Shown: piece after piece, positions 1-28,897 of the stretch | How the letters are laid out: each line of letters begins with the position of its first letter | How positions within the stretch are numbered: the first letter of the stretch is position 1 | Virus record (IMG/VR): IMGVR_UViG_2778261084_000005 | Span: 1-28,897 of that record | From: a virus | Taxonomy: Duplodnaviria; Heunggongvirae; Uroviricota; Caudoviricetes | Direction: 5' to 3' (one strand) | DNA: 28,897 bases | Notes under the pieces: model-generated | Databases searched by the model: none | What the model saw: the letters and a program-made list of their open reading frames with translations, nothing else | What the model was told of the DNA's origin: nothing | Program-made: the position numbers and the translations under genes

Positions 1-1236
1 CTATGATAACCGCGCATTCAACATGGCTACCTGTTCGTCGTTCATGTCATCAATCCACATACCGTAAATTTCATACACCATCTGCGCAGTTTCATGCCCC
101 ATTTGGCTGGCTATAAATGCCGGGTTCGCTCCTGCCGTCAACAGCCAGCAGGCAAAAGTATGCCGCGTATGGTACGGATTACGGCGGCGAATACCAGCAC
201 GTTTTACTGCTGCATTCCACCTTGCCCCCAAACTGCTTACCGAGTAATAAGGTTTTTGTTTTCCGTTACACACCCTGGGCATGAAAACAAAATGCAGTTT
301 TTGCTTTTCGGTTCTGCCGTACTCCCGATGATAAAAGGTGATTTCGCTTTTGCGATGATGCCCGGTCAGTTTGTATTGCTCCTTCAGTGCTTCAAGAGCA
401 GGCTGCAGTAGTGTTACCGTCCGGATCCCCGCATTTGTTTTTGGGGGACCGAACATATCCAGTATCGTCAGGTTTCTTCTGACATTCACAACTCCCTTCT
501 CGAAATCCACATCCTCCCACGCCAGAGCAGCCAGTTCCCCGTGACGAAGCCCGGAGTATACGGCAAATTTCCACAAGTTCTGGCTCTGTCCTTTTTCACT
601 TTCCATTAATGCATTGAATTCTGTTTTAGATAACGGGTCAGGCTTTATTCTGTTTCTCTGTAATTTCTTTACTCCTTCAAATGGTTTGGTTGATATAAAT
701 CCCGACTGATACGCAAAACGTAACAACGAACAGAGCAGGGCGATATAGTTATCAACTGTGCGCACGGTTCTTCCTTTTTTGTTGGATCTTGGATTATCCA
801 GGTAAAGCGTTTCTCCATGCAGCAGTTCATTCCGGTAGTTTAAGATATCGCTATAACGAATATGCGATATCGGAGTACTCTCACAAATTATTATCCTGAG
901 TGTTTTTAATTGTGATTTCGTTTTCTTCATTGTGTTTGTTGTTAACTCTGTTTCTTTAATTTTTGTCCAGATATCACAAAGCTCCCCGAACGTTTTTATG
1001 ACCCTCGTTGTCACCATTTTTGCCCCAGTGCTGGACTGGGGAAAACGTCTTAAATACTCAAACTCACCGGAATTGATTTCATGAACTATCAACGCTCTTA
1101 AATTCCCGGCTTTTTTAATGTTACTGTTAGTAACCTCCCAGCCTTTCAATGTTTCCCGACATCGTTTTCCTCGAAACATGAACCAGATGCGAATGTATTT
1201 ACCTCGAATCTCGACACCTGTTGGTAATTTAGACAT
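1..1236 (-). CDS. intR: Phage integrase, tyrosine recombinase family (411 aa)
   Basis: Full-length ORF with stop at 1-3. Size, position at prophage end and C-terminal catalytic region (RHTFACWLL...YEIYGMW) fit lambda-type integrases; recalled as Rac IntR. Confidence 0.9.
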   Translation of the reverse strand: MSKLPTGVEIRGKYIRIWFMFRGKRCRETLKGWEVTNSNIKKAGNLRALIVHEINSGEFEYLRRFPQSSTGAKMVTTRVIKTFGELCDIWTKIKETELTTNTMKKTKSQLKTLRIIICESTPISHIRYSDILNYRNELLHGETLYLDNPRSNKKGRTVRTVDNYIALLCSLLRFAYQSGFISTKPFEGVKKLQRNRIKPDPLSKTEFNALMESEKGQSQNLWKFAVYSGLRHGELAALAWEDVDFEKGVVNVRRNLTILDMFGPPKTNAGIRTVTLLQPALEALKEQYKLTGHHRKSEITFYHREYGRTEKQKLHFVFMPRVCNGKQKPYYSVSSLGARWNAAVKRAGIRRRNPYHTRHTFACWLLTAGANPAFIASQMGHETAQMVYEIYGMWIDDMNDEQVAMLNARLS

Positions 1237-1237
1237 A

Positions 1238-1453
1238 TCATGAGTCTTTGATAAACTGATTTATCTTTGGATAGTTATACCAGATAATCCCTCGCTTACT
1301 GTCTGGCTTCCCTAAAGGAGATACTCGTTTGAAGTGGAAGCCTTCCACCCAACAGTTCTGGCGGTATGCTTCAATTTGTCTGGCCCCCAGACCAGTGCGA
1401 AGCATCAGGCCGTATTCAACCATCCACTCTTCATTAAAGATTACTTGTGCCAT
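1238..1453 (-). CDS. xisR: Excisionase-like protein (71 aa from internal Met MAQVIF...)
   Basis: Small ORF immediately upstream of int on the same strand. Start chosen at second Met to give 71 aa; the ORF track's first Met gives 79 aa. Confidence 0.65.
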
Positions 1454-1552
1454 CGCATCACCTCTGGCAGGCGCCAATGTTAGACTTAAATTGACGCCCG
1501 ATGTTGATTATTAATAATCAGCTATGAAGTTTTAATTTGAATACAATGCAAT

Positions 1553-1753
1553 TCACGAGGACTGAAGTTTCTCGCAATTAAAATTTATCAGTTTTACTTT
1601 CTGCTCTCTGGAAACGCCTGCTTCTTTTTTACCTGAGAGCATTTTTTCGCATTCTGATTTCGTTAGTTTAGATTTTGAATATCTTGTCCAGTTAGTAGGA
1701 GTGCCACCTTCCTTTTCAATAGTGGCGGTAATTTTATACATGAACACCTCCAT
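1553..1753 (-). CDS. Small prophage protein, YdaC/RcbA-like; start ambiguous (1741, 1753 or 1813)
   Basis: 86-aa ORF in track; its 5' part overlaps the ralR frame, so an internal Met (MEVFMYK or MYKITA) is more likely the real start. Confidence 0.45.
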   Translation of the reverse strand: MEVFMYKITATIEKEGGTPTNWTRYSKSKLTKSECEKMLSGKKEAGVSREQKVKLINFNCEKLQSS

Positions 1754-1928
1754 TATTATTTCCAGTGGTTCGTTTATTTCATCGTTCGAGTGCTTCTTTT
1801 TCACTTCCACCATAACCGGTTCGGGATTCGCATCCGTTACACTTCGCTCGGTAATATCCTGAAATGGCTTTCACCGTTACTGATGGACAACCACAAAATG
1901 GACATGGTTTAACATTGTCATATCTCAT
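1734..1928 (-). pseudogene. ralR: Lar/RalR-family restriction-alleviation/toxin gene interrupted by in-frame TGA at codon 50
   Basis: Own translation from ATG at 1928: MRYDNVKPCPFCGCPSVTVKAISGYYRAKCNGCESRTGYGGSEKEALER, then TGA at 1779-1781, then 14 in-frame codons NKRTTGNNNGGVHV to TAA at 1734-1736. Recalled intact RalR is 64 aa with Trp at this position. Confidence 0.6.
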
Positions 1929-1983
1929 AATTTTTCTCATAAAAATATTTCAAGTTGGCGGTGCATTACACCGCCAGGCTGAA

Positions 1984-2793
1984 TTATTCCTCTGAATTAT
2001 CGATTACACTGTATTCCCCGGTTAATACAGAGGAATCTGCAGGATCGATTGTCAGTGGTTCCTTTTCATCCATTGATACTGCACGCTGGATCTCAATTGA
2101 TACGGGCAGATATTTGAACAGGCGACGAATAGCCGTTTTCTTTGCCATTTCTTCCCAGTGAGTTACCCACGGCCCGTTATTACCAGCTTTACTCTGGCTG
2201 CGCACCAGCTCAATCTGTTTGCGCGTCATAACTTCAAACTGAGTACCTCCGTCTTTCAGTCTTGCGACAGCATAGACGTGGGTAACAGGGGCATCTTCGT
2301 TTTCTCCTGGGCGGTGTATTAACTTTTCATCAAGGCCAAATTCGAAATTAAACTCGTCACCTTCACGGACAACACGGGCTGACAAGCTGGCGATTTGACC
2401 TGAACGGCGAGCCAGATCAATCATGCCGCGATAGCCAATGATTAGCTGAACGTTTTTTTTACCGCTCTTTTCGTTTTTATTACCAAAAGGCAGTAAATAT
2501 GCATGACCGAGGGCGCTACCGGGCTCAAGTCCGAGCTGTGAACACTGTACGATTGCACTGACAAAACTCATAGTGTCACAGTTTCCTAACGCCGGAACTT
2601 TACGAATTTCTGTGGTGGCGATACGGATCATACGTTCAGCCGTCATATGGCGTGGAAGAGCTGCTGCCAGTTGCTCTTTCATTGATGGCTGGTTAATAAA
2701 ACTAATCACGTCGTTATTTTTAATTGCTGCTGGTGCACGGTTTCCCTGAGTTTTTTGCAGATCGGCTTTTGCGATTGGTGGTTGCTTAGTCAT
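1984..2793 (-). CDS. recT: RecT single-strand annealing recombinase (269 aa from [14 protein letters not shown])
   Basis: Translation matches recalled E. coli RecT essentially along its length; the track ORF extends 19 codons upstream of the likely start. Confidence 0.95.
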
Positions 2794-5386
2794 TTGCATA
2801 TTCCTTAGCCCAGCGGGGCAGTGATAACGTCTTAATAGCTGGCCATTCATCGGTATTGAGGCAGTCAGCCAGGGTTCGCAGATTGCGGTGATATTCCAGC
2901 TGACCTGCCAGTTTTGCTTCTTCGCCCATCATGAAAATTTCAACCGGATAACGTCCGCATTCAATAGTTGTGCTGGCAACCAGAAAAACGAAAGTTGGCT
3001 GCACTCCAAACTGTGCTTCATAACCGTCACTGTAGAATGCATCCTGAACGTGATAGCGGTAGTCGTAATAAGCGGTTTTGAATCGTTGAATATCCGCCGT
3101 AGTTTTCACGTCCATGATCCAGTGAAATTCAGGGATAATTTTGTCCGGACGGCACCGACACAAAATTGCTGTTTCAGGATCTTCCCAGTAAATTGATGAT
3201 TCAGCGTGTCCGGCGCTTTCAACAAGCCATTGCCCCAGCGGCAAAGCCATAACGCTCTGATACATGAGTTCAATTTTCCGGCCTTCTTCGGCAGTGATAA
3301 CCGTTTTTCCTGTGCTTGCGCATTCCCTCAGAAACGCTTTCTCTTCTTCTTTTCCGGAGTTTGTCCGGCGGTTAAATTCAGGTGCTACGATAAAGCGGTT
3401 ACTGAATTCTTCCGGCTCAAGTACCCGGCAGTGGAAAGCGGTTCCTAAATCGAGCGTTTTTGTCTTTGTGGTGTCCACGGGGGCATTTTTACGCCACAAA
3501 TACAGTGCCGGAGTATCAGCAATGTCATCGAGCTGAGACTTACTGACACCGGGACCCGCGTGGTAATTCTCATTCGAAATTCCGTAATAAATACCTGGCT
3601 CTATGTCTTCTACGATTACGGGATCTGCGACTTCGCCAGTTTCATCACTGCAATCGCGATGCGGATCGCTGCCAGCATTCTCATTGTGCGGATGTTCAGC
3701 GCCTTCCATTTCCTCCGGATCATTTTCCTTAGCTTCAACCTGACTCTCTTCATCGAATGTTTCCTGGTATGTTGCGTCGCCCATCACCGCACCACAGTCA
3801 GGGCAGTTATCCCCGCCAGTCTGGCCGCAGGCATTGCAGGCTATTTCCGGTTCCTGTTGCACTACTGGCTCAGGTTGATTCATATCCGGGCTGGTTTTTT
3901 CCGTTTCTGGCTGGTTCTGGTACACACAATCGCGAGTCTGGATCCCCTTTACCCATTTCGGATCGTTCGGGTCGCTAATTCCGTCAACAAATTCACCACG
4001 TGATGCAGCAAGCAATTTATCGGCATCGACAGGATTTTTTGATGGAATGTTTTTCCGGGCTTCATGGAGTTCTGCCCGCAGTTCCTGATATTTCGCATCA
4101 ACAGAATTTACCTGTGACTGAGCATCCAGCGGCTGCGTGTCCTGATGATGTTCAGTTGCGTCCGGTTCCATTGTTTCAGCCTCTCCCTGTTCAACTGCCG
4201 TTGTTCCAGATGGTTGCGGTTTTTCTTCATCATCCTGTTTTCCTTCTTCTGTTACTCGCTGCGGCATCGGGGCAGAGGAGCGACCGCAGGCAATATCCAC
4301 GATTTCCGGATCAGGGTTGGCATGATCGGTTTCAGTCAGTACTTTGTTCAGATATTCAGTGACGTGCGCGGGGATGACCTCGATCCCAATTGGTGCTTCT
4401 TTTACGGACGCAACCACGATGGCGCGGGAATAATCCAGCCCGCCAGGCATGGTGATGAATTTGTCGCGGAAAACAGAAAAGGGCGGTTTATTTTCAGCGA
4501 TAATTTCCTCAATGCGTTTAGCGTGTGCCGGATGAAGGTTATAGATGTCCAGATCCATTGAACGGGCCAGTACGCCAGTGGCTACGTCGTGCGCCAGTGA
4601 CGTCAGATCGTGTACGAAACCTTCGCCGCGATCGGTGAGGTTTCCGCCGCCAGCATTAGCACCGGAAGCCGTGCGAGTGATGTGTGAAACACGATTACCC
4701 TTCATCCACTCTTTTGTCAGCAGTCCTCGATCGGTGTAGTCAGCGTTCAGGTATGCTTCGAAAAAAGCAGTTATCAGTCCCAGGTTTGAATTACCAGGAT
4801 TAGGGAAAACTTTGTCAGTGTCACGAACCAGTTTGTGGAGTTCGCGAATTTCCAGCGGGTCGAGCAGGCTGGTTTTGTGGGAAACAGCCAGGGCAGTAAC
4901 AGCCGGTAGTTCTTCAGCCCGAGCAATGTGTAATGCCTGGAGTCCGTCGCGTGAAACGTGCGTTACCGGTTTTTCGCTGCCGTGTTGAGCAAGCCAACGA
5001 ATGGGCAGTTCCTGGCCAGAAATTGGGAGTAGCATATTCTCCTCAATCTCAGTCATGTCTTCGCCGTTGACGTTGGTATTGCCTTGATAGTGAGCGTTGT
5101 CTGGTGCTGCTCCCGGTTTTAGTTCCCATGTCATGGAGTCTTTGCTGAGTTGATAGCGTTCACTCCAGGTAAAATCGATCTCACCTTCAGCGGGCAGGTC
5201 ATTAACGACAGGAAAATTCGTGGCAACAGCTTTAAAATAGCTGCTCAGTTTTTTACCTGACTTAACGATCAGGTAGTCCAGAGTGGCACAGGTCGATTCA
5301 AAATCGTTGCTTGCCCACAGGACGACGTCAGGTTCACCGGATGATTTTTTCGCTTTCCGTAACAGGAAGAGTGGTTTTGTGCTCAT
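2786..5386 (-). CDS. recE: RecE exonuclease VIII (866 aa)
   Basis: 866-aa ORF directly upstream of and overlapping recT by 8 nt; sequence matches recalled RecE. Confidence 0.95.
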
Positions 5387-5487
5387 TGTTTTTTAACCTC
5401 AACTCAGATTAAAATTCGTTTTGTTCAGTGAATGATCTTGCCGGATACACACTGTTCATAGCCTGCGCCATACGCAGGCTATTTCTT

Positions 5488-5763
5488 TCAGATTTCACCT
5501 TTTAATTTCATTGCAATTAGAGTTGCCAGAAATTCGGCTTTTTTTTCTGTGGGCAGATTCTTTCCGATATGCACCAGGCACATTTTTTTGACACCTTCAT
5601 CAAGTGTTTTTACGTTGCCTGATGGACCATCGATATCAACCACAGTGAATGGGGTTTCTTTATTTTCTGTTTTAATTACGTAGCCAATGCGCTTTCCTTC
5701 CAGATTCACCTCGTGAACAATGTCATCGGTAGTTACAACAGTGGCTTCATAATTGGTAATCAT
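5488..5763 (-). CDS. racC: RacC-like protein (91 aa from MITNYEATVV)
   Basis: Length and position upstream of recE match Rac racC; internal Met chosen to give 91 aa. Confidence 0.75.
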   Translation of the reverse strand: MITNYEATVVTTDDIVHEVNLEGKRIGYVIKTENKETPFTVVDIDGPSGNVKTLDEGVKKMCLVHIGKNLPTEKKAEFLATLIAMKLKGEI

Positions 5764-5837
5764 GTTTTTCTCCTTAATTAAGGTTGAGCGAATACCTGCC
5801 ATTTCTGGCATAAATTCAGTTTCGAATAGTCAATTAA

Positions 5838-6008
5838 TTAAAGTTCATGTGCCATCTGGTCTTTTTCGGCACAAGCTTCACTGCAATATTTTCTCGGTTC
5901 GTCTTTTGATAAAATCCCGTGCATGAAGTGAAGCATTCTTTCAATAGCTTTGCTTTCTTCAACGTCTTTTTTGCAAAGGTGGTAAGCACATTTTATTTTC
6001 TTAGTCAT
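5838..6008 (-). CDS. ydaE: Small cysteine/histidine-rich protein (56 aa)
   Basis: Own translation: [56 protein letters not shown]. Its ATG overlaps the kilR stop (ATGA). Below the ORF-track length cutoff. Confidence 0.65.
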   Translation of the reverse strand: MTKKIKCAYHLCKKDVEESKAIERMLHFMHGILSKDEPRKYCSEACAEKDQMAHEL

Positions 6009-6229
6009 CACCATGACTCCGCCTTTACAGGTAAACCATCACGACCGAGGAAGACTTTAATCATGCGGTCAGTAATGCATGTTTTTGTGGTCAGGTTACG
6101 AATATATAGTTTTCGCTTTTTAATATTGTTTGCCGAGGCAATATATGTCCGGCCTTCATGAAGAACATAATCGCCAGGAGTCACACACTGACGTGGTATT
6201 TCATCAGTTCCGAAGTGATGTGCAATCAT
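6008..6229 (-). CDS. kilR: KilR cell-division inhibitor (73 aa from [10 protein letters not shown])
   Basis: Translation matches recalled Rac KilR; start at internal Met of the 77-aa track ORF. Confidence 0.85.
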
Positions 6230-6670
6230 AATTATCTCCATTTTTACAAATGAACTTTGTTGATGCGGTGCCTGGTGCCTCCAGGTGACTGCAACCAGTT
6301 AACAATTACAGTCGGCTTTCCCACCCAAACCAATAAGGACTAACATGACTTTTAACTGTGCCACGTGCGCTTAGCCGCATTCACCGCATCACAAAATTCA
6401 CTTTAAAAAGGGCGGACATCAGCCGAACTTCAAGAAAAAAACTGATGCCGCCAGGACTACACACAGCAATGTCGTTATTTACAACCGGAGGCGCACTCCC
6501 ACCATTTAAATTTAACAGACAAGACCGACTCTTTATGGATATCGGAAATGCGCCTTCGTGTTGTGCCCGGTTTTATTTCACCACCTCCGGGCTTCGGTGG
6601 TCTCGGCTATACCCCTACAGCGAGAGCTTGTGTTAACATTTCAATACCCTTACAGTTGAGAGTTATTGAT

Positions 6671-7159
6671 ATGTTGGATGTATTTACTCCATTGTTGAAA
6701 CTTTTTGCTAACGAGCCACTCGAAAGACTTATGTATACGATTATCATTTTTGGTCTCACTCTCTGGCTGATACCGAAAGAGTTTACTGTCGCATTCAATG
6801 CTTATACTGAAATACCTTGGCTCTTTCAGATTATCGTTTTTGCCTTTTCTTTCGTGGTCGCCATTTCCTTCTCAAGATTGCGAGCACATATTCAAAAGCA
6901 TTATTCATTACTACCAGAGCAACGAGTATTGCTTCGTTTATCTGAGAAAGAAATCGCTGTATTTAAAGATTTCCTTAAAACAGGAAATCTTATTATCACT
7001 TCTCCTTGCCGTAACCCGGTTATGAAAAAATTAGAACGGAAGGGCATCATTCAACATCAGAGTGATAGCGCAAACTGTTCTTATTATCTCGTCACCGAAA
7101 AATACTCCCATTTTATGAAGTTATTCTGGAACAGCAGGAGTAGACGTTTTAATCGTTAG
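6671..7159 (+). CDS. sieB: SieB superinfection exclusion protein (162 aa), membrane protein
   Basis: Start at Met42 (MLDVFTPLLK) of the track ORF, ATG at 6671. Hydrophobic N-terminal helices; matches recalled SieB. Confidence 0.85.
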   Translation: MLDVFTPLLKLFANEPLERLMYTIIIFGLTLWLIPKEFTVAFNAYTEIPWLFQIIVFAFSFVVAISFSRLRAHIQKHYSLLPEQRVLLRLSEKEIAVFKDFLKTGNLIITSPCRNPVMKKLERKGIIQHQSDSANCSYYLVTEKYSHFMKLFWNSRSRRFNR

Positions 7160-7311
7160 CTTACTGTGTGCTTCTCCAACCATCGGCGCGCACCAGTTTC
7201 GGTTTTAAATGTTTTGCTTTTGGTATACGTCATGGCAGTGAACGTTCCATCCTGGTTGGGGAACACGCCGCACACCAGGGATTCGTTGTTGCCGAGGTCG
7301 ATTTTTTGCAT
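7156..7311 (-). CDS. ydaF: Small prophage protein (51 aa)
   Basis: Own translation MQKIDLGNNESLVCGVFPNQDGTFTAMTYTKSKTFKTETGARRWLEKHTVS. Convergent with sieB, overlapping by 4 nt. Symbol from size and position only. Confidence 0.5.
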   Translation of the reverse strand: MQKIDLGNNESLVCGVFPNQDGTFTAMTYTKSKTFKTETGARRWLEKHTVS

Positions 7312-7321
7312 TTTGCGAATC

Positions 7322-7456
7322 TCACATCTTGTTGCTACGTATAGCGACTTCTGCCTGCCAGAGATCCCAGTCGTTGCTGCGTAAAGCCTGCACAGCCTGG
7401 TTGTAAGTGATACCGCAACAATCCATCAAATACTGAACTACTTCGTAATGCACCAT
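7322..7456 (-). CDS. ydaG: Small prophage protein (44 aa)
   Basis: Own translation MVHYEVVQYLMDCCGITYNQAVQALRSNDWDLWQAEVAIRSNKM. Symbol from size and position only. Confidence 0.5.
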   Translation of the reverse strand: MVHYEVVQYLMDCCGITYNQAVQALRSNDWDLWQAEVAIRSNKM

Positions 7457-7743
7457 CTTATCTATCCCCTTAACGCCGGGTGGCGGAACTAACTGCTGCA
7501 CTGCAAAATTTGAATCCCGCCGTCATGTTCATACGCCTCGGGCTGGCTACTTAACCCCTGACCACTGCCTGGTAACTCGAAGTATTGCCCGGCGTTCTGT
7601 GGGGCGGGGTGGGTTGGTAGGTATATAATGTACTTTGTGTTCATCATTGTAAAGTACTTTAAGTACATTTTATGTATAAAAAAATGAGACGGGATAAAGT
7701 GAAGCACAAACCCGGAGGGGGACGCTACCGGATTTATGCTGGT

Positions 7744-8163
7744 TTAAGAGGCTTTTTGTTTTTTCTTTCGTGCTAACTCTTCGTAAATTGCATTGTACTT
7801 CTGTTTTTTCTCCTCAAGAGTTTTTAAAAGTTCATCTGTCTCACTGTCAGGGAGCTCGTCCAGAAGGTCAATGATGATTTTTTGTCTTGGATTTAACTCC
7901 TGATAGAAACGTATCTGTCCACTTTCTTCTGTATCCTCTCCCAAAAGATAGGTTGGTGTTGTTCCAATGAGTGTTGCTAATTCCCTTAATTTCTCTCGGC
8001 GAGGAATTGTTTCACCATTAAACCATTTGCTAACCGCTTTTGGTGTTAATTTCATTCGACGGGCAATTTCTGCCTGCCTTCCATGTTGTTCATAACCAGC
8101 GTTTTCACAGGCTAGCGCAAGCCTACTGGCGAACTCTTTACGCGCTTTATCTTCATGAACCAT
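7744..8163 (-). CDS. racR: Prophage repressor, XRE-type helix-turn-helix (139 aa)
   Basis: HTH-like segment (GRQAEIARRMKLTPKAVSKWFNG); divergently arranged with a cro-like gene, as for cI-type repressors. Confidence 0.8.
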   Translation of the reverse strand: MVHEDKARKEFASRLALACENAGYEQHGRQAEIARRMKLTPKAVSKWFNGETIPRREKLRELATLIGTTPTYLLGEDTEESGQIRFYQELNPRQKIIIDLLDELPDSETDELLKTLEEKKQKYNAIYEELARKKKQKAS

Positions 8164-8242
8164 AAGTTCAATGATATTCGCTCTTGAATGTACTGTCAGT
8201 TCTGTTATAGCATGTACTCAAAGTTCACATTGTGAGGGTGAT

Positions 8243-8497
8243 ATGAACCAGAAAACACTTGAAGATGTAATCAAAACTGTTCGCGTTTCTGTTGTGGCCG
8301 ACGTTTGTGGTGTCAGCCAAAGAGCAATCTACAAATGGATGGATAACGGAAAATTGCCTCGCACAGAATATACCGGCGAAACAAATTACGCTGAAAAAAT
8401 CGCTCATGCATCAAACGGATTATTTTCTGCCGATGCAATTTTAACTATTGGCAGAAATAAAACTACTACGAAAAAGCTGATGGGAGTTGATTCATGA
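8243..8497 (+). CDS. ydaS: Cro/YdaS-like small DNA-binding protein (start ambiguous: 8171 or 8243)
   Basis: ATG at 8243 is preceded by a GAGGG ribosome-binding site and leaves room for a divergent promoter shared with racR. Confidence 0.7.
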   Translation: MNQKTLEDVIKTVRVSVVADVCGVSQRAIYKWMDNGKLPRTEYTGETNYAEKIAHASNGLFSADAILTIGRNKTTTKKLMGVDS

Positions 8498-8916
8498 AAA
8501 TCAAGCATGAGCACATCGAATCAGTGTTGTTAGCCCTGGCAGCCGAAAAAGGGCAGGCGTGGGTCGCTAACGCAATTACTGAAGAATATCTGCGCCAGGG
8601 GGGCGGCGAATTGCCCCTGGTACCAGGCAAGGACTGGAACAATCAGCAGAATATCTATCATCGTTGGTTGAAAGGTGAAACGAATGCGCAAAGGGAAAAA
8701 ATTCAGAAACTGATCCCTGCGGTTCTGGCAATTCTTCCTCGCGAGCTGCGTCACCGACTCTGCATCTTCGATACCCTGGAACGCCGTGCATTACTGGCGG
8801 CACAGGATGCACTGAGTACGGCAATTGATGCGCATGATGATGCAGTCCAGGCCGTTTACCGTAAAGCACATTTCAGCGGCGGCGGTTCTCCTAGCGATTC
8901 TGTCGTAGTGCATTGA
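8494..8916 (+). CDS. ydaT: YdaT-like protein (140 aa)
   Basis: ATGA overlap with ydaS stop at 8494-8497; conserved position after the cro-like gene. Confidence 0.8.
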   Translation: MKIKHEHIESVLLALAAEKGQAWVANAITEEYLRQGGGELPLVPGKDWNNQQNIYHRWLKGETNAQREKIQKLIPAVLAILPRELRHRLCIFDTLERRALLAAQDALSTAIDAHDDAVQAVYRKAHFSGGGSPSDSVVVH

Positions 8917-8929
8917 TTGAAATTAATCG

Positions 8930-8951
8930 TACCGAACTGTTTTGTTCGGTA
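8930..8951 (+). other. Perfect 8-bp inverted repeat hairpin (TACCGAAC-TGTTTT-GTTCGGTA) just after ydaT
   Basis: Read directly from sequence; no clear U-tract, so possibly an attenuator or protein binding site rather than a terminator. Confidence 0.35.
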
Positions 8952-8960
8952 TCAGTTAAA

Positions 8961-8981
8961 TGTAACGCTGCGAGCGTTACA
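8961..8981. repeat. Palindrome TGTAACGCTGCGAGCGTTACA, copy 1, 13 bp upstream of ydaU start
   Basis: Perfect 9-bp arms; same family as copies at 9153 and 9360. Confidence 0.6.
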
Positions 8982-8993
8982 AGGTGAAAACAA

Positions 8994-9782
8994 ATGGCTT
9001 CAAACTGGATAAAGCTCGAAGTTATTACGCCGGATAAGCCGGAAATATTCAGGCTTGCTGAGATTCTGAATATTGATCCAGATGCCGCATTAGGGAAAGT
9101 CATTCGCTTCTGGGCATGGGCGGATCAACAAATGATAGACGGTAACGCAGAGTGTAACGCTCGCGGCGTTACAAAAAGTGCAATAGATCGCATCACTTTT
9201 ATGGCTGGTTTTGCTGATGCGTTAATTCAGGTTGGATGGCTGGTCGAAACTAATGGTGTGTTGTCGCTTCCTAACTTTGAGCGCCATAACGGGAAAAGCT
9301 CTAAAAAACGGGCGGTTACAAACGAGAGAGTAACAAAAATACGAGAACTGAAACGAAAAGGTAACGCTGCCAGCGTTACAAAAACGGATCAAAAAGCGTT
9401 ACCAGAGGAAGAGAAAGAGGAAGATATAAATACTTATCTCCCCCTAAATCCCCCTCGCCAAAAACGAGCGTCTAAAAAATTCGAACCGGAGGCTATCGAG
9501 CTGCCTGACTGGTTGCCGGAAACACTCTGGCATGAGTGGGTTCAGTTCAGGCAGGCATTGCGAAAACCGATTCGAACGGAGCAGGGCGCTAACGGGGCGA
9601 TACGGGAGCTGGAAAAATTCCGCCAGCAGGGTTTTTCACCTGAGCAGGTGATTCGACACAGCATCGCCAACGAATACCAGGGCTTGTTCGCGCCGAAAGG
9701 TGTTCGACCTGAGACGTTACTCCGACAGGTTAACACCGTCTCGTTACCGGATAGTGCGATCCCGCCAGGCTTCAGGGGGTAA
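8994..9782 (+). CDS. ydaU: Replication initiator/organiser-like protein (262 aa), lambda O analogue
   Basis: Directly precedes a DnaC-like loader; contains internal iteron-like DNA repeats followed by an AT/purine-rich stretch. Confidence 0.7.
   Translation: MASNWIKLEVITPDKPEIFRLAEILNIDPDAALGKVIRFWAWADQQMIDGNAECNARGVTKSAIDRITFMAGFADALIQVGWLVETNGVLSLPNFERHNGKSSKKRAVTNERVTKIRELKRKGNAASVTKTDQKALPEEEKEEDINTYLPLNPPRQKRASKKFEPEAIELPDWLPETLWHEWVQFRQALRKPIRTEQGANGAIRELEKFRQQGFSPEQVIRHSIANEYQGLFAPKGVRPETLLRQVNTVSLPDSAIPPGFRG
9153..9173. repeat. Palindrome TGTAACGC-TCGCG-GCGTTACA, copy 2, inside ydaU
   Basis: 8-bp perfect arms; an additional half-site GGTAACGC lies at 9141-9148. Confidence 0.6.
9360..9380. 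repeat. Palindrome GGTAACGCTGCCAGCGTTACA, copy 3, inside ydaU
   Basis: 9-bp perfect arms; half-sites GTTACAAA / GTAACAAAAA also occur in 9311-9340. Confidence 0.6.
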
Positions 9783-9788
9783 CTGACC

Positions 9789-10535
9789 ATGAAAAATATT
9801 GCGACAGGCGACGTTCTTGAACGTATCCGCAGACTGGCCCCGTCACATGTAACCGCGCCATTCAAGACGGTAGCGGAGTGGCGCGAGTGGCAACTTTCCG
9901 AAGGCCAGAAACGTTGTGAGGAGATCAACCGTCAGAATTGTCAGTTGCGGGTGGAAAAAATTCTGAATCGCTCTGGCATCCAGCCATTGCACCGCAAATG
10001 CTCGTTTTCGAATTACCAGGTGCAGAACGAAGGGCAGCGATACGCGTTGAGTCAGGCGAAATCCATCGCTGATGAACTGATGACCGGGTGTACAAATTTT
10101 GCGTTCAGCGGAAAACCTGGTACCGGGAAGAACCACTTAGCGGCAGCTATCGGGAATCGCCTGCTGAAAGACGGTCAGACAGTGATTGTGGTTACCGTGG
10201 CTGATGTTATGAGTGCCCTGCACGCCAGCTATGACGACGGGCAGTCAGGCGAAAAATTTTTGCGGGAACTGTGCGAAGTGGATCTGCTGGTTCTTGATGA
10301 AATTGGCATTCAGCGCGAGACGAAAAACGAGCAGGTGGTACTGCACCAGATTGTTGATCGCCGGACAGCGTCGATGCGCAGCGTGGGGATGCTGACAAAC
10401 CTGAACTATGAGGCCATGAAAACATTGCTTGGCGAGCGGATTATGGATCGCATGACCATGAACGGCGGGCGATGGGTGAATTTCAACTGGGAGAGCTGGC
10501 GTCCGAATGTCGTCCAGCCAGGAATTGCGAAGTAA
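9789..10535 (+). CDS. ydaV: DnaC-like helicase loader, AAA+ ATPase (248 aa)
   Basis: Walker A ([15 protein letters not shown]) and Walker B (LLVLDEIG) motifs. Confidence 0.85.
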
Positions 10536-10557
10536 TTTTTACCGGGAGAAAAATTTA

Positions 10558-11319
10558 ATGGAGACTGTTTTTGACGTACTGAAAGCAATGGGAAAAGCCA
10601 CATCCATAGAACTTGCTGCGCGACTTGATATCAGTCGTGAAGAAGTGCTGAACGAACTATGGGAACTGAAAAAGGCTGGTTTCGTTGATAAAAGCGCGTA
10701 CACCTGGCGTGTGGCTGATAACAACGTTCAGCAGGAACAGCCAGCGCCGGCAGAACTGCCGGAAGAAACTACCACGGCAACAGTCGCGAAAATTTCAGAG
10801 AGCGATTTAACTGCGACGATTGAACAACGTGGACCACAAACGGCGGATGAGCTGGCTACATTGTTTGGTACCACATCACGCAAAGTGGCTTCAACGCTGG
10901 CAATGGCAATCAGCAAAGGTCGTCTGCTTCGCGTAAATCAGGGCGGTAAATTTCGTTACTGCATACCGGGCGATAATTTACCAGCAGAGCCGAAAGCAGC
11001 ATCGGTAGCGGAAACTGCTGGTAAGGCCTTTCCTCAGCCCGCAGGTGTTGCGTTACCAGTACAGGAGGCTGCAACACAGGAAGATATTAAAACAGAAACT
11101 GTGGCGGACATTGTGCAGTCGCTGCCATCGTTTACTGAAACGCGAGCGGATGACCTGGTTTTACCATCACTGCATATGGCAAACCGCGAACTGCGTCGGG
11201 CGAAAAATCATGTCCAGAAGTGGGAGCGTGTCTGCGCCGCGCTGCGGGAGCTGAACAAGCACAGGGATATTGTACGACAGATTACTGATTCTTCCCGCCA
11301 TGTTGCATCGGAAAAGTGA
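10558..11319 (+). CDS. Phage protein with N-terminal winged-helix-like domain (253 aa)
   Basis: ATG at 10558 with GGGAGA ribosome-binding site; sits where Rac ydaW lies, but no symbol assigned. Confidence 0.5.
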
Positions 11320-11334
11320 TTGCCGGAGGCACCT

Positions 11335-11757
11335 ATGGCAAAAGTATTTACACCAGAAGAGCGGGAAAAAATTAAAGGGCAGGTTGTTGAACTTGTACGT
11401 CTGAGCGGTCGCGAGACGTTACGGGCTCTGGAGGCTAAAACCGGTGCATCAAGGTATTACATAAGCACTCTCGCCAGAGAACTGGTCGCCAGTGGTGATG
11501 TTTACAATTCAGGCTACGGATTATTCCCGTCTGAGCAGGCGCGTAAAGACTGGCAAAACGCCCGCAAAAAACTATCAAGGGCAAAGGTGAAGAAACCGGT
11601 TGTGGTTGATCCTGACCTTATCTGGTCATTACCAGACGGAGAAATACGCCGTTACGACAGGCGTCTGAACATAATCTGTCGCGAGTGCCTGAAGAGAGAA
11701 GTTATGCAGCGTGTACTTGCGTTCTACCATGGAAATATTCAGGAGGTTGTGTGGTGA
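11335..11757 (+). CDS. Hypothetical phage protein with HTH-like segment (141 aa)
   Basis: ATG at 11335 preceded by GGAGG; segment GRETLRALEAKTGASRYYISTLAREL looks HTH-like. Confidence 0.45.
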   Translation: MAKVFTPEEREKIKGQVVELVRLSGRETLRALEAKTGASRYYISTLARELVASGDVYNSGYGLFPSEQARKDWQNARKKLSRAKVKKPVVVDPDLIWSLPDGEIRRYDRRLNIICRECLKREVMQRVLAFYHGNIQEVVW

Positions 11758-11864
11758 ACAAGATTAACTATCCGTGGGTAGTCGCTGTCAATGCTTTACT
11801 TGCTGAAGTTCGGGCGGGCGCATTTAACGATCTTTGCGCGGAACAACTTCGCACGCATGAATAA
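11754..11864 (+). CDS. Possible small ORF (36 aa, GTG start) coupled to upstream gene
   Basis: AGGAGG at 11741-11746, GTG at 11754 overlapping the upstream TGA; below track cutoff, no family recognised. Confidence 0.2.
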   Translation: MNKINYPWVVAVNALLAEVRAGAFNDLCAEQLRTHE

Positions 11865-11931
11865 TTAAGTTAGCACTGTAAATAAAATTTAATCCTTAGC
11901 CGGAGGTATTTCTGCACCCTCATAAAATCAG

Positions 11932-11958
11932 GAAACCGCCCGAAAGGGCGGTGGTTTC
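11932..11958. terminator. Bidirectional intrinsic terminator hairpin (GAAACCGCCC-GAAA-GGGCGGTGGTTTC)
   Basis: GC-rich stem with GAAA loop; U-rich tract on the minus-strand side, 6 nt downstream of the 184-aa gene stop. Confidence 0.6.
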
Positions 11959-11963
11959 ATTGT

Positions 11964-12518
11964 TTAACTATCTAATATTGTGCTAAATCTTTTTATAACC
12001 ATCAAGAATGTTACTACGGTAAAAAAGAAGGATGAGTATGCTAAATAACTGATTATGTAAGCAGGGGTTGCGAAATACCATTTTTTTAATTCACTTGGGG
12101 TTTCTGGGAGAAAATATATTGCAACCGAAAAAATAACTAACGCTACAGATGTTAATATAGCATAAGAAACATTGTGACATAATTGCTCATATACGGTTTT
12201 ATTATTATTTAAAATTATTAGATTTGAACGTGGTTTGTTGTTTTCCTCAATGTCTGAAATTTTAAATACAGTTTTTTGTTTTTGATCGTAGATCATAATA
12301 ACCGCGCTCATTAACAGTGCGGTAGTAATTGCTCCAAAGTTAACAAAAACAGATGCGATAGAGGTTTTCATTATCCCATAGGTAAAACATATGATTAATG
12401 ATAATGTAAGAGGAATAATGAAGTGTATTGCGATGTCTTCGAGTAAAATATTTCCGCGTTGATCCGACATTGTTGTGTAATGTTTTTTTATTACACTCAT
12501 TACGTTAATCTTGTTCAT
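11964..12518 (-). CDS. Polytopic inner-membrane protein, four predicted TM helices (184 aa); downstream gene of candidate defence operon
   Basis: Four hydrophobic stretches of about 21-28 residues with a charged loop between helices 2 and 3; ATG overlaps the upstream gene's TGA (ATGA at 12515-12518); AT-rich. Confidence 0.7.
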   Translation of the reverse strand: MNKINVMSVIKKHYTTMSDQRGNILLEDIAIHFIIPLTLSLIICFTYGIMKTSIASVFVNFGAITTALLMSAVIMIYDQKQKTVFKISDIEENNKPRSNLIILNNNKTVYEQLCHNVSYAILTSVALVIFSVAIYFLPETPSELKKWYFATPAYIISYLAYSSFFFTVVTFLMVIKRFSTILDS

Positions 12519-13447
12519 ATTTTTAATCCCCCATTACCACTATGTAACTCACTTAGTATATCATTCGCAATGATTTTAACTGTGTCATGAAGTGCTTTAA
12601 GATTGGGGATTCCTGTAGATGCGTTTATGTTTAAGTCGTTATCATCTAATTCGGCAGAAATTCCTTTTCTTAAGATGGTGTCGTAATTAAAAATGACTGT
12701 TCTATTGCCTAATTGTAAACTAACTTTTATTGCGTCACACTTATCTTCAATTATTTCTATTATATTTCCTAGTTTTTTGTCTTTTAAGTCTTTAAAACTA
12801 CCAAATACGCCTTGATTTGCTTTTATTACCAAATCGGTTTTGATGTTTGTTTTGTTATTTCCGAATGAATCCGTGATGTCCTTTGGTGCTTTGTAACCTT
12901 GGGCTTTTATTTGTTTTAATTCTGAATCAAGGATGTGTTGGGGGATTTTTTTGTGGCAAAGAGGATTGATTCTCGCTTCAAGTTTATATTTTGTTTTCAA
13001 GTGGTCTAGTAATGCATCAGAGAGTGTGCTGCGAGCAGAAATATTGTCATTAGCGTGAAATGCTATAATCCCTTCTTCTAAATTGTCTGGCAAAAATATT
13101 AAAATGTAACGCTGTTTGAGAGTTACATCGTTGATAGTTGTTGTATAACGTATTTTAGTAAGTTTATCGTCTTTTATTTCACTGCTCTCACCATATTTCC
13201 CAACCTTTACATATCCATATATTACTTGGTTTTGAGCATCAAAGGTGAGTGATGTGTGTTGTTCAAGAGAAACCTTTGTTTTCGAGAGACCAAATTCAAT
13301 AGGTGTGTTTTTATAGCTATTAAAATACTCAACAAATAATTCATATGCTGTTTTTTTATCGCTTAAACCTAGGTTGTTTAGTCTTTTGCTGGTTCGGCTG
13401 CCCTTGTGGGTTAACACACGGAATGAATAGAAGTTAACGCTGTGCAT
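12515..13447 (-). CDS. Soluble protein of unknown function (310 aa); upstream gene of candidate defence operon
   Basis: ORF with AAGGA ribosome-binding site about 9 nt before ATG at 13447; no TM segments; Lys/Asn/Ile-rich; no family recognised by eye. Confidence 0.7.
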   Translation of the reverse strand: MHSVNFYSFRVLTHKGSRTSKRLNNLGLSDKKTAYELFVEYFNSYKNTPIEFGLSKTKVSLEQHTSLTFDAQNQVIYGYVKVGKYGESSEIKDDKLTKIRYTTTINDVTLKQRYILIFLPDNLEEGIIAFHANDNISARSTLSDALLDHLKTKYKLEARINPLCHKKIPQHILDSELKQIKAQGYKAPKDITDSFGNNKTNIKTDLVIKANQGVFGSFKDLKDKKLGNIIEIIEDKCDAIKVSLQLGNRTVIFNYDTILRKGISAELDDNDLNINASTGIPNLKALHDTVKIIANDILSELHSGNGGLKI

Positions 13448-13464
13448 GAAAAGTCCTTTTGAAC

Positions 13465-13500
13465 ATATAGGAATATATTAGAGCATGAATGTGTGCAATG
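13465..13500 (-). promoter_or_regulatory. Putative sigma70-type promoter region for the two-gene operon
   Basis: On minus strand: TTGCAC (13493-13498) followed by TAATAT/TATATT candidates; spacing imperfect (12-15 nt). Confidence 0.25.
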
Positions 13501-13872
13501 CATAAAAGAAAAAGCTACCGCAAGGCGACTCCACCCACAGATAGCTCTTAATTGATTGTTTGTAAAAAATAATACATTAATTATCTTCTGTGTAAAGAGG
13601 GAAACAGCCTTAGGGTAAGGGACACGAGTTGGGGGGACTGGTGAAATTTGCGTTGAGGATAAAACGATTTGCGGGAAAAGGATAGTTAAGTAGAATTGCT
13701 GCGGGTGCTTGAGGCTGTCTGCCTCGGGCATGAACACCAAAGGCAGATAGAGAAAAGCCCCAGTTAACATTACGCGTCCGGCAAGACGCTTAACATTAAT
13801 CTGAGGCCACATCTATGCTTTGCATACGTAGATTAGCCTCTTACCGACCAAAAGGTCAAGGAGAAGCAGGTT

Positions 13873-14028
13873 ATGAAGCAGCAAAAGGCGATGTTAATCA
13901 CCCTGATCGTCATCTGTTTAACCGTTATAGTGACGGTACTGGTAACGAGGAAAGACCTCTGCGAGGTACGAATCCGAACCGACCAGACGGAGGTCGCTGT
14001 CTTCACAGCTTACGAACTTGGGGAGTAA
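13873..14028 (+). CDS. hok: Hok/Gef-family type I toxin (51 aa)
   Basis: Own translation MKQQKAMLITLIVICLTVIVTVLVTRKDLCEVRIRTDQTEVAVFTAYELGE; AAGGAG site upstream. Overlapping mok-like leader ORF starts at 13815 and now runs into IS186. Confidence 0.85.
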   Translation: MKQQKAMLITLIVICLTVIVTVLVTRKDLCEVRIRTDQTEVAVFTAYELGE

Positions 14029-14040
14029 GAGGACCAGCGG

Positions 14041-14050
14041 GGAGAAATCC
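14041..14050. repeat. IS186 target-site duplication, left copy (GGAGAAATCC)
   Basis: Identical 10-mer at 15390-15399 immediately outside the other IS end. Confidence 0.8.
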
Positions 14051-15389
14051 CATAAGCGCTAACTTAAGGGTTGAACCATCTGAAGAATGCGACGCCTCGG
14101 TGCCTCGTTAAGACGATGCCTCGCGTTCTTCAATTGCGTTTTGTAGGCTGTCAGGGATACTGTCCCACGAATGGCCACCTGTAAGCTCCAGATGACCATT
14201 TTTGTTATTCTCCACAACGAGTTAGTTCTTCTTTTCGGATCCGGCACTTCTGGGGGGGAAATCCAGCGATGGCTGGATTATGTCGTCAATTAAAAATGCG
14301 GCGAGTAGATTAGCAAATATCCACGCTTTCGCGAGTTCAGGTTCCTTTGCACGCAAAGCATCCAGGTGCAGCAAACTTTTGAGCCGCTTAAAAGCCAGTT
14401 CAATTTGCCATCGCAGACGGTAACAATCAGCCACTTGCTCTGCTGAATATTCATCTTCCGGTAATGATGTTAGCAATAGCACATGGCCCGCTGCTTCCAG
14501 CGTTTCCGCCTGAACTACTCGTCCTTTTCGACGATTCTCGCTGAGCAGTCGGGTTTTACTGATTAATGCTTTTTCGGGAGGAAGTGATACGGCAATGAGA
14601 CGTGCCGGAAAGGGAGCTCCGGCTTTTTTATTACCTGAATTGCCTATCATTACAGTGGTTTCACCGTTCTTACCGCAATCCAGCCCGCGCAGAAAACCCA
14701 TCATGTCAAAGCGCATTCCTTCTGCAGTTAACCAGCGCAATCCTCGCCAGTGAACCCGGACGATATAATCAGCTTCTCCAAAAGCAAGTGAGCGGATACA
14801 TTCGGGACGCGAACCGAATCCCCGGTCAGCAATGCGTATCTCGTCTGCCGTTTGCGCAAATCGGTCCAGCCGTTCAGCGTCTCTGCTGTCGGTTAGCTCA
14901 AAATCAGTGAACTGACAGGTATGAGGATCATATCCCATATGTAGTCGCCATTCAGCGCTGCCGCCCCCGGGCGCACTGATTGCTGTTCCATCGACAAGAC
15001 GCAATCTCTTTCCGCTTGTACAACCCGTAACTGCGGCGCGTACAGCAAGTGTTTGTGCGGCAAGTATGCCAAACCAGTCGGCGGCATTCCGCAGCCGCTT
15101 CAGGAGAGCCACGTCAGATAATGTTGCAACGTCATGGAGCTGAGCCCATGCAGTGACTTCACGTAATGACATCCCCCCGGGGCCGTAAGCCAGCCCCAGA
15201 CGTAGCAGAGTTGCAGCATCACGAATTTCGCGGCGGCGGGTTAGAGCCCCGGCATTACGTGCCGAAGTATCCAGTTCTTCGGGCTTACCAATATGGGCCA
15301 GAATTGCTGACCAGTTATCGTGAGAGTAATTCATCGGCACGTTAAATCATATCAGGCGTAATACCACAACCCTTAAGTTAGCGCTTATG
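14051..15389 (-). mobile_element. IS186 (IS4 family), 1339 bp, complete
   Basis: Terminal inverted repeats CATAAGCGCTAACTTAAGGGTTG at 14051-14073 and reverse complement at 15367-15389; single transposase ORF. Confidence 0.9.
14222..15334 (-). CDS. insL: IS186 transposase (370 aa from MNYSHDNW)
   Basis: Translation matches recalled InsL essentially along its length. Confidence 0.9.
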   Translation of the reverse strand: MNYSHDNWSAILAHIGKPEELDTSARNAGALTRRREIRDAATLLRLGLAYGPGGMSLREVTAWAQLHDVATLSDVALLKRLRNAADWFGILAAQTLAVRAAVTGCTSGKRLRLVDGTAISAPGGGSAEWRLHMGYDPHTCQFTDFELTDSRDAERLDRFAQTADEIRIADRGFGSRPECIRSLAFGEADYIVRVHWRGLRWLTAEGMRFDMMGFLRGLDCGKNGETTVMIGNSGNKKAGAPFPARLIAVSLPPEKALISKTRLLSENRRKGRVVQAETLEAAGHVLLLTSLPEDEYSAEQVADCYRLRWQIELAFKRLKSLLHLDALRAKEPELAKAWIFANLLAAFLIDDIIQPSLDFPPRSAGSEKKN

Positions 15390-15399
15390 GGAGAAATCC
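15390..15399. repeat. IS186 target-site duplication, right copy (GGAGAAATCC)
   Basis: See left copy; the reconstructed empty site is GCGGGGAGAAATCCCCGC. Confidence 0.8.
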
Positions 15400-15840
15400 C
15401 CGCAACCTCTGATGTATTATGCATCCTCAACGCAGCCACAGTTAACCTGATTGGCGGGTTTATTTCATCTGTAAATATTTTTATAAAAATAATGCCCACG
15501 CACAGCATAAAACAAAAAGTATTACAGATAAAAAAGGAACGTAATGTGCAGATTTGTTGTTTTCCATATTTACTCACCTTAATATGATTAATCCTGATAG
15601 GGTTGTTATTTCAGCGGTTTTCAAATGAGATATTATGGTGATCTGACAAATTTGCATAACATTAAAATTTAATTTGTTTAACCGCTTTTAATAATAAGCG
15701 TTGTTTGTATCCCAGCAATCTGTTGTTTGGTTTTTATTCCATTAAGGTGGGGGCTTTACACTGGAACCAGTTTATTTATACTTTATACGTCAGCCTGAAC
15801 AACTGGCATCTGCTGCACTGCGCCATCGAGAGATTGAGAA

Positions 15841-16440
15841 ATGGCGCATATACAACTGGTCAAACAAACTTCTTCTGGTTTACTTCTCCCGGCGACGCCG
15901 GAGAGTTGCGATTTTCTGCATCAAATCAAAATAGGTGAGTGGATACACGCAGACTTTAAGCGTGTGCGTAACTACGCATTCCACAAGCGTTTTTTCAAAC
16001 TCCTGCAACTGGGATTCGATTACTGGACTCCGGTCGGTGGGGCGATCACGCCTCGCGAACGAGAACTGCTGTCTGGTTTCGTTGATTACCTGTGCGAATC
16101 AGTTGGTCGGGAACACACGCCAGCCCTGAGTGATGCCGCAGAGCAATACCTTAACACCGTTGCGACTCGTAGAACCCGGGATACGGCGTTGCTAAAGTCG
16201 TTTGAGGCTTTCCGCGAGTGGGTAACCATTCAGGCCGGATTTTACACCGAGCATATTTATCCGGACGGTAGCCGTGGGCGTCGGGCAAAATCCATCGCTT
16301 TTGCGAATATGGACGAAGTCGAGTTTCAGCAGGTTTATAAATCTGTACTGAATGTGCTGTGGAACTGGATTCTGTTCCGTAAATTCTCTTCTCAGGAGGA
16401 AGTTGAAAATGTGGCCGCACAACTACTGGAGTTTGCGTAA
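15841..16440 (+). CDS. Phage nin-region protein (199 aa), family uncertain
   Basis: First of three translationally coupled genes ending in a Q-like gene. Confidence 0.45.
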   Translation: MAHIQLVKQTSSGLLLPATPESCDFLHQIKIGEWIHADFKRVRNYAFHKRFFKLLQLGFDYWTPVGGAITPRERELLSGFVDYLCESVGREHTPALSDAAEQYLNTVATRRTRDTALLKSFEAFREWVTIQAGFYTEHIYPDGSRGRRAKSIAFANMDEVEFQQVYKSVLNVLWNWILFRKFSSQEEVENVAAQLLEFA

Positions 16441-16730
16441 TGGTGAATTTACGTAAAGCGGCTAAAGGCCAGATGTGCCAGATCAGAATCCCTGGCTACT
16501 ACAATCACAATCCCGAAACCTCTGTGCTGGCGCATTACAGGCTGGCGGGGACGTGCGGAACAGCGACAAAACCACATGATATGCAGGCGGCGATAGCCTG
16601 TAGCTCATGCCACGATCTAATCGACGGGCGGGTAAAAACCAGCGATTACACCAAAGAAGAATTGCGCCTGATGCATGCTGAAGGGGTTTTTCGCACACAA
16701 GAAATCTGGAGAAAGAAAGGTCATTTATGA
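16440..16730 (+). CDS. YbcO-like Cys/His-rich small protein, putative nuclease (96 aa)
   Basis: Start overlaps upstream stop (TAATG); motifs CGTATKP and IACSSCHDLIDGR resemble recalled DLP12 YbcO. Confidence 0.55.
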   Translation: MVNLRKAAKGQMCQIRIPGYYNHNPETSVLAHYRLAGTCGTATKPHDMQAAIACSSCHDLIDGRVKTSDYTKEELRLMHAEGVFRTQEIWRKKGHL

Positions 16731-17269
16731 TTTACCCAACGAATACAGGAAAAAGCGGAGAACACCTTCGCCTCACCACGCTGGAAAGTGTCTGGATTCA
16801 GGGAAAACTACGTATGTGGGGGCGCTGGTCGTATATTGGCGGTGGCAGGTCAGGGAATATGTTCAATCAGTTGTTGGCATCCAAAAAACTGACGAAAACA
16901 GCCATTAATGAAGCCCTGCGCAGAATGAAAAAAGCGGGAATAGAGAAAGCTGAGCTGGAAGCGTTTTTGCGAGAGATGATCAACGGCAAGCAAAAGAGCT
17001 GGCTGGCGCATTGTACTGATGCAGAGGCGTTATGTATTGATCGAGTCATAAGTGAGGTGCTGGCAGAGCATCCAGGATTGATTTGCATTCTCCGGCAACG
17101 CTATGAAGGGCGGGGGATGACTAAGCGCAAAATGGCTGAATTGCTAAATGATGCACACCCAGAGTGGTGTTTTAGCACATGCGAAAAACGGATTGCTAAT
17201 TGGTTAGCTGTTGCTGAGTATGCCCTACATATTCCCATGCGTGAATCATTTGCTGAGAAAATGGCTTGA
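16727..17269 (+). CDS. Late-gene antiterminator Q-like protein (180 aa)
   Basis: ATGA overlap with upstream gene; RMWGRW motif and downstream helical segment resemble the Q family; lies upstream of terminators and the lysis cassette. Confidence 0.5.
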   Translation: MIYPTNTGKSGEHLRLTTLESVWIQGKLRMWGRWSYIGGGRSGNMFNQLLASKKLTKTAINEALRRMKKAGIEKAELEAFLREMINGKQKSWLAHCTDAEALCIDRVISEVLAEHPGLICILRQRYEGRGMTKRKMAELLNDAHPEWCFSTCEKRIANWLAVAEYALHIPMRESFAEKMA

Positions 17270-17350
17270 TTTCTTACGTATAAACTGCTTCAATTTTGCT
17301 ATGCTTCGCAAAGCTGTATCGCGAGGCGGATTGCAGACATGGACATCGTA

Positions 17351-17377
17351 AAAAAACCGCTTAATGCGGTTTTTTTA
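17351..17377. terminator. Intrinsic terminator (AAAAAAACCGC-TTAAT-GCGGTTTTTTT)
   Basis: Perfect hairpin flanked by A-tract and T-tract, 82 bp after the Q-like stop. Confidence 0.65.
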
Positions 17378-17695
17378 CGTCAGGAAAGCAGGGGAGAATG
17401 CTGCTAGTTGGGCAACTGGTCTTTCTGCTCCAAATTATAACAGAGACCAGTTATAGTTTCGGTGCTGTGTTTTTTTACAATATTGTGATAACACATTGCT
17501 GGCGGGAGTTTTGATATTTCTTGGCAGGGGCTGATGATGCGTTATCCTGATGTCGTCAACTCATATAAAATGAGATGAGAGATCATTGCAGGGTGGTTTG
17601 TAATTCGCTGTTTAGCGGGACAATATGTTGTCTGATACAAGACACCCGACGCCTCAGATTACTATAATAAAGACGAAGCATCCTTTGTATTGACC

Positions 17696-17721
17696 AACCG
17701 CCTGTTTAGGCGGTTCTTTTT
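17696..17721 (+). terminator. Intrinsic terminator (AACCGCC-TGTTTA-GGCGGTT + CTTTTT), possible tR'-like site
   Basis: Hairpin plus T-run inside an ORF-poor AT-rich stretch downstream of Q. Confidence 0.5.
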
Positions 17722-18252
17722 GGGCTGGTTTATTGTATGCCAAATGATTATTAAAAAGGTTGTGTTAATAACAAAATCCGAAATAATATGCCTGCATATT
17801 TTTATCTTGCTTATATTCTGCATATTGTGCATAGCAGGCTCATCCCTGCAATCAAAACTGTATGATGAGTATTTTTTGTTTTCCTTTTTTCCAGTCATCT
17901 GATGATGACCTGCTTCTTTTTAATCCGGATCGACATCAGTTTTTTAAGATAATTCCTGCGAGTTATATGCATAAATGCCACAAACTCCGCATTTTATGTG
18001 GTTGGGAGTTGCCGGGCGCGCAGTGAGTTTGCTAAGAAAACTCCTGCATGGTGAATCCCCCTGTGCGGTGGGGTGATACCATTAACCTTTTCTGTCGCCG
18101 ACAGGTATCACGAACATTTTGTTCACCGGGAGGCACCCGGCACCATGTACTTCAATAGATTCTCTCCACATTATGGATATTCTTTCAGAATATCCCACGC
18201 AGACTTTGTGTAAATGTTAACAAATGTGCGTTTTATTTGATCTGATTCGCTG

Positions 18253-18282
18253 TTTGAGCGTCCAAAACAACGGTATATATAA
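18253..18282 (+). promoter_or_regulatory. Putative sigma70 promoter TTGAGC-N18-TATAAT upstream of first lipoprotein gene
   Basis: -35 at 18253-18258, -10 at 18277-18282. Confidence 0.3.
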
Positions 18283-18312
18283 TCCTTTACTATATGACAT
18301 ATGTGAGGAAAA

Positions 18313-18741
18313 ATGGGTTTTCGTAGCGCATCAATTCTTACGTTGATTATTAGTGGGATTATTATCGGGTGCACTGATGCTGTATCGACAAATTATCATG
18401 ACCGTACATCATATTACTCCGATAAAGCAATAGAGACACAGTATGTGAGTTCATCTGAACGTACTTCTGATGTTAGTGAGGATATCCGTCTGTATGCCCA
18501 TCAAATCAAGAGCGCCATCGAAAAACAGTTCGGGGATGCGAGTAAGTATTCAGGAAAAGAGTGTACACTGAGAATGCATATGGCCCCGAATGGCCTTCTA
18601 CTGGAGGTTAAAAGAGAAAGTGGAGACCTCGATTTATGTCGTGAAGCGATGAATGCGATAAAGAATGCTGATATACCTGCCCCCCCTTCGCCGGAAGTAT
18701 ATAAAGTATTTCAAAATGGGGTGCTGGATTTTAAACCCTGA
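18313..18741 (+). CDS. Lipoprotein with TolA C-terminal (domain III)-like domain (142 aa)
   Basis: Signal peptide with lipobox IIGC; C-terminal ~85 aa align by eye with recalled TolA C-terminus, including terminal LDFKP. Confidence 0.75.
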   Translation: MGFRSASILTLIISGIIIGCTDAVSTNYHDRTSYYSDKAIETQYVSSSERTSDVSEDIRLYAHQIKSAIEKQFGDASKYSGKECTLRMHMAPNGLLLEVKRESGDLDLCREAMNAIKNADIPAPPSPEVYKVFQNGVLDFKP

Positions 18742-18891
18742 TATTTATTGTTTTGTAATAAACGGTTTCGGCTTAGGTTTGTTCTGACACAGCTACGGCA
18801 CTGAGCTAAATTTAGCGGATAGTCAGCTCTGAGCCAGTGGCGGACGTAACAACTACTATTGCTGAGATTTTAATGGATTGAGGAGCAAGAA

Positions 18892-19287
18892 GTGGGATTA
18901 AAGAAAATCGTTATGTTGACTTTTTGGGTCGGTTTTGTTGCGGGATGCACACCTTTACACCCTTCAGATTGCCACAAAACTACTGCTACAGGTAGTTGCA
19001 GTTCAGGACGCTGGGATGATCAGGATGAATGGGGGGCGCAAGCGCGGGGAATCAGAGCTGCAATTAATGCCAAACTTGATGAGCCGCATAACTGGAAAGG
19101 GAAAAAATGCAGGTTGCATATGGAATTCTCTCAGGATGGCACGGCGTTAAAAATATCTACCAGTAACGGTGATAAAGCCTATTGCGAAGCGATAAAGTCC
19201 GCAGCTCATAAAGCCAAATTTCCGGCCTTCAACAATCCGGAAGTCTACAGAGATTTTCAGAAATCTGGCTTTGACATGCGAGGTTAG
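18892..19287 (+). CDS. Paralogous lipoprotein with diverged TolA domain III-like C-terminus (131 aa, GTG start)
   Basis: GAGGAG site then GTG; lipobox VAGC; shares KGKxCxLxM...GDxxxCxxA...PxxxxPEVYxxFQ pattern with the first lipoprotein. Confidence 0.65.
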   Translation: MGLKKIVMLTFWVGFVAGCTPLHPSDCHKTTATGSCSSGRWDDQDEWGAQARGIRAAINAKLDEPHNWKGKKCRLHMEFSQDGTALKISTSNGDKAYCEAIKSAAHKAKFPAFNNPEVYRDFQKSGFDMRG

Positions 19288-19538
19288 CTCTTCAATTACT
19301 ATATCTCATTCATAGCAAACTGACAGATTTGATGATGTTCTATATACGAAACCTGTGATGTCAAGTCTGAGCTAATACAAATAAACATAATATCAGAGAA
19401 ATACATTTTATTAGCTCGCTACGGCGAGCTTTTTATATTGCATCGTCTCCAGCATATATATCAATTAAGGCTCTGATTGATGTGTCTGAAAGCCTACACA
19501 TAATAACTATGCCATCCGTTCCGTGCGGAGGTGAGGCT

Positions 19539-19754
19539 ATGAAATCCATGGACAAAATTTCAACAGGCATTGCCTACGGCACCTCCGCAGGCAGTGCTGG
19601 CTACTGGTTTTTACAGTTGCTCGATAGAGTAACTCCGTCACAGTGGGCTGCAATCGGTGTGCTGGGTAGTCTGGTATTTGGCCTGCTGACGTACCTGACA
19701 AACCTTTATTTCAAGATTAAAGAAGATAAGCGCAAGACTGCGAGAGGTGAATAA
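19539..19754 (+). CDS. Phage-21-type class II holin/antiholin (pinholin) with dual-start motif (71 aa)
   Basis: [10 protein letters not shown]... with Met1 and Met4 starts; matches recalled S21. Confidence 0.85.
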
Positions 19755-20251
19755 TGCCTCCATCATTACGAAAAGTCGTTGCTGCTGCTATTGGTGGCGG
19801 AGCAATTGCTATAGCATCAGTGCTAATCACTGGCCCAAGTGGTAACGATGGTCTGGAAGGTGTCAGCTACATACCATACAAAGATATTGTTGGTGTATGG
19901 ACTGTATGTCACGGGCATACAGGAAAAGACATCATGCTCGGTAAAACGTATACCAAAGCAGAATGCAAAGCCCTCCTGAATAAAGACCTTGCCACGGTCG
20001 CCAGACAAATTAACCCGTACATCAAAGTCGATATACCGGAAACAATGCGCGGCGCTCTTTACTCATTCGTTTACAACGTGGGTGCTGGCAATTTCAGAAC
20101 ATCGACGCTTCTTCGCAAAATAAACCAGGGCGATATCAAAGGCGCATGTGATCAGCTACGTCGCTGGACATATGCTGGCGGTAAGCAATGGAAAGGTCTC
20201 ATGACTCGTCGTGAGATTGAGCGTGAAATCTGTTTGTGGGGTCAGCAATGA
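19754..20251 (+). CDS. SAR endolysin, lysozyme family (165 aa)
   Basis: Gly/Ala-rich weakly hydrophobic N-terminal segment ([18 protein letters not shown]) followed by lysozyme-like domain; start overlaps holin stop. Confidence 0.85.
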
Positions 20252-20712
20252 ACAGAGTAACCGCGATTATCTCCGCTCTGGTTATCTGCATCATCGTCTG
20301 CCTGTCATGGGCTGTTAATCATTACCGTGATAACGCCATTACCTACAAAGCCCAGCGCGACAAAAATGCCAGAGAACTGAAGCTGGCGAACGCGGCAATT
20401 ACTGACATGCAGATGCGTCAGCGTGATGTTGCTGCGCTCGATGCAAAATACACGAAGGAGTTAGCTGATGCGAAAGCTGAAAATGATGCTCTGCGTGATG
20501 ATGTTGCCGCTGGTCGTCGTCGGTTGCACATCAAAGCAGTCTGTCAGTCAGTGCGTGAAGCCACCACCGCCTCCGGCGTGGATAATGCAGCCTCCCCCCG
20601 ACTGGCAGACACCGCTGAACGGGATTATTTCACCCTCCGGGAACGACTGGTAATGATGCAGGCCCAACTTGAAGGTGCTCAGCAATACATAACCGAGCAG
20701 TGTTTAAAGTAA
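20248..20712 (+). CDS. Rz-like inner-membrane spanin (154 aa)
   Basis: N-terminal TM helix plus coiled-coil-like periplasmic region; ATGA overlap with endolysin. Confidence 0.8.
20468..20653 (+). CDS. Rz1-like outer-membrane lipoprotein spanin (61 aa), embedded in Rz in +1 frame
   Basis: Signal peptide with lipobox VVGC and proline-rich mature part. Confidence 0.8.
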
Positions 20713-20849
20713 AATCTTAACTACAATATGATTCATTTTGATGATTGTTTCATAAGGAACAGTGAAGTAAGATCTAAGAGGAGTTAAATTTTATACAGTA
20801 TAATCATAATATTGCAGCAAGGTGGTTATAATTGAAAGAATATTTAGAT

Positions 20850-22307
20850 ATGAATACATCTCATGTAAGAGTTGTTACTCATATGTGTGGGTTCTTGGTT
20901 TGGCTCTATAGTCTTTCAATGTTGCCACCAATGGTTGTAGCATTGTTTTATAAAGAAAAAAGCCTGTTCGTTTTCTTTATAACTTTCGTTATATTTTTTT
21001 GCATTGGTGGCGGAGCGTGGTATACAACTAAGAAATCTGGCATTCAATTACGTACCCGTGATGGGTTTATTATAATTGTAATGTTTTGGATTTTGTTTTC
21101 TGTTATTAGTGCATTCCCTTTATGGATTGACTCAGAACTTAATTTAACGTTCATTGACGCTCTGTTTGAAGGGGTTTCTGGAATAACAACAACAGGAGCA
21201 ACTGTAATTGATGATGTTAGTTCATTACCTCGGGCATATTTGTACTATCGGTCACAGTTAAATTTTATAGGTGGTTTAGGAGTTATTGTTCTGGCGGTTG
21301 CAGTATTGCCATTATTGGGTATTGGTGGTGCAAAGCTTTATCAGTCAGAAATGCCGGGGCCATTTAAGGATGACAAACTCACTCCCCGCCTGGCCGATAC
21401 GTCACGGACACTGTGGATAACTTATTCTTTATTAGGTATTGCTTGTATTGTCTGTTATAGACTTGCAGGAATGCCTTTGTTTGATGCTATTTGTCACGGG
21501 ATTTCCACAGTTTCGCTTGGTGGTTTCTCAACTCATAGCGAGAGTATCGGATATTTTAATAACTATTTGGTTGAGCTGGTGGCTGGTTCTTTTTCCCTGC
21601 TATCGGCTTTCAACTTCACTCTTTGGTATATTGTTATTAGCAGAAAAACGATAAAACCTTTAATCAGAGATATTGAACTTCGTTTCTTTCTGTTAATAGC
21701 CTTAGGGGTGATCATTGTTACCTCTTTCCAGGTCTGGCATATAGGTATGTATGACTTGCATGGAAGTTTTATTCATTCGTTTTTTCTTGCCAGCTCCATG
21801 CTCACTGATAATGGTTTAGCTACGCAGGATTATGCAAACTGGCCCACGCACACGATAGTGTTTTTGCTGTTGTCAAGTTTCTTTGGGGGATGTATAGGTT
21901 CAACCTGTGGTGGAATTAAGTCACTTCGATTTCTTATACTTTTCAAACAAAGCAAACACGAGATAAATCAGCTTTCTCATCCCAGAGCGTTGTTGAGTGT
22001 AAATGTAGGAGGGAAGATAGTTACAGATCGTGTAATGAGGTCTGTATGGAGTTTCTTTTTTCTTTATACTCTCTTCACGGTGTTTTTTATACTGGTGTTA
22101 AATGGTATGGGATATGATTTTCTTACATCATTTGCAACAGTGGCTGCATGTATTAATAATATGGGATTAGGTTTTGGGGCTACTGCATCGTCATTCGGAG
22201 TGCTTAATGACATTGCAAAGTATTTAATGTGCATAGCTATGATTCTTGGTCGCCTTGAAATTTATCCTGTTATTATATTGTTTTCAGGTTTTTTTTGGCG
22301 CTCCTAA
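20850..22307 (+). CDS. trkG: Trk-system potassium uptake protein (485 aa from MNTSHVRVV)
   Basis: Polytopic membrane protein matching recalled TrkG; AT-rich cargo gene after the lysis cassette. Confidence 0.9.
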   Translation: MNTSHVRVVTHMCGFLVWLYSLSMLPPMVVALFYKEKSLFVFFITFVIFFCIGGGAWYTTKKSGIQLRTRDGFIIIVMFWILFSVISAFPLWIDSELNLTFIDALFEGVSGITTTGATVIDDVSSLPRAYLYYRSQLNFIGGLGVIVLAVAVLPLLGIGGAKLYQSEMPGPFKDDKLTPRLADTSRTLWITYSLLGIACIVCYRLAGMPLFDAICHGISTVSLGGFSTHSESIGYFNNYLVELVAGSFSLLSAFNFTLWYIVISRKTIKPLIRDIELRFFLLIALGVIIVTSFQVWHIGMYDLHGSFIHSFFLASSMLTDNGLATQDYANWPTHTIVFLLLSSFFGGCIGSTCGGIKSLRFLILFKQSKHEINQLSHPRALLSVNVGGKIVTDRVMRSVWSFFFLYTLFTVFFILVLNGMGYDFLTSFATVAACINNMGLGFGATASSFGVLNDIAKYLMCIAMILGRLEIYPVIILFSGFFWRS

Positions 22308-22444
22308 TATATGGCTGATTTATAATTGTGAGTTTAATATTATGTTGACTCACTCATTGATCCAATACCTAACTTTACCAGCAACACCTCCGCCCCCAGT
22401 AGCACTGGCTGCTGGGGTGCGTTTTATTCATAAAGCAAGGCTGT

Positions 22445-23236
22445 ATGAGCGAGAAATTAAAGATAGTCTATCGCCCATTACAAGAATTGTCACCGTATGC
22501 GCACAACGCCAGGACGCACAGCCCTGAGCAGGTGGCACAACTGGTAGAAAGTATTAAGCAATTCGGCTGGACTAATCCGGTGCTGATTGACGAAAAGGGC
22601 GAAATTATTGCGGGTCACGGTCGTGTTATGGCGGCTGAAATGCTCAAAATGGATTCTGTTCCGGTCATTGTTCTGTCTGGCCTGACGGATGAGCAGAAAA
22701 AGGCGTACCGCCTGGCAGATAATCGCCTGCCGATGAATGCTGGCTGGGATGAAGATCTGTTGCGGATGGAGCTGTCGGACCTAATCAATGCTGATTTTGA
22801 TGTCTCCCTGACAGGCTTCATCCCGACAGAAATTGATGAACTGTTGACGGATGTTTTGCCCGGTACAGGAAATGAGGAGGAGCCGTATACGACGAAAATT
22901 GATACGCCTGTTTATGAGCCGTCGGGCGGTAAACCGGATATCAGTGAACTGTACGACGATACGAAAACTCAGGAGCTGATCAGCCGGATACGTTCGGCGT
23001 CCCTTGAGCCTGATATTGAGAAATTCCTCCTGTGTGCGGCAGAACGTCACACGGTGTTTAATTTCAGCAGAATTGCGGACTATTACGCTCACGCCCCCGC
23101 TGAAATTCAGTGTTTTTTCGAGGAGTCGGCGCTGGTGATCATTGATTATCAGCAGGCTATTGAAAATGGATTTGTCCGGATGACGCAGCGCATGGTGGAG
23201 ATCATGCATGGTGGTGAGGAGGAGGAATATGCGTGA
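22445..23236 (+). CDS. ParB-like nuclease-domain protein (263 aa)
   Basis: ParB N-terminal domain signature (IIAGHGRVMAA); N-terminus matches what I recall of the short K-12 YnaK, but this ORF is full length. Confidence 0.7.
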   Translation: MSEKLKIVYRPLQELSPYAHNARTHSPEQVAQLVESIKQFGWTNPVLIDEKGEIIAGHGRVMAAEMLKMDSVPVIVLSGLTDEQKKAYRLADNRLPMNAGWDEDLLRMELSDLINADFDVSLTGFIPTEIDELLTDVLPGTGNEEEPYTTKIDTPVYEPSGGKPDISELYDDTKTQELISRIRSASLEPDIEKFLLCAAERHTVFNFSRIADYYAHAPAEIQCFFEESALVIIDYQQAIENGFVRMTQRMVEIMHGGEEEEYA

Positions 23237-23242
23237 TGATTT

Positions 23243-24004
23243 TTGCGCCTTTATTCTGACTCACGGGCGACCAGACAAAGTTCTGACTTAGCCGGTTATG
23301 AGGGGCAAGGTGCGACAGCTAACAGCAACGCCAGTCGTATGCTTAGAAATGCCAGGGTTTTTCGCGCTATCAGCTACTTCCGCAATCAGTACCAGAAACG
23401 CTATACCGCAGACCTGGATTTACTAGTGAGTCAGTTGATGGCCATTGTCCTGGCCGACCCCAATCAGCTTGCACAATTTCGCCGTGTTAACTGCCGTTAT
23501 TGCTGGGGCGAGAATCATCTCTACCAGTGGCGCGATATAGCAGAATTCGACAAGGCAGCGGCGCAGGCTTCCAGAGATGGCAAACCCGAACCGGAATATG
23601 GAGGCCTCGGCTTTGTTGATAACGCCATACCCAATCCGGACTGCCCGAAGTGCTGCGGTGAGGGAACGGGACAGCTTTATATGGCTGATACCACTCTGCT
23701 TGATGGGGATGCGCGGCAATTATATGCAGGGGCAAAATTCGGAAAATTCGGCGTTGAGATCCTGCTGGAGGATAAGGCTGCCGCCCGGCGTGAATTGTTG
23801 CGTTTGCTTTCTGCTGGCGGGGCTTTATGTGCAGATAAGCGGCTACAGGAACTGGAAATTGAACGGCGCAGAATGGAAAACCAGAAGCTGCGCAAAGAGA
23901 TCGAAACGGTGGAAGATAATGAACATCCCCAGCCTGTGGCGATCAAAATTAATGTGGTTGATGCCAGAGTAAGGAGTGATGAAGATGATCTCTCCGACGC
24001 TTAA
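23243..24004 (+). CDS. Putative terminase small subunit / packaging protein with CxxC motifs; start uncertain (TTG 23243 or ATG 23339)
   Basis: Position immediately upstream of a terminase large-subunit fragment; CRYCWGE and CPKCCGEG motifs. Confidence 0.4.
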   Translation: MRLYSDSRATRQSSDLAGYEGQGATANSNASRMLRNARVFRAISYFRNQYQKRYTADLDLLVSQLMAIVLADPNQLAQFRRVNCRYCWGENHLYQWRDIAEFDKAAAQASRDGKPEPEYGGLGFVDNAIPNPDCPKCCGEGTGQLYMADTTLLDGDARQLYAGAKFGKFGVEILLEDKAAARRELLRLLSAGGALCADKRLQELEIERRRMENQKLRKEIETVEDNEHPQPVAIKINVVDARVRSDEDDLSDA

Positions 24005-24563
24005 TGTGCCTCAGGCGCGATTTCTTTCAATGCCCCATAAATTTAAAGCCTATATTGCTGGTTTTGGCTCGGGCAAAACATGGGTTGGGTGTGGCGGCAT
24101 ATGCAAGGGGATTTGGGAGCATCCAGGTATAAATCAGGGATATTTTGCGCCAACGTATCCCCAAATTCGCGATATTTTTTACCCTACAGTGGAAGAAGTT
24201 GCTGCTGACTGGGGATTGAACGTAAAAATTAATGAGGGAAATAAAGAGGTTCACTTTTATTACGGACGCCAGTATCGGGGAACCACTATCTGCAGATCGA
24301 TGGAGAAGCCACAAACGATCGTCGGTTTCAAAATTGGTAATGCGTTGGTGGATGAACTGGACATTTTGCCGAAGGAAAAAGCCAGAACGGCGTGGCGCAA
24401 GATAATTGCACGTATGCGTTATAAGATTGATGGACTTCGCAACGGTATTGACGTTACAACCACGCCGGAAGGATTCAAATTTGTCTACGAGCAGTTTGTT
24501 AAAGCCGTGCGTGAAAAAACAGAGCTGGCCTCACTGTATGGTCTGGTGGCGCATTGCAGATGA
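23976..24563 (+). pseudogene. Terminase large subunit, N-terminal ATPase fragment only (195 aa)
   Basis: Walker A-like AGFGSGKTW; ORF ends after 195 aa where full-length proteins have 450-650 aa. Confidence 0.6.
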
Positions 24564-24669
24564 GCCGGGCTAATGCGGCCAGCATTGCAAAAACAGCGGT
24601 TGGACATCTTGCTGCTACTGCCCGTGAGAGTTTTGCCAGCGCGAATAATGATTTGATTAAGGGTAAGCA

Positions 24670-25080
24670 ATGGTTAACGGTTTTTGTATCGACAGTTTTG
24701 ATATTCAGTTCGATAACAAACTCCAGACACAGCGTTGTATCGGGACTGGCTCGCCTTATGCAGGAGCAAATATTCCGACTACTTTTACACCGTCCGGTAC
24801 GGTGACGCTTTCATGGTCTAAAGCCGCGTGGGAAATCTGGAGTAAAACACTGACTGGAGAAACAGTTCCGTTCAGCTTCACGCTTTCGAATGGAGAGGGT
24901 GCATACACTTTCAGTTTCCCGAAGGTTCAGGTGTCAGGTGAATGGCCTGATGGGGGTAATAGCGACATTATCCAGGTTCAATTGAGCATTACCGCAGCAG
25001 ATGAAGCACCTACGATAACCAGAAAAAAAAATTCCCCGGCTGCCGTGATCGCAAAAGCCAGTGCTGAGGCGATTAGTTGA
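24670..25080 (+). CDS. Tail protein fragment or small tail tube-like protein (136 aa)
   Basis: Position before tail chaperone genes; start by alternative codon; contains an A9 run at 25023-25031. Confidence 0.35.
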   Translation: MVNGFCIDSFDIQFDNKLQTQRCIGTGSPYAGANIPTTFTPSGTVTLSWSKAAWEIWSKTLTGETVPFSFTLSNGEGAYTFSFPKVQVSGEWPDGGNSDIIQVQLSITAADEAPTITRKKNSPAAVIAKASAEAIS

Positions 25081-25128
25081 TTTTCCGTTATTCCTCCTGT
25101 GGTACTGCCCTACAGGGGGACGCATTGA

Positions 25129-25590
25129 ATGAGGTTATGGATGTTTATTCTTAATCAGAAAATTATCATTGGTGGAGAACGCTGGTTTACGCCAATGAAG
25201 GACTTAAAACCTGTAGACGGGTTAAAACTGTTGGTGGCAAGCAGCGATAACGATCAGTATCGCTCCCGTAATGCATTAATCCGTCGCCACATTGAGAAAA
25301 TGGATGCCAGTTTGCACGTCGGAACGAAGGAGTTTGATATTTCAAAGGTTTCCGAGGTGGATTCTGTTGATGATTTACTCATTGATAATGCCGCTCGTTA
25401 TCTGCTGAAAGACTGGAAAGGGGTTGGTGAACTGGTTAATGGTGTTGAGGTTGCACTGGAATATACGGCAGAACGAGGGATCGCGCTGCTTAAGCAGAAT
25501 CCAGAGTTGTACTGGCAGATCCTTGCAGAAGCAGCCAGCATCGCCCAGGGTAAAGAGCAGCAGAAGCAGGATACGATAAAAAAGCCATAG
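25129..25590 (+). CDS. Tail assembly chaperone, lambda G analogue (153 aa)
   Basis: GGGGGA site before ATG 25129; ends 6 nt after an A_AAA_AAG slippery heptamer; followed by a -1 frame extension ORF. Confidence 0.55.
   Translation: MRLWMFILNQKIIIGGERWFTPMKDLKPVDGLKLLVASSDNDQYRSRNALIRRHIEKMDASLHVGTKEFDISKVSEVDSVDDLLIDNAARYLLKDWKGVGELVNGVEVALEYTAERGIALLKQNPELYWQILAEAASIAQGKEQQKQDTIKKP
25578..25584 (+). other. Programmed -1 ribosomal frameshift slippery site A_AAA_AAG
   Basis: Heptamer in X_XXY_YYZ register relative to the chaperone frame; the -1 frame is open from here to 25898. Confidence 0.6.
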
Positions 25591-25898
25591 CTGCCCAGCG
25601 GTGGTTATCGGAGTTCGGGGGAGAAAGGGGGGAAAAGGCAAGATGGAAGCGAGAAAAACTCAGGTTGCCACCGATACCGGAACCAGAAATAGACCCGGTG
25701 CTTAAGGAGTTGTTGTACGCCTATTCGGTAATATCCCGTGCCCGACGTTATGCTGGAATGGCTGGGGTGCCTTTGCCTTTATCTCTGACAGAGATAAATG
25801 AATATTTAGCCACTCATCCGGTATTGATTGAGCGCGATGAATTTGAAGCAGTGATCTTTGCACTGGATGACCAGTATTTTCAGGAGCAGTGTGTGTAG
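25584..25898 (+). CDS. Frameshift extension of tail assembly chaperone, lambda GT analogue
   Basis: Open -1 frame continuous from the slippery site, no separate convincing start. Confidence 0.45.
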   Translation, partial: AIAAQRWLSEFGGERGEKARWKREKLRLPPIPEPEIDPVLKELLYAYSVISRARRYAGMAGVPLPLSLTEINEYLATHPVLIERDEFEAVIFALDDQYFQEQCV

Positions 25899-26063
25899 TT
25901 GTTAATTACGTACACTCTGTTACAGAGATGTGATGGTGTCTTTAATTAAATCGATGATGCTCCTGGAGAAAAGCATTGCGTGGCCTCGTAATCGCTATAT
26001 CTACTATTATGTCGCCTGAAACCCACTTCGCGGTGGGTTTTTTGTTGTCAGGAGTTTTAATAA

Positions 26064-27662
26064 ATGGCAGAGCAAACCTCGCGTCTCGCAATAATTATTG
26101 ATAGCACTGGAGCGAAAAATAATGCTGACAATCTGACCTCCTCATTAGTCAAAATGACGCAGGCTGGGGAAACTGCTGCAAATAGCGCAGGGAAAGTGAC
26201 TAAGGCAACAGAAGATGAGAAGAACGCGCTCGCAAAATTAAAAGCAGCTATTGATCCAGTTGGTGCCGCAATTGATACTGTCGGTCGACGCTATTCTGAA
26301 TTAAAGAAATTTTTCGATAAAGGGCTTATTGATAAAGAAGAATATGAATTTCTTGTCCGTAAACTTAATGAAACCACAGAGGAATTGAGCGGGGTTGCGC
26401 AAGCGCAGAGAGAAGCCGAGAAGGCCGGAAAACTTGCTGCCGCCCAGCAGGAAGCGCAGGCTCAGGCCTTTCAAAGAATGCTGGACAAGATCGACCCTCT
26501 GGCTGCGGCGCTAAGAAATCTTGAACAACAGCATGATGAACTTAATGCTGCGTTTGCATCCGGGAAAATAAATGGTTCTCAGTTTGAGAATTATAGCCGA
26601 AAAATACAGGAAACACGGCGAGAGCTTACCGGAGAGGCTCAGGCAGAGCGAGAAGCAGCAAAAGCGCATGATGAACAGGTTGTTGCTTTGCAACGTCTGA
26701 TTGCTCAACTTGATCCTGTCGGAACTGCTTTTAATCGTCTGGTAGAACAACAGAAACAGCTCAATGAAGCAAAAGCTAAGGGGATGCTTTCTCCTGAAAT
26801 GTATGAGGAGCTTTCTGGAAAACTTCGTGCTATGCGGAGTGAGCTTGAGGTTACTCAATCACAATTAAGCAAAACCGGAATGTCGGCAAAACAAACGGCT
26901 TTTGCTATGCGCATGTTGCCTGCACAAATGACGGATATTGTTGTTGGGTTGTCCACTGGTCAGTCGCCATTTATGGTGTTAATGCAGCAGGGCGGCCAGC
27001 TAAAAGATATGTTCGGTGGGATTGGCCCGGCGATCAAAGGTGTAGGTTCTTATGTGCTGGGATTAATTAATCCTTTTACCCTGGCCGCAGCAGCCGTTGG
27101 GGTCTTAGGACTGGCTTACTATAAAGGCTCTCAGGAGCAGGACGAATTTAATAAATCTCTTATTCTTACCGGAAATCAGTTGGGGACAACCAGCGGGCAA
27201 TTGGGCGATATAGCTCAACGTGCCGGGAATGCGGCTGATTCGACAACTGGTGCTGCGGCGGCAGTATTAAATCAGCTTGTGCGTTCGGGAAAGGTAGCGA
27301 GCAGTTCGCTGGAGCAAGTGACGACAGCGATAGTAAAAACGAGCGAAGTAACAGGAATATCAACCGAACAACTGGTTAATGACTTCAATGAAATTGCAAA
27401 GGATCCTGTCAGTGCCATATCAAAACTTAATGATCAGTACCATTTTCTGACACTTGCGACTTATAACCAGATTAAGGCGCTACAGGATGAAGGGAACCAG
27501 CAGGAGGCCGCCCGCATTGCGACAGAAGAATACTCATCCTCAATGATCCAGCGCACCAAATGGCAGCGACGCACACACTCCCTCTGGCGTCACCGGGCAT
27601 GGCACGCATCTGCCTTTACGGGGATTTACAACGATTTGGCCGCCGCATCGACCTTCGAGTGA
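26064..27662 (+). pseudogene. Tail tape measure protein, N-terminal part only, truncated
   Basis: Three tandem ~65-aa coiled-coil repeats then a hydrophobic/Gly-rich segment typical of tape measure proteins; about 500 aa where lambda H is recalled as about 850; reading frame degenerates before the next gene. Confidence 0.55.
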
Positions 27663-28201
27663 AAACGGGGTCCGAAGCCATCCGGGCGCTGGCCATGCAG
27701 ATCCCGGCATTTCGTCAGAAACTGAGCGACGGCTGGTACCAGGTACGCATTGCCGGGCGTGATGCAGGTGAAACCGAATTGTCTGCCCGTCTTAATGAGC
27801 CGCTGGAAAATGGTGCCGTGATCCATATCGTGCCGCGTCTGGCAGGAGCCAAAAGTGGCGGTGTGTTTCAGGCTGTGCTGGGGGCGGCTGTTATGGCGGT
27901 TGCTATATGGATGCCGGGGGTAGGAATTATGGCGAGTAATCTGCTGTTTTCTCTCGGTGCCAGTATGACGCTTGGCGGTGTTGCACAGATGCTGGCCCCT
28001 AAACCCAAAACCCCCCGCACACAGACAACGGATAACGGCAAACAGAATACCTATTTTTCTTCACTGGATAACATGGTTGCCCAGGGCAATGTTCTGCCGG
28101 TTCTGTACGGTGAAATGCGCGTGGGGTCACGCGTGGTTTCTCAGGAGATCAGCACGGCAGATGAAGGGGATGGTGGTCAGGTTGTGGTGATTGGTCGCTG
28201 A
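27599..28201 (+). CDS. Tail assembly protein I-like (200 aa from [10 protein letters not shown])
   Basis: Translation closely matches recalled lambda gpI at both termini. Confidence 0.85.
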
Positions 28202-28220
28202 TGCAAAATGTTTTATGTGA

Positions 28221-28240
28221 AACCGCCTCCGGGCGGTTTT
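28221..28240 (+). terminator. Terminator-like hairpin (AACCGCC-TCCG-GGCGGTT + TTTT) between I and the tail-fibre gene
   Basis: Read from sequence; function uncertain. Confidence 0.35.
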
Positions 28241-28261
28241 ATCGTTTATGGAGCATGACGA

Positions 28262-28897
28262 ATGGGTAAAGGCAGCAGTAAGGGGCATACCCCGCGCGAA
28301 GCGAAGGACAACCTGAAGTCCACGCAGCTGCTGAGTGTGATCGATGCCATCAGCGAAGGGCCGGTTGAAGGTCCGGTGGATGGATTAAAAAGCGTGCTGC
28401 TGAACAGTACGCCGGTGCTGGACAGTGAGGGGAATACCAATATATCCGGCGTCACGGTGGTGTTCCGGGCCGGTGAGCAGGAGCAGACACCGCCGGAGGG
28501 ATTTGAATCCTCCGGCTCCGAGACGGTGCTGGGTACGGAAGTGAAGTACGACACGCCGATTACGAAAACCACATCATCGTTTGATTACGGCACTAAATCC
28601 ACGAATAACACTGGTGCGCATACTCATAGTTTAAGTGGCAGCACGAATGCAGCTGGTAATCACAGCCATAGAGATGGCCGTCGATTTAACCCCAGTGTTT
28701 TTAAAGATACTTATCAATATGGTTATACAAGCTCAGGTCAAAATACCTGGGGTGTACAAGGCTCAGTAGGTATGTCTACGGGGTGGTTAGCTAATACCAG
28801 TACAGATGGTAATCATAGCCACTCACTGTCCGGCACAGCAGCATCTGCAGGTGCACACGCGCATACTGTCGGTATTGGTGCTCATACGCACTCCGTT
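28262..28897 (+). CDS. Tail fibre protein, partial (runs off window): J-like N-terminus fused to side-tail-fibre His-rich repeats
   Basis: First ~100 aa match recalled lambda J N-terminus; then GAHTHSLSG / GNHSH repeat motifs typical of Stf proteins. Confidence 0.7.

Follow-up and report, generated by a model that had tools for sequence, protein, structure and literature searches.

Does a ralR toxin gene with an in-frame TGA at codon 50 still make a toxin? The question is raised by the minus strand of positions 1734-1928 of the window, by which we mean the whole 28,897-nucleotide stretch of viral DNA that was analyzed. An earlier sequence-only reading had recognized a Lar/RalR-type cysteine-rich protein there, had attributed the stop to a single TGG-to-TGA change that truncates or inactivates the toxin, and had left recent inactivation and read-through side by side as explanations. 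The explanation that we favor, with a probability of roughly 0.82 and on the strength of sequence comparisons and published point mutants, is that the window carries a vertically inherited nonsense allele of ralR/lar, W50*, which has a single origin and whose 49-aa product is most likely a nontoxic loss-of-function form in a decaying prophage module, the RalR/RalA type I toxin-antitoxin pair of Rac.

The ralR locus and its prophage

The first part of the window is the left end of a prophage of the Rac family that is integrated beside ttcA, where the minus strand carries the gene string intR (1-1236), xisR (1238-1477), rcbA/ydaC (1553-1741; 62 aa, DUF1187, Pfam PF06688 at 132 bits), ralR, recT (1984-2793), which lies directly upstream of ralR, and recE (2786-5386). 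The ralR ortholog sits at the Rac position between recT and rcbA with the neighbors that it has in K-12, and the order recE-recT-ralR-rcbA-xisR-intR at ttcA is the same, in locus and orientation, as that around the K-12 Rac RalR (Lar; b1348, UniProt P33229) and RalA (RF02694). The assignment to the Lar/RalR type stood up to profile searches, in which the product matched Pfam PF14354 (Lar_restr_allev), TIGR03655, and NCBIfam NF007260, making it a Lar-family zinc-ribbon protein and the gene the ralR/lar of a Rac prophage.

The closest complete genomes, KV7 and SW07099, match the window with 95% coverage and 99.9% identity. Whereas the K-12 Rac prophage is a 23-kb remnant, that of KV7 and SW07099 runs on into lysis, terminase, portal, capsid, and tail genes. 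The Rac-family prophage of the window is far fuller than the K-12 remnant, and the closest genomes have the lysis genes essD and rrrD, trkG, genes for the small and large terminase subunits, for a portal of the DUF4055 type, for a major capsid protein of the P22 type, and for tail proteins, and, in addition, a Hok/Gef family gene (L003 18373-18528, in the locus L003 4501-37171), kilR, sieB, and ydaT. A search within the window for a second, compensating Lar/RalR copy found none. Several O26 and O103 genomes that carry the exact TGA allele have a second ralR-like place on the same chromosome, and some of these hosts may possess an extra, possibly intact ralR in a second Rac-like prophage.

The premature stop

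Translation of the minus strand of 1734-1928, starting from the ATG at 1928, gives MRYDNVKPCPFCGCPSVTVKAISGYYRAKCNGCESRTGYGGSEKEALER, a stop, NKRTTGNNNGGVHV, and a second stop, which bears out the earlier description of 49 residues followed by a TGA and then by 14 codons and a TAA. The truncated coding sequence (1779-1928, minus strand) consists of 49 codons and the premature TGA, which is codon 50 (1779-1781), and its protein is identical to RefSeq WP_001443846.1. In K-12 MG1655 the same gene (b1348) encodes 64 residues with TGG, Trp50, at this position, in agreement with the reference length and residue given in the earlier reading, and alignment shows the change at codon 50 to be a single G>A transition. 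The stop is followed by A, giving a UGA-A context. The preceding codon, CGA (1782-1784), specifies Arg, is synonymous with the AGA of K-12, and identifies the haplotype in which the TGA originated. Beyond the stop lies the orphaned 3' end of ralR (1734-1778), comprising codons 51-64, that is NKRTTGNNNGGVHV, and the TAA (1736-1734), in which the conserved N51, K52, and R53 are still encoded. These 45 nt are identical in alignment to the 3' end of K-12 ralR, so the open frame beyond the TGA is not a matter of chance, and the claim that the downstream frame is preserved holds. What is left to this segment is the role of leader and Shine-Dalgarno region (GGAGG) for rcbA.

Compared with K-12 along a stretch of about 500 bp, the window shows only four differences, namely one T fewer in a T-run just upstream of ralR (1941-1945, minus strand), the synonymous AGA>CGA at ralR codon 49, the TGG>TGA at codon 50, and codon 63 of rcbA, which is AGA in K-12 and TGA in the window. 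Within the 195 nt of the ralR coding sequence there are accordingly two nucleotide differences, and the residue encoded is the same at 63 of the 64 codons. Relative to the 64-aa K-12 protein, the window's product is therefore 49 aa long, with TGA at codon 50 and CGA at codon 49.

Two features 5' of the gene deserve mention in their own right. The T-run at 1941-1945, which has 5 T in the window and 6 T in K-12, sits between ralR and a recT-distal hairpin (GGCGGTG...CACCGCC, about 1954-1976) and likely belongs to the ralR promoter or leader. An in-frame ATG at 1938-1940 (minus strand), four codons 5' of the annotated ralR start, would give a product beginning MRKIMRYD, and the 68- and 77-aa database entries (P0001, P0009, P0037, P0045) are alternative upstream start calls of the same ralR gene.

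Prevalence and origin of the TGA allele

The distribution of the allele was determined in 5,426 complete E. coli genomes by counting exact matches to the four possible 61-mers centered on codons 49-50. The K-12-type haplotype, AGA-TGG, was present in 1142 genomes and CGA-TGG in 123; the haplotype of the window, CGA-TGA, was present in 310 genomes, and AGA-TGA in 0. Because the ralR locus occurs in about 1,900 complete E. coli genomes, the TGA allele accounts for ~16% of those that carry ralR (about one in six) and for 5.7% of all complete genomes. Among the carriers are O26, O111, and O103 STEC strains as well as human, pig, and wastewater isolates, and the exact 49-aa protein is found on at least 1,000 contigs; WP_001443846.1 is annotated in both O111 RM9322 and the pig isolate KV7, as it is in numerous further genomes. 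The sequence-only reading had named two observations that would have counted against it, a base-calling error and a reference RalR that also ends at residue 49. The former was not borne out, as an identical 61-mer in 310 complete genomes together with the protein on at least 1,000 contigs rules out an error of sequencing or assembly. A reference protein of 49 residues does exist in WP_001443846.1, though it is the product of the same mutant allele and not an alternative wild type.

The TGA was found only on the CGA49 background, which indicates, from the haplotype counts, that W50* arose once and on the CGA49 haplotype; multiple independent origins were judged unlikely given that the AGA-TGA combination is absent. 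The sampled CGA-TGG alleles, from O145 RM9872 and L73, represent a ralR/recT variant of greater divergence, and they have both CGA49 and the TGA stop of rcbA in common with the window. Since these two features are common to the window and to the divergent alleles, both are probably ancestral, such that CGA49 and the 62-aa RcbA would represent the older state, while AGA49 and the 69-aa RcbA of K-12 would be derived. Relative to the ancestor so reconstructed, the window probably differs at codon 50.

Conservation of the segment removed by the stop

The 49-aa product retains the complete CxxC...CxxC zinc ribbon of the family (C9, C12, C30, and C33), and it still scores above each family threshold: 39 bits compared with 53.5 bits for the 64-aa reading in Pfam PF14354 (threshold 28.6), 40.3 bits compared with 55.3 bits in TIGR03655, where it lies just above the threshold of 39.6, and 126.9 bits compared with 166 bits for the full-length protein in the NCBIfam RalR equivalog model NF007260 (cut-off 113). 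In the Lar family (PF14354, TIGR03655) the ribbon is followed by a C-terminal helix, and the full-length reading matches the whole model, whereas the window's product stops before the W-N-x-R motif that closes the family domain. The motif thus falls outside the translated protein, with W50 replaced by the stop and N51 to R53 lying beyond it.

How much this loss matters was judged from an exhaustive profile search that yielded 3,611 Lar-family representatives; the top 145 of these, from clusters <50% identical, supplied the 197 domains of a conservation alignment. At the W50 column Trp was found in all 185 non-gap domains, at N51 the conserved residue was found in 181 of 184, and at R53 in 163 of 178, an invariance comparable to that of the four zinc-ligand columns, which have Cys in 185-188 of the 197 aligned domains. 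The query profile itself held W, which biases the hits somewhat toward W50, but the invariance at such divergence is still strong. Homologues from Salmonella and Citrobacter keep the Trp and read R-W-N-K/R-R, and hardly any family representative ends before W50, the exceptions seen being fusions or fragments. An AlphaFold2 model of a 64-aa E. coli RalR (pLDDT 71, moderate) places strands at 17-22, 25-30, and 36-40 and a helix at 43-58, and a stop at codon 50 is predicted from it to halve this C-terminal helix. A sequence search of solved structures returned no relative, only spurious CbpD matches, and in the PDB Foldseek found nothing beyond insignificant similarities to zinc ribbons (best E = 0.26), which are uninformative on the nuclease chemistry.

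That K-12 RalR is a DNA-cleaving toxin was shown by Guo et al. 2014 (PMC4041452), in whose work changes introduced by error-prone PCR at residues 14, 37, 39, 49, 51, and 52 lower its toxicity, DNA cleavage is lost in the purified mutant of residue 52 (A154G), and toxicity disappears when residues 43-46 are rewritten. The product encoded in the window ends at R49, so that residues 51 and 52, as linked to toxicity in these data, lie past the stop. Together with the invariance of W50, the published mutants at 51 and 52 make loss of toxin function the most likely outcome. The suggestion that the TGA truncates or inactivates the toxin is in this respect strongly supported, by family conservation on the one hand and by the residue 51 and 52 mutants on the other.

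In the course of events that we envisage, translation terminates at codon 50, and the 49-residue protein so produced keeps the four-cysteine zinc ribbon but lacks half of the C-terminal helix and the W-N-x-R motif; as residues 51 and 52 are among those lost, each of them individually needed for toxicity and DNase activity according to the mutants noted above, this protein would be nontoxic. W50* is now carried by a large set of E. coli lineages, in which RalA and its pairing site would persist. A query of the literature for the natural W50* allele found no paper describing it.

Alternative explanations

Several other accounts of the TGA were weighed against loss of function. That it is a sequencing or assembly error or a selenocysteine codon can practically be dismissed: beyond the bare presence of the TGA nothing speaks for it, and in addition to the genome counts given above, which dispose of an error, selenocysteine was rejected because neither a SECIS-like hairpin nor a corresponding Rfam match was found and because Trp, and neither Cys nor Sec, was the ancestral residue. 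The Rfam search gave no SECIS or any other match in the window except RalA, and the 71-nt segment that spans and follows the TGA has no stable fold (-6.2 kcal/mol, z = +0.73), which also excludes structured, programmed read-through for practical purposes. Unprogrammed read-through is a more substantial matter. Among phages, the A1 protein of Q-beta is a natural product of UGA read-through, and natural isolates of E. coli terminate at UGA better than K-12 does. In E. coli, UGA is the leakiest of the stop codons and is decoded chiefly as Trp, by tRNA-Trp in competition with RF2, and the rate of this read-through varies with temperature and nutrition, being higher in the cold and when nutrients are limiting (PMC11126739, PMC10570021), although the high values come largely from K-12, in which RF2 is unusually inefficient (PMC11126739). 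If the near-cognate tRNA-Trp decoded the stop in ralR at a low level, the wild-type 64-aa RalR would result, and the allele would encode a strongly attenuated, possibly stress-tunable toxin and not a null. In keeping with this, the residue nearly always inserted at UGA is the ancestral one, the base after the stop is A and not the strongly terminating U, and the 14 downstream codons and natural TAA are intact. The situation resembles natural E. coli UGA read-through in reporters and in native genes such as nudL, where the UGA is likewise not followed by U and Trp is inserted, but it differs in that the ralR TGA is derived within one haplotype and that signals for read-through or evidence of selection for it were not found. 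The in-frame stop is not kept in diverged homologues, since K-12, the divergent E. coli alleles, Salmonella, Citrobacter, and all 185 domains have TGG or Trp at this codon, and the maintenance of the downstream frame is explained by the low divergence and by the overlap with the ribosome-binding site and start of rcbA. With a TGA that is derived, confined to a single haplotype, and unaccompanied by a promoting signal, we regard an attenuated toxin as unlikely, and its more specific form, in which cold, starvation, or low pH would gate the production of a small fraction of 64-aa RalR still under the control of RalA, as very unlikely; if true, the latter would make a DNase toxin that is otherwise constitutively dangerous dependent on stress. 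Trace read-through by tRNA-Trp would regenerate wild-type RalR, with no sign of programming; given the leakiness of UGA, a small quantity of the full-length protein must be produced, a point against complete loss of function. Of the two explanations originally offered, inactivation is thus retained, though not as a recent or private event for a widespread, single-origin allele, while read-through is reduced to a trace at most.

A different account assigns the 49-aa zinc-ribbon fragment an independent role without the W-N-x-R helix, such as residual restriction alleviation or dominant-negative binding of a partner. Counting against loss of function and for this idea, the product retains its four cysteines and 49 of 64 residues and still exceeds the Pfam and NCBIfam cut-offs, and the allele is a common one, found in a Rac prophage that is large and in which lysis and head genes remain; its high frequency without further decay in the 61-mer could fit retained function too. 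Set against this are W50, which is as invariant as the zinc ligands over 185 diverse domains, the near absence of family representatives that stop before it, and the point mutants at 49, 51, and 52, which are already less toxic (PMC4041452). With four differences per 500 bp from K-12 the divergence is too low for a test of selection, and the post-stop segment overlaps the rcbA ribosome-binding site. We consider such a function highly improbable. Still more doubtful is that the G>A was selected for a noncoding effect, either by improving a -35-like hexamer that drives rcbA or by uncoupling rcbA translation from ralR. A promoter scan did detect a weak sigma-70-like sequence that includes the mutated base (ATGAAA-16 nt-AATAAT, 1782-1755, minus strand), in which the change from ATGGAA to ATGAAA raises the -35-like match from 3/6 to 4/6, and uncoupling is a conceivable consequence where the rcbA ATG overlaps the old ralR stop. 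The candidate matches at 9 of 12 positions, however, with 1.9 such sites expected by chance in the region, its predicted transcript start lies inside the rcbA Shine-Dalgarno sequence, which it would destroy, and rcbA has its own GGAGG and no structure demanding translational coupling. Creation of a promoter was accordingly set aside as a chance 9/12 match. Loss of function of the 49-aa product, based on family conservation and the published point mutants, is the most likely reading of the sequence.

The RalA antitoxin and rcbA

The window contains a full-length ralA sRNA gene on the plus strand (1557-1735; Rfam RF02694, 225.1 bits, gathering score 170, model positions 1-179 of 179) that is antisense to rcbA and identical in sequence to that of K-12 MG1655, where ralA (b4714) is annotated as a 179-nt sRNA antisense to rcbA. 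A 16-nt complementarity between RalA and ralR is described in PMC4041452, and both of its sides are unchanged from K-12 in the window: the pairing site in ralR at 1791-1806 (minus strand; nt 123-138 of the coding sequence, AAGTGAAAAAGAAGCA) and the complementary segment of RalA at 1619-1634 (plus strand). The pair was located by a direct-repeat search, an inverted-repeat search for the RalA pairing site having returned nothing relevant, because RalA is antisense to rcbA and the two 16-nt copies are therefore direct repeats on the sense strand. The pairing site ends 10 nt 5' of the TGA and is still inside the translated part of the gene. As ralA is wholly antisense to rcbA, its retention need not imply that it is needed, and RalA and its pairing site have probably been kept because ralA overlaps rcbA and not because they still have a role. 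The locus would in that case be a natural example of a toxin that is lost while its RNA antitoxin persists by virtue of overlapping another gene.

The rcbA ATG overlaps the original ralR TAA (ATGTATAA), and the W50* stop moves the end of ralR translation to 37 nt upstream of rcbA. With a strong GGAGG of its own in front of rcbA and no significant structure in the region, W50* probably has only a small effect on rcbA expression. At the other end of rcbA, its TGA (1553-1555, minus strand) ends the protein at 62 aa, a length that agrees with the 61 positions of the DUF1187 Pfam model, whereas K-12 has AGA at the same codon and reads on for seven more codons to 69 aa; from this comparison the RcbA of the K-12 reference appears to have been extended by loss of a stop. 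The polymorphic position lies 2 nt upstream of the annotated 5' end of RalA (window 1557).

Annotation and other disrupted alleles

The RalR/RalA system is already characterized and the truncated allele is already in RefSeq, so the locus is nothing new in kind, and W50* is ordinary decay of a known gene. What it affects is annotation. WP_001443846.1, identical in protein and locus to the window's product, is entered as [quoted passage not shown] at 49 aa, and the truncated protein is named as an intact toxin because its 126.9 bits clear the NF007260 cut-off of 113. PGAP thereby labels it a functional endodeoxyribonuclease toxin RalR without a pseudogene mark, which is a systematic blind spot. 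In the ~16% of ralR-carrying complete E. coli genomes that have the allele, including O26/O111/O103 STEC, an active toxin is, as far as sequence can tell, very probably not made, and toxin-antitoxin surveys that rely on names will arrive at too high a number of functional RalR/RalA pairs.

W50* is not the only disrupted ralR allele of E. coli, but the others are all rare (1-9 contigs) in comparison with it. Entries P0005 and P0003 have frameshifted tails, and P0015 is a fusion of RalR to RcbA. A further fusion, entry P0012, joins RalR(1-46) to the C-terminal part of RcbA and is as expected from the loss of 172 bp between the two 16-nt direct repeats (window 1619-1806).

Follow-up and report, generated by a model that had tools for sequence, protein, structure and literature searches.

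We identified positions 8961-9454 of the 28,897-nucleotide stretch of viral DNA analyzed here (referred to throughout as the window) as the probable replication origin of a Rac-like lambdoid prophage, with this origin located within, and just 5′ of, the gene encoding the prophage's own initiator protein. The palindromes present in this region are most likely binding sites for this initiator. A preliminary description of this DNA had proposed an origin placed inside an initiator gene in the manner of phage lambda, and this proposal is now strongly supported by conservation of the sites at the level of the DNA, by covariation of the half-sites with the N-terminal domain of the initiator, and by the lambda-like position of the sites within the gene.

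The initiator gene (262 amino acids) is located at 8994-9782 on the + strand, and its product matches phrog_2509 from end to end (E 5e-88; annotated as "replication initiation protein") and phrog_4880, annotated as "replisome organizer," weakly (E 0.0066); a Pfam search with the complete protein returned no match. Upstream of this gene are an HTH repressor gene, a small HTH gene and a ydaT-like gene (8494-8916), i.e., the Rac immunity/replication gene order, with a 77-bp spacer separating ydaT from the initiator open reading frame. Immediately downstream, at 9789-10535 on the + strand, is a gene annotated as ydaV that encodes a YdaV-like DnaC/IstB-type AAA+ protein (IstB_IS21, E 5e-19; Bac_DnaA, E 9e-9), which is presumed to be a helicase loader and the partner of the initiator C-terminal domain. 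The initiator itself is laid out as a predicted N-terminal winged helix (approximately residues 12-100), a basic helix (residues 102-123), a linker whose coding sequence carries sites, and a YdaU-type C-terminus (residues 139-262). The N-terminal 136 residues belong to a separate family without a Pfam entry, unlike the N-terminus of K-12 YdaU; sequence searches of Pfam, NCBIfam and the PDB with this domain returned nothing usable, and when 11 family members were compared with Pfam, one matched Phage_rep_org_N, weakly (E 0.026). An AlphaFold2 model of residues 1-146 (mean pLDDT 67, core 72-93), made from a shallow alignment since profile searches of the protein database gave mostly near-identical enteric sequences, contains helices at residues 16-25, 29-48, 61-68 and 73-80, a β-hairpin at residues 84-91 and the basic helix at residues 102-123, and predicts that the N-terminal domain is a winged helix. 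Foldseek comparison with viral models returned the domain's own family first, followed by weak matches (E 2e-3 to 0.3) to "replisome organizer," Lin1244-like and DUF1376 proteins. Relatives couple the same N-terminal domain to neighboring genes that are DnaB-, DnaC- or P-like.

Our search for the arms GTAACGC and GCGTTAC separated by 1 to 7 nucleotides identified exactly three matches in the window, at 8962-8980, 9154-9172 and 9361-9379, and no matches in 100 dinucleotide-preserving shuffles of the window, so that none is expected by chance. With their flanks, these palindromes are TGTAACGCTGCGAGCGTTACA (8961-8981), TGTAACGCTCGCGGCGTTACA (9153-9173) and GGTAACGCTGCCAGCGTTACA (9360-9380), which confirms that the three palindromes recorded in the preliminary description, one 5′ of the gene and two inside it, are real. 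In addition, the window contains 11 occurrences of GCGTTAC or its complement (2.75 expected), 8 of which are located within 8962-9402, and neither the pattern scan nor the 7-mer scan brought another repeat cluster to our notice. The upstream palindrome (TGTAACGCT-GCG-AGCGTTACA, 8961-8981) lies in the spacer between ydaT and the initiator gene, where its core ends 13 nucleotides 5′ of the ATG start codon and beside the Shine-Dalgarno sequence AAGGTGA; it is a candidate third initiator site and a possible autoregulatory site. The second palindrome (TGTAACGC-TCGCG-GCGTTACA, 9153-9173) is present within initiator codons 54-60, which encode the loop between helices 29-48 and 61-68 of the structure model. 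An extra half-site, GTAACGC, occurs on the + strand at 9142-9148, 12 nucleotides (start to start) 5′ of this palindrome and within a 12-nucleotide insertion peculiar to the Rac-like subgroup (alignment columns 529-540); the earlier placing of a half-site near 9141-9148 was correct in position, although not in orientation.

The third palindrome (GTAACGCTG-C-CAGCGTTAC, 9360-9380) is located in codons 123-129, i.e., in the inter-domain linker. The cluster to which it belongs starts with degenerate half-sites, GCGGTTAC (9312-9319) and GTAAC (9330-9334), and these two, which lie where half-sites had previously been placed (about 9311-9340), are weak and are possible sites only. The same cluster ends with a full half-site, GCGTTAC, at 9396-9402 on the + strand, which is 1 nucleotide 5′ of a purine tract and which the preliminary description had overlooked. 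Both internal palindromes share a reading frame and encode the peptides GNAECNARGVTK and GNAASVTK, in agreement with the GNA...VTK-type peptides already reported for them. The three site clusters start approximately 32 bp 5′ of the start codon, and approximately 160 bp and 367 bp into the gene, and together span approximately 440 bp, with spacings between clusters of 192 and 207 bp that have no obvious helical phasing.

A purine-rich and then AT-rich stretch 3′ of the sites, also reported previously, is present as a purine-only tract of 21 nucleotides on the + strand (AGAGGAAGAGAAAGAGGAAGA, 9404-9424), which is the enteric (GAGGAA)n version of a family-wide (GAGAA)4 tract, and AT-rich sequence at 9424-9439. 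The AT-rich, least stable duplex of the gene (GAAAGAGGAAGATATAAATACTTATCT, 9413-9439) is the putative unwinding element. The least stable 25-mer of the open reading frame is located here, at 9413-9437, with a value of -25.4 kcal/mol compared with a regional mean of -33.4 (sd 3.1), i.e., approximately 2.6 sd above this mean. C-tracts (CCCCCTAAATCCCCC, 9440-9454, + strand) follow, and form the right edge of the module that has been swapped relative to K-12 Rac.

We analyzed the conservation of these elements in approximately 250 related loci, drawn from annotated phages, IMG/VR contigs and one genome per species. In the GTAACG class, which comprises 73 distinct loci, the arms GTAACGC and GCGTTAC are invariant, whereas the central 5 nucleotides vary (1.1-1.9 bits), and this pattern is found at all three positions, i.e., upstream of the gene, at +148/+160, and at +357 to +412, with the N-terminal-cluster palindrome at +148/+160 present in every locus of the class. 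No compensatory changes were found between arms in the aligned family loci. Examination of 62 distinct sequences demonstrated that synonymous third positions are fixed within the arms (GGT in 59 of 60, AAC in 62 of 62 and GTT in 61 of 61), whereas other conserved four-fold codons of the same domain vary at 1.2-1.9 bits, and the constraint is therefore on the DNA and not on the peptide. The upstream, non-coding copy recurs in six or more unrelated spacers, and is often preceded at 12 nucleotides by an additional half-site; it is absent in relatives whose upstream gene abuts or overlaps the initiator start codon, and many relatives do not have one. Isolated half-sites are also conserved across related loci, and a typical linker array consists of two direct and two inverted half-sites (→ → ← ←) with a spacing of approximately 11-12 bp. 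The junction in which the last half-site is followed by C or T and then by AGAG is present in 125 of 147 distinct open reading frames of the family, and is also maintained across half-site classes. These sites are under selection at the DNA level.

In distant relatives the layout is kept and the half-site is changed, with at least seven half-site classes identified. Each locus was assigned to a class using the commonest inverted 5-mer of its linker; the terminal half-site next to the tract is often degenerate, which makes it too noisy a basis for this assignment. For example, the GTCCGC/GCGGAC class is found in epsilon15, phiPSA1 and many others, and the GTAGAC/GTCTAC class in Ralstonia and Cupriavidus elements; further classes are GTCAC(G)/(C)GTGAC and single loci with GTCGG, GTGGC and CTAACG. 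Codons 1-100 of a gene contain 2-6 further copies of the half-site class found in its linker, compared with 0.1-0.8 copies of the other classes, and a change of class affects the two intragenic clusters of a phage jointly. The site sequence thus covaries with the initiator N-terminal domain, in part because the internal sites lie in the coding sequence of the very domain being compared. The initiator gene is the only gene that is always linked to the sites, with upstream neighbors varying among relatives. Initiators of the GTAACG class and of the GTCCGC class are named from the same enteric genera, e.g., Klebsiella, with the sites read in phage and prophage loci only, which makes it unlikely that a host factor is the protein that binds them.

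The purine tract, which the preliminary description did not recognize as the most conserved element of the region, is always located on the coding strand and followed by AT-rich sequence in loci of the initiator family. It takes the form (GAGAA)4 across the family and (GAGGAA)2-6 in the enteric GTAACG group, and is conserved from Vibrio to Planctomycetota MAGs. Using a motif defined at the peptide level only, [RK]EE[KR][RK][RK]E, we found that 378 of the 379 Arg codons within the motif are AGA, compared with 10% AGA elsewhere in the same open reading frames, and that AGA is used for 124 of 125 such codons in open reading frames with a G+C content of at least 58%. The purine tract is under nucleotide-level selection. 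The exact 23-mer of the tract occurs in at least 120 viral contigs. Among the matches listed, 111 contigs have enough upstream sequence, and in 87 of these the window-type N-terminal family is encoded upstream (median distance, 396 nucleotides), with the tract located at approximately residues 100-200 of other initiator-like open reading frames in 24 of the 111. Examples of these other bearers include one that matches Lin1244_N (E 5e-13), others with matches to Phage_rep_org_N (E 1e-5 and 4e-5), and a weak match to DUF1376, and each one inspected contains its own repeat array directly 5′ of the tract. Since the tract is shared by several initiator families, it is an origin-like element that is independent of initiator specificity.

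Replisome organizers with a Phage_rep_org_N, Lin1244_N or DUF1376 domain therefore resemble the system described here in having their own repeat arrays followed by an identical (GAGAA)4 tract at approximately residues 100-200, and differ from it in that the N-terminal domain of the window initiator is similar to theirs at the level of the fold only, with sequence scores that are not significant. G38P of phage SPP1 is a replisome organizer, with oriL located inside gene 38. It is possible, if doubtful, that phage origins universally have the (GAGAA)4/(GAGGAA)n tract as a core element, whatever the initiator family or half-site. Its fixation at the nucleotide level from enterics to Planctomycetota, together with its constant location on the coding (non-template) strand immediately 3′ of the last initiator site, suggests that the tract is perhaps more than AT-rich DNA, and that it may work through some physical property, or as a single-strand landing site that is recognized by sequence. 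Candidate properties include a very stable R-loop formed by a purine-rich transcript, or an intramolecular triplex formed by this homopurine mirror repeat under supercoiling.

Comparison with the Rac prophage of K-12 demonstrated that the window initiator is a mosaic: its C-terminal part (residues 139-262) shares 81% identity with the C-terminus of K-12 Rac YdaU, rising to 100% over the last 87 residues, and the DNA identity over 9525-9800 is 97%, whereas residues 1-138 are unrelated to K-12 YdaU; DUF1376 is matched by the N-terminal domain of the K-12 protein (E 3e-26) and not by the window protein. The gene had been named ydaU and the origin described as Rac-type: the name holds for the C-terminal half of the gene but not for its N-terminal DNA-binding domain, and the description holds for the YdaU/YdaV chassis but not for the type of site or the N-terminal domain found in K-12 Rac. 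Both prophages have the gene order racR-like repressor, ydaS-like gene, ydaT, initiator and ydaV, but the spacer between ydaT and ydaU in K-12 is only 12 nucleotides, unlike the 77 bp present in the window. GTAACGC palindromes are absent from the K-12 Rac region, and K-12 ydaU carries mid-gene repeats of its own (AGATGTTCAAACA-like, with an inverted copy; positions 2753-2860 of locus L001), which are followed by a purine/AT-rich stretch and by the same CCCCCTAAATCCCCC motif. As both the N-terminal domain and the sites differ, the candidate origin in the window is not the K-12 Rac oriJ, this comparison being with the ydaU sequence of K-12. As read from these alignments, the window shares the YdaU/YdaV chassis with K-12 Rac and carries a different module for specificity.

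The YdaT protein encoded in the window is 94% identical to K-12 YdaT, including the H56-R57-W58 segment. Mutation of H56/R57 abolished DNA binding by K-12 YdaT and W58 maintains its fold, and the box mapped for this protein is ATGATT-N6-AATCAA (PMC11879457); the box of the CP-933P homologue is TTGATT-N6-AATCAA (PMC9986795). Boxes of this type are present in the window at 8487-8504 and 8913-8930, and are distinct from the palindromes. YdaT was rejected as the palindrome-binding protein, since its box differs and K-12 encodes a 94%-identical YdaT but contains no palindromes.

In the lambda record, gene O contains four 18-bp dyad-symmetric iterons at +348 to +432 and, on the coding strand, a run of 18 purines at +453 to +470; the rest of O and the sequence 5′ of it contain no iteron half-sites. 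The corresponding positions in the window initiator gene are +318 to +408 for the linker cluster and +410 to +430 for the purine run. The two systems are therefore alike in having dyad-symmetric sites of 18-19 bp in the sequence coding for the inter-domain linker, at nearly the same distance into the gene, in having a purine-only, AT-rich stretch on the coding strand after these sites, and in encoding a two-domain initiator adjoining the gene of a helicase-loading partner. This shared layout suggests that the window contains a variant of the known origin-in-initiator-gene arrangement of oriλ and its counterparts in other lambdoid phages. Unlike lambda, which has one tandem array of four iterons, the window has three clusters approximately 200 bp apart, with one in the domain-coding part of the gene and one 5′ of it, and its tract is a (GAGGAA)n/(GAGAA)4 repeat that is conserved far outside the initiator family. 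There is no significant similarity between the window initiator and lambda O (best BLASTP E 0.26), and neither the window initiator nor the family members matched Phage_rep_O in Pfam. The best reading of these comparisons is a system that would work like oriλ, yet lies outside the O family.

Winged-helix Rep proteins of iteron plasmids bind as dimers to an inverted-repeat operator for autorepression, and as monomers to iterons. The window resembles these systems in its predicted winged-helix domain, its combination of inverted repeats with single half-sites, and the presence of a site just 5′ of the gene; it differs in that no promoter was found to overlap the upstream site, the strong sites are all inverted repeats, and the module is a phage module with a separate loader gene. 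Only 2 of 72,556 plasmid records carry this module, and both are phage-like. On the well-established precedent of Rep autorepression, the palindromes could be autoregulatory operators of the initiator gene and nothing more, with the origin elsewhere in the prophage; the closeness of the upstream copy to the start codon and Shine-Dalgarno sequence, and its maintenance in several spacer contexts, are consistent with this reading. We consider it unlikely, however, because the terminal half-site keeps a fixed position next to a purine/AT tract that is constrained at the nucleotide level and is the least stable DNA of the gene, the layout matches oriλ, the window contains no other repeat cluster that we noticed, and many relatives manage without an upstream copy. 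In addition, a crude consensus scan, which can pass over weak promoters, found no sigma-70-like promoter on the + strand over 8961-8981, or at the upstream copy of three relatives (L058, L061 and L049), and a classical operator overlapping a promoter is not supported by these scans.

For the upstream copy itself, which the preliminary description had taken to be an operator, conservation as part of the system is upheld by its unrelated spacer contexts, and no overlapping promoter was found here or in the three relatives. A role as an operator is plausible but unsupported, since the scan identified no promoter over the copy in any of these four loci and relatives with an upstream gene abutting the start codon lack the copy. 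The upstream copy may provide a third site for anchoring, block transcription, or form an RNA hairpin beside the Shine-Dalgarno sequence. A stable fold is obtained for the spacer RNA (z -5.0), in which the upstream palindrome forms a 9-bp stem; no intrinsic terminator was called on the + strand, with look-alikes on the minus strand only, and one of the spacer contexts in the three relatives contains a terminator-like hairpin just upstream.

The fold of the spacer RNA, and the similar peptides that the two internal copies encode in frame, are what would be expected if the repeats were by-products of coding (a duplicated GNA...VTK motif) or mRNA hairpins, and not protein-binding DNA. This is extremely unlikely, as the copy 5′ of the gene lies in non-coding DNA, the arms keep their synonymous positions fixed while the center encoded between them varies, the arms are invariant and show no compensatory changes, isolated half-sites are conserved too, and the classes switch sequence jointly in both clusters. 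A reading in which the sites are occupied not by the initiator but by a different regulator of phage or host origin (YdaT/CII-like, Cro/YdaS-like, the repressor, IHF or DnaA) is also very unlikely. YdaT is a DNA-binding tetramer encoded immediately upstream, and the YdaT-box-like repeat at 8913-8930 adjoins the palindrome, but the YdaT box has a different sequence (PMC11879457, PMC9986795) and K-12 combines a near-identical YdaT with an absence of palindromes; moreover, relatives with the same sites have unrelated upstream genes (encoding a cytosine methylase, KilAC, Rha-type proteins or small unknown ORFs), and initiators of differing half-site classes are named from the same enteric genera. 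A further explanation concerns the purine tract only, and holds that its nucleotide identity is kept as a short homology patch for exchange of initiator modules and not for initiation. The junction between the N- and C-terminal parts of the mosaic with K-12 ydaU is directly 3′ of the tract, and the same 23-mer is found in initiators of differing N-terminal families, as such exchange would predict. This explanation is nevertheless distinctly unlikely, given that the identity of the tract is kept across phyla where exchange is improbable, that its junction with the last half-site is fixed at 1 nucleotide, that it coincides with the stability minimum, and that lambda has an analogous purine run of different sequence.

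With an origin in this region as the preferred reading, we infer from the sequence the binding of the initiator, the melting of the tract, the recruitment of the loader, and any regulatory role of the upstream copy. Derepression of the prophage would lead to rightward transcription and to production of the initiator, dimers of which would bind through their N-terminal winged-helix domains to the 19-bp sequence GTAACGC-N5-GCGTTAC, touching the arms and not the center, with further subunits occupying half-sites one helical turn (approximately 12 bp) away. Three clusters would then be occupied, the last of them with its terminal half-site 1 nucleotide from the purine-only tract. Assembly of the initiator on these clusters, possibly bridging them and aided by transcription across the gene, would lead to melting of 9404-9439, and the YdaU-type C-terminal domain would recruit the DnaC-like YdaV loader with the host DnaB. 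If the role proposed for the tract is true, it would provide a mechanistic handle on the "transcriptional activation" of lambdoid origins, and the sharing of a nucleotide-conserved tract by several initiator families suggests that phage origins have an unwinding or priming element in common.

Our searches of the literature (oriJ, ydaU, the epsilon15 origin and DnaT-like proteins) found no description of this origin, and searches that included polypurine and the tract string found none of such a tract element; the Eru paper on replication regions of Stx phages does not mention iterons or origins. The region described here is a concrete candidate origin for a very common E. coli prophage module, with at least 80% of 8900-9800 present in 679 of 5,426 complete E. 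coli genomes; a further group of E. coli genomes, which includes K-12, matches the C-terminal third only. One genome with exactly this module is that of E. coli 7/2 (NZ_CP023820), in which it is located around 1,551,331-1,552,231. The presence of at least seven half-site classes on one protein scaffold represents a natural specificity series for the reading of DNA by winged helices, and this series could be used for orthogonal origin/initiator pairs. The same reading extends to an initiator family of several thousand sequence clusters, the members of which are labeled in databases as "hypothetical," "DNA replication domain protein" or, wrongly, "pyocin large subunit."

In the Rac prophage of K-12 MG1655, ydaU contains a repeat family of its own, consisting of four or five copies that resemble AGATGTTCAAACA plus one in inverted orientation, TGTTTGAACAT (positions 2753-2860 of this locus, L001), with a purine/AT-rich stretch coming after these repeats. 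Their position is equivalent to that of the linker cluster in the initiator gene of the window, and we class them as a candidate core of oriJ, the Rac origin. The exact purine-tract 23-mer, AGAGAAGAGAAGAGAAGAGAAGA, was also identified, among the matches listed, within initiator-like ORFs of other families, i.e., Lin1244_N, Phage_rep_org_N and DUF1376-like, on viral contigs that include L255, L268, L274, L283, L300, L354 and L370, plus others. In the examples that were inspected, family-specific direct or inverted repeats precede this 23-mer; for example, three copies of CATGTCCGAAAATCCGGACGC are located ahead of it in L300.

The start of similarity to K-12 ydaU coincides exactly with a C-tract motif, CCCCCTAAATCCCCC, which encodes PLNPP and is located at 9440-9454 in the window and at 2916-2938 in L001. 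Comparable CCCC-N-CCCC motifs are present after the AT-rich stretch in the Ralstonia and epsilon15 relatives. This motif could be a module-exchange junction, or it could form the GC-rich edge of the proposed melting region. Several prophage copies (L025, L042, L046-L048 and L052) contain truncated or frameshifted initiator genes, with ORFs of 339-504 nt, but still carry the palindromes, and in L025 similarity ends exactly at the junction of the terminal half-site and the purine tract.

A GATC site at 9385-9388, in the interval that separates palindrome 3 from the terminal half-site, is retained in many Rac-like relatives, and many members of the initiator family have a GATC directly after the purine tract (GAAGATCTAAA). 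A link of these copies to Dam/SeqA is possible.

The spacer between ydaT and the initiator gene contains a hairpin with an 8-bp stem (8930-8951; TACCGAAC-TGTTTT-GTTCGGTA). In relatives, the left arm is GCCGGAC and pairing is kept through G·U, which suggests a role at the RNA level (processing, stability or attenuation) rather than in DNA binding. We also observed that ydaT is flanked on both sides by YdaT-type boxes: a perfect TTGATT-CATGAA-AATCAA at 8487-8504, covering the start codon, and TTGATT-GAAATT-AATCGT at 8913-8930, covering the stop codon and followed directly on its right by the hairpin and the upstream palindrome. K-12 Rac does not contain this second box.

In epsilon15-like and Vibrio relatives, a gene encoding a C-5 cytosine methyltransferase extends into the 5' end of the initiator gene (L005 842-2011 and L006 504-1508), and this enzyme might modify the GC-rich half-sites. 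Among the protein database matches, numerous Pseudomonas, Salmonella and Pantoea records name members of the initiator family “Pyocin large subunit(-like)”, which looks like a propagated misannotation.

Follow-up and report, generated by a model that had tools for sequence, protein, structure and literature searches.

The segment between ydaV and trkG in the prophage analyzed here (the window, i.e., the whole stretch of 28,897 nucleotides) is the normal centre of a Rac-type lambdoid prophage, comprising the last part of the early-right operon, the gene for the Q antiterminator and those for lysis. K-12 Rac, which serves as the reference for the Rac prophage, is a deletion derivative in exactly this centre. 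It is very probable, taking the evidence jointly, that K-12 suffered a deletion here and that the segment it lost is a lambdoid backbone with cargo slots, one of them a defence hotspot that in the window holds a Rex-like gene pair. From the intact form it can be seen at which sites lambdoid prophages harbour anti-phage genes that can be exchanged.

The window is colinear with K-12 Rac and carries intR, recE/recT, kilR, sieB, ydaV and trkG, which places it among the Rac-type prophages. Identity is 98.9% across intR-recET-kilR-sieB (window 1-7619, blastn), further blocks match as well, and the two also have ydaV, Rz/Rz1, trkG and some of the tail region in common. The window begins inside intR, so that adjacency to ttcA could be observed just for the loci of the near-identical strains L73 and ET201. 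The repressor/cro pair and the gene at the ydaU position differ from those of K-12 (7620-9408 is mostly unmatched), and K-12 is without 9,260 bp that are kept in the window and without another 2.5 kb (22699-25238). The prophage of the window remains defective, with a truncated large terminase and some head genes lacking relative to strain ET201. Two landmarks frame the interval, on the left a DnaC-like replication ATPase (9789-10535, plus strand) that is 98% identical to the K-12 ydaV region and annotated as ydaV in the near-identical strain L73, and on the right trkG (20850-22307, plus strand; 99.1% identical to K-12). From 10535 to 20850 the distance is 10.3 kb (10,314 bp), in line with the ca. 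10 kb of the original prediction, compared with 1,052 bp in MG1655 (ydaV end 1422729, trkG start 1423782), for which the predicted figure of ca. 1.4 kb was slightly high.

All the elements that had been listed for this interval (winged-helix and HTH proteins, a two-gene system, hok, IS186, nin-like genes with Q, lipoproteins and lysis genes) were found. The coordinates attached to them, 10536-17269, cover only the first 6.7 kb and leave out the lipoproteins and the lysis cassette, which are found at 17270-20712. The accompanying view of the region as a cargo island holds insofar as variable cargo is present, but it does not extend to the whole 10 kb: around half of the interval is conserved lambdoid backbone (DUF1627-DUF977, hok/sok, DUF1367-YbcO-Q and holin-lysozyme-Rz/Rz1), and variable cargo is limited to three places, i.e., a 1.7-kb slot between DUF977 and hok, IS186, and a 2.2-kb slot between Q and the holin. 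The two slots are moron-type cargo slots in a lambdoid backbone, to which one IS is added.

The backbone on the right side, all on the plus strand, starts with DUF1367 (15841-16440; Pfam 6.4e-98), the nuclease-like YbcO (DUF1364; 16440-16730; Pfam 6.1e-43) and a DUF1133 Q-type antiterminator (16727-17269; Pfam 2.7e-106, Phage_antitermQ 7e-6). The Q-to-holin slot that follows (17270-19480) was recognized from its alternative contents in other strains (tRNAs, AraC, an AB5-type toxin or IS66), and the full block of the window occurs in 450 genomes. It includes an STnc100-type sRNA (18016-18202; Rfam 83.4 bits), a promoter-like site (18254-18283), two TolA C-terminal-domain lipoproteins (18313-18741, Pfam TolA 2.4e-23, and 18892-19287, Pfam TolA 1.3e-14) with the lipoboxes IIGC and VAGC, and a terminator (19413-19430). 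The lysis cassette (19539-20712) is complete by Pfam and encodes a P21-type holin (19539-19754; Phage_holin_2_1 3.4e-35), a lysozyme (19754-20251; Phage_lysozyme 1.3e-45), Rz (20248-20712; Phage_lysis 3.5e-53) and, embedded in the latter, Rz1 (20468-20653; Rz1 2e-19).

The slot between DUF977 and hok is sharply bordered. Upstream of it lies a DUF1627 protein (10558-11319, plus strand; Pfam DUF1627 3.4e-98), the intact form of K-12 ydaW, whose N-terminal winged-helix/HTH region gives weak HTH_20/MarR/TrmB matches (residues 4-46) and whose homology to K-12 ends at window 11007. The conserved left flank is formed by a DUF977 protein (11335-11757, plus strand; Pfam DUF977 1.2e-25) with 597 relatives in IMG/VR, and its last conserved element is a GC hairpin terminator, ACCGCCCGAAAGGGCGGT (11935-11952, terminator scan). 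Homology on this side stops at 11954 in comparison with loci L003 and L006 and spans 11858-11952 in comparison with L005 and L010; on the right it starts again at 13680-13694 (against six other prophages). These breakpoints versus six other prophages define a variable cargo slot of 1.7 kb (11955-13680) with a GC content of 0.331, as against 0.456 for the whole window. The conserved right flank is a hok/sok type I toxin-antitoxin locus (13703-14028, plus strand; Rfam and Pfam), in which hok (13873-14028; Pfam HOK_GEF 5.3e-21) overlaps the sok antisense RNA (RF01794, 13703-13878; 103.9 bits versus an Rfam gathering score of 59).

To judge by its contents, this slot acts like a hotspot of anti-phage defence in lambdoid prophages. 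The 59 slots (prophage copies) recovered from a non-random sample, the 80 best DUF977 matches in IMG/VR, fall into 26 content clusters and are 916-4,051 bp long, i.e., conserved flanks enclose highly variable content, and recognized defence systems are among the occupants. By PADLOC and Pfam these comprise the SIR2 protein PDC-S25 (1e-82), a BstA-like KilA-N protein (3e-21), the P4 Beta protein/PD-Lambda-2_C (1.7e-41) together with cII (2.4e-28), HEC-06 (4e-221), and a C5 methylase (1e-96) with an HEC-04/OLD-like ATPase (1.7e-34); an ImmA/CapP-like protein was also found. Differing cargo at this place is seen in annotated genomes, too. Flank identity is mosaic, e.g., versus KFu022 the left flank is 88.7% and the right flank 99.2% identical. 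Given that the flanks are common to lambdoid prophages with differing replication and Q modules, cargo could be swapped by homologous recombination within these shared sequences.

The slot is not exclusively defensive, since QueH is the most frequent occupant among the slots sampled from IMG/VR (19 of 59) and ead/Ea22- or DUF551-type genes are found in many slots. This frequency of QueH, along with the many slots that carry plus-strand ead/Ea22, DUF551 or DUF4752 genes, would fit a general moron or accessory site that extends the nin/ea region of lambdoid phages and has no special link to defence, where the defence hits occur at background frequency. We consider such a site rather unlikely, as six or more distinct types of cargo gave strong E-values against defence models, the defence-matching cargoes are mostly of low GC and, where the strand was recorded, on the minus strand, and the same families (Beta protein/cII, and a Rex-like pair beside a P4-like element) recur in the P4 hotspot. 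The slot resembles the defence hotspots of P4 (PMC9122126; PMC13586616) in its conserved flanks, its very diverse short cargo and its mixture of known and unknown defence systems, and the two have cargo families in common, i.e., Beta protein/cII and the Rex-like pair, which adjoins a P4-like primase in Pantoea. It differs from them in that the host element is lambdoid, in that it precedes the nin/Q genes, with the DUF1627-DUF977 early genes on one side and hok/sok on the other, and in that the cargo includes non-defence genes such as QueH. The searchable literature returned no description of a hotspot at the DUF977-hok position in Rac or lambdoid prophages, and no mention of the protein accessions. 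P2 and P4 hotspots have already been mined for defence systems, and this slot could be mined in like manner across thousands of genomes because the DUF977 terminator hairpin at one end and hok/sok at the other are easy to recognize as anchors.

In the window, the slot is occupied by a cassette of two minus-strand genes. Gene A (12515-13447, 310 aa) is a proposed DNA-binding sensor with a RexA/RdgC-like fold in its predicted structure, and gene B (11964-12518, 184 aa) is a four-helix membrane protein by hydropathy and AF2, a proposed effector with a RexB-like role. The stop codon of gene A overlaps the start codon of gene B (ATGA), and the latter has hydrophobic segments at residues 29-47, 58-76, 119-137 and 155-173 (hydropathy scan) and an AF2 model of four long helices (pLDDT 88), which together suggest an inner-membrane protein translationally coupled to gene A. 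The model of gene A is of moderate confidence, with residues 191-227 poorly predicted, and has the two domains of the RexA/RdgC type, pointing to a RexA/RdgC DNA-binding fold. The predicted arrangement, a small four-helix inner-membrane partner directly downstream of a RexA-like gene, is that of RexAB-type pairs. The operon appears to have its own promoter, judging from a promoter-like site inside cassette-specific DNA (TTTACA-16-TATTAT, 13569-13596, minus strand; 10/12 consensus matches), and this is weak evidence because such sites are no more numerous in the region than in shuffles.

The cassette has a GC content of 33% and is present in only 36 of 5,426 E. coli genomes. Its family is large (579 representatives at 50% identity, with no Pfam family; the relatives of gene B form 44 clusters, none with Pfam) and is found in lambdoid prophages, P4-like satellites and Pf inoviruses. 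The pairing of gene A with a 175-184-aa partner is kept down to ca. 23% identity, as found in the Pseudomonas Pf inovirus PfAC16, where the homologous pair sits beside the repressor. It persists at further loci, too, and next to a P4-like satellite; one distant homologue adjoins a YafO toxin.

Sequence comparisons gave no link to the known Rex proteins. Neither cassette protein has a Pfam or PADLOC match, and the RexA and RexB models of PADLOC, which recognize the lambda proteins (lambda RexA 9e-110), do not recognize them. A 60-member gene A profile aligned by hhalign to a 27-member RexA profile gave an E-value of 0.059 and a probability of 0.9%, over a C-terminal helix only; hhalign likewise showed no link between lambda RexA and either the close gene A family or the 60-member profile, and no similarity between the gene B family and RexB (E 0.09). 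Foldseek against viral models returned neither lambda RexA nor RexB, and nothing significant for the 184-aa model, and an HMM search of PDB sequences produced no RexA/RexB link. The cassette thus differs from lambda RexA/RexB and from PP_5643/PP_5644 of the P. putida prophage P1 in having no detectable similarity to RexA or RexB, whereas the P. putida RexAB-type protein matches RexA by HHpred (98%). Lambda RexB, too, has four membrane helices by the same hydropathy scan, but gene B exceeds it by 40 residues and has a loop of 40 residues separating helices 2 and 3, and the cassette genes overlap whereas lambda rexA and rexB are 15 nt apart. In contrast to lambda rexAB, which resides in the immunity region, the cassette lies ca. 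4 kb from the repressor on the strand opposite to the early operon, i.e., outside the immunity region and not co-transcribed with the repressor. The RexA/RdgC fold is also found in DNA-binding proteins that are not involved in defence.

By analogy, we consider it a nearly even prospect that genes A and B work like lambda RexAB or P. putida RexABpp and abort infection via the membrane. Gene A would sense an infection-specific DNA or protein-DNA intermediate and then activate gene B, which would damage or depolarize the membrane, and the infection would be aborted. The mechanism of Rex exclusion is still unsettled after decades, and the cassette can be tested as a candidate for a remote branch of Rex-type exclusion, which, being divergent, would supply a new point of comparison. 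It is unlikely that the pair is instead an addiction or prophage-maintenance module, in which a membrane toxin is curbed by its soluble partner, or a regulator of the lysis-lysogeny switch, although several observations lean that way: the cassette adjoins hok/sok and a distant homologue adjoins YafO, the pair sits beside the repressor in PfAC16, lambda RexA tilts the switch toward lytic growth (PMC11077077), and the RexA-like and RexB-like roles are swapped in phage Butters (PMC12894663). However, several of the other slot occupants are recognized defence proteins, the module has also been found next to a P4-like satellite, where there is no lambdoid switch for it to regulate, and one module could serve both addiction and abortive infection.

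We suggest tentatively that the DUF977-hok slot may be an undescribed defence hotspot and the cassette the first recognized E. coli member of a large Rex-like abortive-infection family that lacks sequence similarity to RexA and RexB. If this is true, the unannotated occupants of other slots, i.e., an NA37-like protein with a membrane protein, a 363/142/197-aa trio and a 298-aa protein, would be further new systems. A relationship between the gene A family and the NA37-type protein, which occupies the slot in KFu022, was considered and rejected, as hhalign shows no relation.

The prediction that the centre of this prophage is less degraded than that of K-12 Rac was borne out by whole-region alignment, which traces the difference to a single K-12 deletion; the same gene content was looked for at this interval in K-12 and not obtained. 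The two sequences are colinear with one gap (blastn), so that the 9,260 bp at window 11008-20267 are absent from MG1655 and window 11007 is joined directly to window 20268 (K-12 locus positions 14202/14201). At the junction, which has just a 2-bp TA microhomology, the DUF1627 gene (ydaW) breaks off after codon 150 and is fused to Rz (rzpR') from codon 7 on. Both broken genes are kept in K-12, the DUF1627 gene with its first 150 codons and Rz from codon 7 on (99.1% identical to the window), and they are annotated there as a ydaW of 186 codons and a pseudogene, rzpR. Two truncated genes joined at a 2-bp microhomology are the signature of a deletion, and the K-12 interval is therefore short because one illegitimate event took 9,260 bp, starting with codon 151 of the DUF1627 gene and reaching codon 7 of Rz. 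Among 5,426 complete E. coli genomes, the K-12 junction occurs in 338, the DUF1627 gene is uninterrupted at the breakpoint in 2,310, and the Rz-trkG junction is present in 1,520; together with the two truncated genes, the prevalence of intact DUF1627 over the junction shows a loss in K-12 and not a gain in the window. That the strain of the window instead gained the extra 9 kb, by insertion or by recombination with a lambdoid prophage (e.g., a DLP12/Qin-type lysis module), is most improbable, for although lambdoid prophages are mosaic, flank identities to other prophages are uneven and the lysis genes of near-identical strains carry DLP12-style names (essD, rrrD), K-12 retains the broken ends of both genes at that minimal microhomology and the long form is the commoner state by both counts. 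An insertion origin of the long form was rejected because both end genes are truncated in K-12.

The remaining piece of variable cargo is IS186 (1,337 bp; 14052-15388, minus strand), which fits the IS186 type with its size of about 1.34 kb, an InsL-type transposase and 23-bp terminal inverted repeats, CATAAGCGCTAACTTAAGGGTTG. The 12 bp duplicated at the target, GGGAGAAATCCC, occupy 14040-14051 and 15389-15400, within GCGGGGAGAAATCCCCGC. The element interrupts a GC hairpin 12 nt past the hok stop codon and may affect the 3' end of the hok mRNA, whose fold-back element is needed for regulated activation. IS186 prefers GGGG(N6)CCCC target sites. An empty site is found in ET201, and the element is missing from 10 of the 13 genomes with the same block (coverage >=80%). 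The hok-IS segment is 96% identical to K-12 hokC-IS186A, which confirms the assignment to IS186, and the K-12 copy, in the same orientation, likewise occupies the homologous GC hairpin that closely follows the stop codon of hok. The target duplications differ, however (GGGAGTGATCCC in K-12 versus GGGAGAAATCCC in the window), and the two copies therefore represent separate insertion events at equivalent sites.

The gap between the end of the DnaC-like gene (10535) and the start of trkG (20850) measures 10,314 bp in the window and 1,052 bp in K-12 (MG1655), slightly less than the roughly 1.4 kb given in the original prediction, which was right in expecting a far shorter interval there. Whole-region alignment with the cryptic Rac prophage of K-12 gave a single clean gap fusing window position 11007 to 20268, and the two ends of the junction have only the dinucleotide TA in common. 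The left break follows codon 150 of the DUF1627 gene, hence the 186-codon ydaW of K-12; the right break lies at Rz codon 7 and accounts for the pseudogene rzpR. Among 5,426 complete E. coli genomes, 338 carry the full-length K-12 junction, 2,310 an uninterrupted DUF1627 site and 1,520 the Rz-trkG junction, a marker of Rac prophages with trkG. Given these counts and the truncated genes at a clean gap, the long form is the usual state and K-12 is derived from it by an illegitimate deletion of 9,260 bp. As ydaW and rzpR have long been regarded as Rac gene remnants, the deletion is not in itself new.

The window is a Rac-type lambdoid prophage. Its identity is 98.9% with K-12 Rac between intR and sieB (1-7619), and 99.9% with the ttcA-adjoining prophages of strains L73 and ET201. 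The prophage is still defective, since the large terminase is truncated and the portal and head genes are missing in comparison with ET201. The latter keeps 1.4 kb and 3.5 kb that are absent from the window (in the area of 22699-25238 and 23295-24676), a loss after which just fragments of the large terminase (195 aa) and the tail tube remain; a second K-12 deletion, of 2.5 kb, lies at window 22699-25238. The immunity and early replication region (7620-9408) is unlike that of K-12, with a repressor/cro-type pair (7744-8163, minus strand, and about 8243-8497) in place of racR/ydaS and an unrelated 262-aa gene (8994-9782) at the ydaU position, while ydaT is 92.5% identical. At 1977-3616, the otherwise 99.9% identical L73 carries another recT and a longer recE, and here the window agrees with K-12 and ET201.

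Pairwise alignments with eight other prophages, together with their annotations, divide the ydaV-trkG interval into about half backbone and half variable parts. The conserved backbone comprises DUF1627-DUF977 with a terminator hairpin (11935-11952), hok/sok, DUF1367-YbcO-DUF1133(Q) and holin-lysozyme-Rz/Rz1, and the variable parts are the DUF977-hok slot (11955-13680), IS186 (14052-15388) and the stretch between Q and holin (17270-19480). The original prediction had placed an island of strain-specific cargo at 10536-17269. Gene and RNA annotation found every listed element at or near its place, and these coordinates do reach the Q-like gene, but they omit the lipoprotein pair and lysis cassette that were described as part of the island (17270-20712). 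The observation is confirmed and its interpretation partly supported: the size difference comes from a K-12 deletion that took mainly backbone genes, and truly strain-specific cargo is limited to two short slots and one IS.

Homology with other prophages stops at 11954, directly past the hairpin, and restarts at 13680-13694, at the start of sok. In annotated E. coli genomes this position holds a SIR2 protein, a KilA-N protein, an NA37-type protein with a 477-aa partner, three hypothetical proteins, QueH, an alpha/beta hydrolase, or DUF7380 or DUF7167 proteins, and in some it is empty. Among the 80 IMG/VR contigs with the best DUF977 matches, 58 had hok downstream; with the window, these gave 59 slots of 916-4,051 bp in 26 content clusters. 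Defence models matched the SIR2 protein (PDC-S25, 1e-82), the KilA-N protein (BstA, 3e-21), a DUF262 enzyme (HEC-06, 4e-221), an ImmA/CapP-like peptidase and two gene pairs: a P4 Beta protein (Pfam 3e-52; PD-Lambda-2_C 1.7e-41) and a cII-like gene (2.4e-28), and a C5 methylase (1e-96) and a HEC-04/OLD-like ATPase (1.7e-34). Defence is not the slot's only content: QueH is the commonest occupant (19/59), with ead/Ea22- or DUF551-type genes also frequent. Its flanks recur in prophages with differing replication and Q modules, and their identity to strain KFu022 is sharply unequal (88.7% on one side, 99.2% on the other). Much as in the P2 and P4 hotspots, where cargo is exchanged through recombination in conserved flanks (PMC9122126), this pattern fits cargo swapping by the same route.

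The window's own slot (33% GC vs 46% for the whole window) carries a minus-strand 310-aa gene (12515-13447; predicted RexA/RdgC-like fold) followed by a 184-aa gene (11964-12518), overlapping at ATGA; on weak evidence, a promoter-like site lies within the cassette-specific DNA. The cassette DNA occurs in 36 of the 5,426 genomes (15 near-identical, 21 at about 76% identity), and in E24377A, one of the 21, it again adjoins hokD in an otherwise different prophage. Word-indexed searches returned about 40 clusters per protein, all from Enterobacterales, unnamed and with no Pfam domains. An exhaustive profile search with the 310-aa protein reached 579 representatives, nearly all of about 300-315 aa, and 60 diverse members had no Pfam domains either. 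Distant relatives retain a 175-184-aa partner gene: in a Serratia lambdoid prophage (same slot, opposite strand), in Pantoea dispersa beside the primase of a P4-like satellite (L008, 8001-9484), at two metagenomic loci with an integrase or a YafO toxin as neighbour, and in the Pseudomonas Pf inovirus PfAC16 beside repressor and excisionase genes (L095, 412-1883; membrane proteins, hhalign E 5e-27). Its presence in a filamentous phage and beside a P4-like satellite indicates a module that travels among very different kinds of mobile element. The rank-2 viral structural matches (BFVD) of the two models, A0A8S5S8L2 (314 aa) and A0A8S5S8H0 (172 aa), both come from one uncultured virus, Siphoviridae sp. 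ctylc9, suggesting that the pair is held together there too.

Based on the structure of the two proteins, we tentatively propose, at a little under an even chance, that the cassette may work like Rex: the 310-aa protein would be a DNA-binding sensor activating the 184-aa membrane effector, which would then abort infection. The 184-aa model (pLDDT 88) has four long helices, and its hydropathy profile shows four membrane segments, the same number as that of lambda RexB. None of the sequence tests (including PADLOC, hhalign and HMM) linked the proteins to RexA or RexB, for which reason we claim a possible likeness in action and not family membership; viral Foldseek searches with both models did not return RexA or RexB. 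A serious rival is that the cassette is an addiction module or a switch regulator. The fold of the 310-aa protein is also found in non-defence DNA-binding proteins, and the cassette lies outside the immunity region, unlike the lambda Rex system.

The occupant in KFu022 (L003, 3421-5884; also in the IMG/VR contig L049) is an NA37-type nucleoid-associated protein (Pfam 5e-13, 3e-51) with a 410-477-aa protein, and the 410-aa partner in L049 has stretches of hydrophobic residues in its C-terminal part; a DNA-binding protein would thus once more be paired with a membrane protein. The pair had no PADLOC match, and no sequence relation was detected between the NA37-type protein and the 310-aa family.

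Both slot and module fall within known kinds of system, and the searchable literature, with one directly relevant paper outside its reach, held no earlier description of either. What they add, judging from predicted gene content, is a lambdoid cargo slot that is rich in defence genes, has defined borders and can easily be mined, with a candidate distant Rex-type module inside it.

The Q-to-holin slot (17270-19480) corresponds in position to the toxin genes of Stx phages. In the window, an STnc100-type sRNA (18016-18202, plus strand; Rfam 83.4 bits, gathering score 47) lies between the Q-like and first lipoprotein genes and may belong to the late-promoter leader in phages of this type. The two plus-strand lipoproteins (18313-18741 and 18892-19287; lipoboxes IIGC and VAGC), each a TolA C-terminal domain, come with their own promoter-like site and terminator; as a speculation, they could act in the periplasm as decoys for TolA, against colicins or filamentous phages. 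The full block is present in 450 genomes, and the second gene has homologues at 527 plasmid places. In other strains the position is taken by tRNA genes, an AraC regulator, an ADP-ribosyltransferase AB5-type toxin or IS66. In STEC367 (L006, 9777-10889) and E24377A (L094, 9636-10721), the cargo 3' of Q is a scabin-related ADP-ribosyltransferase with a subtilase-type AB5 binding subunit, or a Ser/Thr kinase with a PP2C phosphatase, making this site a second cargo slot.

IS186 is missing in 10 of 13 genomes with the same block at >=80% coverage, and its empty site is visible in ET201. The element is inserted in a GC hairpin, GCGGGGAGAAATCCCCGC, 12 nt 3' of the hok stop codon (within 14028-15400), and matches IS186A beside K-12 hokC (L098, K-12 15200-17000) in both position and orientation. 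The target duplications differ (GGGAGAAATCCC in the window, GGGAGTGATCCC in K-12), a sign that the equivalent hok 3' hairpin was hit independently. The window's insertion is also found in KFu022 and STEC367, prophages with other slot cargo, and the homology of locus L004 starts exactly at the IS end (14037).

What the first reader, a model, noticed from the sequence alone, without database searches (positions are those of the whole stretch)
11932..13500. AT-rich, reverse-oriented two-gene operon: candidate undescribed defence / abortive-infection system
A 310-aa soluble protein (12515-13447) is translationally coupled by an ATGA overlap to a 184-aa protein with four predicted transmembrane helices (11964-12518). 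The pair has its own ribosome-binding site and a strong hairpin terminator 6 nt after the second stop. It is transcribed opposite to all flanking phage genes and is visibly more AT-rich than its neighbours. It sits between the replication module and the nin/Q region, next to a Hok toxin locus and an IS186 copy, which is a typical prophage cargo hotspot. I could not assign either protein to a family by eye. The architecture (cytoplasmic protein plus small polytopic membrane protein) is that of known two-component abortive-infection modules such as lambda RexAB, but that is an analogy, not shown homology.
Basis: partly seen in the sequence, partly recalled or inferred. Interest (0 to 1): 0.85.

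Follow-up and report, generated by a model that had tools for sequence, protein, structure and literature searches.

The report
RexAB-like two-gene phage defence cassette
A small AT-rich two-gene cassette in a Rac-like E. coli prophage encodes a soluble protein with the fold of phage lambda RexA and a conserved four-helix membrane partner, so it is most likely an unannotated member of the RexAB/Sucellos type of abortive-infection phage defence, not a new kind of system.

Summary
There are two reverse-strand genes, A (310 aa, 12515-13447) and B (184 aa, 4 TM, 11964-12518). They share an ATGA overlap and have their own promoter-like site, ribosome-binding sites and a terminator hairpin. GC is 0.32 against 0.46 for the rest of the window. 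The cassette sits between the replication module and hok/sok of a Rac-like prophage.

Both genes are real: dN/dS is about 0.05. They form a conserved module: ten of ten distant A homologues examined are followed directly by a B homologue.

Context supports defence. AbiH fills the same prophage slot in another strain. A cI-type repressor and an AbiJ-like gene precede the pair in a Halomonadaceae locus. Homologues occupy the variable slot of SGI1-type islands and lie next to the repressor of a Pf inovirus.

Two RexAB-like systems without Pfam matches are already validated: V. cholerae Sucellos and P. putida RexABpp. This pair is probably their relative, but their sequences could not be retrieved to test it. 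Verdict: new member of a known kind, moderate interest.

The parts
13569..13596 (-). Promoter-like site of the cassette (TTTACA, 16 nt spacer, TATTAT)
   Evidence: Consensus scan, 10 of 12 matches. Both hexamers are invariant in the 75%-identical E. coli allele loci, and the site is conserved in Citrobacter. Function is inferred.
13448..13568 (-). 5' leader of about 115-120 nt, with a stem-loop (about 13510-13549) followed by a U-rich run
   Evidence: The leader is 84-90% identical between alleles whose coding sequences are only about 75% identical. It occurs only in the 37 genomes that carry the pair, whereas the adjacent hok region is in 4944 genomes. The fold is not better than shuffles, z -0.96. 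A terminator-like pattern was found at 13517-13529.
13454..13458 (-). Shine-Dalgarno-like AAGGA of gene A
   Evidence: Read from the sequence.
12515..13447 (-). Gene A: 310-aa basic (pI 9.1) soluble protein with a RexA/RdgC-like two-domain fold; proposed DNA-binding sensor
12527..12532 (-). Shine-Dalgarno-like GGGGGA of gene B, inside the 3' end of A
   Evidence: Read from the sequence.
11964..12518 (-). Gene B: 184-aa inner-membrane protein with 4 TM helices and an invariant TM2 motif VNFGAITTALLMSA; proposed effector
   Evidence: ORF. AF2 pLDDT 87.5 with four long helices. Hydropathy. Family invariants H13, P36, L68, L69, N116, T170, M173, K176, R177. phrog_15250. No RexB similarity.
11921..11952 (-). 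Intrinsic-terminator-like hairpin (stem 11935-11952) with an interrupted U tract; also scored on the + strand
   Evidence: -16.7 kcal/mol, z -2.0.
11930..13650 (-). Extent of the mobile cassette (promoter, leader, A, B, terminator)
   Evidence: Megablast shows the whole 1661-nt stretch in 36-37 of 5426 E. coli genomes. Homology of other hok loci begins only at window positions about 13646-13695.

Best explanation
This is a self-contained cargo cassette of a prophage, probably expressed in the lysogen. It most likely encodes a RexAB-type two-component abortive-infection system.

Protein A is a cytoplasmic, basic protein with the RexA/RdgC two-domain fold. It probably forms a dimer that binds DNA and acts as the sensor of an infecting phage, for example by recognising phage replication or recombination intermediates or a phage protein.

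Protein B is a four-helix inner-membrane protein with both termini in the cytoplasm. It probably oligomerises into a pore or channel. When A triggers it, it depolarises or permeabilises the membrane, stops growth and aborts the infection.

Shown here: gene structure, purifying selection, strict A-B linkage across a large family, the fold similarity of A to RexA, and location in defence and cargo slots of several kinds of mobile element.

Inferred: DNA binding and dimerisation of A, pore formation by B, activation of B by A, expression in the lysogen, and the defence phenotype itself.
For: 1. Architecture is the same as lambda rexA-rexB: a soluble protein of about 300 aa, then a small 4-TM protein, translationally coupled.

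- The secondary-structure order of the model matches the RexA description: an N-terminal beta-rich domain, a conserved NPL hinge, a middle domain of 4 strands plus helices, and a C-terminal helix that returns to the first domain.

3. Profile-profile comparison of the A family with the RexA family:
- score 33.3, P 6.8e-4, probability 27%;
- collinear over about 150 columns, in the same register with three different query alignments;
- 60 shuffled profiles gave mean 17.6 and maximum 24.9.

4. A-B linkage. Ten of ten more distant A homologues examined (17-43% identity; three shown only as A-like ORFs) are followed directly, by overlap or a gap of under 12 nt, by a protein matching the B-family HMM at E 1e-13 to 5e-75.

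5. Purifying selection: dN/dS about 0.05.

6. Context:
- PADLOC-confirmed AbiH occupies the same DUF977-hokD slot, also on the reverse strand, in strain Ec1117.
- In Modicisalibacter the order is cI-type repressor, AbiJ_NTD4/PDC-S32, A, B, as in lambda cI-rexA-rexB.
- In Pf inovirus PfAC16 the pair lies beside the phage repressor.
- The 40%-identical pair A023-A024 of AGI1 fills the SGI1-family backbone slot that otherwise holds a helicase-endonuclease pair or restriction-modification systems (PMC9035990).

Against: - No sequence-family match of A or of 139 family members to Pfam RexA, and none to PADLOC v2 or NCBIfam models.
- hhalign probability is only 6-27%.
- Foldseek against BFVD did not list lambda RexA in its top 50. 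It did list an RdgC-like phage protein at E 3e-3.
- B shows no similarity to RexB by Pfam, hhalign, HMM or Foldseek.
- In this window the pair is not next to the repressor, as rexAB is in lambda.
- There are no experimental data for this pair, and the promoter is only a consensus match.
- In mycobacteriophage Butters the roles of the RexA-like and RexB-like proteins are reversed (PMC12894663). Which protein is the effector therefore cannot be read from homology.
Confidence: 0.6

Rival explanations
1. Non-abortive superinfection exclusion. The membrane protein B, with A as a cofactor, blocks DNA entry or an early step of incoming phages at the envelope without harming the host, in the manner of Sie-type prophage proteins.
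For: B is a small polytopic inner-membrane protein encoded by a prophage. The same prophage carries sieB. The pair is carried by temperate phages of several types, including Pf inoviruses, which encode small membrane exclusion proteins.
Against: Exclusion proteins are usually single genes and need no 310-aa DNA-binding-fold partner. The strict A-B coupling and the RexA-like fold of A fit a sensor-effector pair better. The validated relatives of this architecture act by growth arrest or lysis (10.1101/2024.07.02.601686; PMC12894663).
Confidence: 0.12
2. Addiction or toxin-antitoxin-like stabilisation module of mobile elements. B is a membrane toxin held in check by A (or the reverse, as in Butters gp30/gp31), and its main role is to keep the prophage, island or plasmid in the cell.
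For: The pair occurs on many kinds of mobile element: lambdoid prophages, a Pf inovirus, an SGI1-type island, small plasmids and conjugative elements. In this window it lies directly beside the hok/sok addiction locus. In the SGI1-type island it lies beside the sgiT/sgiA-like pair. Butters shows that Rex-like pairs can work by sequestering a toxic partner (PMC12894663).
Against: There is no similarity to any toxin-antitoxin family in Pfam, NCBIfam or PADLOC. The slots it occupies alternate with Abi, restriction-modification and Gabija-like genes, not only with toxin-antitoxin loci (PMC9035990). The two readings are not exclusive, since many toxin-antitoxin modules also defend.
Confidence: 0.12
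3. Phage life-cycle function. A is an RdgC/RexA-like DNA-binding protein that modulates recombination or the lysogeny-lysis switch, as reported for lambda RexA independently of RexB. B is an accessory membrane anchor with no defence role.
For: Fold similarity to RexA and RdgC. Lambda RexA biases the bistable switch toward lysis (PMC11077077). The pair lies next to repressors in L016 and in PfAC16.
Against: The pair is sporadic, found in 37 of 5426 E. coli genomes, and swaps with unrelated cargo at the same slot. That is not expected of a core regulatory function. It also occurs in non-phage elements. The invariant coupling to B argues that the membrane protein is central.
Confidence: 0.08

Closest known systems
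Phage lambda RexA/RexB exclusion system (Pfam PF15969 / PF15968; PDB 8TWQ)
   Different: No Pfam or PADLOC match for either protein. A is 310 aa against 279, and B is 184 aa against 144. B has no detectable relation to RexB. In this window the pair is far from the immunity region, on its own promoter, and reverse-oriented within the early-right operon.
Sucellos (SclA/SclB), Vibrio cholerae superintegron cassette (bioRxiv 10.1101/2024.07.02.601686)
   Same: A two-gene cassette with its own promoter. The authors describe it as structurally RexAB-like but not matched by the RexA/RexB Pfam models. SclB is predicted to form a transmembrane pore, both genes are required, and the phenotype is abortive. 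Homologues lie mostly in prophages, often in Salmonella. The closest relatives of the present pair are abundant in Salmonella: clusters of 361 and 398 member sequences.
   Different: Direct homology could not be tested. The SclA/SclB sequences and the homologue table were not retrievable with these tools. No V. cholerae superintegron member was seen among the 30 family clusters whose names were looked up.
RexABpp (PP_5643/PP_5644) of Pseudomonas putida prophage P1 (PMC12894663)
   Different: HHpred linked PP_5643 to RexA at 98% probability, far higher than the 27% obtained here. RexABpp lies downstream of the cI-like repressor.
A023-A024 of AGI1 and related SGI1-family islands (PMC9035990)
   Same: A true homologous pair: A023 is 40% identical to A, and its 178-aa partner matches the B HMM at E 5e-75 with the same 4-nt overlap.
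   Different: It is carried by an integrative mobilisable island instead of a prophage. It has only been described as ORFs of unknown function in a variable backbone segment.
Kiwa (KwaA 4-TM plus KwaB DUF4868); comparison rests on my own knowledge of the system
   Same: A small polytopic membrane protein paired with a soluble DNA-binding protein of about 310 aa in a two-gene defence system.

Membership tests
Lambda RexAB (sequence families PF15969 RexA / PF15968 RexB) | Protein A matches the RexA sequence family | tested here: not met
   No Pfam hit at E<=1 for A. None of 139 family members hits PF15969 at E<=10. Lambda RexA itself scores 1e-97. No PADLOC hit.
Lambda RexAB (sequence families PF15969 RexA / PF15968 RexB) | Protein B matches the RexB sequence family | tested here: not met
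   No PF15968 hit. hhalign probability 0.6%. B-family HMM against RexB gives E=7. No RexB among the Foldseek BFVD hits.
RexAB-type systems (structural and architectural sense used in PMC12894663 and 10.1101/2024.07.02.601686) | Soluble component has the RexA/RdgC two-domain fold | tested here: met
RexAB-type systems (structural and architectural sense used in PMC12894663 and 10.1101/2024.07.02.601686) | Detectable remote sequence homology of A to RexA by profile-profile comparison | tested here: inconclusive
   hhalign probability 6-27%, P 6.4e-3 to 6.8e-4. The alignment is collinear and scores above all 40 and 60 shuffles. No secondary-structure scoring was available.
RexAB-type systems (structural and architectural sense used in PMC12894663 and 10.1101/2024.07.02.601686) | Adjacent downstream gene encodes a small four-TM inner-membrane protein, conserved as a pair | tested here: met
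RexAB-type systems (structural and architectural sense used in PMC12894663 and 10.1101/2024.07.02.601686) | Both genes required for phage exclusion; membrane damage triggered through the soluble partner | not testable with these tools
   Needs plaque assays, A overexpression with and without B, and membrane-potential or dye-uptake assays.
Sucellos (SclA/SclB) | blastp homology (E<1e-5, coverage >=50%) of both co-localised genes to V. cholerae SclA and SclB, or a hit to the DefenseFinder Sucellos models | not testable with these tools
   Sequences and Table S7 are not held. V. cholerae chromosome 2 is not in the collections. DefenseFinder is not available here.
Sucellos (SclA/SclB) | RexAB-like predicted structure without RexA/RexB Pfam match; own promoter; homologues in prophages, often in Salmonella | tested here: met
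   conserved promoter-like site; Salmonella clusters of 361 and 398 members. This is consistent with membership but is not proof.
RdgC (PF04381) | Sequence match to the RdgC family | tested here: not met
Kiwa (KwaA/KwaB) | KwaA and KwaB (DUF4868) family matches | tested here: not met
   No PADLOC or Pfam hit for either protein or for 10 distant homologues.

The most novel reading that the evidence does not exclude
The A/B family is an independent lineage, blastp-distinct from both Sucellos and RexABpp. It has at least 579 clusters at 50% identity, no Pfam model, and members across the Gammaproteobacteria sampled. It pairs a RexA/RdgC-fold sensor with a membrane effector unrelated to RexB (invariant VNFGAITTALLMSA helix and C-terminal T-x-x-M-x-x-KR). 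It has spread as a defence cassette across lambdoid prophages, Pf inoviruses, small plasmids and SGI1-type resistance islands. On this reading the RexA fold is a widely reused phage sensor that has been coupled to different pores several times.
Probability: 0.3. Interest if true: 0.6.

Novelty: new member of a known kind. Interest (0 to 1): 0.42.

Why it matters
RexAB was the first abortive-infection system discovered, and its trigger and mechanism are still unresolved. Only a handful of Rex-like systems have been studied.

This work shows that a large, unannotated family follows the same design. It has 579 clusters at 50% identity, and every named member is called 'hypothetical'. It is absent from Pfam, NCBIfam and PADLOC v2.

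The family travels on prophages, filamentous phages, plasmids and SGI1-type antibiotic-resistance islands. That gives many natural variants for comparing what RexA-fold sensors recognise and how the membrane partner is gated. It also gives annotation pipelines a concrete family to add.

The E. coli version sits in a tractable host, in a Rac-like prophage, so the classic Rex questions could be asked with standard coliphage panels.

Tried and rejected
- Direct family assignment failed. Pfam, NCBIfam and PADLOC gave nothing for A or B, nor for 10 and then 139 distant A homologues. PHROGs gave only families of unknown function. Sequence search of PDB chains gave nothing.
- hhalign of the narrow alignments against single lambda RexA or RexB sequences showed no signal. 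A signal appeared only with broad profiles on both sides.
- Foldseek of B against BFVD gave no significant hit and no RexB. The afdb50 library was unavailable.
With A2 only 4 species-representative genomes were found.
- Attempts to obtain the Sucellos sequences or homologue list all failed: accession searches in papers, the supplement, a V. cholerae accession, a locus-tag search, and name look-ups of 30 family clusters.
- The DefensePredictor supplements contain none of the RefSeq accessions of this pair.
- Kiwa was considered because of its 4-TM plus 310-aa architecture and rejected for lack of any match.
- The idea that the conserved 5' leader is a known RNA element found no support. Rfam at gathering thresholds finds only sok, RalA and STnc100 in the window, and the leader folds no better than shuffles.
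Full report
**1.

The reverse strand carries gene A (12515-13447, 310 aa) and gene B (11964-12518, 184 aa), with stop and start overlapping as ATGA.

- Ribosome-binding sites: AAGGA lies 6 nt upstream of the ATG of A, and GGGGGA precedes the ATG of B.
- Terminator: a GC-rich hairpin (stem 11935-11952) follows the B stop codon. It folds at -16.7 kcal/mol with z -2.0 and has an interrupted U tract. The terminator pattern scan also picks it up on the + strand.
- Composition: GC is 0.323 for the pair against 0.464 for the rest of the window, and GC3 is 0.29.
- Membrane topology of B: four hydrophobic segments, and an AlphaFold model (pLDDT 87.5) of four long helices. By the positive-inside rule both termini and the 36-residue central loop face the cytoplasm (the topology is inferred).

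The window is a Rac-like prophage integrated at ttcA and is 99.9% identical to E. coli L73 over the locus. The pair lies between the DUF1627/DUF977 genes at the end of the replication module and the sok/hok locus. An IS4-family element (IS421/IS186 type) follows hok.

**2. The genes are real and form one mobile cassette.**

The 1.66-kb stretch occurs in 37 of 5426 complete E. coli genomes, always once and always on the chromosome. There are two allele groups, one at about 99% and one at about 75% nucleotide identity, and both genes are annotated 'hypothetical protein'.

Between the alleles, synonymous sites are saturated while dN is 0.14-0.17. For A this gives dN/dS of about 0.05.

The roughly 200 nt upstream of A are better conserved than the coding sequence, at 84-90% against 75%. 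This stretch includes the promoter-like TTTACA-16-TATTAT at 13569-13596 and a leader of about 115 nt. It occurs only in the 37 genomes that have the pair, whereas the adjacent hok region is found in 4944 genomes. The cassette therefore runs from about 11930 to about 13650 and brings its own expression signals.

**3. No known sequence family, but a large one of its own.**

Pfam, NCBIfam and PADLOC v2.0 give nothing for either protein. PHROGs gives two families of unknown function, phrog_15676 and phrog_15250. Close homologues down to 36% identity are all in Enterobacterales, with the largest clusters in Salmonella.

An exhaustive profile search with the A alignment finds 579 clusters at 50% identity with E<=1e-3. 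Nearly all are 298-333 aa. The family is connected at blastp level, and the window's subfamily is an outlying branch, about 22% identical to the central clade.

Named members come from Enterobacterales, Halomonadaceae, Zymobacter, Aeromonas, Acinetobacter, Glaesserella, Vibrio and Pseudomonas. Every one is 'hypothetical'. None of 139 members hits any Pfam family consistently.

**4. A and B are an obligate pair.**

For ten more distant A homologues (17-43% identity) whose loci were read, the next gene encodes a 171-197-aa protein. It either overlaps A by 4-17 nt or starts within 12 nt. It has four hydrophobic helices and matches the B-family HMM at E 1e-13 to 5e-75.

Residues invariant in B across this range are H13, P36, L68, L69, N116, T170, M173, K176 and R177. 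In the close family the whole second helix, VNFGAITTALLMSA, is invariant.

**5. What A looks like.**

The model's order of elements matches the published description of RexA, which has a split globular domain, a hinge, a dimerisation domain and a C-terminal helix:
- a beta-rich N-terminal domain ending in a strand;
- a conserved NPL hinge;
- a middle domain with four main strands and short helices;
- a long C-terminal helix.

Sequence evidence is weak but consistent. Narrow profiles against single sequences gave nothing. A 143-sequence A profile against a 36-homologue RexA profile gave score 26.2 and P 6.4e-3, while 40 block-shuffled controls reached at most 20.8. A better-aligned central-clade profile gave score 33.3, P 6.8e-4 and probability 27%, while 60 shuffles gave mean 17.6, sd 3.0 and maximum 24.9.

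All three alignments are collinear and in the same register. They pair the family's '..inPL' with RexA's 'iEPLMR' hinge, and 'ElvIKpk' with 'EIiIKPK'.

Evidence against homology:
- The hhalign probability stays below 30%.
- Foldseek against BFVD does not list lambda RexA. It finds family members in uncultured phages and an RdgC-like phage protein at E 3e-3.

I read A as a probable remote homologue of RexA with the same fold, and not as a member of the RexA sequence family.

**6. What B looks like.**

B has no detectable relation to RexB by Pfam, hhalign, HMM or Foldseek. It shares only the general design of a small four-helix inner-membrane protein. The same was reported for the membrane partner of the validated P. 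putida system (PMC12894663).

**7. Context points to defence.**

- In the same prophage slot (DUF977 to hokD), other E. coli prophages carry one of the following: forward-oriented small phage genes; a reverse-oriented AbiH (PADLOC E 2e-27) plus a 463-aa protein; a SMEK-domain protein with a methyltransferase; or relBE in Qin.
- In Modicisalibacter muralis the order on one strand is cI-type repressor (HTH plus S24 peptidase), an AbiJ_NTD4 protein matching PADLOC candidate PDC-S32 (E 2e-94), then A, then B. This is the lambda cI-rexA-rexB layout with an extra defence gene.
- In Pseudomonas inovirus PfAC16 the pair (ORF1/ORF2) lies beside the phage repressor.
- In Yersinia and Brenneria it lies in plasmid or conjugative-element DNA.
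- A 40%-identical pair is carried by an SGI1-related island. It is named A023 in one source and is 'MULTISPECIES' across Enterobacter, Proteus, Salmonella, V. cholerae and A. baumannii. It lies between traH and an sgiT/sgiA-like pair plus resolvase. A survey of these islands says A023-A024 of AGI1 occupy the variable backbone segment that holds a helicase-endonuclease pair in SGI1 and restriction-modification systems in other islands (PMC9035990).

**8. Comparison with what is known.**

Sizes and termini were recovered from that paper and its primers. RexApp is about 320 aa, with N-terminus MHRTATF and C-terminus ...KINHSTDV. RexBpp is 185-189 aa. These fit the present family (N-terminal motif MH-x-x-A-x-[YF], C-terminal ..[IL]HS..) better than they fit lambda. 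This is an inference from about 20 residues.

Separately, Sucellos (SclA/SclB) from the V. cholerae superintegron is described as structurally RexAB-like but not matched by the RexA/RexB Pfam models. It has its own promoter, requires both genes, has a predicted SclB pore and gives an abortive phenotype. Its homologues are found mainly in prophages, 'often in Salmonella' (10.1101/2024.07.02.601686). Later preprints treat it as a recognised system.

This description fits the present pair closely. However, I could not retrieve SclA/SclB or the homologue table, so membership remains untested.

**9. Mechanism proposed.**

In the lysogen the cassette's own promoter drives A and B at a fixed ratio through translational coupling. 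During lytic growth, rightward early transcription would run antisense to it.

A is a basic protein with the RexA/RdgC fold, likely a dimer that binds DNA. It senses an infection cue and activates B. B oligomerises in the inner membrane and dissipates the membrane potential or permeabilises the cell, which halts growth and aborts the infection.

Shown here: anatomy, selection, pairing, fold and context. Inferred: every biochemical step and the phenotype.

Rivals are non-abortive exclusion at the membrane, an addiction module, and a phage life-cycle role for a RexA/RdgC-like protein. Each is given with its evidence in the rival list.

**10. Verdict.**

But this is most likely a new, unannotated member of the already described RexAB-like (Sucellos/RexABpp) kind, not an undescribed system.

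It has moderate interest. The family is large and absent from the common annotation libraries. It is spread across very different mobile elements, including antibiotic-resistance islands, and it now has a tractable E. coli representative.

Noticed in passing
window 13448-13650 (- strand): The promoter and 5' leader of the cassette are more conserved (84-90% identity) between the two E. coli alleles and Citrobacter than the coding sequences (about 75%, dS saturated). The leader holds a stem-loop (about 13510-13549) followed by a U-rich run that matches a terminator pattern. This could be an attenuator, or the conservation could mark a recombination boundary. The leader folds no better than shuffles.
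   Followed up: partly
window 11757-13700 slot; loci L017-L024: The slot between the DUF977 gene and hokD of lambdoid prophages is a cargo hotspot. Different strains carry small forward phage genes, a reverse-oriented AbiH plus a 463-aa unknown protein (strain Ec1117), a SMEK-domain protein with a methyltransferase, a B3/B4-domain gene, or relBE (Qin).
   Followed up: partly
L026 8001-9469 (also L027): A 40%-identical A/B pair lies in an SGI1-related integrative mobilisable island. The A homologue is named 'A023' in one source and is MULTISPECIES across Enterobacter, Proteus, Salmonella, V. cholerae and A. baumannii. The pair sits between traH and a subtilase plus AAA ATPase (sgiT/sgiA-like) and a resolvase, next to mioC/mnmG. 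Published surveys list A023-A024 of AGI1 in the variable segment that holds a helicase-endonuclease pair or restriction-modification systems in other islands.
   Followed up: partly
L025 412-1883 (Pseudomonas phage PfAC16, OR863247): A filamentous Pf inovirus carries an A/B homologue pair (ORF1 311 aa, ORF2 179 aa, 4-nt overlap; B HMM E 1.5e-34) immediately beside its repressor gene.
   Followed up: partly
L016 4189-8558 (Modicisalibacter muralis): A cI-type repressor, an AbiJ_NTD4 / PADLOC PDC-S32 candidate defence protein, A and B lie in one orientation. A weak LmuA-like protein and UmuC follow. This looks like a small defence cluster in the immunity region of a prophage.
   Followed up: partly
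window 13703-14028 and 14222-15340: A sok/hok type I toxin-antitoxin locus (Rfam sok, 104 bits; Hok ORF 13873-14028) lies divergent from the cassette. An IS4-family IS421/IS186-type element is inserted directly downstream of hok, between it and the DUF1367 (nin-region) gene.
   Followed up: no
window 1557-1735 and 18016-18202: Rfam finds the RalA antitoxin sRNA of the RalR/RalA type I toxin-antitoxin system (225 bits) and the sRNA STnc100 (83 bits) elsewhere in the prophage.
   Followed up: no
L014 (QFQM01000595.1, 1.7-kb contig): A B homologue with 71% identity sits on a tiny contig binned as a 'Flavobacterium psychrophilum' MAG. Given the Enterobacterales-level identity, this is probably a binning contaminant, not a Bacteroidota member.
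   Followed up: no
Foldseek BFVD hits: The same uncultured phage (Siphoviridae sp. ctylc9) supplies the second-best structural match for A (A0A8S5S8L2, E 8e-10) and for B (A0A8S5S8H0, E 0.17, probability 0.99). This suggests the pair is also present in that phage.
   Followed up: no

Follow-up and report, generated by a model that had tools for sequence, protein, structure and literature searches.

The 28,897-nucleotide stretch of viral DNA analysed here, referred to below as the window, carries a type I toxin-antitoxin module of the hokD type, hok/mok/sok, in a Rac-like nin region, and an IS186 element inserted into the conserved hairpin of this module severs the fold-back inhibitory element (fbi), an event that is expected to end killing. 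The probability of this reading as a whole is estimated to be about 0.8. The locus is a further case of a known, recurrent fate of hok modules. For annotation, hok is intact and its regulatory 3' module is severed, and the gene should therefore not be listed among the prophage's functional addiction modules.

The hok gene, the mok frame and the leader

The toxin gene is located at 13873-14028 on the plus strand and encodes an intact HokD-like protein of 51 amino acids, as the original prediction had stated. The ORF matched Pfam PF01848 (HOK_GEF) with an E value of 5.3e-21 and a score of 74.4 bits (cutoff 22), and the protein is 90% identical to canonical HokD. The same Hok protein (WP_021554378.1) is present in strain 64EVA, where the locus is interrupted, and in strain ET201, where it is uninterrupted. 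An overlapping mok-like leader ORF starting at 13815 had also been proposed, and the ORF listing contains a frame of 98 amino acids at 13815-14111 (plus strand), the start codon of which aligned with that of K-12 mokC. Its membership in mok was assigned from this position and start alignment, and translational coupling of mok and hok is presumed. The frame extends 61 nt into IS186; in the intact allele it encodes 82 amino acids and ends with GRNPRNL before the stop codon, so that the change of the mok end by read-through into the IS, predicted earlier, holds.

Within the hok mRNA leader (13703-13878, plus strand) lie tac at 13703-13714, ucb at 13755-13761, the target of Sok, the start of mok and the Shine-Dalgarno sequence of hok. 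A putative hok promoter was read from the sequence at 13669-13696 on the plus strand, with a -35 box TTGCGG (13669-13674), a spacer of 16 nt and a -10 box TAGAAT (13691-13696). This -10 box aligned with TATAAT of K-12 hokC and TACAAT of P1-like hokD, 6 nt 5' of the conserved GGGTGCTT 5' end. The leader matched the Rfam 'sok' model RF01794 with 103.9 bits (E=7.8e-23, gathering score 59). A K-12 control compared with the K-12 annotation placed this model on the hok-sense strand, by which the match was ruled out as the antisense RNA itself, and Sok was therefore assigned to the minus strand by homology.

The Sok-like antisense RNA would span 13750-13823 (minus strand) and form a long hairpin between a single-stranded 5' tail and a U-rich tail. 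Its 5' end was set by homology to sokC of K-12, the annotated start of which lies opposite nucleotide 9 of mokC. The predicted fold has an energy of -30.7 kcal/mol (z=-4.85), and none of 200 shuffled sequences was equally stable. The putative sok promoter, likewise read from the letters, occupies 13830-13859 on the minus strand (-35 TTGACC at 13859-13854, spacer 18 nt, -10 TAATCT at 13835-13830), and this region is almost invariant among the window, K-12 hokC and P1-like hokD. Both the hok and the sok promoter were positioned solely by alignment to hokC and P1-like hokD, and in a generic promoter consensus scan neither of the two was above threshold.

IS186 and the empty target site

A complete IS186 (IS4 family; named IS421 by PGAP) is present at 14051-15389 on the minus strand (1339 bp), 22 nt downstream of the hok stop codon, at exactly the place given in the original prediction. 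It is 100% identical over 1339 bp to both K-12 copies, IS186A and IS186B, and is bounded by perfect terminal inverted repeats of 23 bp (14051-14073 and 15367-15389), the number of such matches expected by chance being 0. The insL gene (14222-15334, minus strand) is convergent with hok and encodes a transposase of 370 amino acids identical to K-12 InsL (InsL1), with matches to Pfam DDE_Tnp_1 (E=1.6e-26) and to the NCBIfam IS4 transposase model (133.3 bits, cutoff 115). This copy of IS186 looks active.

The element is flanked on both sides by GGAGAAATCC (14041-14050 and 15390-15399), a perfect 10-bp direct repeat that had been recognised beforehand as the target duplication. Since the ends of the IS (CC-CAT...ATG-GG) merge into the target, a 10-bp duplication with an IS of 1339 bp is equal to a 6-bp core duplication (AGAAAT) with an IS of 1343 bp. 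The left copy is included in the 5' arm and loop of a hairpin, GCGGGGAGAAATCC (14037-14050, plus strand); the right copy together with the hairpin's 3' arm (CCCCGC, 15398-15403) occupies 15390-15403 on the same strand. Removal of the IS and of one repeat copy yields GCGGGGAGAAATCCCCGC, which includes the GGGG-N6-CCCC motif GGGGAGAAATCCCC. This GC-rich hairpin, previously deduced by the same removal, exists as a real empty site in strain ET201: the ungapped alignment with the reconstructed sequence spans 1452 bp and has 2 mismatches. The uninterrupted locus was found in 519 of 5426 complete E. coli genomes; 39 genomes share the interrupted arrangement, and in six the IS has the reverse orientation at this locus. 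With the IS removed, GCGGGGAGAAATCCCCGC is the sole GGGG(N6/N7)CCCC site of the window, for which the chance expectation is 0.16 in the case of N6.

The conserved hairpin, fbi and the terminator

The GC hairpin is situated about 10 nt past the hok stop codon. Comparison of 26 distinct hok loci that represent eight genera (Escherichia, Shigella, Kluyvera, Citrobacter, Pseudocitrobacter, Photorhabdus, Pantoea and Erwinia) showed it to be conserved, paired in 99.5% of cells and with two base pairs changed on both sides; intact homologues devoid of the hairpin, which would have told against the original prediction, are thus not what this comparison gave. The hairpin of the window allele has one base pair fewer than the consensus, as does that of the uninterrupted ET201 allele. 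As to the description of the target as a 3' hairpin, the location of the IS in the hairpin was correct, but a transcript-terminal position was not, as the hairpin is an internal, post-stop structure.

Farther downstream are fbi, CCTCAACGCAGCC (15425-15437, plus strand), which is complementary to tac, and the probable natural terminator of hok (15444-15460, or 15444-15470 in the wider delimitation, plus strand), which consists of AACCTGATTGGCGGGTT with a T-rich tail behind it. This terminator appeared as a terminator-like site in the scan and corresponds in position to AACCCGCTTCGGCGGGTTTTT in canonical hokD loci. Because both elements, fbi and the terminator, lie past the hairpin, IS186 parts them from the rest of the hok mRNA, and the split of the hok 3' region proposed at the outset is real, the insertion having moved fbi a further 1349 bp away from the hok mRNA body. 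The possibility that the hok transcript ends before 14040 was also considered; the conserved fbi and terminator lie beyond that position. An fbi homologue was identified 44-56 nt past the hok stop in 30 or more loci, with U-A/C-G compensation. In the 26-locus comparison, the first six tac-fbi pairs are kept, one of them as U-A in 16 cases versus C-G in eight. The fbi of the window has a G.G mismatch, which is shared by the uninterrupted ET201 allele.

In the predicted fold of the reconstructed intact mRNA, tac is paired with fbi (p about 0.99). When the interrupted transcript was folded with five assumed 3' ends, tac was paired with ucb, the "open" form, in four cases (p 0.78-0.98), and with the assumed end at 14137 it was paired with the IS186 inverted repeat, not with ucb. 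A single contiguous mRNA of ~400 nt with long-range pairing of tac and fbi is predicted for the reconstructed allele and not for the window. The separation of fbi by the IS and the predicted tac-ucb fold together identify the locus as a disrupted member of hok/sok.

Expected effect of the insertion on hok

The mechanism that involves tac, fbi, ucb and dcb and the 3' processing of hok mRNA has been described together with the R1 system (PMC9841398). The hok/mok/sok locus of plasmid R1 shares with that of the window the 5' tac, the ucb, the +1 mok frame overlapping hok and a 3'-proximal fbi, with Sok (putative in the window) opposite the start of mok, but is uninterrupted and a proven post-segregational killer, whereas the window locus is chromosomal, prophage-borne and split by an IS. 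The proposed course of events starts with IS186 recognising GGGG(N6/N7)CCCC; the hok mRNA family bears such a motif in the form of the conserved post-stop GC hairpin, so that the module would amount to a built-in target of IS186. The insertion spares the putative hok promoter, tac, ucb, the putative sok gene, the mok start and the hok ORF, and has left fbi and the terminator shifted downstream behind IS186. Under the R1 model, tac-fbi pairing should hold the full-length hok mRNA inert and stable, and 3' trimming should slowly activate it. A hok transcript from the window, devoid of fbi and presumably ending somewhere within IS186, would fold straight into the open tac-ucb form, which may be translatable and yet would be open to Sok binding and degradation. 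What is expected is the loss of the dormant mRNA pool and consequently of post-segregational killing, the cell being protected while Sok is made.

A possible though less likely outcome is that the insertion is neutral or re-tunes the locus, hok being transcribed, ending in IS186 and checked by Sok, so that a working toxin-antitoxin pair is retained, for example in stress or phage responses. The report on K-12 gef/sof (PMC3562002), a locus with the identical insertion, describes gef as still transcribed, with its mRNA ending inside IS186, and antisense-regulated. In view of gef, the word 'inactivated' in the original prediction is perhaps too strong: the IS-split 3' region was upheld, and inactivation itself is a deduction from that split. 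Furthermore, the hok ORF, the mok start, the leader and the sok region differ from ET201 at position 13871 only, which indicates no decay after the insertion, and a recent study (bioRxiv 2025.08.07.668861) reports that the Hok peptides of chromosomal loci are toxic upon expression. The same study also reports that intact chromosomal hokA/B/C gave no post-segregational killing, and the intact allele thus perhaps had little to lose. Points against retention of a working pair are the physical removal of the conserved fbi and terminator from the transcript, the predicted switch of the fold to the open form, and the requirement of fbi for a stable inert pool in the R1 mechanism.

Position in a Rac-like prophage

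The hok module is placed in the nin region of an E. coli Rac-like prophage, not in the core chromosome. The gene order of a Rac-like lambdoid prophage, intR-xisR-ralR-recT-recE-kilR-sieB ... ydaV ... ninB-Q-like-lysis-trkG, was found in the annotation of a 99.9% identical region of strain 64EVA, and matches of RalA in Rfam and of NinB in PHROG within the window support this context. Two ORFs located left of hok showed no match in defence-system or Pfam searches, and matched PHROGs of unknown function only. The prophage bears further lesions, an IS5 inside the portal gene and an Rz pseudogene.

IS186 is neighboured by the replication-region genes DUF977/ydaV on one side and by ninB, DUF1364 and the Q-like DUF1133 gene on the other. 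This arrangement leaves room for a doubtful reading, in which the main effect falls on the prophage: internal terminators of the IS between the replication genes and ninB/Q would block rightward delayed-early transcription and contribute to locking in a Rac-like prophage that is defective already. A rightward terminator-like site inside the IS (14604-14623) and the other lesions of the prophage fit such an effect, but gene order alone suggests it, and antiterminated lambdoid transcription commonly passes terminators of this type. Moreover, the same hairpin is struck in hokC and hokE outside prophages, and target preference alone therefore accounts for the site.

Recurrence of IS186 at hok loci

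A close parallel is K-12 hokC (gef)/mokC/sokC with IS186A, in which the IS lies exactly 22 nt past the stop codon in the homologous GGGG-N6-CCCC hairpin. Its orientation is the same, the transposase gene being convergent with hok, the duplication is again 10 bp long (GGAGTGATCC), and fbi (CTTCAACGCACCC) and the terminator have likewise been moved behind IS186. The K-12 locus differs in its position on the core chromosome between dnaJ and nhaA, in its loop and duplication (AGTGAT versus AGAAAT in the window), and in its toxin, which has 50 amino acids and is 77-79% identical, the DNA of the junction region being about 90% identical. In addition, mokC is in frame with hokC, whereas the window shares the +1 frame of mok with R1. 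At K-12 hokE/sokE, the hairpin hit by IS186B is likewise the post-stop one (GCGGGGAGTAATCCCCGC), the insertion lying 21 nt past the stop with the 10-bp duplication GGAGTAATCC; this locus differs in the opposite IS orientation, a far more divergent toxin and its location between ybdK and entD. The K-12 hokC and hokE loci and the literature (PMC2654758; bioRxiv 527788) agree with the earlier claim that chromosomal hok loci are frequently hit in this way, and PMC2654758 attributes the inactivation of the K-12 hok loci to IS elements and other lesions.

The target motif of IS186 is GGGG(N6/N7)CCCC, and single GGGG(N6)CCCC sites, such as the hot spots in fimA and menC in mutation-accumulation lines, were struck repeatedly and in both orientations (PMC5009759). 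These hot spots resemble the hok sites in the motif and in the 6-bp core with G/C flanks, and the lon promoter is another IS186 hot spot (bioRxiv 527788). The hok motif differs in being a structural RNA element conserved in a family of toxin mRNAs, and hence is copied at every hok paralogue. Two known facts are joined in this way, the IS186 motif and the IS elements adjoining hok genes: an RNA hairpin that is conserved in Enterobacterales also serves as the target of IS186, and the recurrent insertion at hok loci is explained by this double role. As the hot-spot pattern at hok loci was already seen in population surveys (bioRxiv 527788), the gain is in explanatory detail, not in a new phenomenon. 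It is conceivable, but improbable, that the association goes beyond target preference, either through selection for IS186 that disarms hok addiction modules on prophages, plasmids and chromosomes, a kind of anti-addiction, or because hok loci are safe havens of IS186. With the post-stop hairpin conserved, every hok paralogue would be a hard-wired landing pad of IS186. Either of the two, if true, would explain why IS186 is found in the hairpin in hundreds of E. coli genomes in both orientations, and why five or more hok loci are struck with the toxin gene always intact.

Descent of the hok-IS186 junctions from one ancestral insertion, for instance at hokC, with spread by recombination between paralogues would agree with the position (22 nt) and IS orientation shared by the window and K-12 hokC and with the 100% identity of the IS copies, but is very improbable and was ruled out against independent strikes at a hot spot: the duplications follow the loop of their own locus (AGAAAT, AGTGAT, AGTAAT, AGAGAT, GAGAAT), both orientations occur at the same locus between the same flanking genes (L056 versus L057; L058 versus L059), the flanks are locus-specific on both sides, exact empty sites exist, and repeated strikes at single sites are documented as above. 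A surrogate fbi within IS186, CGCCTCGGTGCCTC at 14093-14106, 43 nt inside the left end, which would keep the fused mRNA closed and regulated, was rejected as highly implausible: its duplex with tac reaches -17.9 kcal/mol versus -18.0 for the natural fbi and the IS orientation is equal in the window and K-12 hokC, but 4.5% of random 87-nt windows of the region pair with tac as well or better, the pairing is absent from the minimum-energy and ensemble folds for all five 3' ends tried, and the opposite IS orientation, which has no such segment (-10.6 kcal/mol), is about equally common at hok loci.

The nearest relatives of the toxin (90%) are those of hokD (relF) in Qin-type prophages and P1-like phage-plasmids, and the prophage nin-type setting is also the same. 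IS186 is found in the hairpin of Qin-like hokD, in both orientations, and in that of P1-like plasmid hokD (duplication GGAGAGATCC); the hokD copy of K-12 itself is presumably truncated upstream. Canonical hokD differs from the window allele in its hairpin, GGCGGGGGAG(A)AATCCCTCGCC, which is an imperfect motif, and in its mok frame, which ends before the hok stop (CCT GAG gives TGA), whereas that of the window allele continues through the hairpin.

IS186 insertion downstream of the hok gene

Direct reading of the region 13300-15700 together with an ORF list agreed with all coordinates of the original prediction, and the observation of a hok locus split by IS186 is confirmed. The hok toxin ORF (13873-14028, plus strand) is intact as claimed, encoding a 51-aa Hok/Gef protein (Pfam HOK_GEF, E=5.3e-21) with 90% identity to canonical HokD, and the proposed overlapping mok-like frame was recovered as a 98-aa ORF (plus strand, +1 frame relative to hok), of which the ATG at 13815 is aligned with the K-12 mokC start. 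IS186 (14051-15389) begins exactly 22 nt past the hok stop and is complete, being 1339 bp in length with perfect 23-bp inverted repeats (14051-14073 and 15367-15389). It is 100% identical to both K-12 copies, IS186A and IS186B, and its 370-aa transposase, encoded on the minus strand (14222-15334) convergently with hok, is identical to that of the K-12 copies. The predicted perfect 10-bp duplication is present as GGAGAAATCC on both sides of the element (14041-14050 and 15390-15399); since the IS termini (CC-CAT...ATG-GG) blend into the G/C residues flanking the target, this duplication and a 6-bp duplication of the core AGAAAT describe one and the same junction.

Removal in silico of IS186 and one repeat copy restored, as expected, the GGGG-N6-CCCC hairpin GCGGGGAGAAATCCCCGC. 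The reconstructed site was matched over 1452 bp without gap and with two substitutions (13638 and 13871) to the uninterrupted allele of E. coli strain ET201, whose locus has the same prophage surroundings and encodes an identical Hok; as judged from this alignment, the empty site is real. The sequence GGGG(N6/N7)CCCC is a documented IS186 target (PMC5009759), and in the IS-free window the hairpin is its sole occurrence. The uninterrupted locus was found in 519 of 5426 complete E. coli genomes, the interrupted arrangement with both flanks as in the window in 39 genomes, and an IS186 inserted at this site but in reverse orientation in six, the last being seen directly between two fetched loci (L056 and L057).

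At 14017-14022, the window allele carries CTT GGG in place of CCT GAG of canonical hokD. This change, common to the ET201 allele, removes the TGA closing the canonical hokD mok frame, so that intact mok is of 82 aa and reads through the hairpin into 15400-15412. The hok Tyr47 codon TAC is followed by G (14011-14014), the UACG context in which hokC, hokD and hokE mRNAs are reported to undergo A-to-I editing by TadA, leading to Tyr-to-Cys recoding (bioRxiv 2025.08.07.668861).

Elements of hok mRNA separated by IS186

The match to Rfam RF01794 (13703-13878, plus strand) marks the hok mRNA leader and not the Sok strand, because this model ("sok antitoxin") is built on the hok-sense strand; in the K-12 hokC region used as control (L003, 1902-2054) it likewise lies opposite to annotated sokC. 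Upon folding of the intact mRNA, reconstructed by joining 13703-14050 to 15400-15466, the 5' end GGGUGCUUGAGG (tac) paired with CCUCAACGCAGCC (the fold-back inhibitory element, fbi; 15425-15437) with a probability of about 0.99, and the post-stop hairpin was also formed. A terminator-like hairpin was detected by terminator scan 3' of fbi (15444-15460, plus strand).

A comparison of 49 hok loci (one genome per species), made to see if the layout is shared by the family, identified a tac-complementary element 44-56 nt past the stop, always beyond the hairpin, in 30+ loci. When 26 distinct sequences, drawn from eight genera, were aligned, pairing within the hairpin held in 99.5% of cells, and two of its pairs showed changes in both arms. 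In this alignment tac-fbi retains the first six pairs, with compensation between U-A (16) and C-G (8), and sliding of the partner columns decreased pairing from 92% to 45-57%. The GC hairpin is thus conserved among intact homologues, and the functional elements found past 14040 are conserved too, which argues against a transcript normally ending before that point. The insertion is in a hairpin as the original prediction stated, but this hairpin is an internal post-stop element and not the 3'-terminal one.

Predicted consequence for toxin expression

On plasmid R1, tac-fbi pairing keeps full-length hok mRNA inert, and slow 3' trimming leads to formation of the stem between tac and ucb, translation of mok/hok, and Sok binding (PMC9841398). 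When the interrupted transcript was folded with five assumed 3' ends (14050 to 14632), tac paired locally with 13755-13761 (ucb) in four of five folds (p 0.78-0.98), corresponding to the open form. Upstream of IS186, the insertion has not altered the mok start or the hok ORF, the putative promoter of hok, the region of the sok promoter, or a predicted Sok-like antisense RNA at 13823-13750 (minus strand, fold z=-4.85). From this modelling, the most likely outcome of the insertion would be that the dormant hok mRNA pool is lost, and post-segregational killing with it, while Sok continues to neutralise the interrupted transcript. For K-12 gef, which has the identical insertion, transcription that ends inside IS186 and antisense regulation are both reported to persist (PMC3562002); intact chromosomal hok loci reportedly cause no killing (bioRxiv 2025.08.07.668861). 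A surrogate fbi within IS186 was rejected after pairing-energy and fold tests. The terminator scan flagged no terminator-like site on the minus strand between the transposase stop and the hok ORF, so that IS read-out could, speculatively, add antisense transcription across hok.

IS186 insertions at other hok loci

This Rac-type, hokD-like locus adds one more case to an already known kind of event, and the earlier interpretation is supported. The claim that chromosomal hok loci are often interrupted in this way holds for K-12, in which hokC carries IS186A 22 nt past the stop within GGCGGGGAGTGATCCCCGCC (target duplication GGAGTGATCC), in the same orientation as in the window, whereas hokE carries IS186B 21 nt past the stop within GCGGGGAGTAATCCCCGC in the opposite orientation. 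It also agrees with reports that IS elements and other lesions have inactivated the hok loci of K-12 (PMC2654758) and that in E. coli and K. pneumoniae hok/sok homologues adjoin hot spots of insertion (bioRxiv 527788). The single addition here is that a conserved hairpin of hok mRNA is linked explicitly to the IS186 target motif.

IS186 was also found in hokD of a P1-like plasmid (L054, target duplication GGAGAGATCC) and, in both orientations, in the imperfect hairpin GGCGGGGGAGAATCCCTCGCC of Qin-like hokD (L058 and L059); these three hairpins depart from the strict motif (GGGGGAGAATCCCT). Two of these IS186 copies have a frameshifted transposase, which suggests older insertions. Junction probes of 600 nt (300 nt each of hok and IS) matched 818 genomes for the window orientation and 935 for its reverse; several hok loci contribute to these figures, K-12-type hokC among them. 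The locus-specific duplications, both orientations and exact empty sites argue for repeated independent insertions and not one inherited junction.

Prophage setting of the hok locus

Gene order, from PHROG matches and the annotation of the identical region in the interrupted strain 64EVA, is that of a Rac-like lambdoid prophage: intR, xisR, ralR, recT/recE, kilR, sieB, the repressor region, ydaV, hok, IS186, ninB/orf, DUF1364, a Q-like DUF1133 gene, lysis genes, trkG and terminase. The position of hok is directly 5' of ninB, with IS186 between the two. Enrichment of hok in prophages has been described (bioRxiv 2025.08.07.668861). An IS5 transposase gene (27697-28665, minus strand) within the portal (DUF4055) gene and an Rz-like lysis pseudogene (20248-20712, internal stop in the 64EVA annotation) indicate that the prophage would be defective even without IS186.

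The prophage has another type I toxin-antitoxin pair at 992-1186 (minus strand) and 1557-1735 (plus strand), with a full-length match to the RalA antitoxin sRNA (Rfam RF02694, 225 bits) and ralR annotated in 64EVA. The interval that has the Q-like DUF1133 gene on one side and the tolA-like and lysis genes on the other, the place expected for the leader of a lambdoid late promoter, contains a match to Rfam STnc100 (83.4 bits, 18016-18202, plus strand).

Directly left of hok, two ORFs of 143 and 310 aa (12090-13447, minus strand) gave no Pfam or PADLOC match and matched only phrog_15250 and phrog_15676, both of unknown function. Other strains carry different genes at this position, for a nucleoid-associated protein (L056/L057) or DUF5677 (L060), which gives it the look of a variable moron slot. 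Homology to the window starts, in many genomes, only at about 13684-13694, inside the putative hok promoter, and in one locus (L002) hok adjoins a chromosomal MFS-transporter gene where a Rac remnant ends; the hok module appears to be mosaic, with its left border at its own promoter.

Follow-up and report, generated by a model that had tools for sequence, protein, structure and literature searches.

Why should a prophage use the slot that separates the activator of its late genes from its lysis cassette for a pair of small lipoproteins ending in the domain by which colicins and filamentous phages take hold of host TolA? The window analysed here (28,897 nucleotides, positions 1 to 28,897 of IMG/VR record IMGVR_UViG_2778261084_000005) comes from a lambdoid, Rac-like prophage of E. 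coli, and the two genes, ORF1 and ORF2, occupy that slot together with the following elements.

16727..17269, plus strand: candidate Q-like late-gene antiterminator (DUF1133 plus a borderline Phage_antitermQ match), upstream edge of the slot
18016..18202, plus strand: STnc100-family prophage sRNA-like element (83.4 bits to Rfam RF02076, whose gathering score is 47)
18254..18283, plus strand: sigma-70 promoter-like site, TTGAGC, 18-nt spacer, TATAAT (consensus scan, 10 of 12 matches)
18313..18741, plus strand: ORF1, lipoprotein of 142 aa (ATG start, GAGGA 5 nt upstream)
18892..19287, plus strand: ORF2, lipoprotein of 131 aa (GTG start, GAGGAG 6 nt upstream)
19413..19437, plus strand: intrinsic-terminator-like hairpin, AGCTCGC-TACG-GCGAGCT then TTTTTAT (terminator scan and sequence reading)
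19539..20712, plus strand: lysis cassette of P21-type holin, lysozyme, and Rz with embedded Rz1 (Pfam Phage_holin_2_1, Phage_lysozyme, Phage_lysis, Rz1), downstream edge of the slot

The best explanation is that ORF1 and ORF2 are two cargo genes, independently acquired by the prophage. What they do for the element that carries them is a matter of weighing several readings against one another.

Two lipoprotein genes in an exchangeable slot

The preliminary description placed the pair between a Q-like gene and the holin, and the flanking genes agree. On the 5′ side, the product of 16727..17269 matches Pfam DUF1133 at 2.7e-106 and reaches 26.4 bits against the cut-off of 26 for Phage_antitermQ, and its counterpart holds the Q position in all the related viral loci; on the 3′ side stand the lysis genes, known as essD and rrrD in RefSeq. 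The unit between these edges moves independently of them. In 58 viral loci, ORF1-type genes are found 3′ of at least 4 different Q genes and 5′ of at least 3 different lysis cassettes, always in the Q-to-lysis slot of lambdoid prophages, and the stretch 18025-19755 is shared with phage mEp460_ev081, whose flanks otherwise differ. By position and by exchangeability between backbones, the ORF1/ORF2 unit has the character of a lambdoid moron. Some ORF1 alleles lie 3′ of tRNA genes and 5′ of nanS-p, and it is at that late position, after tRNA genes and before nanS-p, that Stx phages carry stx.

The left edge of the shared cassette is the STnc100-like element directly 5′ of ORF1. In mEp460_ev081 a like element also precedes the pair, and the homology begins at 18025. 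STnc100 has been treated as a prophage sRNA related to PasD (2026 preprint). A cold-shock 5′ leader of the ydfK/cspG type was considered for this match and rejected, since no STnc100 match lies near ydfK in the locus examined; the cspG leader examined matches another family, the cspA thermoregulator, which also speaks against it.

The promoter-like site ends 30 nt 5′ of the ORF1 start, and by its match to consensus it is possibly the cassette's own promoter. At the other end, the terminator-like hairpin closes the two-gene unit just 5′ of the holin gene. The elements that moron-type expression from the repressed prophage would use are thus consensus-scan matches only (18254-18283 and 19413-19437), and in the gap of about 1 kb at 17270-18312 the search for PR′/tR′ likewise gave consensus matches only and no confident placement. 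Late expression, part of the preliminary description, is best worded conditionally, because a sigma-70-like promoter lies directly 5′ of ORF1 and a terminator 3′ of ORF2. The stretch described there began at 18253, 60 nt 5′ of ORF1, and so included the promoter-like site.

Both proteins end in TolA domain III

Each N-terminus has the positively charged n-region, the hydrophobic h-region and the [LVI][ASTVI][GAS]C motif near residues 15-25 of a lipoprotein signal peptide. In ORF1 this is MGFRSASILTLIISGIIIGC followed by TD (residues 1-20, R4 in the n-region, lipobox IIGC, Cys20 at 18370-18372); in ORF2 it is MGLKKIVMLTFWVGFVAGC followed by TP (residues 1-19, K4-K5 in the n-region, lipobox VAGC, Cys19 at 18946-18948). 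The lipobox is conserved in every aligned homologue. Both reading frames and their lipobox cysteines are therefore as first reported. Behind the cleavable signal peptides come 25-33 disordered residues. TolA domains I and II are both missing, and hence no coupling to TolQR is expected. The remainder is the folded domain. In ORF1, the disordered linker runs over residues 21-53 and TolA domain III over residues 54-142 (18472-18738); in ORF2, a diverged domain III begins with helix 1 at residue 46 (19027) and ends at residue 131 (19284).

The resemblance of the ORF1 C-terminus to TolA, including the terminal LDFKP, had been proposed in the preliminary description and is borne out, far beyond chance, by every comparison made. 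ORF1 matches Pfam PF06519 with 82.6 bits (E 2e-23, model positions 4-96 of 96) and ORF2 with 54.6 bits (E 1e-14, positions 10-92 of 96), against a cut-off of 25 bits. Searched with phmmer against the TolA chains of the PDB, they give E values of 5e-28 and 5e-9. Over E. coli TolA 336-421, ORF1 is 60.5% identical and keeps LDFKP, ORF2 is 33.8% identical, and in both the two cysteines of the conserved TolAIII disulfide, C363-C388, are aligned. The AF2 models, with pLDDT above 90 across the domain, superpose on TolAIII with an rmsd of 0.6 Å over 88 columns (TM 0.96, ORF1 on 2x9a_B) and 1.1 Å over 86 columns (TM 0.92, ORF2 on 3qdp), and the best Foldseek matches of both models are all TolAIII (TM 0.92-0.96). 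The phage family PHROG 5772, of unknown function, is matched over its full length by both (E 1.6e-62 for ORF1 and 6.7e-65 for ORF2, profile positions 1-128 or 2-128 of 128).

Neither protein is a full-length TolA. NCBIfam NF007065 and TIGR02794 were aligned only at positions 293-386 of 387 and 265-362 of 362, and the NF007065 scores were 107.8 (ORF1) and 53.7 (ORF2) against a cut-off of 213. For TIGR02794, however, ORF1 scores 75.6, above the cut-off of 59.45, through domain III alone, which accounts for its "tolA" label in RefSeq. There, PGAP tags it as a tolA pseudogene, "incomplete; missing N-terminus," because it was matched to a full-length TolA model, and many other family members are labelled "cell envelope integrity protein TolA." Neither label is correct.

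ORF1 keeps most of the ligand surfaces of TolA and ORF2 has different ones

ORF1 mimics E. coli TolAIII closely. Its beta3 strand, L417-D418-F419-K420-P421, is identical to that of TolA. The backbone of this strand is what g3p N1 pairs with; mutagenesis indicates the same for ColN, and TolB uses the same site (PMC4339652, PMC7391070). Of the residues at the colicin A/TolAIII interface (PMC3365938), L375, L376, K379 and K396 are retained in ORF1; there are three conservative changes (D377E, I378V, L392M) and two nonconservative ones (K368H, P380R). In ORF2 the colicin A box is lost (K368E, D377K, K379S, K396H) and the beta3 strand is changed to FDMRG, so that ORF2 does not simply copy the ligand range of E. 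coli TolA. At a further position, the tyrosine genetically linked to TolB binding, cited as Tyr-352 (PMC2707214) and equal to Y353 in the 421-residue numbering, ORF1 has Gly and ORF2 has Asp. Its equivalent is kept in 23% of the short lipoprotein cluster representatives, as opposed to 69% of the long, TolA-type ones.

ORF2 also has a feature of its own, a conserved, Cys-rich and acidic linker at residues 19-48, CTPLHPSDCHKTTATGSCSSGRWDDQDEWG, which is near-invariant in its family. Such constancy would be superfluous for a plain decoy and speaks for a binding function that is additional or different. The acidic W-x5-W pattern of GSCSSGRWDDQDEWG, in this linker, is reminiscent of ColE9 32-GASDGSGWSSENNPW-46. 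Since it lacks the conserved core DG(S/T)GW and its Trp residues are spaced differently, no colicin-type TolB box is claimed for it. With its different surfaces and its extra conserved linker, ORF2 probably has a different ligand range.

ORF2 had been described as a diverged paralogue of ORF1. In the broad sense of homology this stands (29% identity, E 2e-18). In the narrow sense of a local tandem duplicate it does not, since ORF2 is 84-88% identical to plasmid and other-genus genes, and the homology with IncI1 plasmids and pO157 covers exactly 18862-19290. ORF2 is a member of a separate subfamily, with its own linker. Both genes are under purifying selection: ORF1 has a dN/dS of 0.28-0.40 against diverged alleles, and alleles differing at 33-35% of residues retain frame, lipobox and fold; for ORF2 the values are 0.06-0.11, which is strong purifying selection.

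A family spread over mobile elements

Among the best 150 cluster representatives of a profile search, 76 were short, complete TolAIII proteins and at least 55 of these carry a lipobox; there are thus at least 55 clusters (at 50% identity) of short TolAIII lipoproteins. In Enterobacteriaceae, a lipoprotein whose lipidated Cys is followed by Asp at +2 is retained in the inner membrane, and one that lacks this Asp goes to the outer membrane. None of the 55 lipobox-bearing representatives has Asp at +2, and both ORF1 and ORF2 have Thr.

Of the 5426 complete E. coli genomes searched, 776, or about 1 in 7, carry the ORF1-ORF2 pair. In phage genomes, tblastn against INPHARED returned the single record mEp460_ev081, while IMG/VR was much richer. 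ORF2-type genes lie 3′ of nikB on IncI1 conjugative plasmids and are found on pO157; they are also chromosomal in Enterobacter, Serratia and Citrobacter, where they stand alone at unrelated sites in the three genera, which argues that the protein needs no dedicated partner. A Klebsiella ColRNAI plasmid with a colicin-like bacteriocin has an operon of a TolAIII lipoprotein and a TonB C-terminal domain bearing a signal peptide. That operon thus contains copies of both import hubs. PADLOC gave no defense-system match for ORF1 or ORF2, and the literature search found no functional study of any family member; the literature on short TolA-C/TonB-C genes of Klebsiella plasmids notes their presence only (PMC10269471).

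A possible decoy function and its rivals

What the analysis establishes is the identity and fold of the domain, the lipobox, the position of the genes, the selection on them and their distribution; these frame the question of function. The reading that we favor, tentatively and with somewhat less than even confidence, is that ORF1 and ORF2 serve as outer-membrane-anchored decoys for Tol-dependent colicins and filamentous phages. The proteins would be exported by way of the lipoprotein signal peptide and lipidated on the lipobox Cys. Because +2 is Thr and not Asp, Lol would most likely deliver them to the outer membrane, at its inner leaflet, from which a flexible linker of about 25-33 residues would present the folded TolA domain III copy to the periplasm. 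In host TolA, this domain is the surface that group A colicins (A, N, K and E1) and the g3p N1 domain of filamentous phages must capture to be pulled into the cell. The tethered copy, with neither the transmembrane anchor nor the link to the TolQR motor, could capture these invaders as soon as they emerge in the periplasm and trap them in a dead-end complex. Tolerance to Tol-dependent invaders would follow for the lysogen or plasmid host. Outer-membrane location, ligand binding and the protection phenotype are what we infer.

That periplasmic TolAIII causes tolerance is a classical result. An affinity gap also favors such a decoy: TolAIII binds the ColA T-domain at 1.3 µM (PMC3365938) and ColN at about 1-3 µM (PMC4339652), and it binds TolB at 40-200 µM (PMC7391070) or, by SPR, at 4 µM (PMC2707214). 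Since the invaders bind at roughly micromolar affinity, as opposed to about 4-200 µM for TolA-TolB, a modest amount of decoy could intercept them without a tol phenotype. An experimental precedent for sequestration, in mirror direction, is that periplasmic g3p N1 sequesters TolA, with resistance to colicin A and a 4-log fall in phage uptake (PMC10424213). The ligand sites of ORF1, the plasmid associations and the absence of Asp at +2 make a decoy function more plausible, and the selection on both genes, the lack of TolA domains I and II and the solitary ORF2-type genes of three genera are counted on the same side. So is the ecology of the carriers, which are elements that live amid colicins and pilus-specific phages: IncI1 pili serve filamentous phage IF1. 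The g3p of IF1 binds TolAIII (PDB 2x9a). One difficulty is timing. The genes are in the late operon, and if the proteins were made only after induction, a decoy would protect a cell already close to lysis. Moreover, since the beta3 strand of ORF1 is intact, TolB could also be bound, which favors an alternative in which Tol-Pal is the target.

In that alternative, which we consider unlikely, TolAIII made late and in bulk would bind the TolB N-terminus or another TolA partner and uncouple Tol-Pal to help the phage leave, with a loosened outer membrane, increased vesiculation and an easier task for spanins or for the release of virions or cargo. Every ORF1-type locus is directly 5′ of holin, endolysin and spanin genes, some at the stx-equivalent position, and overproduction of periplasmic TolAIII reportedly gives tol phenotypes and vesicles, as this reading would have it. 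A "TolA" gene of prophage CP-933O, possibly a homologue of ORF1, was reported to be 32-fold up with ciprofloxacin (PMC11125564), which would also fit. However, ORF2-type genes are found under strong purifying selection on plasmids and chromosomes with no lysis genes nearby, so that their constant presence must be tolerated; the tyrosine linked to TolB is replaced in both proteins and, as noted, infrequent in the short lipoproteins; and the affinity of TolAIII for TolB is weak. Quite unlikely, in our estimate, is a role as receptor blockers, in which the TolA/TonB-type fold would, from the inner face of the outer membrane, clamp an exposed strand of an outer-membrane protein (the plug of a TonB-dependent transporter, a porin or TolC) and shut out phages and bacteriocins. 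The lipoproteins Llp of T5 and Cor block FhuA and make this a known class of phage cargo; the outer-membrane lipoprotein architecture would suit it, TolAIII is structurally near the TonB C-terminal domain, which takes Ton boxes by strand augmentation, and ORF2 has ligand surfaces unlike those of TolA and a strongly constrained extra linker. Against this, the sequences do not resemble Cor or Llp, only TolA and the family of unknown function come up in Pfam and PHROGs, and ORF1 copies the host TolAIII surfaces too faithfully for a new target.

The remaining readings carry far less weight. That the proteins are host-interaction or virulence lipoproteins, surface-exposed or vesicle-borne like Bor or Lom and reusing a TolA-like fold, is improbable: the genomic niche is indeed that of stx, bor and other lysogenic-conversion genes, and pO157 is a virulence plasmid, but members are found widely, in environmental and commensal Enterobacteriaceae as well as on bacteriocin plasmids, and there is no sign of surface exposure, the conserved features being those of a periplasmic TolA domain, disulfide included. 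Hardly credible at all is the notion of nonfunctional remnants, with ORF1 a tolA pseudogene fragment as the PGAP label would suggest. ORF1 is complete, with a Shine-Dalgarno sequence, an intact signal peptide and lipobox and a dN/dS below 0.4, its diverged alleles keep frame, lipobox and fold, and the frequency of the pair in E. coli speaks against decay; on this sequence evidence the fragment reading was rejected.

Returning to the decoy function, a wider proposal can be made, which is possible but which we hold with marked reserve. Mobile elements of Enterobacteriaceae (lambdoid prophages, IncI1/pO157-type and bacteriocin plasmids, and small chromosomal islets) may carry a large, unrecognized family of outer-membrane-tethered TolAIII copies, joined on some plasmids by a secreted TonB C-terminal domain. 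These would act as "import-hub decoys," a general, partner-free immunity, acting in the periplasm against Tol- or Ton-dependent bacteriocins and against filamentous-phage g3p, that spares the Tol-Pal and Ton systems of the host, with ORF1 copying E. coli TolA and ORF2 having a diverged specificity with an extra binding linker. The TolA-dependent entry of colicins and filamentous phages is textbook knowledge, and natural resistance is normally explained by loss of the receptor, mutation of tol or a specific immunity protein. If the proposal is true, a transferable mimic of the hub would be a new route to tolerance against a whole class of bacteriocins and pilus-dependent phages, free of the envelope cost of tol mutations. 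With the pair so frequent in E. coli and relatives on pO157, on resistance plasmids of the IncI1 type and on bacteriocin plasmids of Klebsiella, the family could bear on therapeutics that use colicins or phages, on the hosts of phage display and on competition within the gut. The decoy reading would also supply an ecological reason for the occupant of the slot that carries stx in Stx phages.

Relation to known systems

With E. coli TolA domain III (PDB 1TOL, 2X9A, 3QDP, 3QDR and 1S62) both proteins share the fold, a clear homology and the disulfide. They differ from TolA in having neither the transmembrane domain I nor the long helical domain II; a lipoprotein signal peptide takes their place and predicts an anchor in the opposite, outer membrane. 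The genes, moreover, are on mobile elements and not in the tol-pal operon. Like Llp of T5 and Cor of the phi80, N15 and HK022 group, they encode small phage lipoproteins whose expected place is the inner face of the outer membrane, and which are proposed to halt incoming phages or colicins in the envelope. There is no sequence kinship, however, and where Llp and Cor inactivate the receptor FhuA, mimicry of a periplasmic hub is proposed here. The exclusion exerted by filamentous-phage pIII involves the same interaction pair, one partner being titrated so that later invaders or colicins cannot use TolA (PMC10424213); but there a phage ligand masks host TolA, with tol phenotypes, whereas here it is the ligand that a TolA copy would mask, and host TolA would stay free.

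As to position, the unit resembles the lambdoid morons stxAB, bor and nanS-p in its use of the Q-to-lysis slot. It has a terminator-like hairpin at its end and a promoter-like site in front. The protein is a different one, and its presumed benefit would be envelope defense rather than a toxin or serum resistance. A further parallel, outside phages, is the TolA-C protein of Klebsiella ColRNAI bacteriocin and IncR plasmids. It belongs to a different subfamily in which the colicin A box is not kept, and its partner is either a secreted TonB C-terminal domain or a protein of thioredoxin fold; in common with the prophage proteins it has a lipobox and a TolAIII domain, which is 45-49% identical to E. 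coli TolAIII and keeps the LDFR motif.

TolA domain III lipoproteins

The preliminary description had put two genes, each encoding a lipoprotein signal peptide and a C-terminus like domain III of TolA (TolAIII), in the slot between a Q-like gene and the holin gene. The genes are where it placed them, on the + strand of the late region, and the slot is as described, with the DUF1133 Q-like gene upstream and a P21-type holin gene downstream:

Upstream of ORF1: DUF1133 protein (Q-like), borderline Phage_antitermQ match
18313-18741, + strand: ORF1, 142 aa, ATG start, GAGGA 5 nt upstream
18892-19287, + strand: ORF2, 131 aa, GTG start, GAGGAG 6 nt upstream

In both proteins a charged n-region and a hydrophobic core lead into a lipobox, IIGC ending at residue 20 in ORF1 and VAGC ending at residue 19 in ORF2. 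The C-terminal domains score 82.6 bits (ORF1) and 54.6 bits (ORF2) against Pfam PF06519, for which the cut-off is 25 bits, and phmmer against PDB TolA chains gives E-values of 5e-28 and 5e-9, respectively; PDB matches at E <= 0.01 were to TolA-containing entries only. Alignment to E. coli TolA 336-421 bears out the likeness, with 60.5% identity for ORF1, whose terminal LDFKP is indeed identical to that of TolA, and 33.8% for ORF2, and both disulfide cysteines of TolAIII are kept in each. The suggested structural superposition agrees: AF2 models, with a confidently predicted domain (pLDDT above 90) and a disordered linker in both proteins, fit solved TolAIII with an rmsd of 0.6 Å and TM of 0.96 for ORF1 (2x9a_B) and 1.1 Å and 0.92 for ORF2 (3qdp). 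The membrane anchor and long helical domain II of TolA are missing from both, and only the last ~95 positions of the NCBIfam full-length TolA models align; thus, these are not TolA but, judging from sequence, appear to be lipoprotein-anchored copies of its tip.

Both are real genes. RefSeq/PGAP calls ORF1 a tolA pseudogene "missing N-terminus" (19282-19542 in the comparison locus L001, where ORF2 is 19714-20088), an artefact of its having been matched to a full-length TolA model; many family members are likewise named "cell envelope integrity protein TolA" though they have neither domain I nor domain II. ORF1 alleles differing at 33-35% of residues keep the frame, lipobox, and domain, and dN/dS is 0.28-0.40. 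Selection and conservation thus refute the pseudogene label, to which we give virtually no credence. Constraint on the ORF2 family is far tighter, linker included (dN/dS, 0.06-0.11). The GTG appears to be a better start for ORF2 than the internal ATG used by RefSeq (18913), because the latter would cut off the Lys-Lys n-region of the signal peptide.

The ORF2-family linker, CxPLHPSxCHKTTATGSCSSGRWDDQDEWG (18946-19035; residues 19-48), hardly varies among E. coli, Citrobacter, Enterobacter, Klebsiella, and Serratia (dN, 0.035-0.044; dS, saturated). Besides an acidic W-x5-W motif, it contains two additional cysteines. Pfam has no family that matches it, nor does it qualify as a canonical TolB box. 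Conservation of this degree goes far beyond the needs of a tether.

Separate histories and distribution

With only 29% identity between them, ORF1 and ORF2 have separate histories. The pair is present in 776 of 5426 complete E. coli genomes, only 431 of which have the flanks of the window, and phage mEp460_ev081 has the block 18025-19755 in common with a different Q and a different lysis cassette. An ORF1-type gene occurs in 58 of 80 IMG/VR loci, always (58/58) between Q and the lysis cassette, with at least 4 Q types before it, at least 3 lysis cassettes after it, and either ORF2 or a nanS-p esterase as the next gene. In some prophages (L015 and L016, 4947-5375 in each), ORF1-type alleles of 65-67% protein identity lie after tRNA-Ile/tRNA-Arg and before nanS-p, with Q and a DNA methyltransferase upstream; in the gene order of Stx phages, stxAB has this position.

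ORF2-type genes spread in another way. There are ~550 matching places on E. coli plasmids. On IncI1-type plasmids (NZ_CP095273.1; L004, 3444-3875) the gene, with 88% protein identity, immediately follows the relaxase gene nikB, and on pO157 (pO157-type plasmid NZ_CP038406.1; L003, 7995-8426) it adjoins a nikB remnant; the nucleotide identity to these plasmids, 87-88%, is confined to window 18862-19290. The gene also sits at a prophage end in 21 viral contigs that form one group (L058, 2598-6125; 83% identity), where a resolvase fragment and umuD/umuC-like genes precede it and chromosomal genes for SRAP, glutathione peroxidase, and an ABC-transporter ATPase follow. Lone copies occupy unrelated chromosomal spots in Enterobacter, Serratia, and Citrobacter. 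The Serratia marcescens copy (L011/L012, 6001-8736) stands beside genes encoding GmrSD_N and HEPN-domain proteins, which together are a candidate for a defence pair; nrdDG lies to one side of this stretch and an arsenic/phosphonate region to the other.

When 1.8 billion cluster representatives were searched with a profile, 573 relatives came up, the best 150 of which include 76 complete short proteins (100-175 aa). A lipobox is present in at least 55 of the 76, and Asp at +2, the inner-membrane retention signal for lipoproteins in E. coli, in none of those. The short family conserves the disulfide, G360, G383-D384, P401 (E. coli TolA numbering), and the L-D-F-K motif of the C-terminal strand, beta3. 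One member, with lipobox LTAC, is encoded on a 10-kb ColRNAI plasmid of Klebsiella pneumoniae (NZ_CP031718.1; L005, 5905-6638; also L017) together with a colicin-like tRNase bacteriocin and its immunity and lysis genes; its gene overlaps, and is translationally coupled to, that of a 121-aa protein in which an ordinary signal peptide is combined with a TonB_C domain. Between them, the two genes copy both bacteriocin import hubs. For such genes on a cloacin-type plasmid, the literature records presence only (PMC10269471). On the Klebsiella IncR plasmid NZ_CP141857.1 (L006, 5217-6246), another member (lipobox ITAC) is encoded directly 3' of a thioredoxin-fold protein that is secreted and might serve as an oxidoreductase dedicated to the TolAIII disulfide.

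Possible functions

Invaders capture TolAIII as a hub in the periplasm: g3p N1 and, from mutagenesis, ColN bind beta3 by strand augmentation, the site also used by TolB, and colicin A binds the opposite side of the domain, at residues 375-380 plus K368, K379, and K396 (PMC7391070, PMC3365938, PMC4339652). ORF1 keeps beta3 exactly and, in the colicin A box, L375, L376, K379, and K396, with conservative changes D377E, I378V, and L392M and nonconservative changes K368H and P380R. ORF2 keeps the fold but not the ligand side chains (K368E, D377K, K379S, and K396H), and its beta3 reads FDMRG.

The most likely mode of action, in our tentative and not quite even estimate, is as a decoy against invaders that capture TolAIII. 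A copy of the hub hung from the outer membrane and unwired to TolQR would bind an invader as soon as it first appears in the periplasm, stranding it there. Fold, lipobox, gene position, selection, and distribution are observations, whereas membrane location, binding, and phenotype are what we infer from them. Since invaders bind TolAIII at about 1-3 uM (PMC3365938, PMC4339652) and TolB binds it at 4 to 200 uM (PMC7391070, PMC2707214), little decoy could suffice, and Tol-Pal need not be disabled. The mirror experiment has been published: sequestration of TolA by periplasmic g3p N1 gave protection from both colicin A and phage (PMC10424213). A defensive role is in line with the joint presence of TolA and TonB C-terminal domains on a bacteriocin plasmid and with the ORF2-type genes of IncI1 plasmids. 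Two facts connect the IncI1 copies with defence: the pili of IncI1 plasmids serve the filamentous phage IF1, and the g3p of this phage binds TolAIII (PDB 2x9a). The family is broad, and the decoy hypothesis is easy to test.

The intact beta3 of ORF1 and the adjoining lysis genes would also suit a modulator of Tol-Pal for phage exit, in which bulk late expression binds TolB, uncouples Tol-Pal, and softens the outer membrane before lysis. We consider this unlikely: ORF2-type genes have a constitutive presence on plasmids and chromosomes, and the Tyr that genetics connects with TolB binding (PMC2707214) is replaced by Gly in ORF1 and by Asp in ORF2 and is poorly kept in the short family, at 23% versus 69% of long TolA-type representatives. 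Decoy and modulator roles could coexist at different expression levels. That the domain is instead a strand-capturing clamp on an outer-membrane protein, blocking a receptor as Llp and Cor do on FhuA, is unlikely overall and most attractive for ORF2, given its altered surfaces and constrained linker; a host-interaction lipoprotein is a decidedly improbable reading.

The similarity to TolA is not itself new, since RefSeq names show the domain match. Both proteins belong to PHROG 5772, listed as unknown function; our literature search found no functional study of family members, and PADLOC had no model matching either. Compared with known systems, TolA is homologous but a different protein; the exclusion lipoproteins Llp and Cor are analogous in placement but unrelated in sequence and different in target; and pIII-mediated TolA sequestration involves the interaction pair of the proposed decoy in the opposite direction. 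By analogy, ORF1 and ORF2 may be classed with envelope-level exclusion by phage or plasmid lipoproteins, the new twist being mimicry of a host import hub.

Transcriptional setting

The window is a Rac-like prophage of E. coli whose left end carries an integrase; it also has RalR/RalA, recET, kilR, sieB, and hok/sok, then the late region, with trkG after it. DUF1367 and YbcO precede the Q-like gene, and the holin gene is followed by those for lysozyme, Rz, and Rz1. The elements around the pair are these:

18016-18202, + strand: STnc100-family (RF02076) sRNA-like element (Rfam), directly 5' of ORF1
18254-18283: promoter-like site, TTGAGC, 18-nt spacer, TATAAT (consensus scan)
19413-19430: clean terminator hairpin with T-run, between ORF2 and the holin gene

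ORF1 and ORF2 look like one unit that may be read from the Q-controlled late promoter or from its own candidate promoter. The consensus scan found terminator-like hairpins between Q and ORF1; within the 1-kb gap after the Q-like gene, the late promoter and its terminator had no confident placement. A symmetric hairpin missed by the scan (AAAAAAACCGC-TTAAT-GCGGTTTTTTT, 17350-17376), flanked by A-runs and T-runs 80 nt past the Q-like gene, looks like a bidirectional terminator. The STnc100-family element, which forms the left edge of the block common with mEp460_ev081, could be either a separate sRNA or part of the ORF1 leader; STnc100 is reported to be related to the prophage sRNA PasD (2026 preprint). 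In L016, partial copies that cover the first ~120 nt of the element are repeated several times in the vicinity of the ORF1-type gene and the nanS-p esterase.

Directly after Rz/Rz1, the potassium transporter gene trkG (20832-22307, + strand) is AT-rich (GC 0.32-0.42 versus ~0.48 in the lysis genes) and constitutes a second cargo gene of the late region, as in K-12 Rac. Rfam also places the RalA antitoxin sRNA of the type I RalR/RalA system at 1557-1735 and, at 13703-13878 next to hokD, an antitoxin RNA of the hok/sok type (sok).
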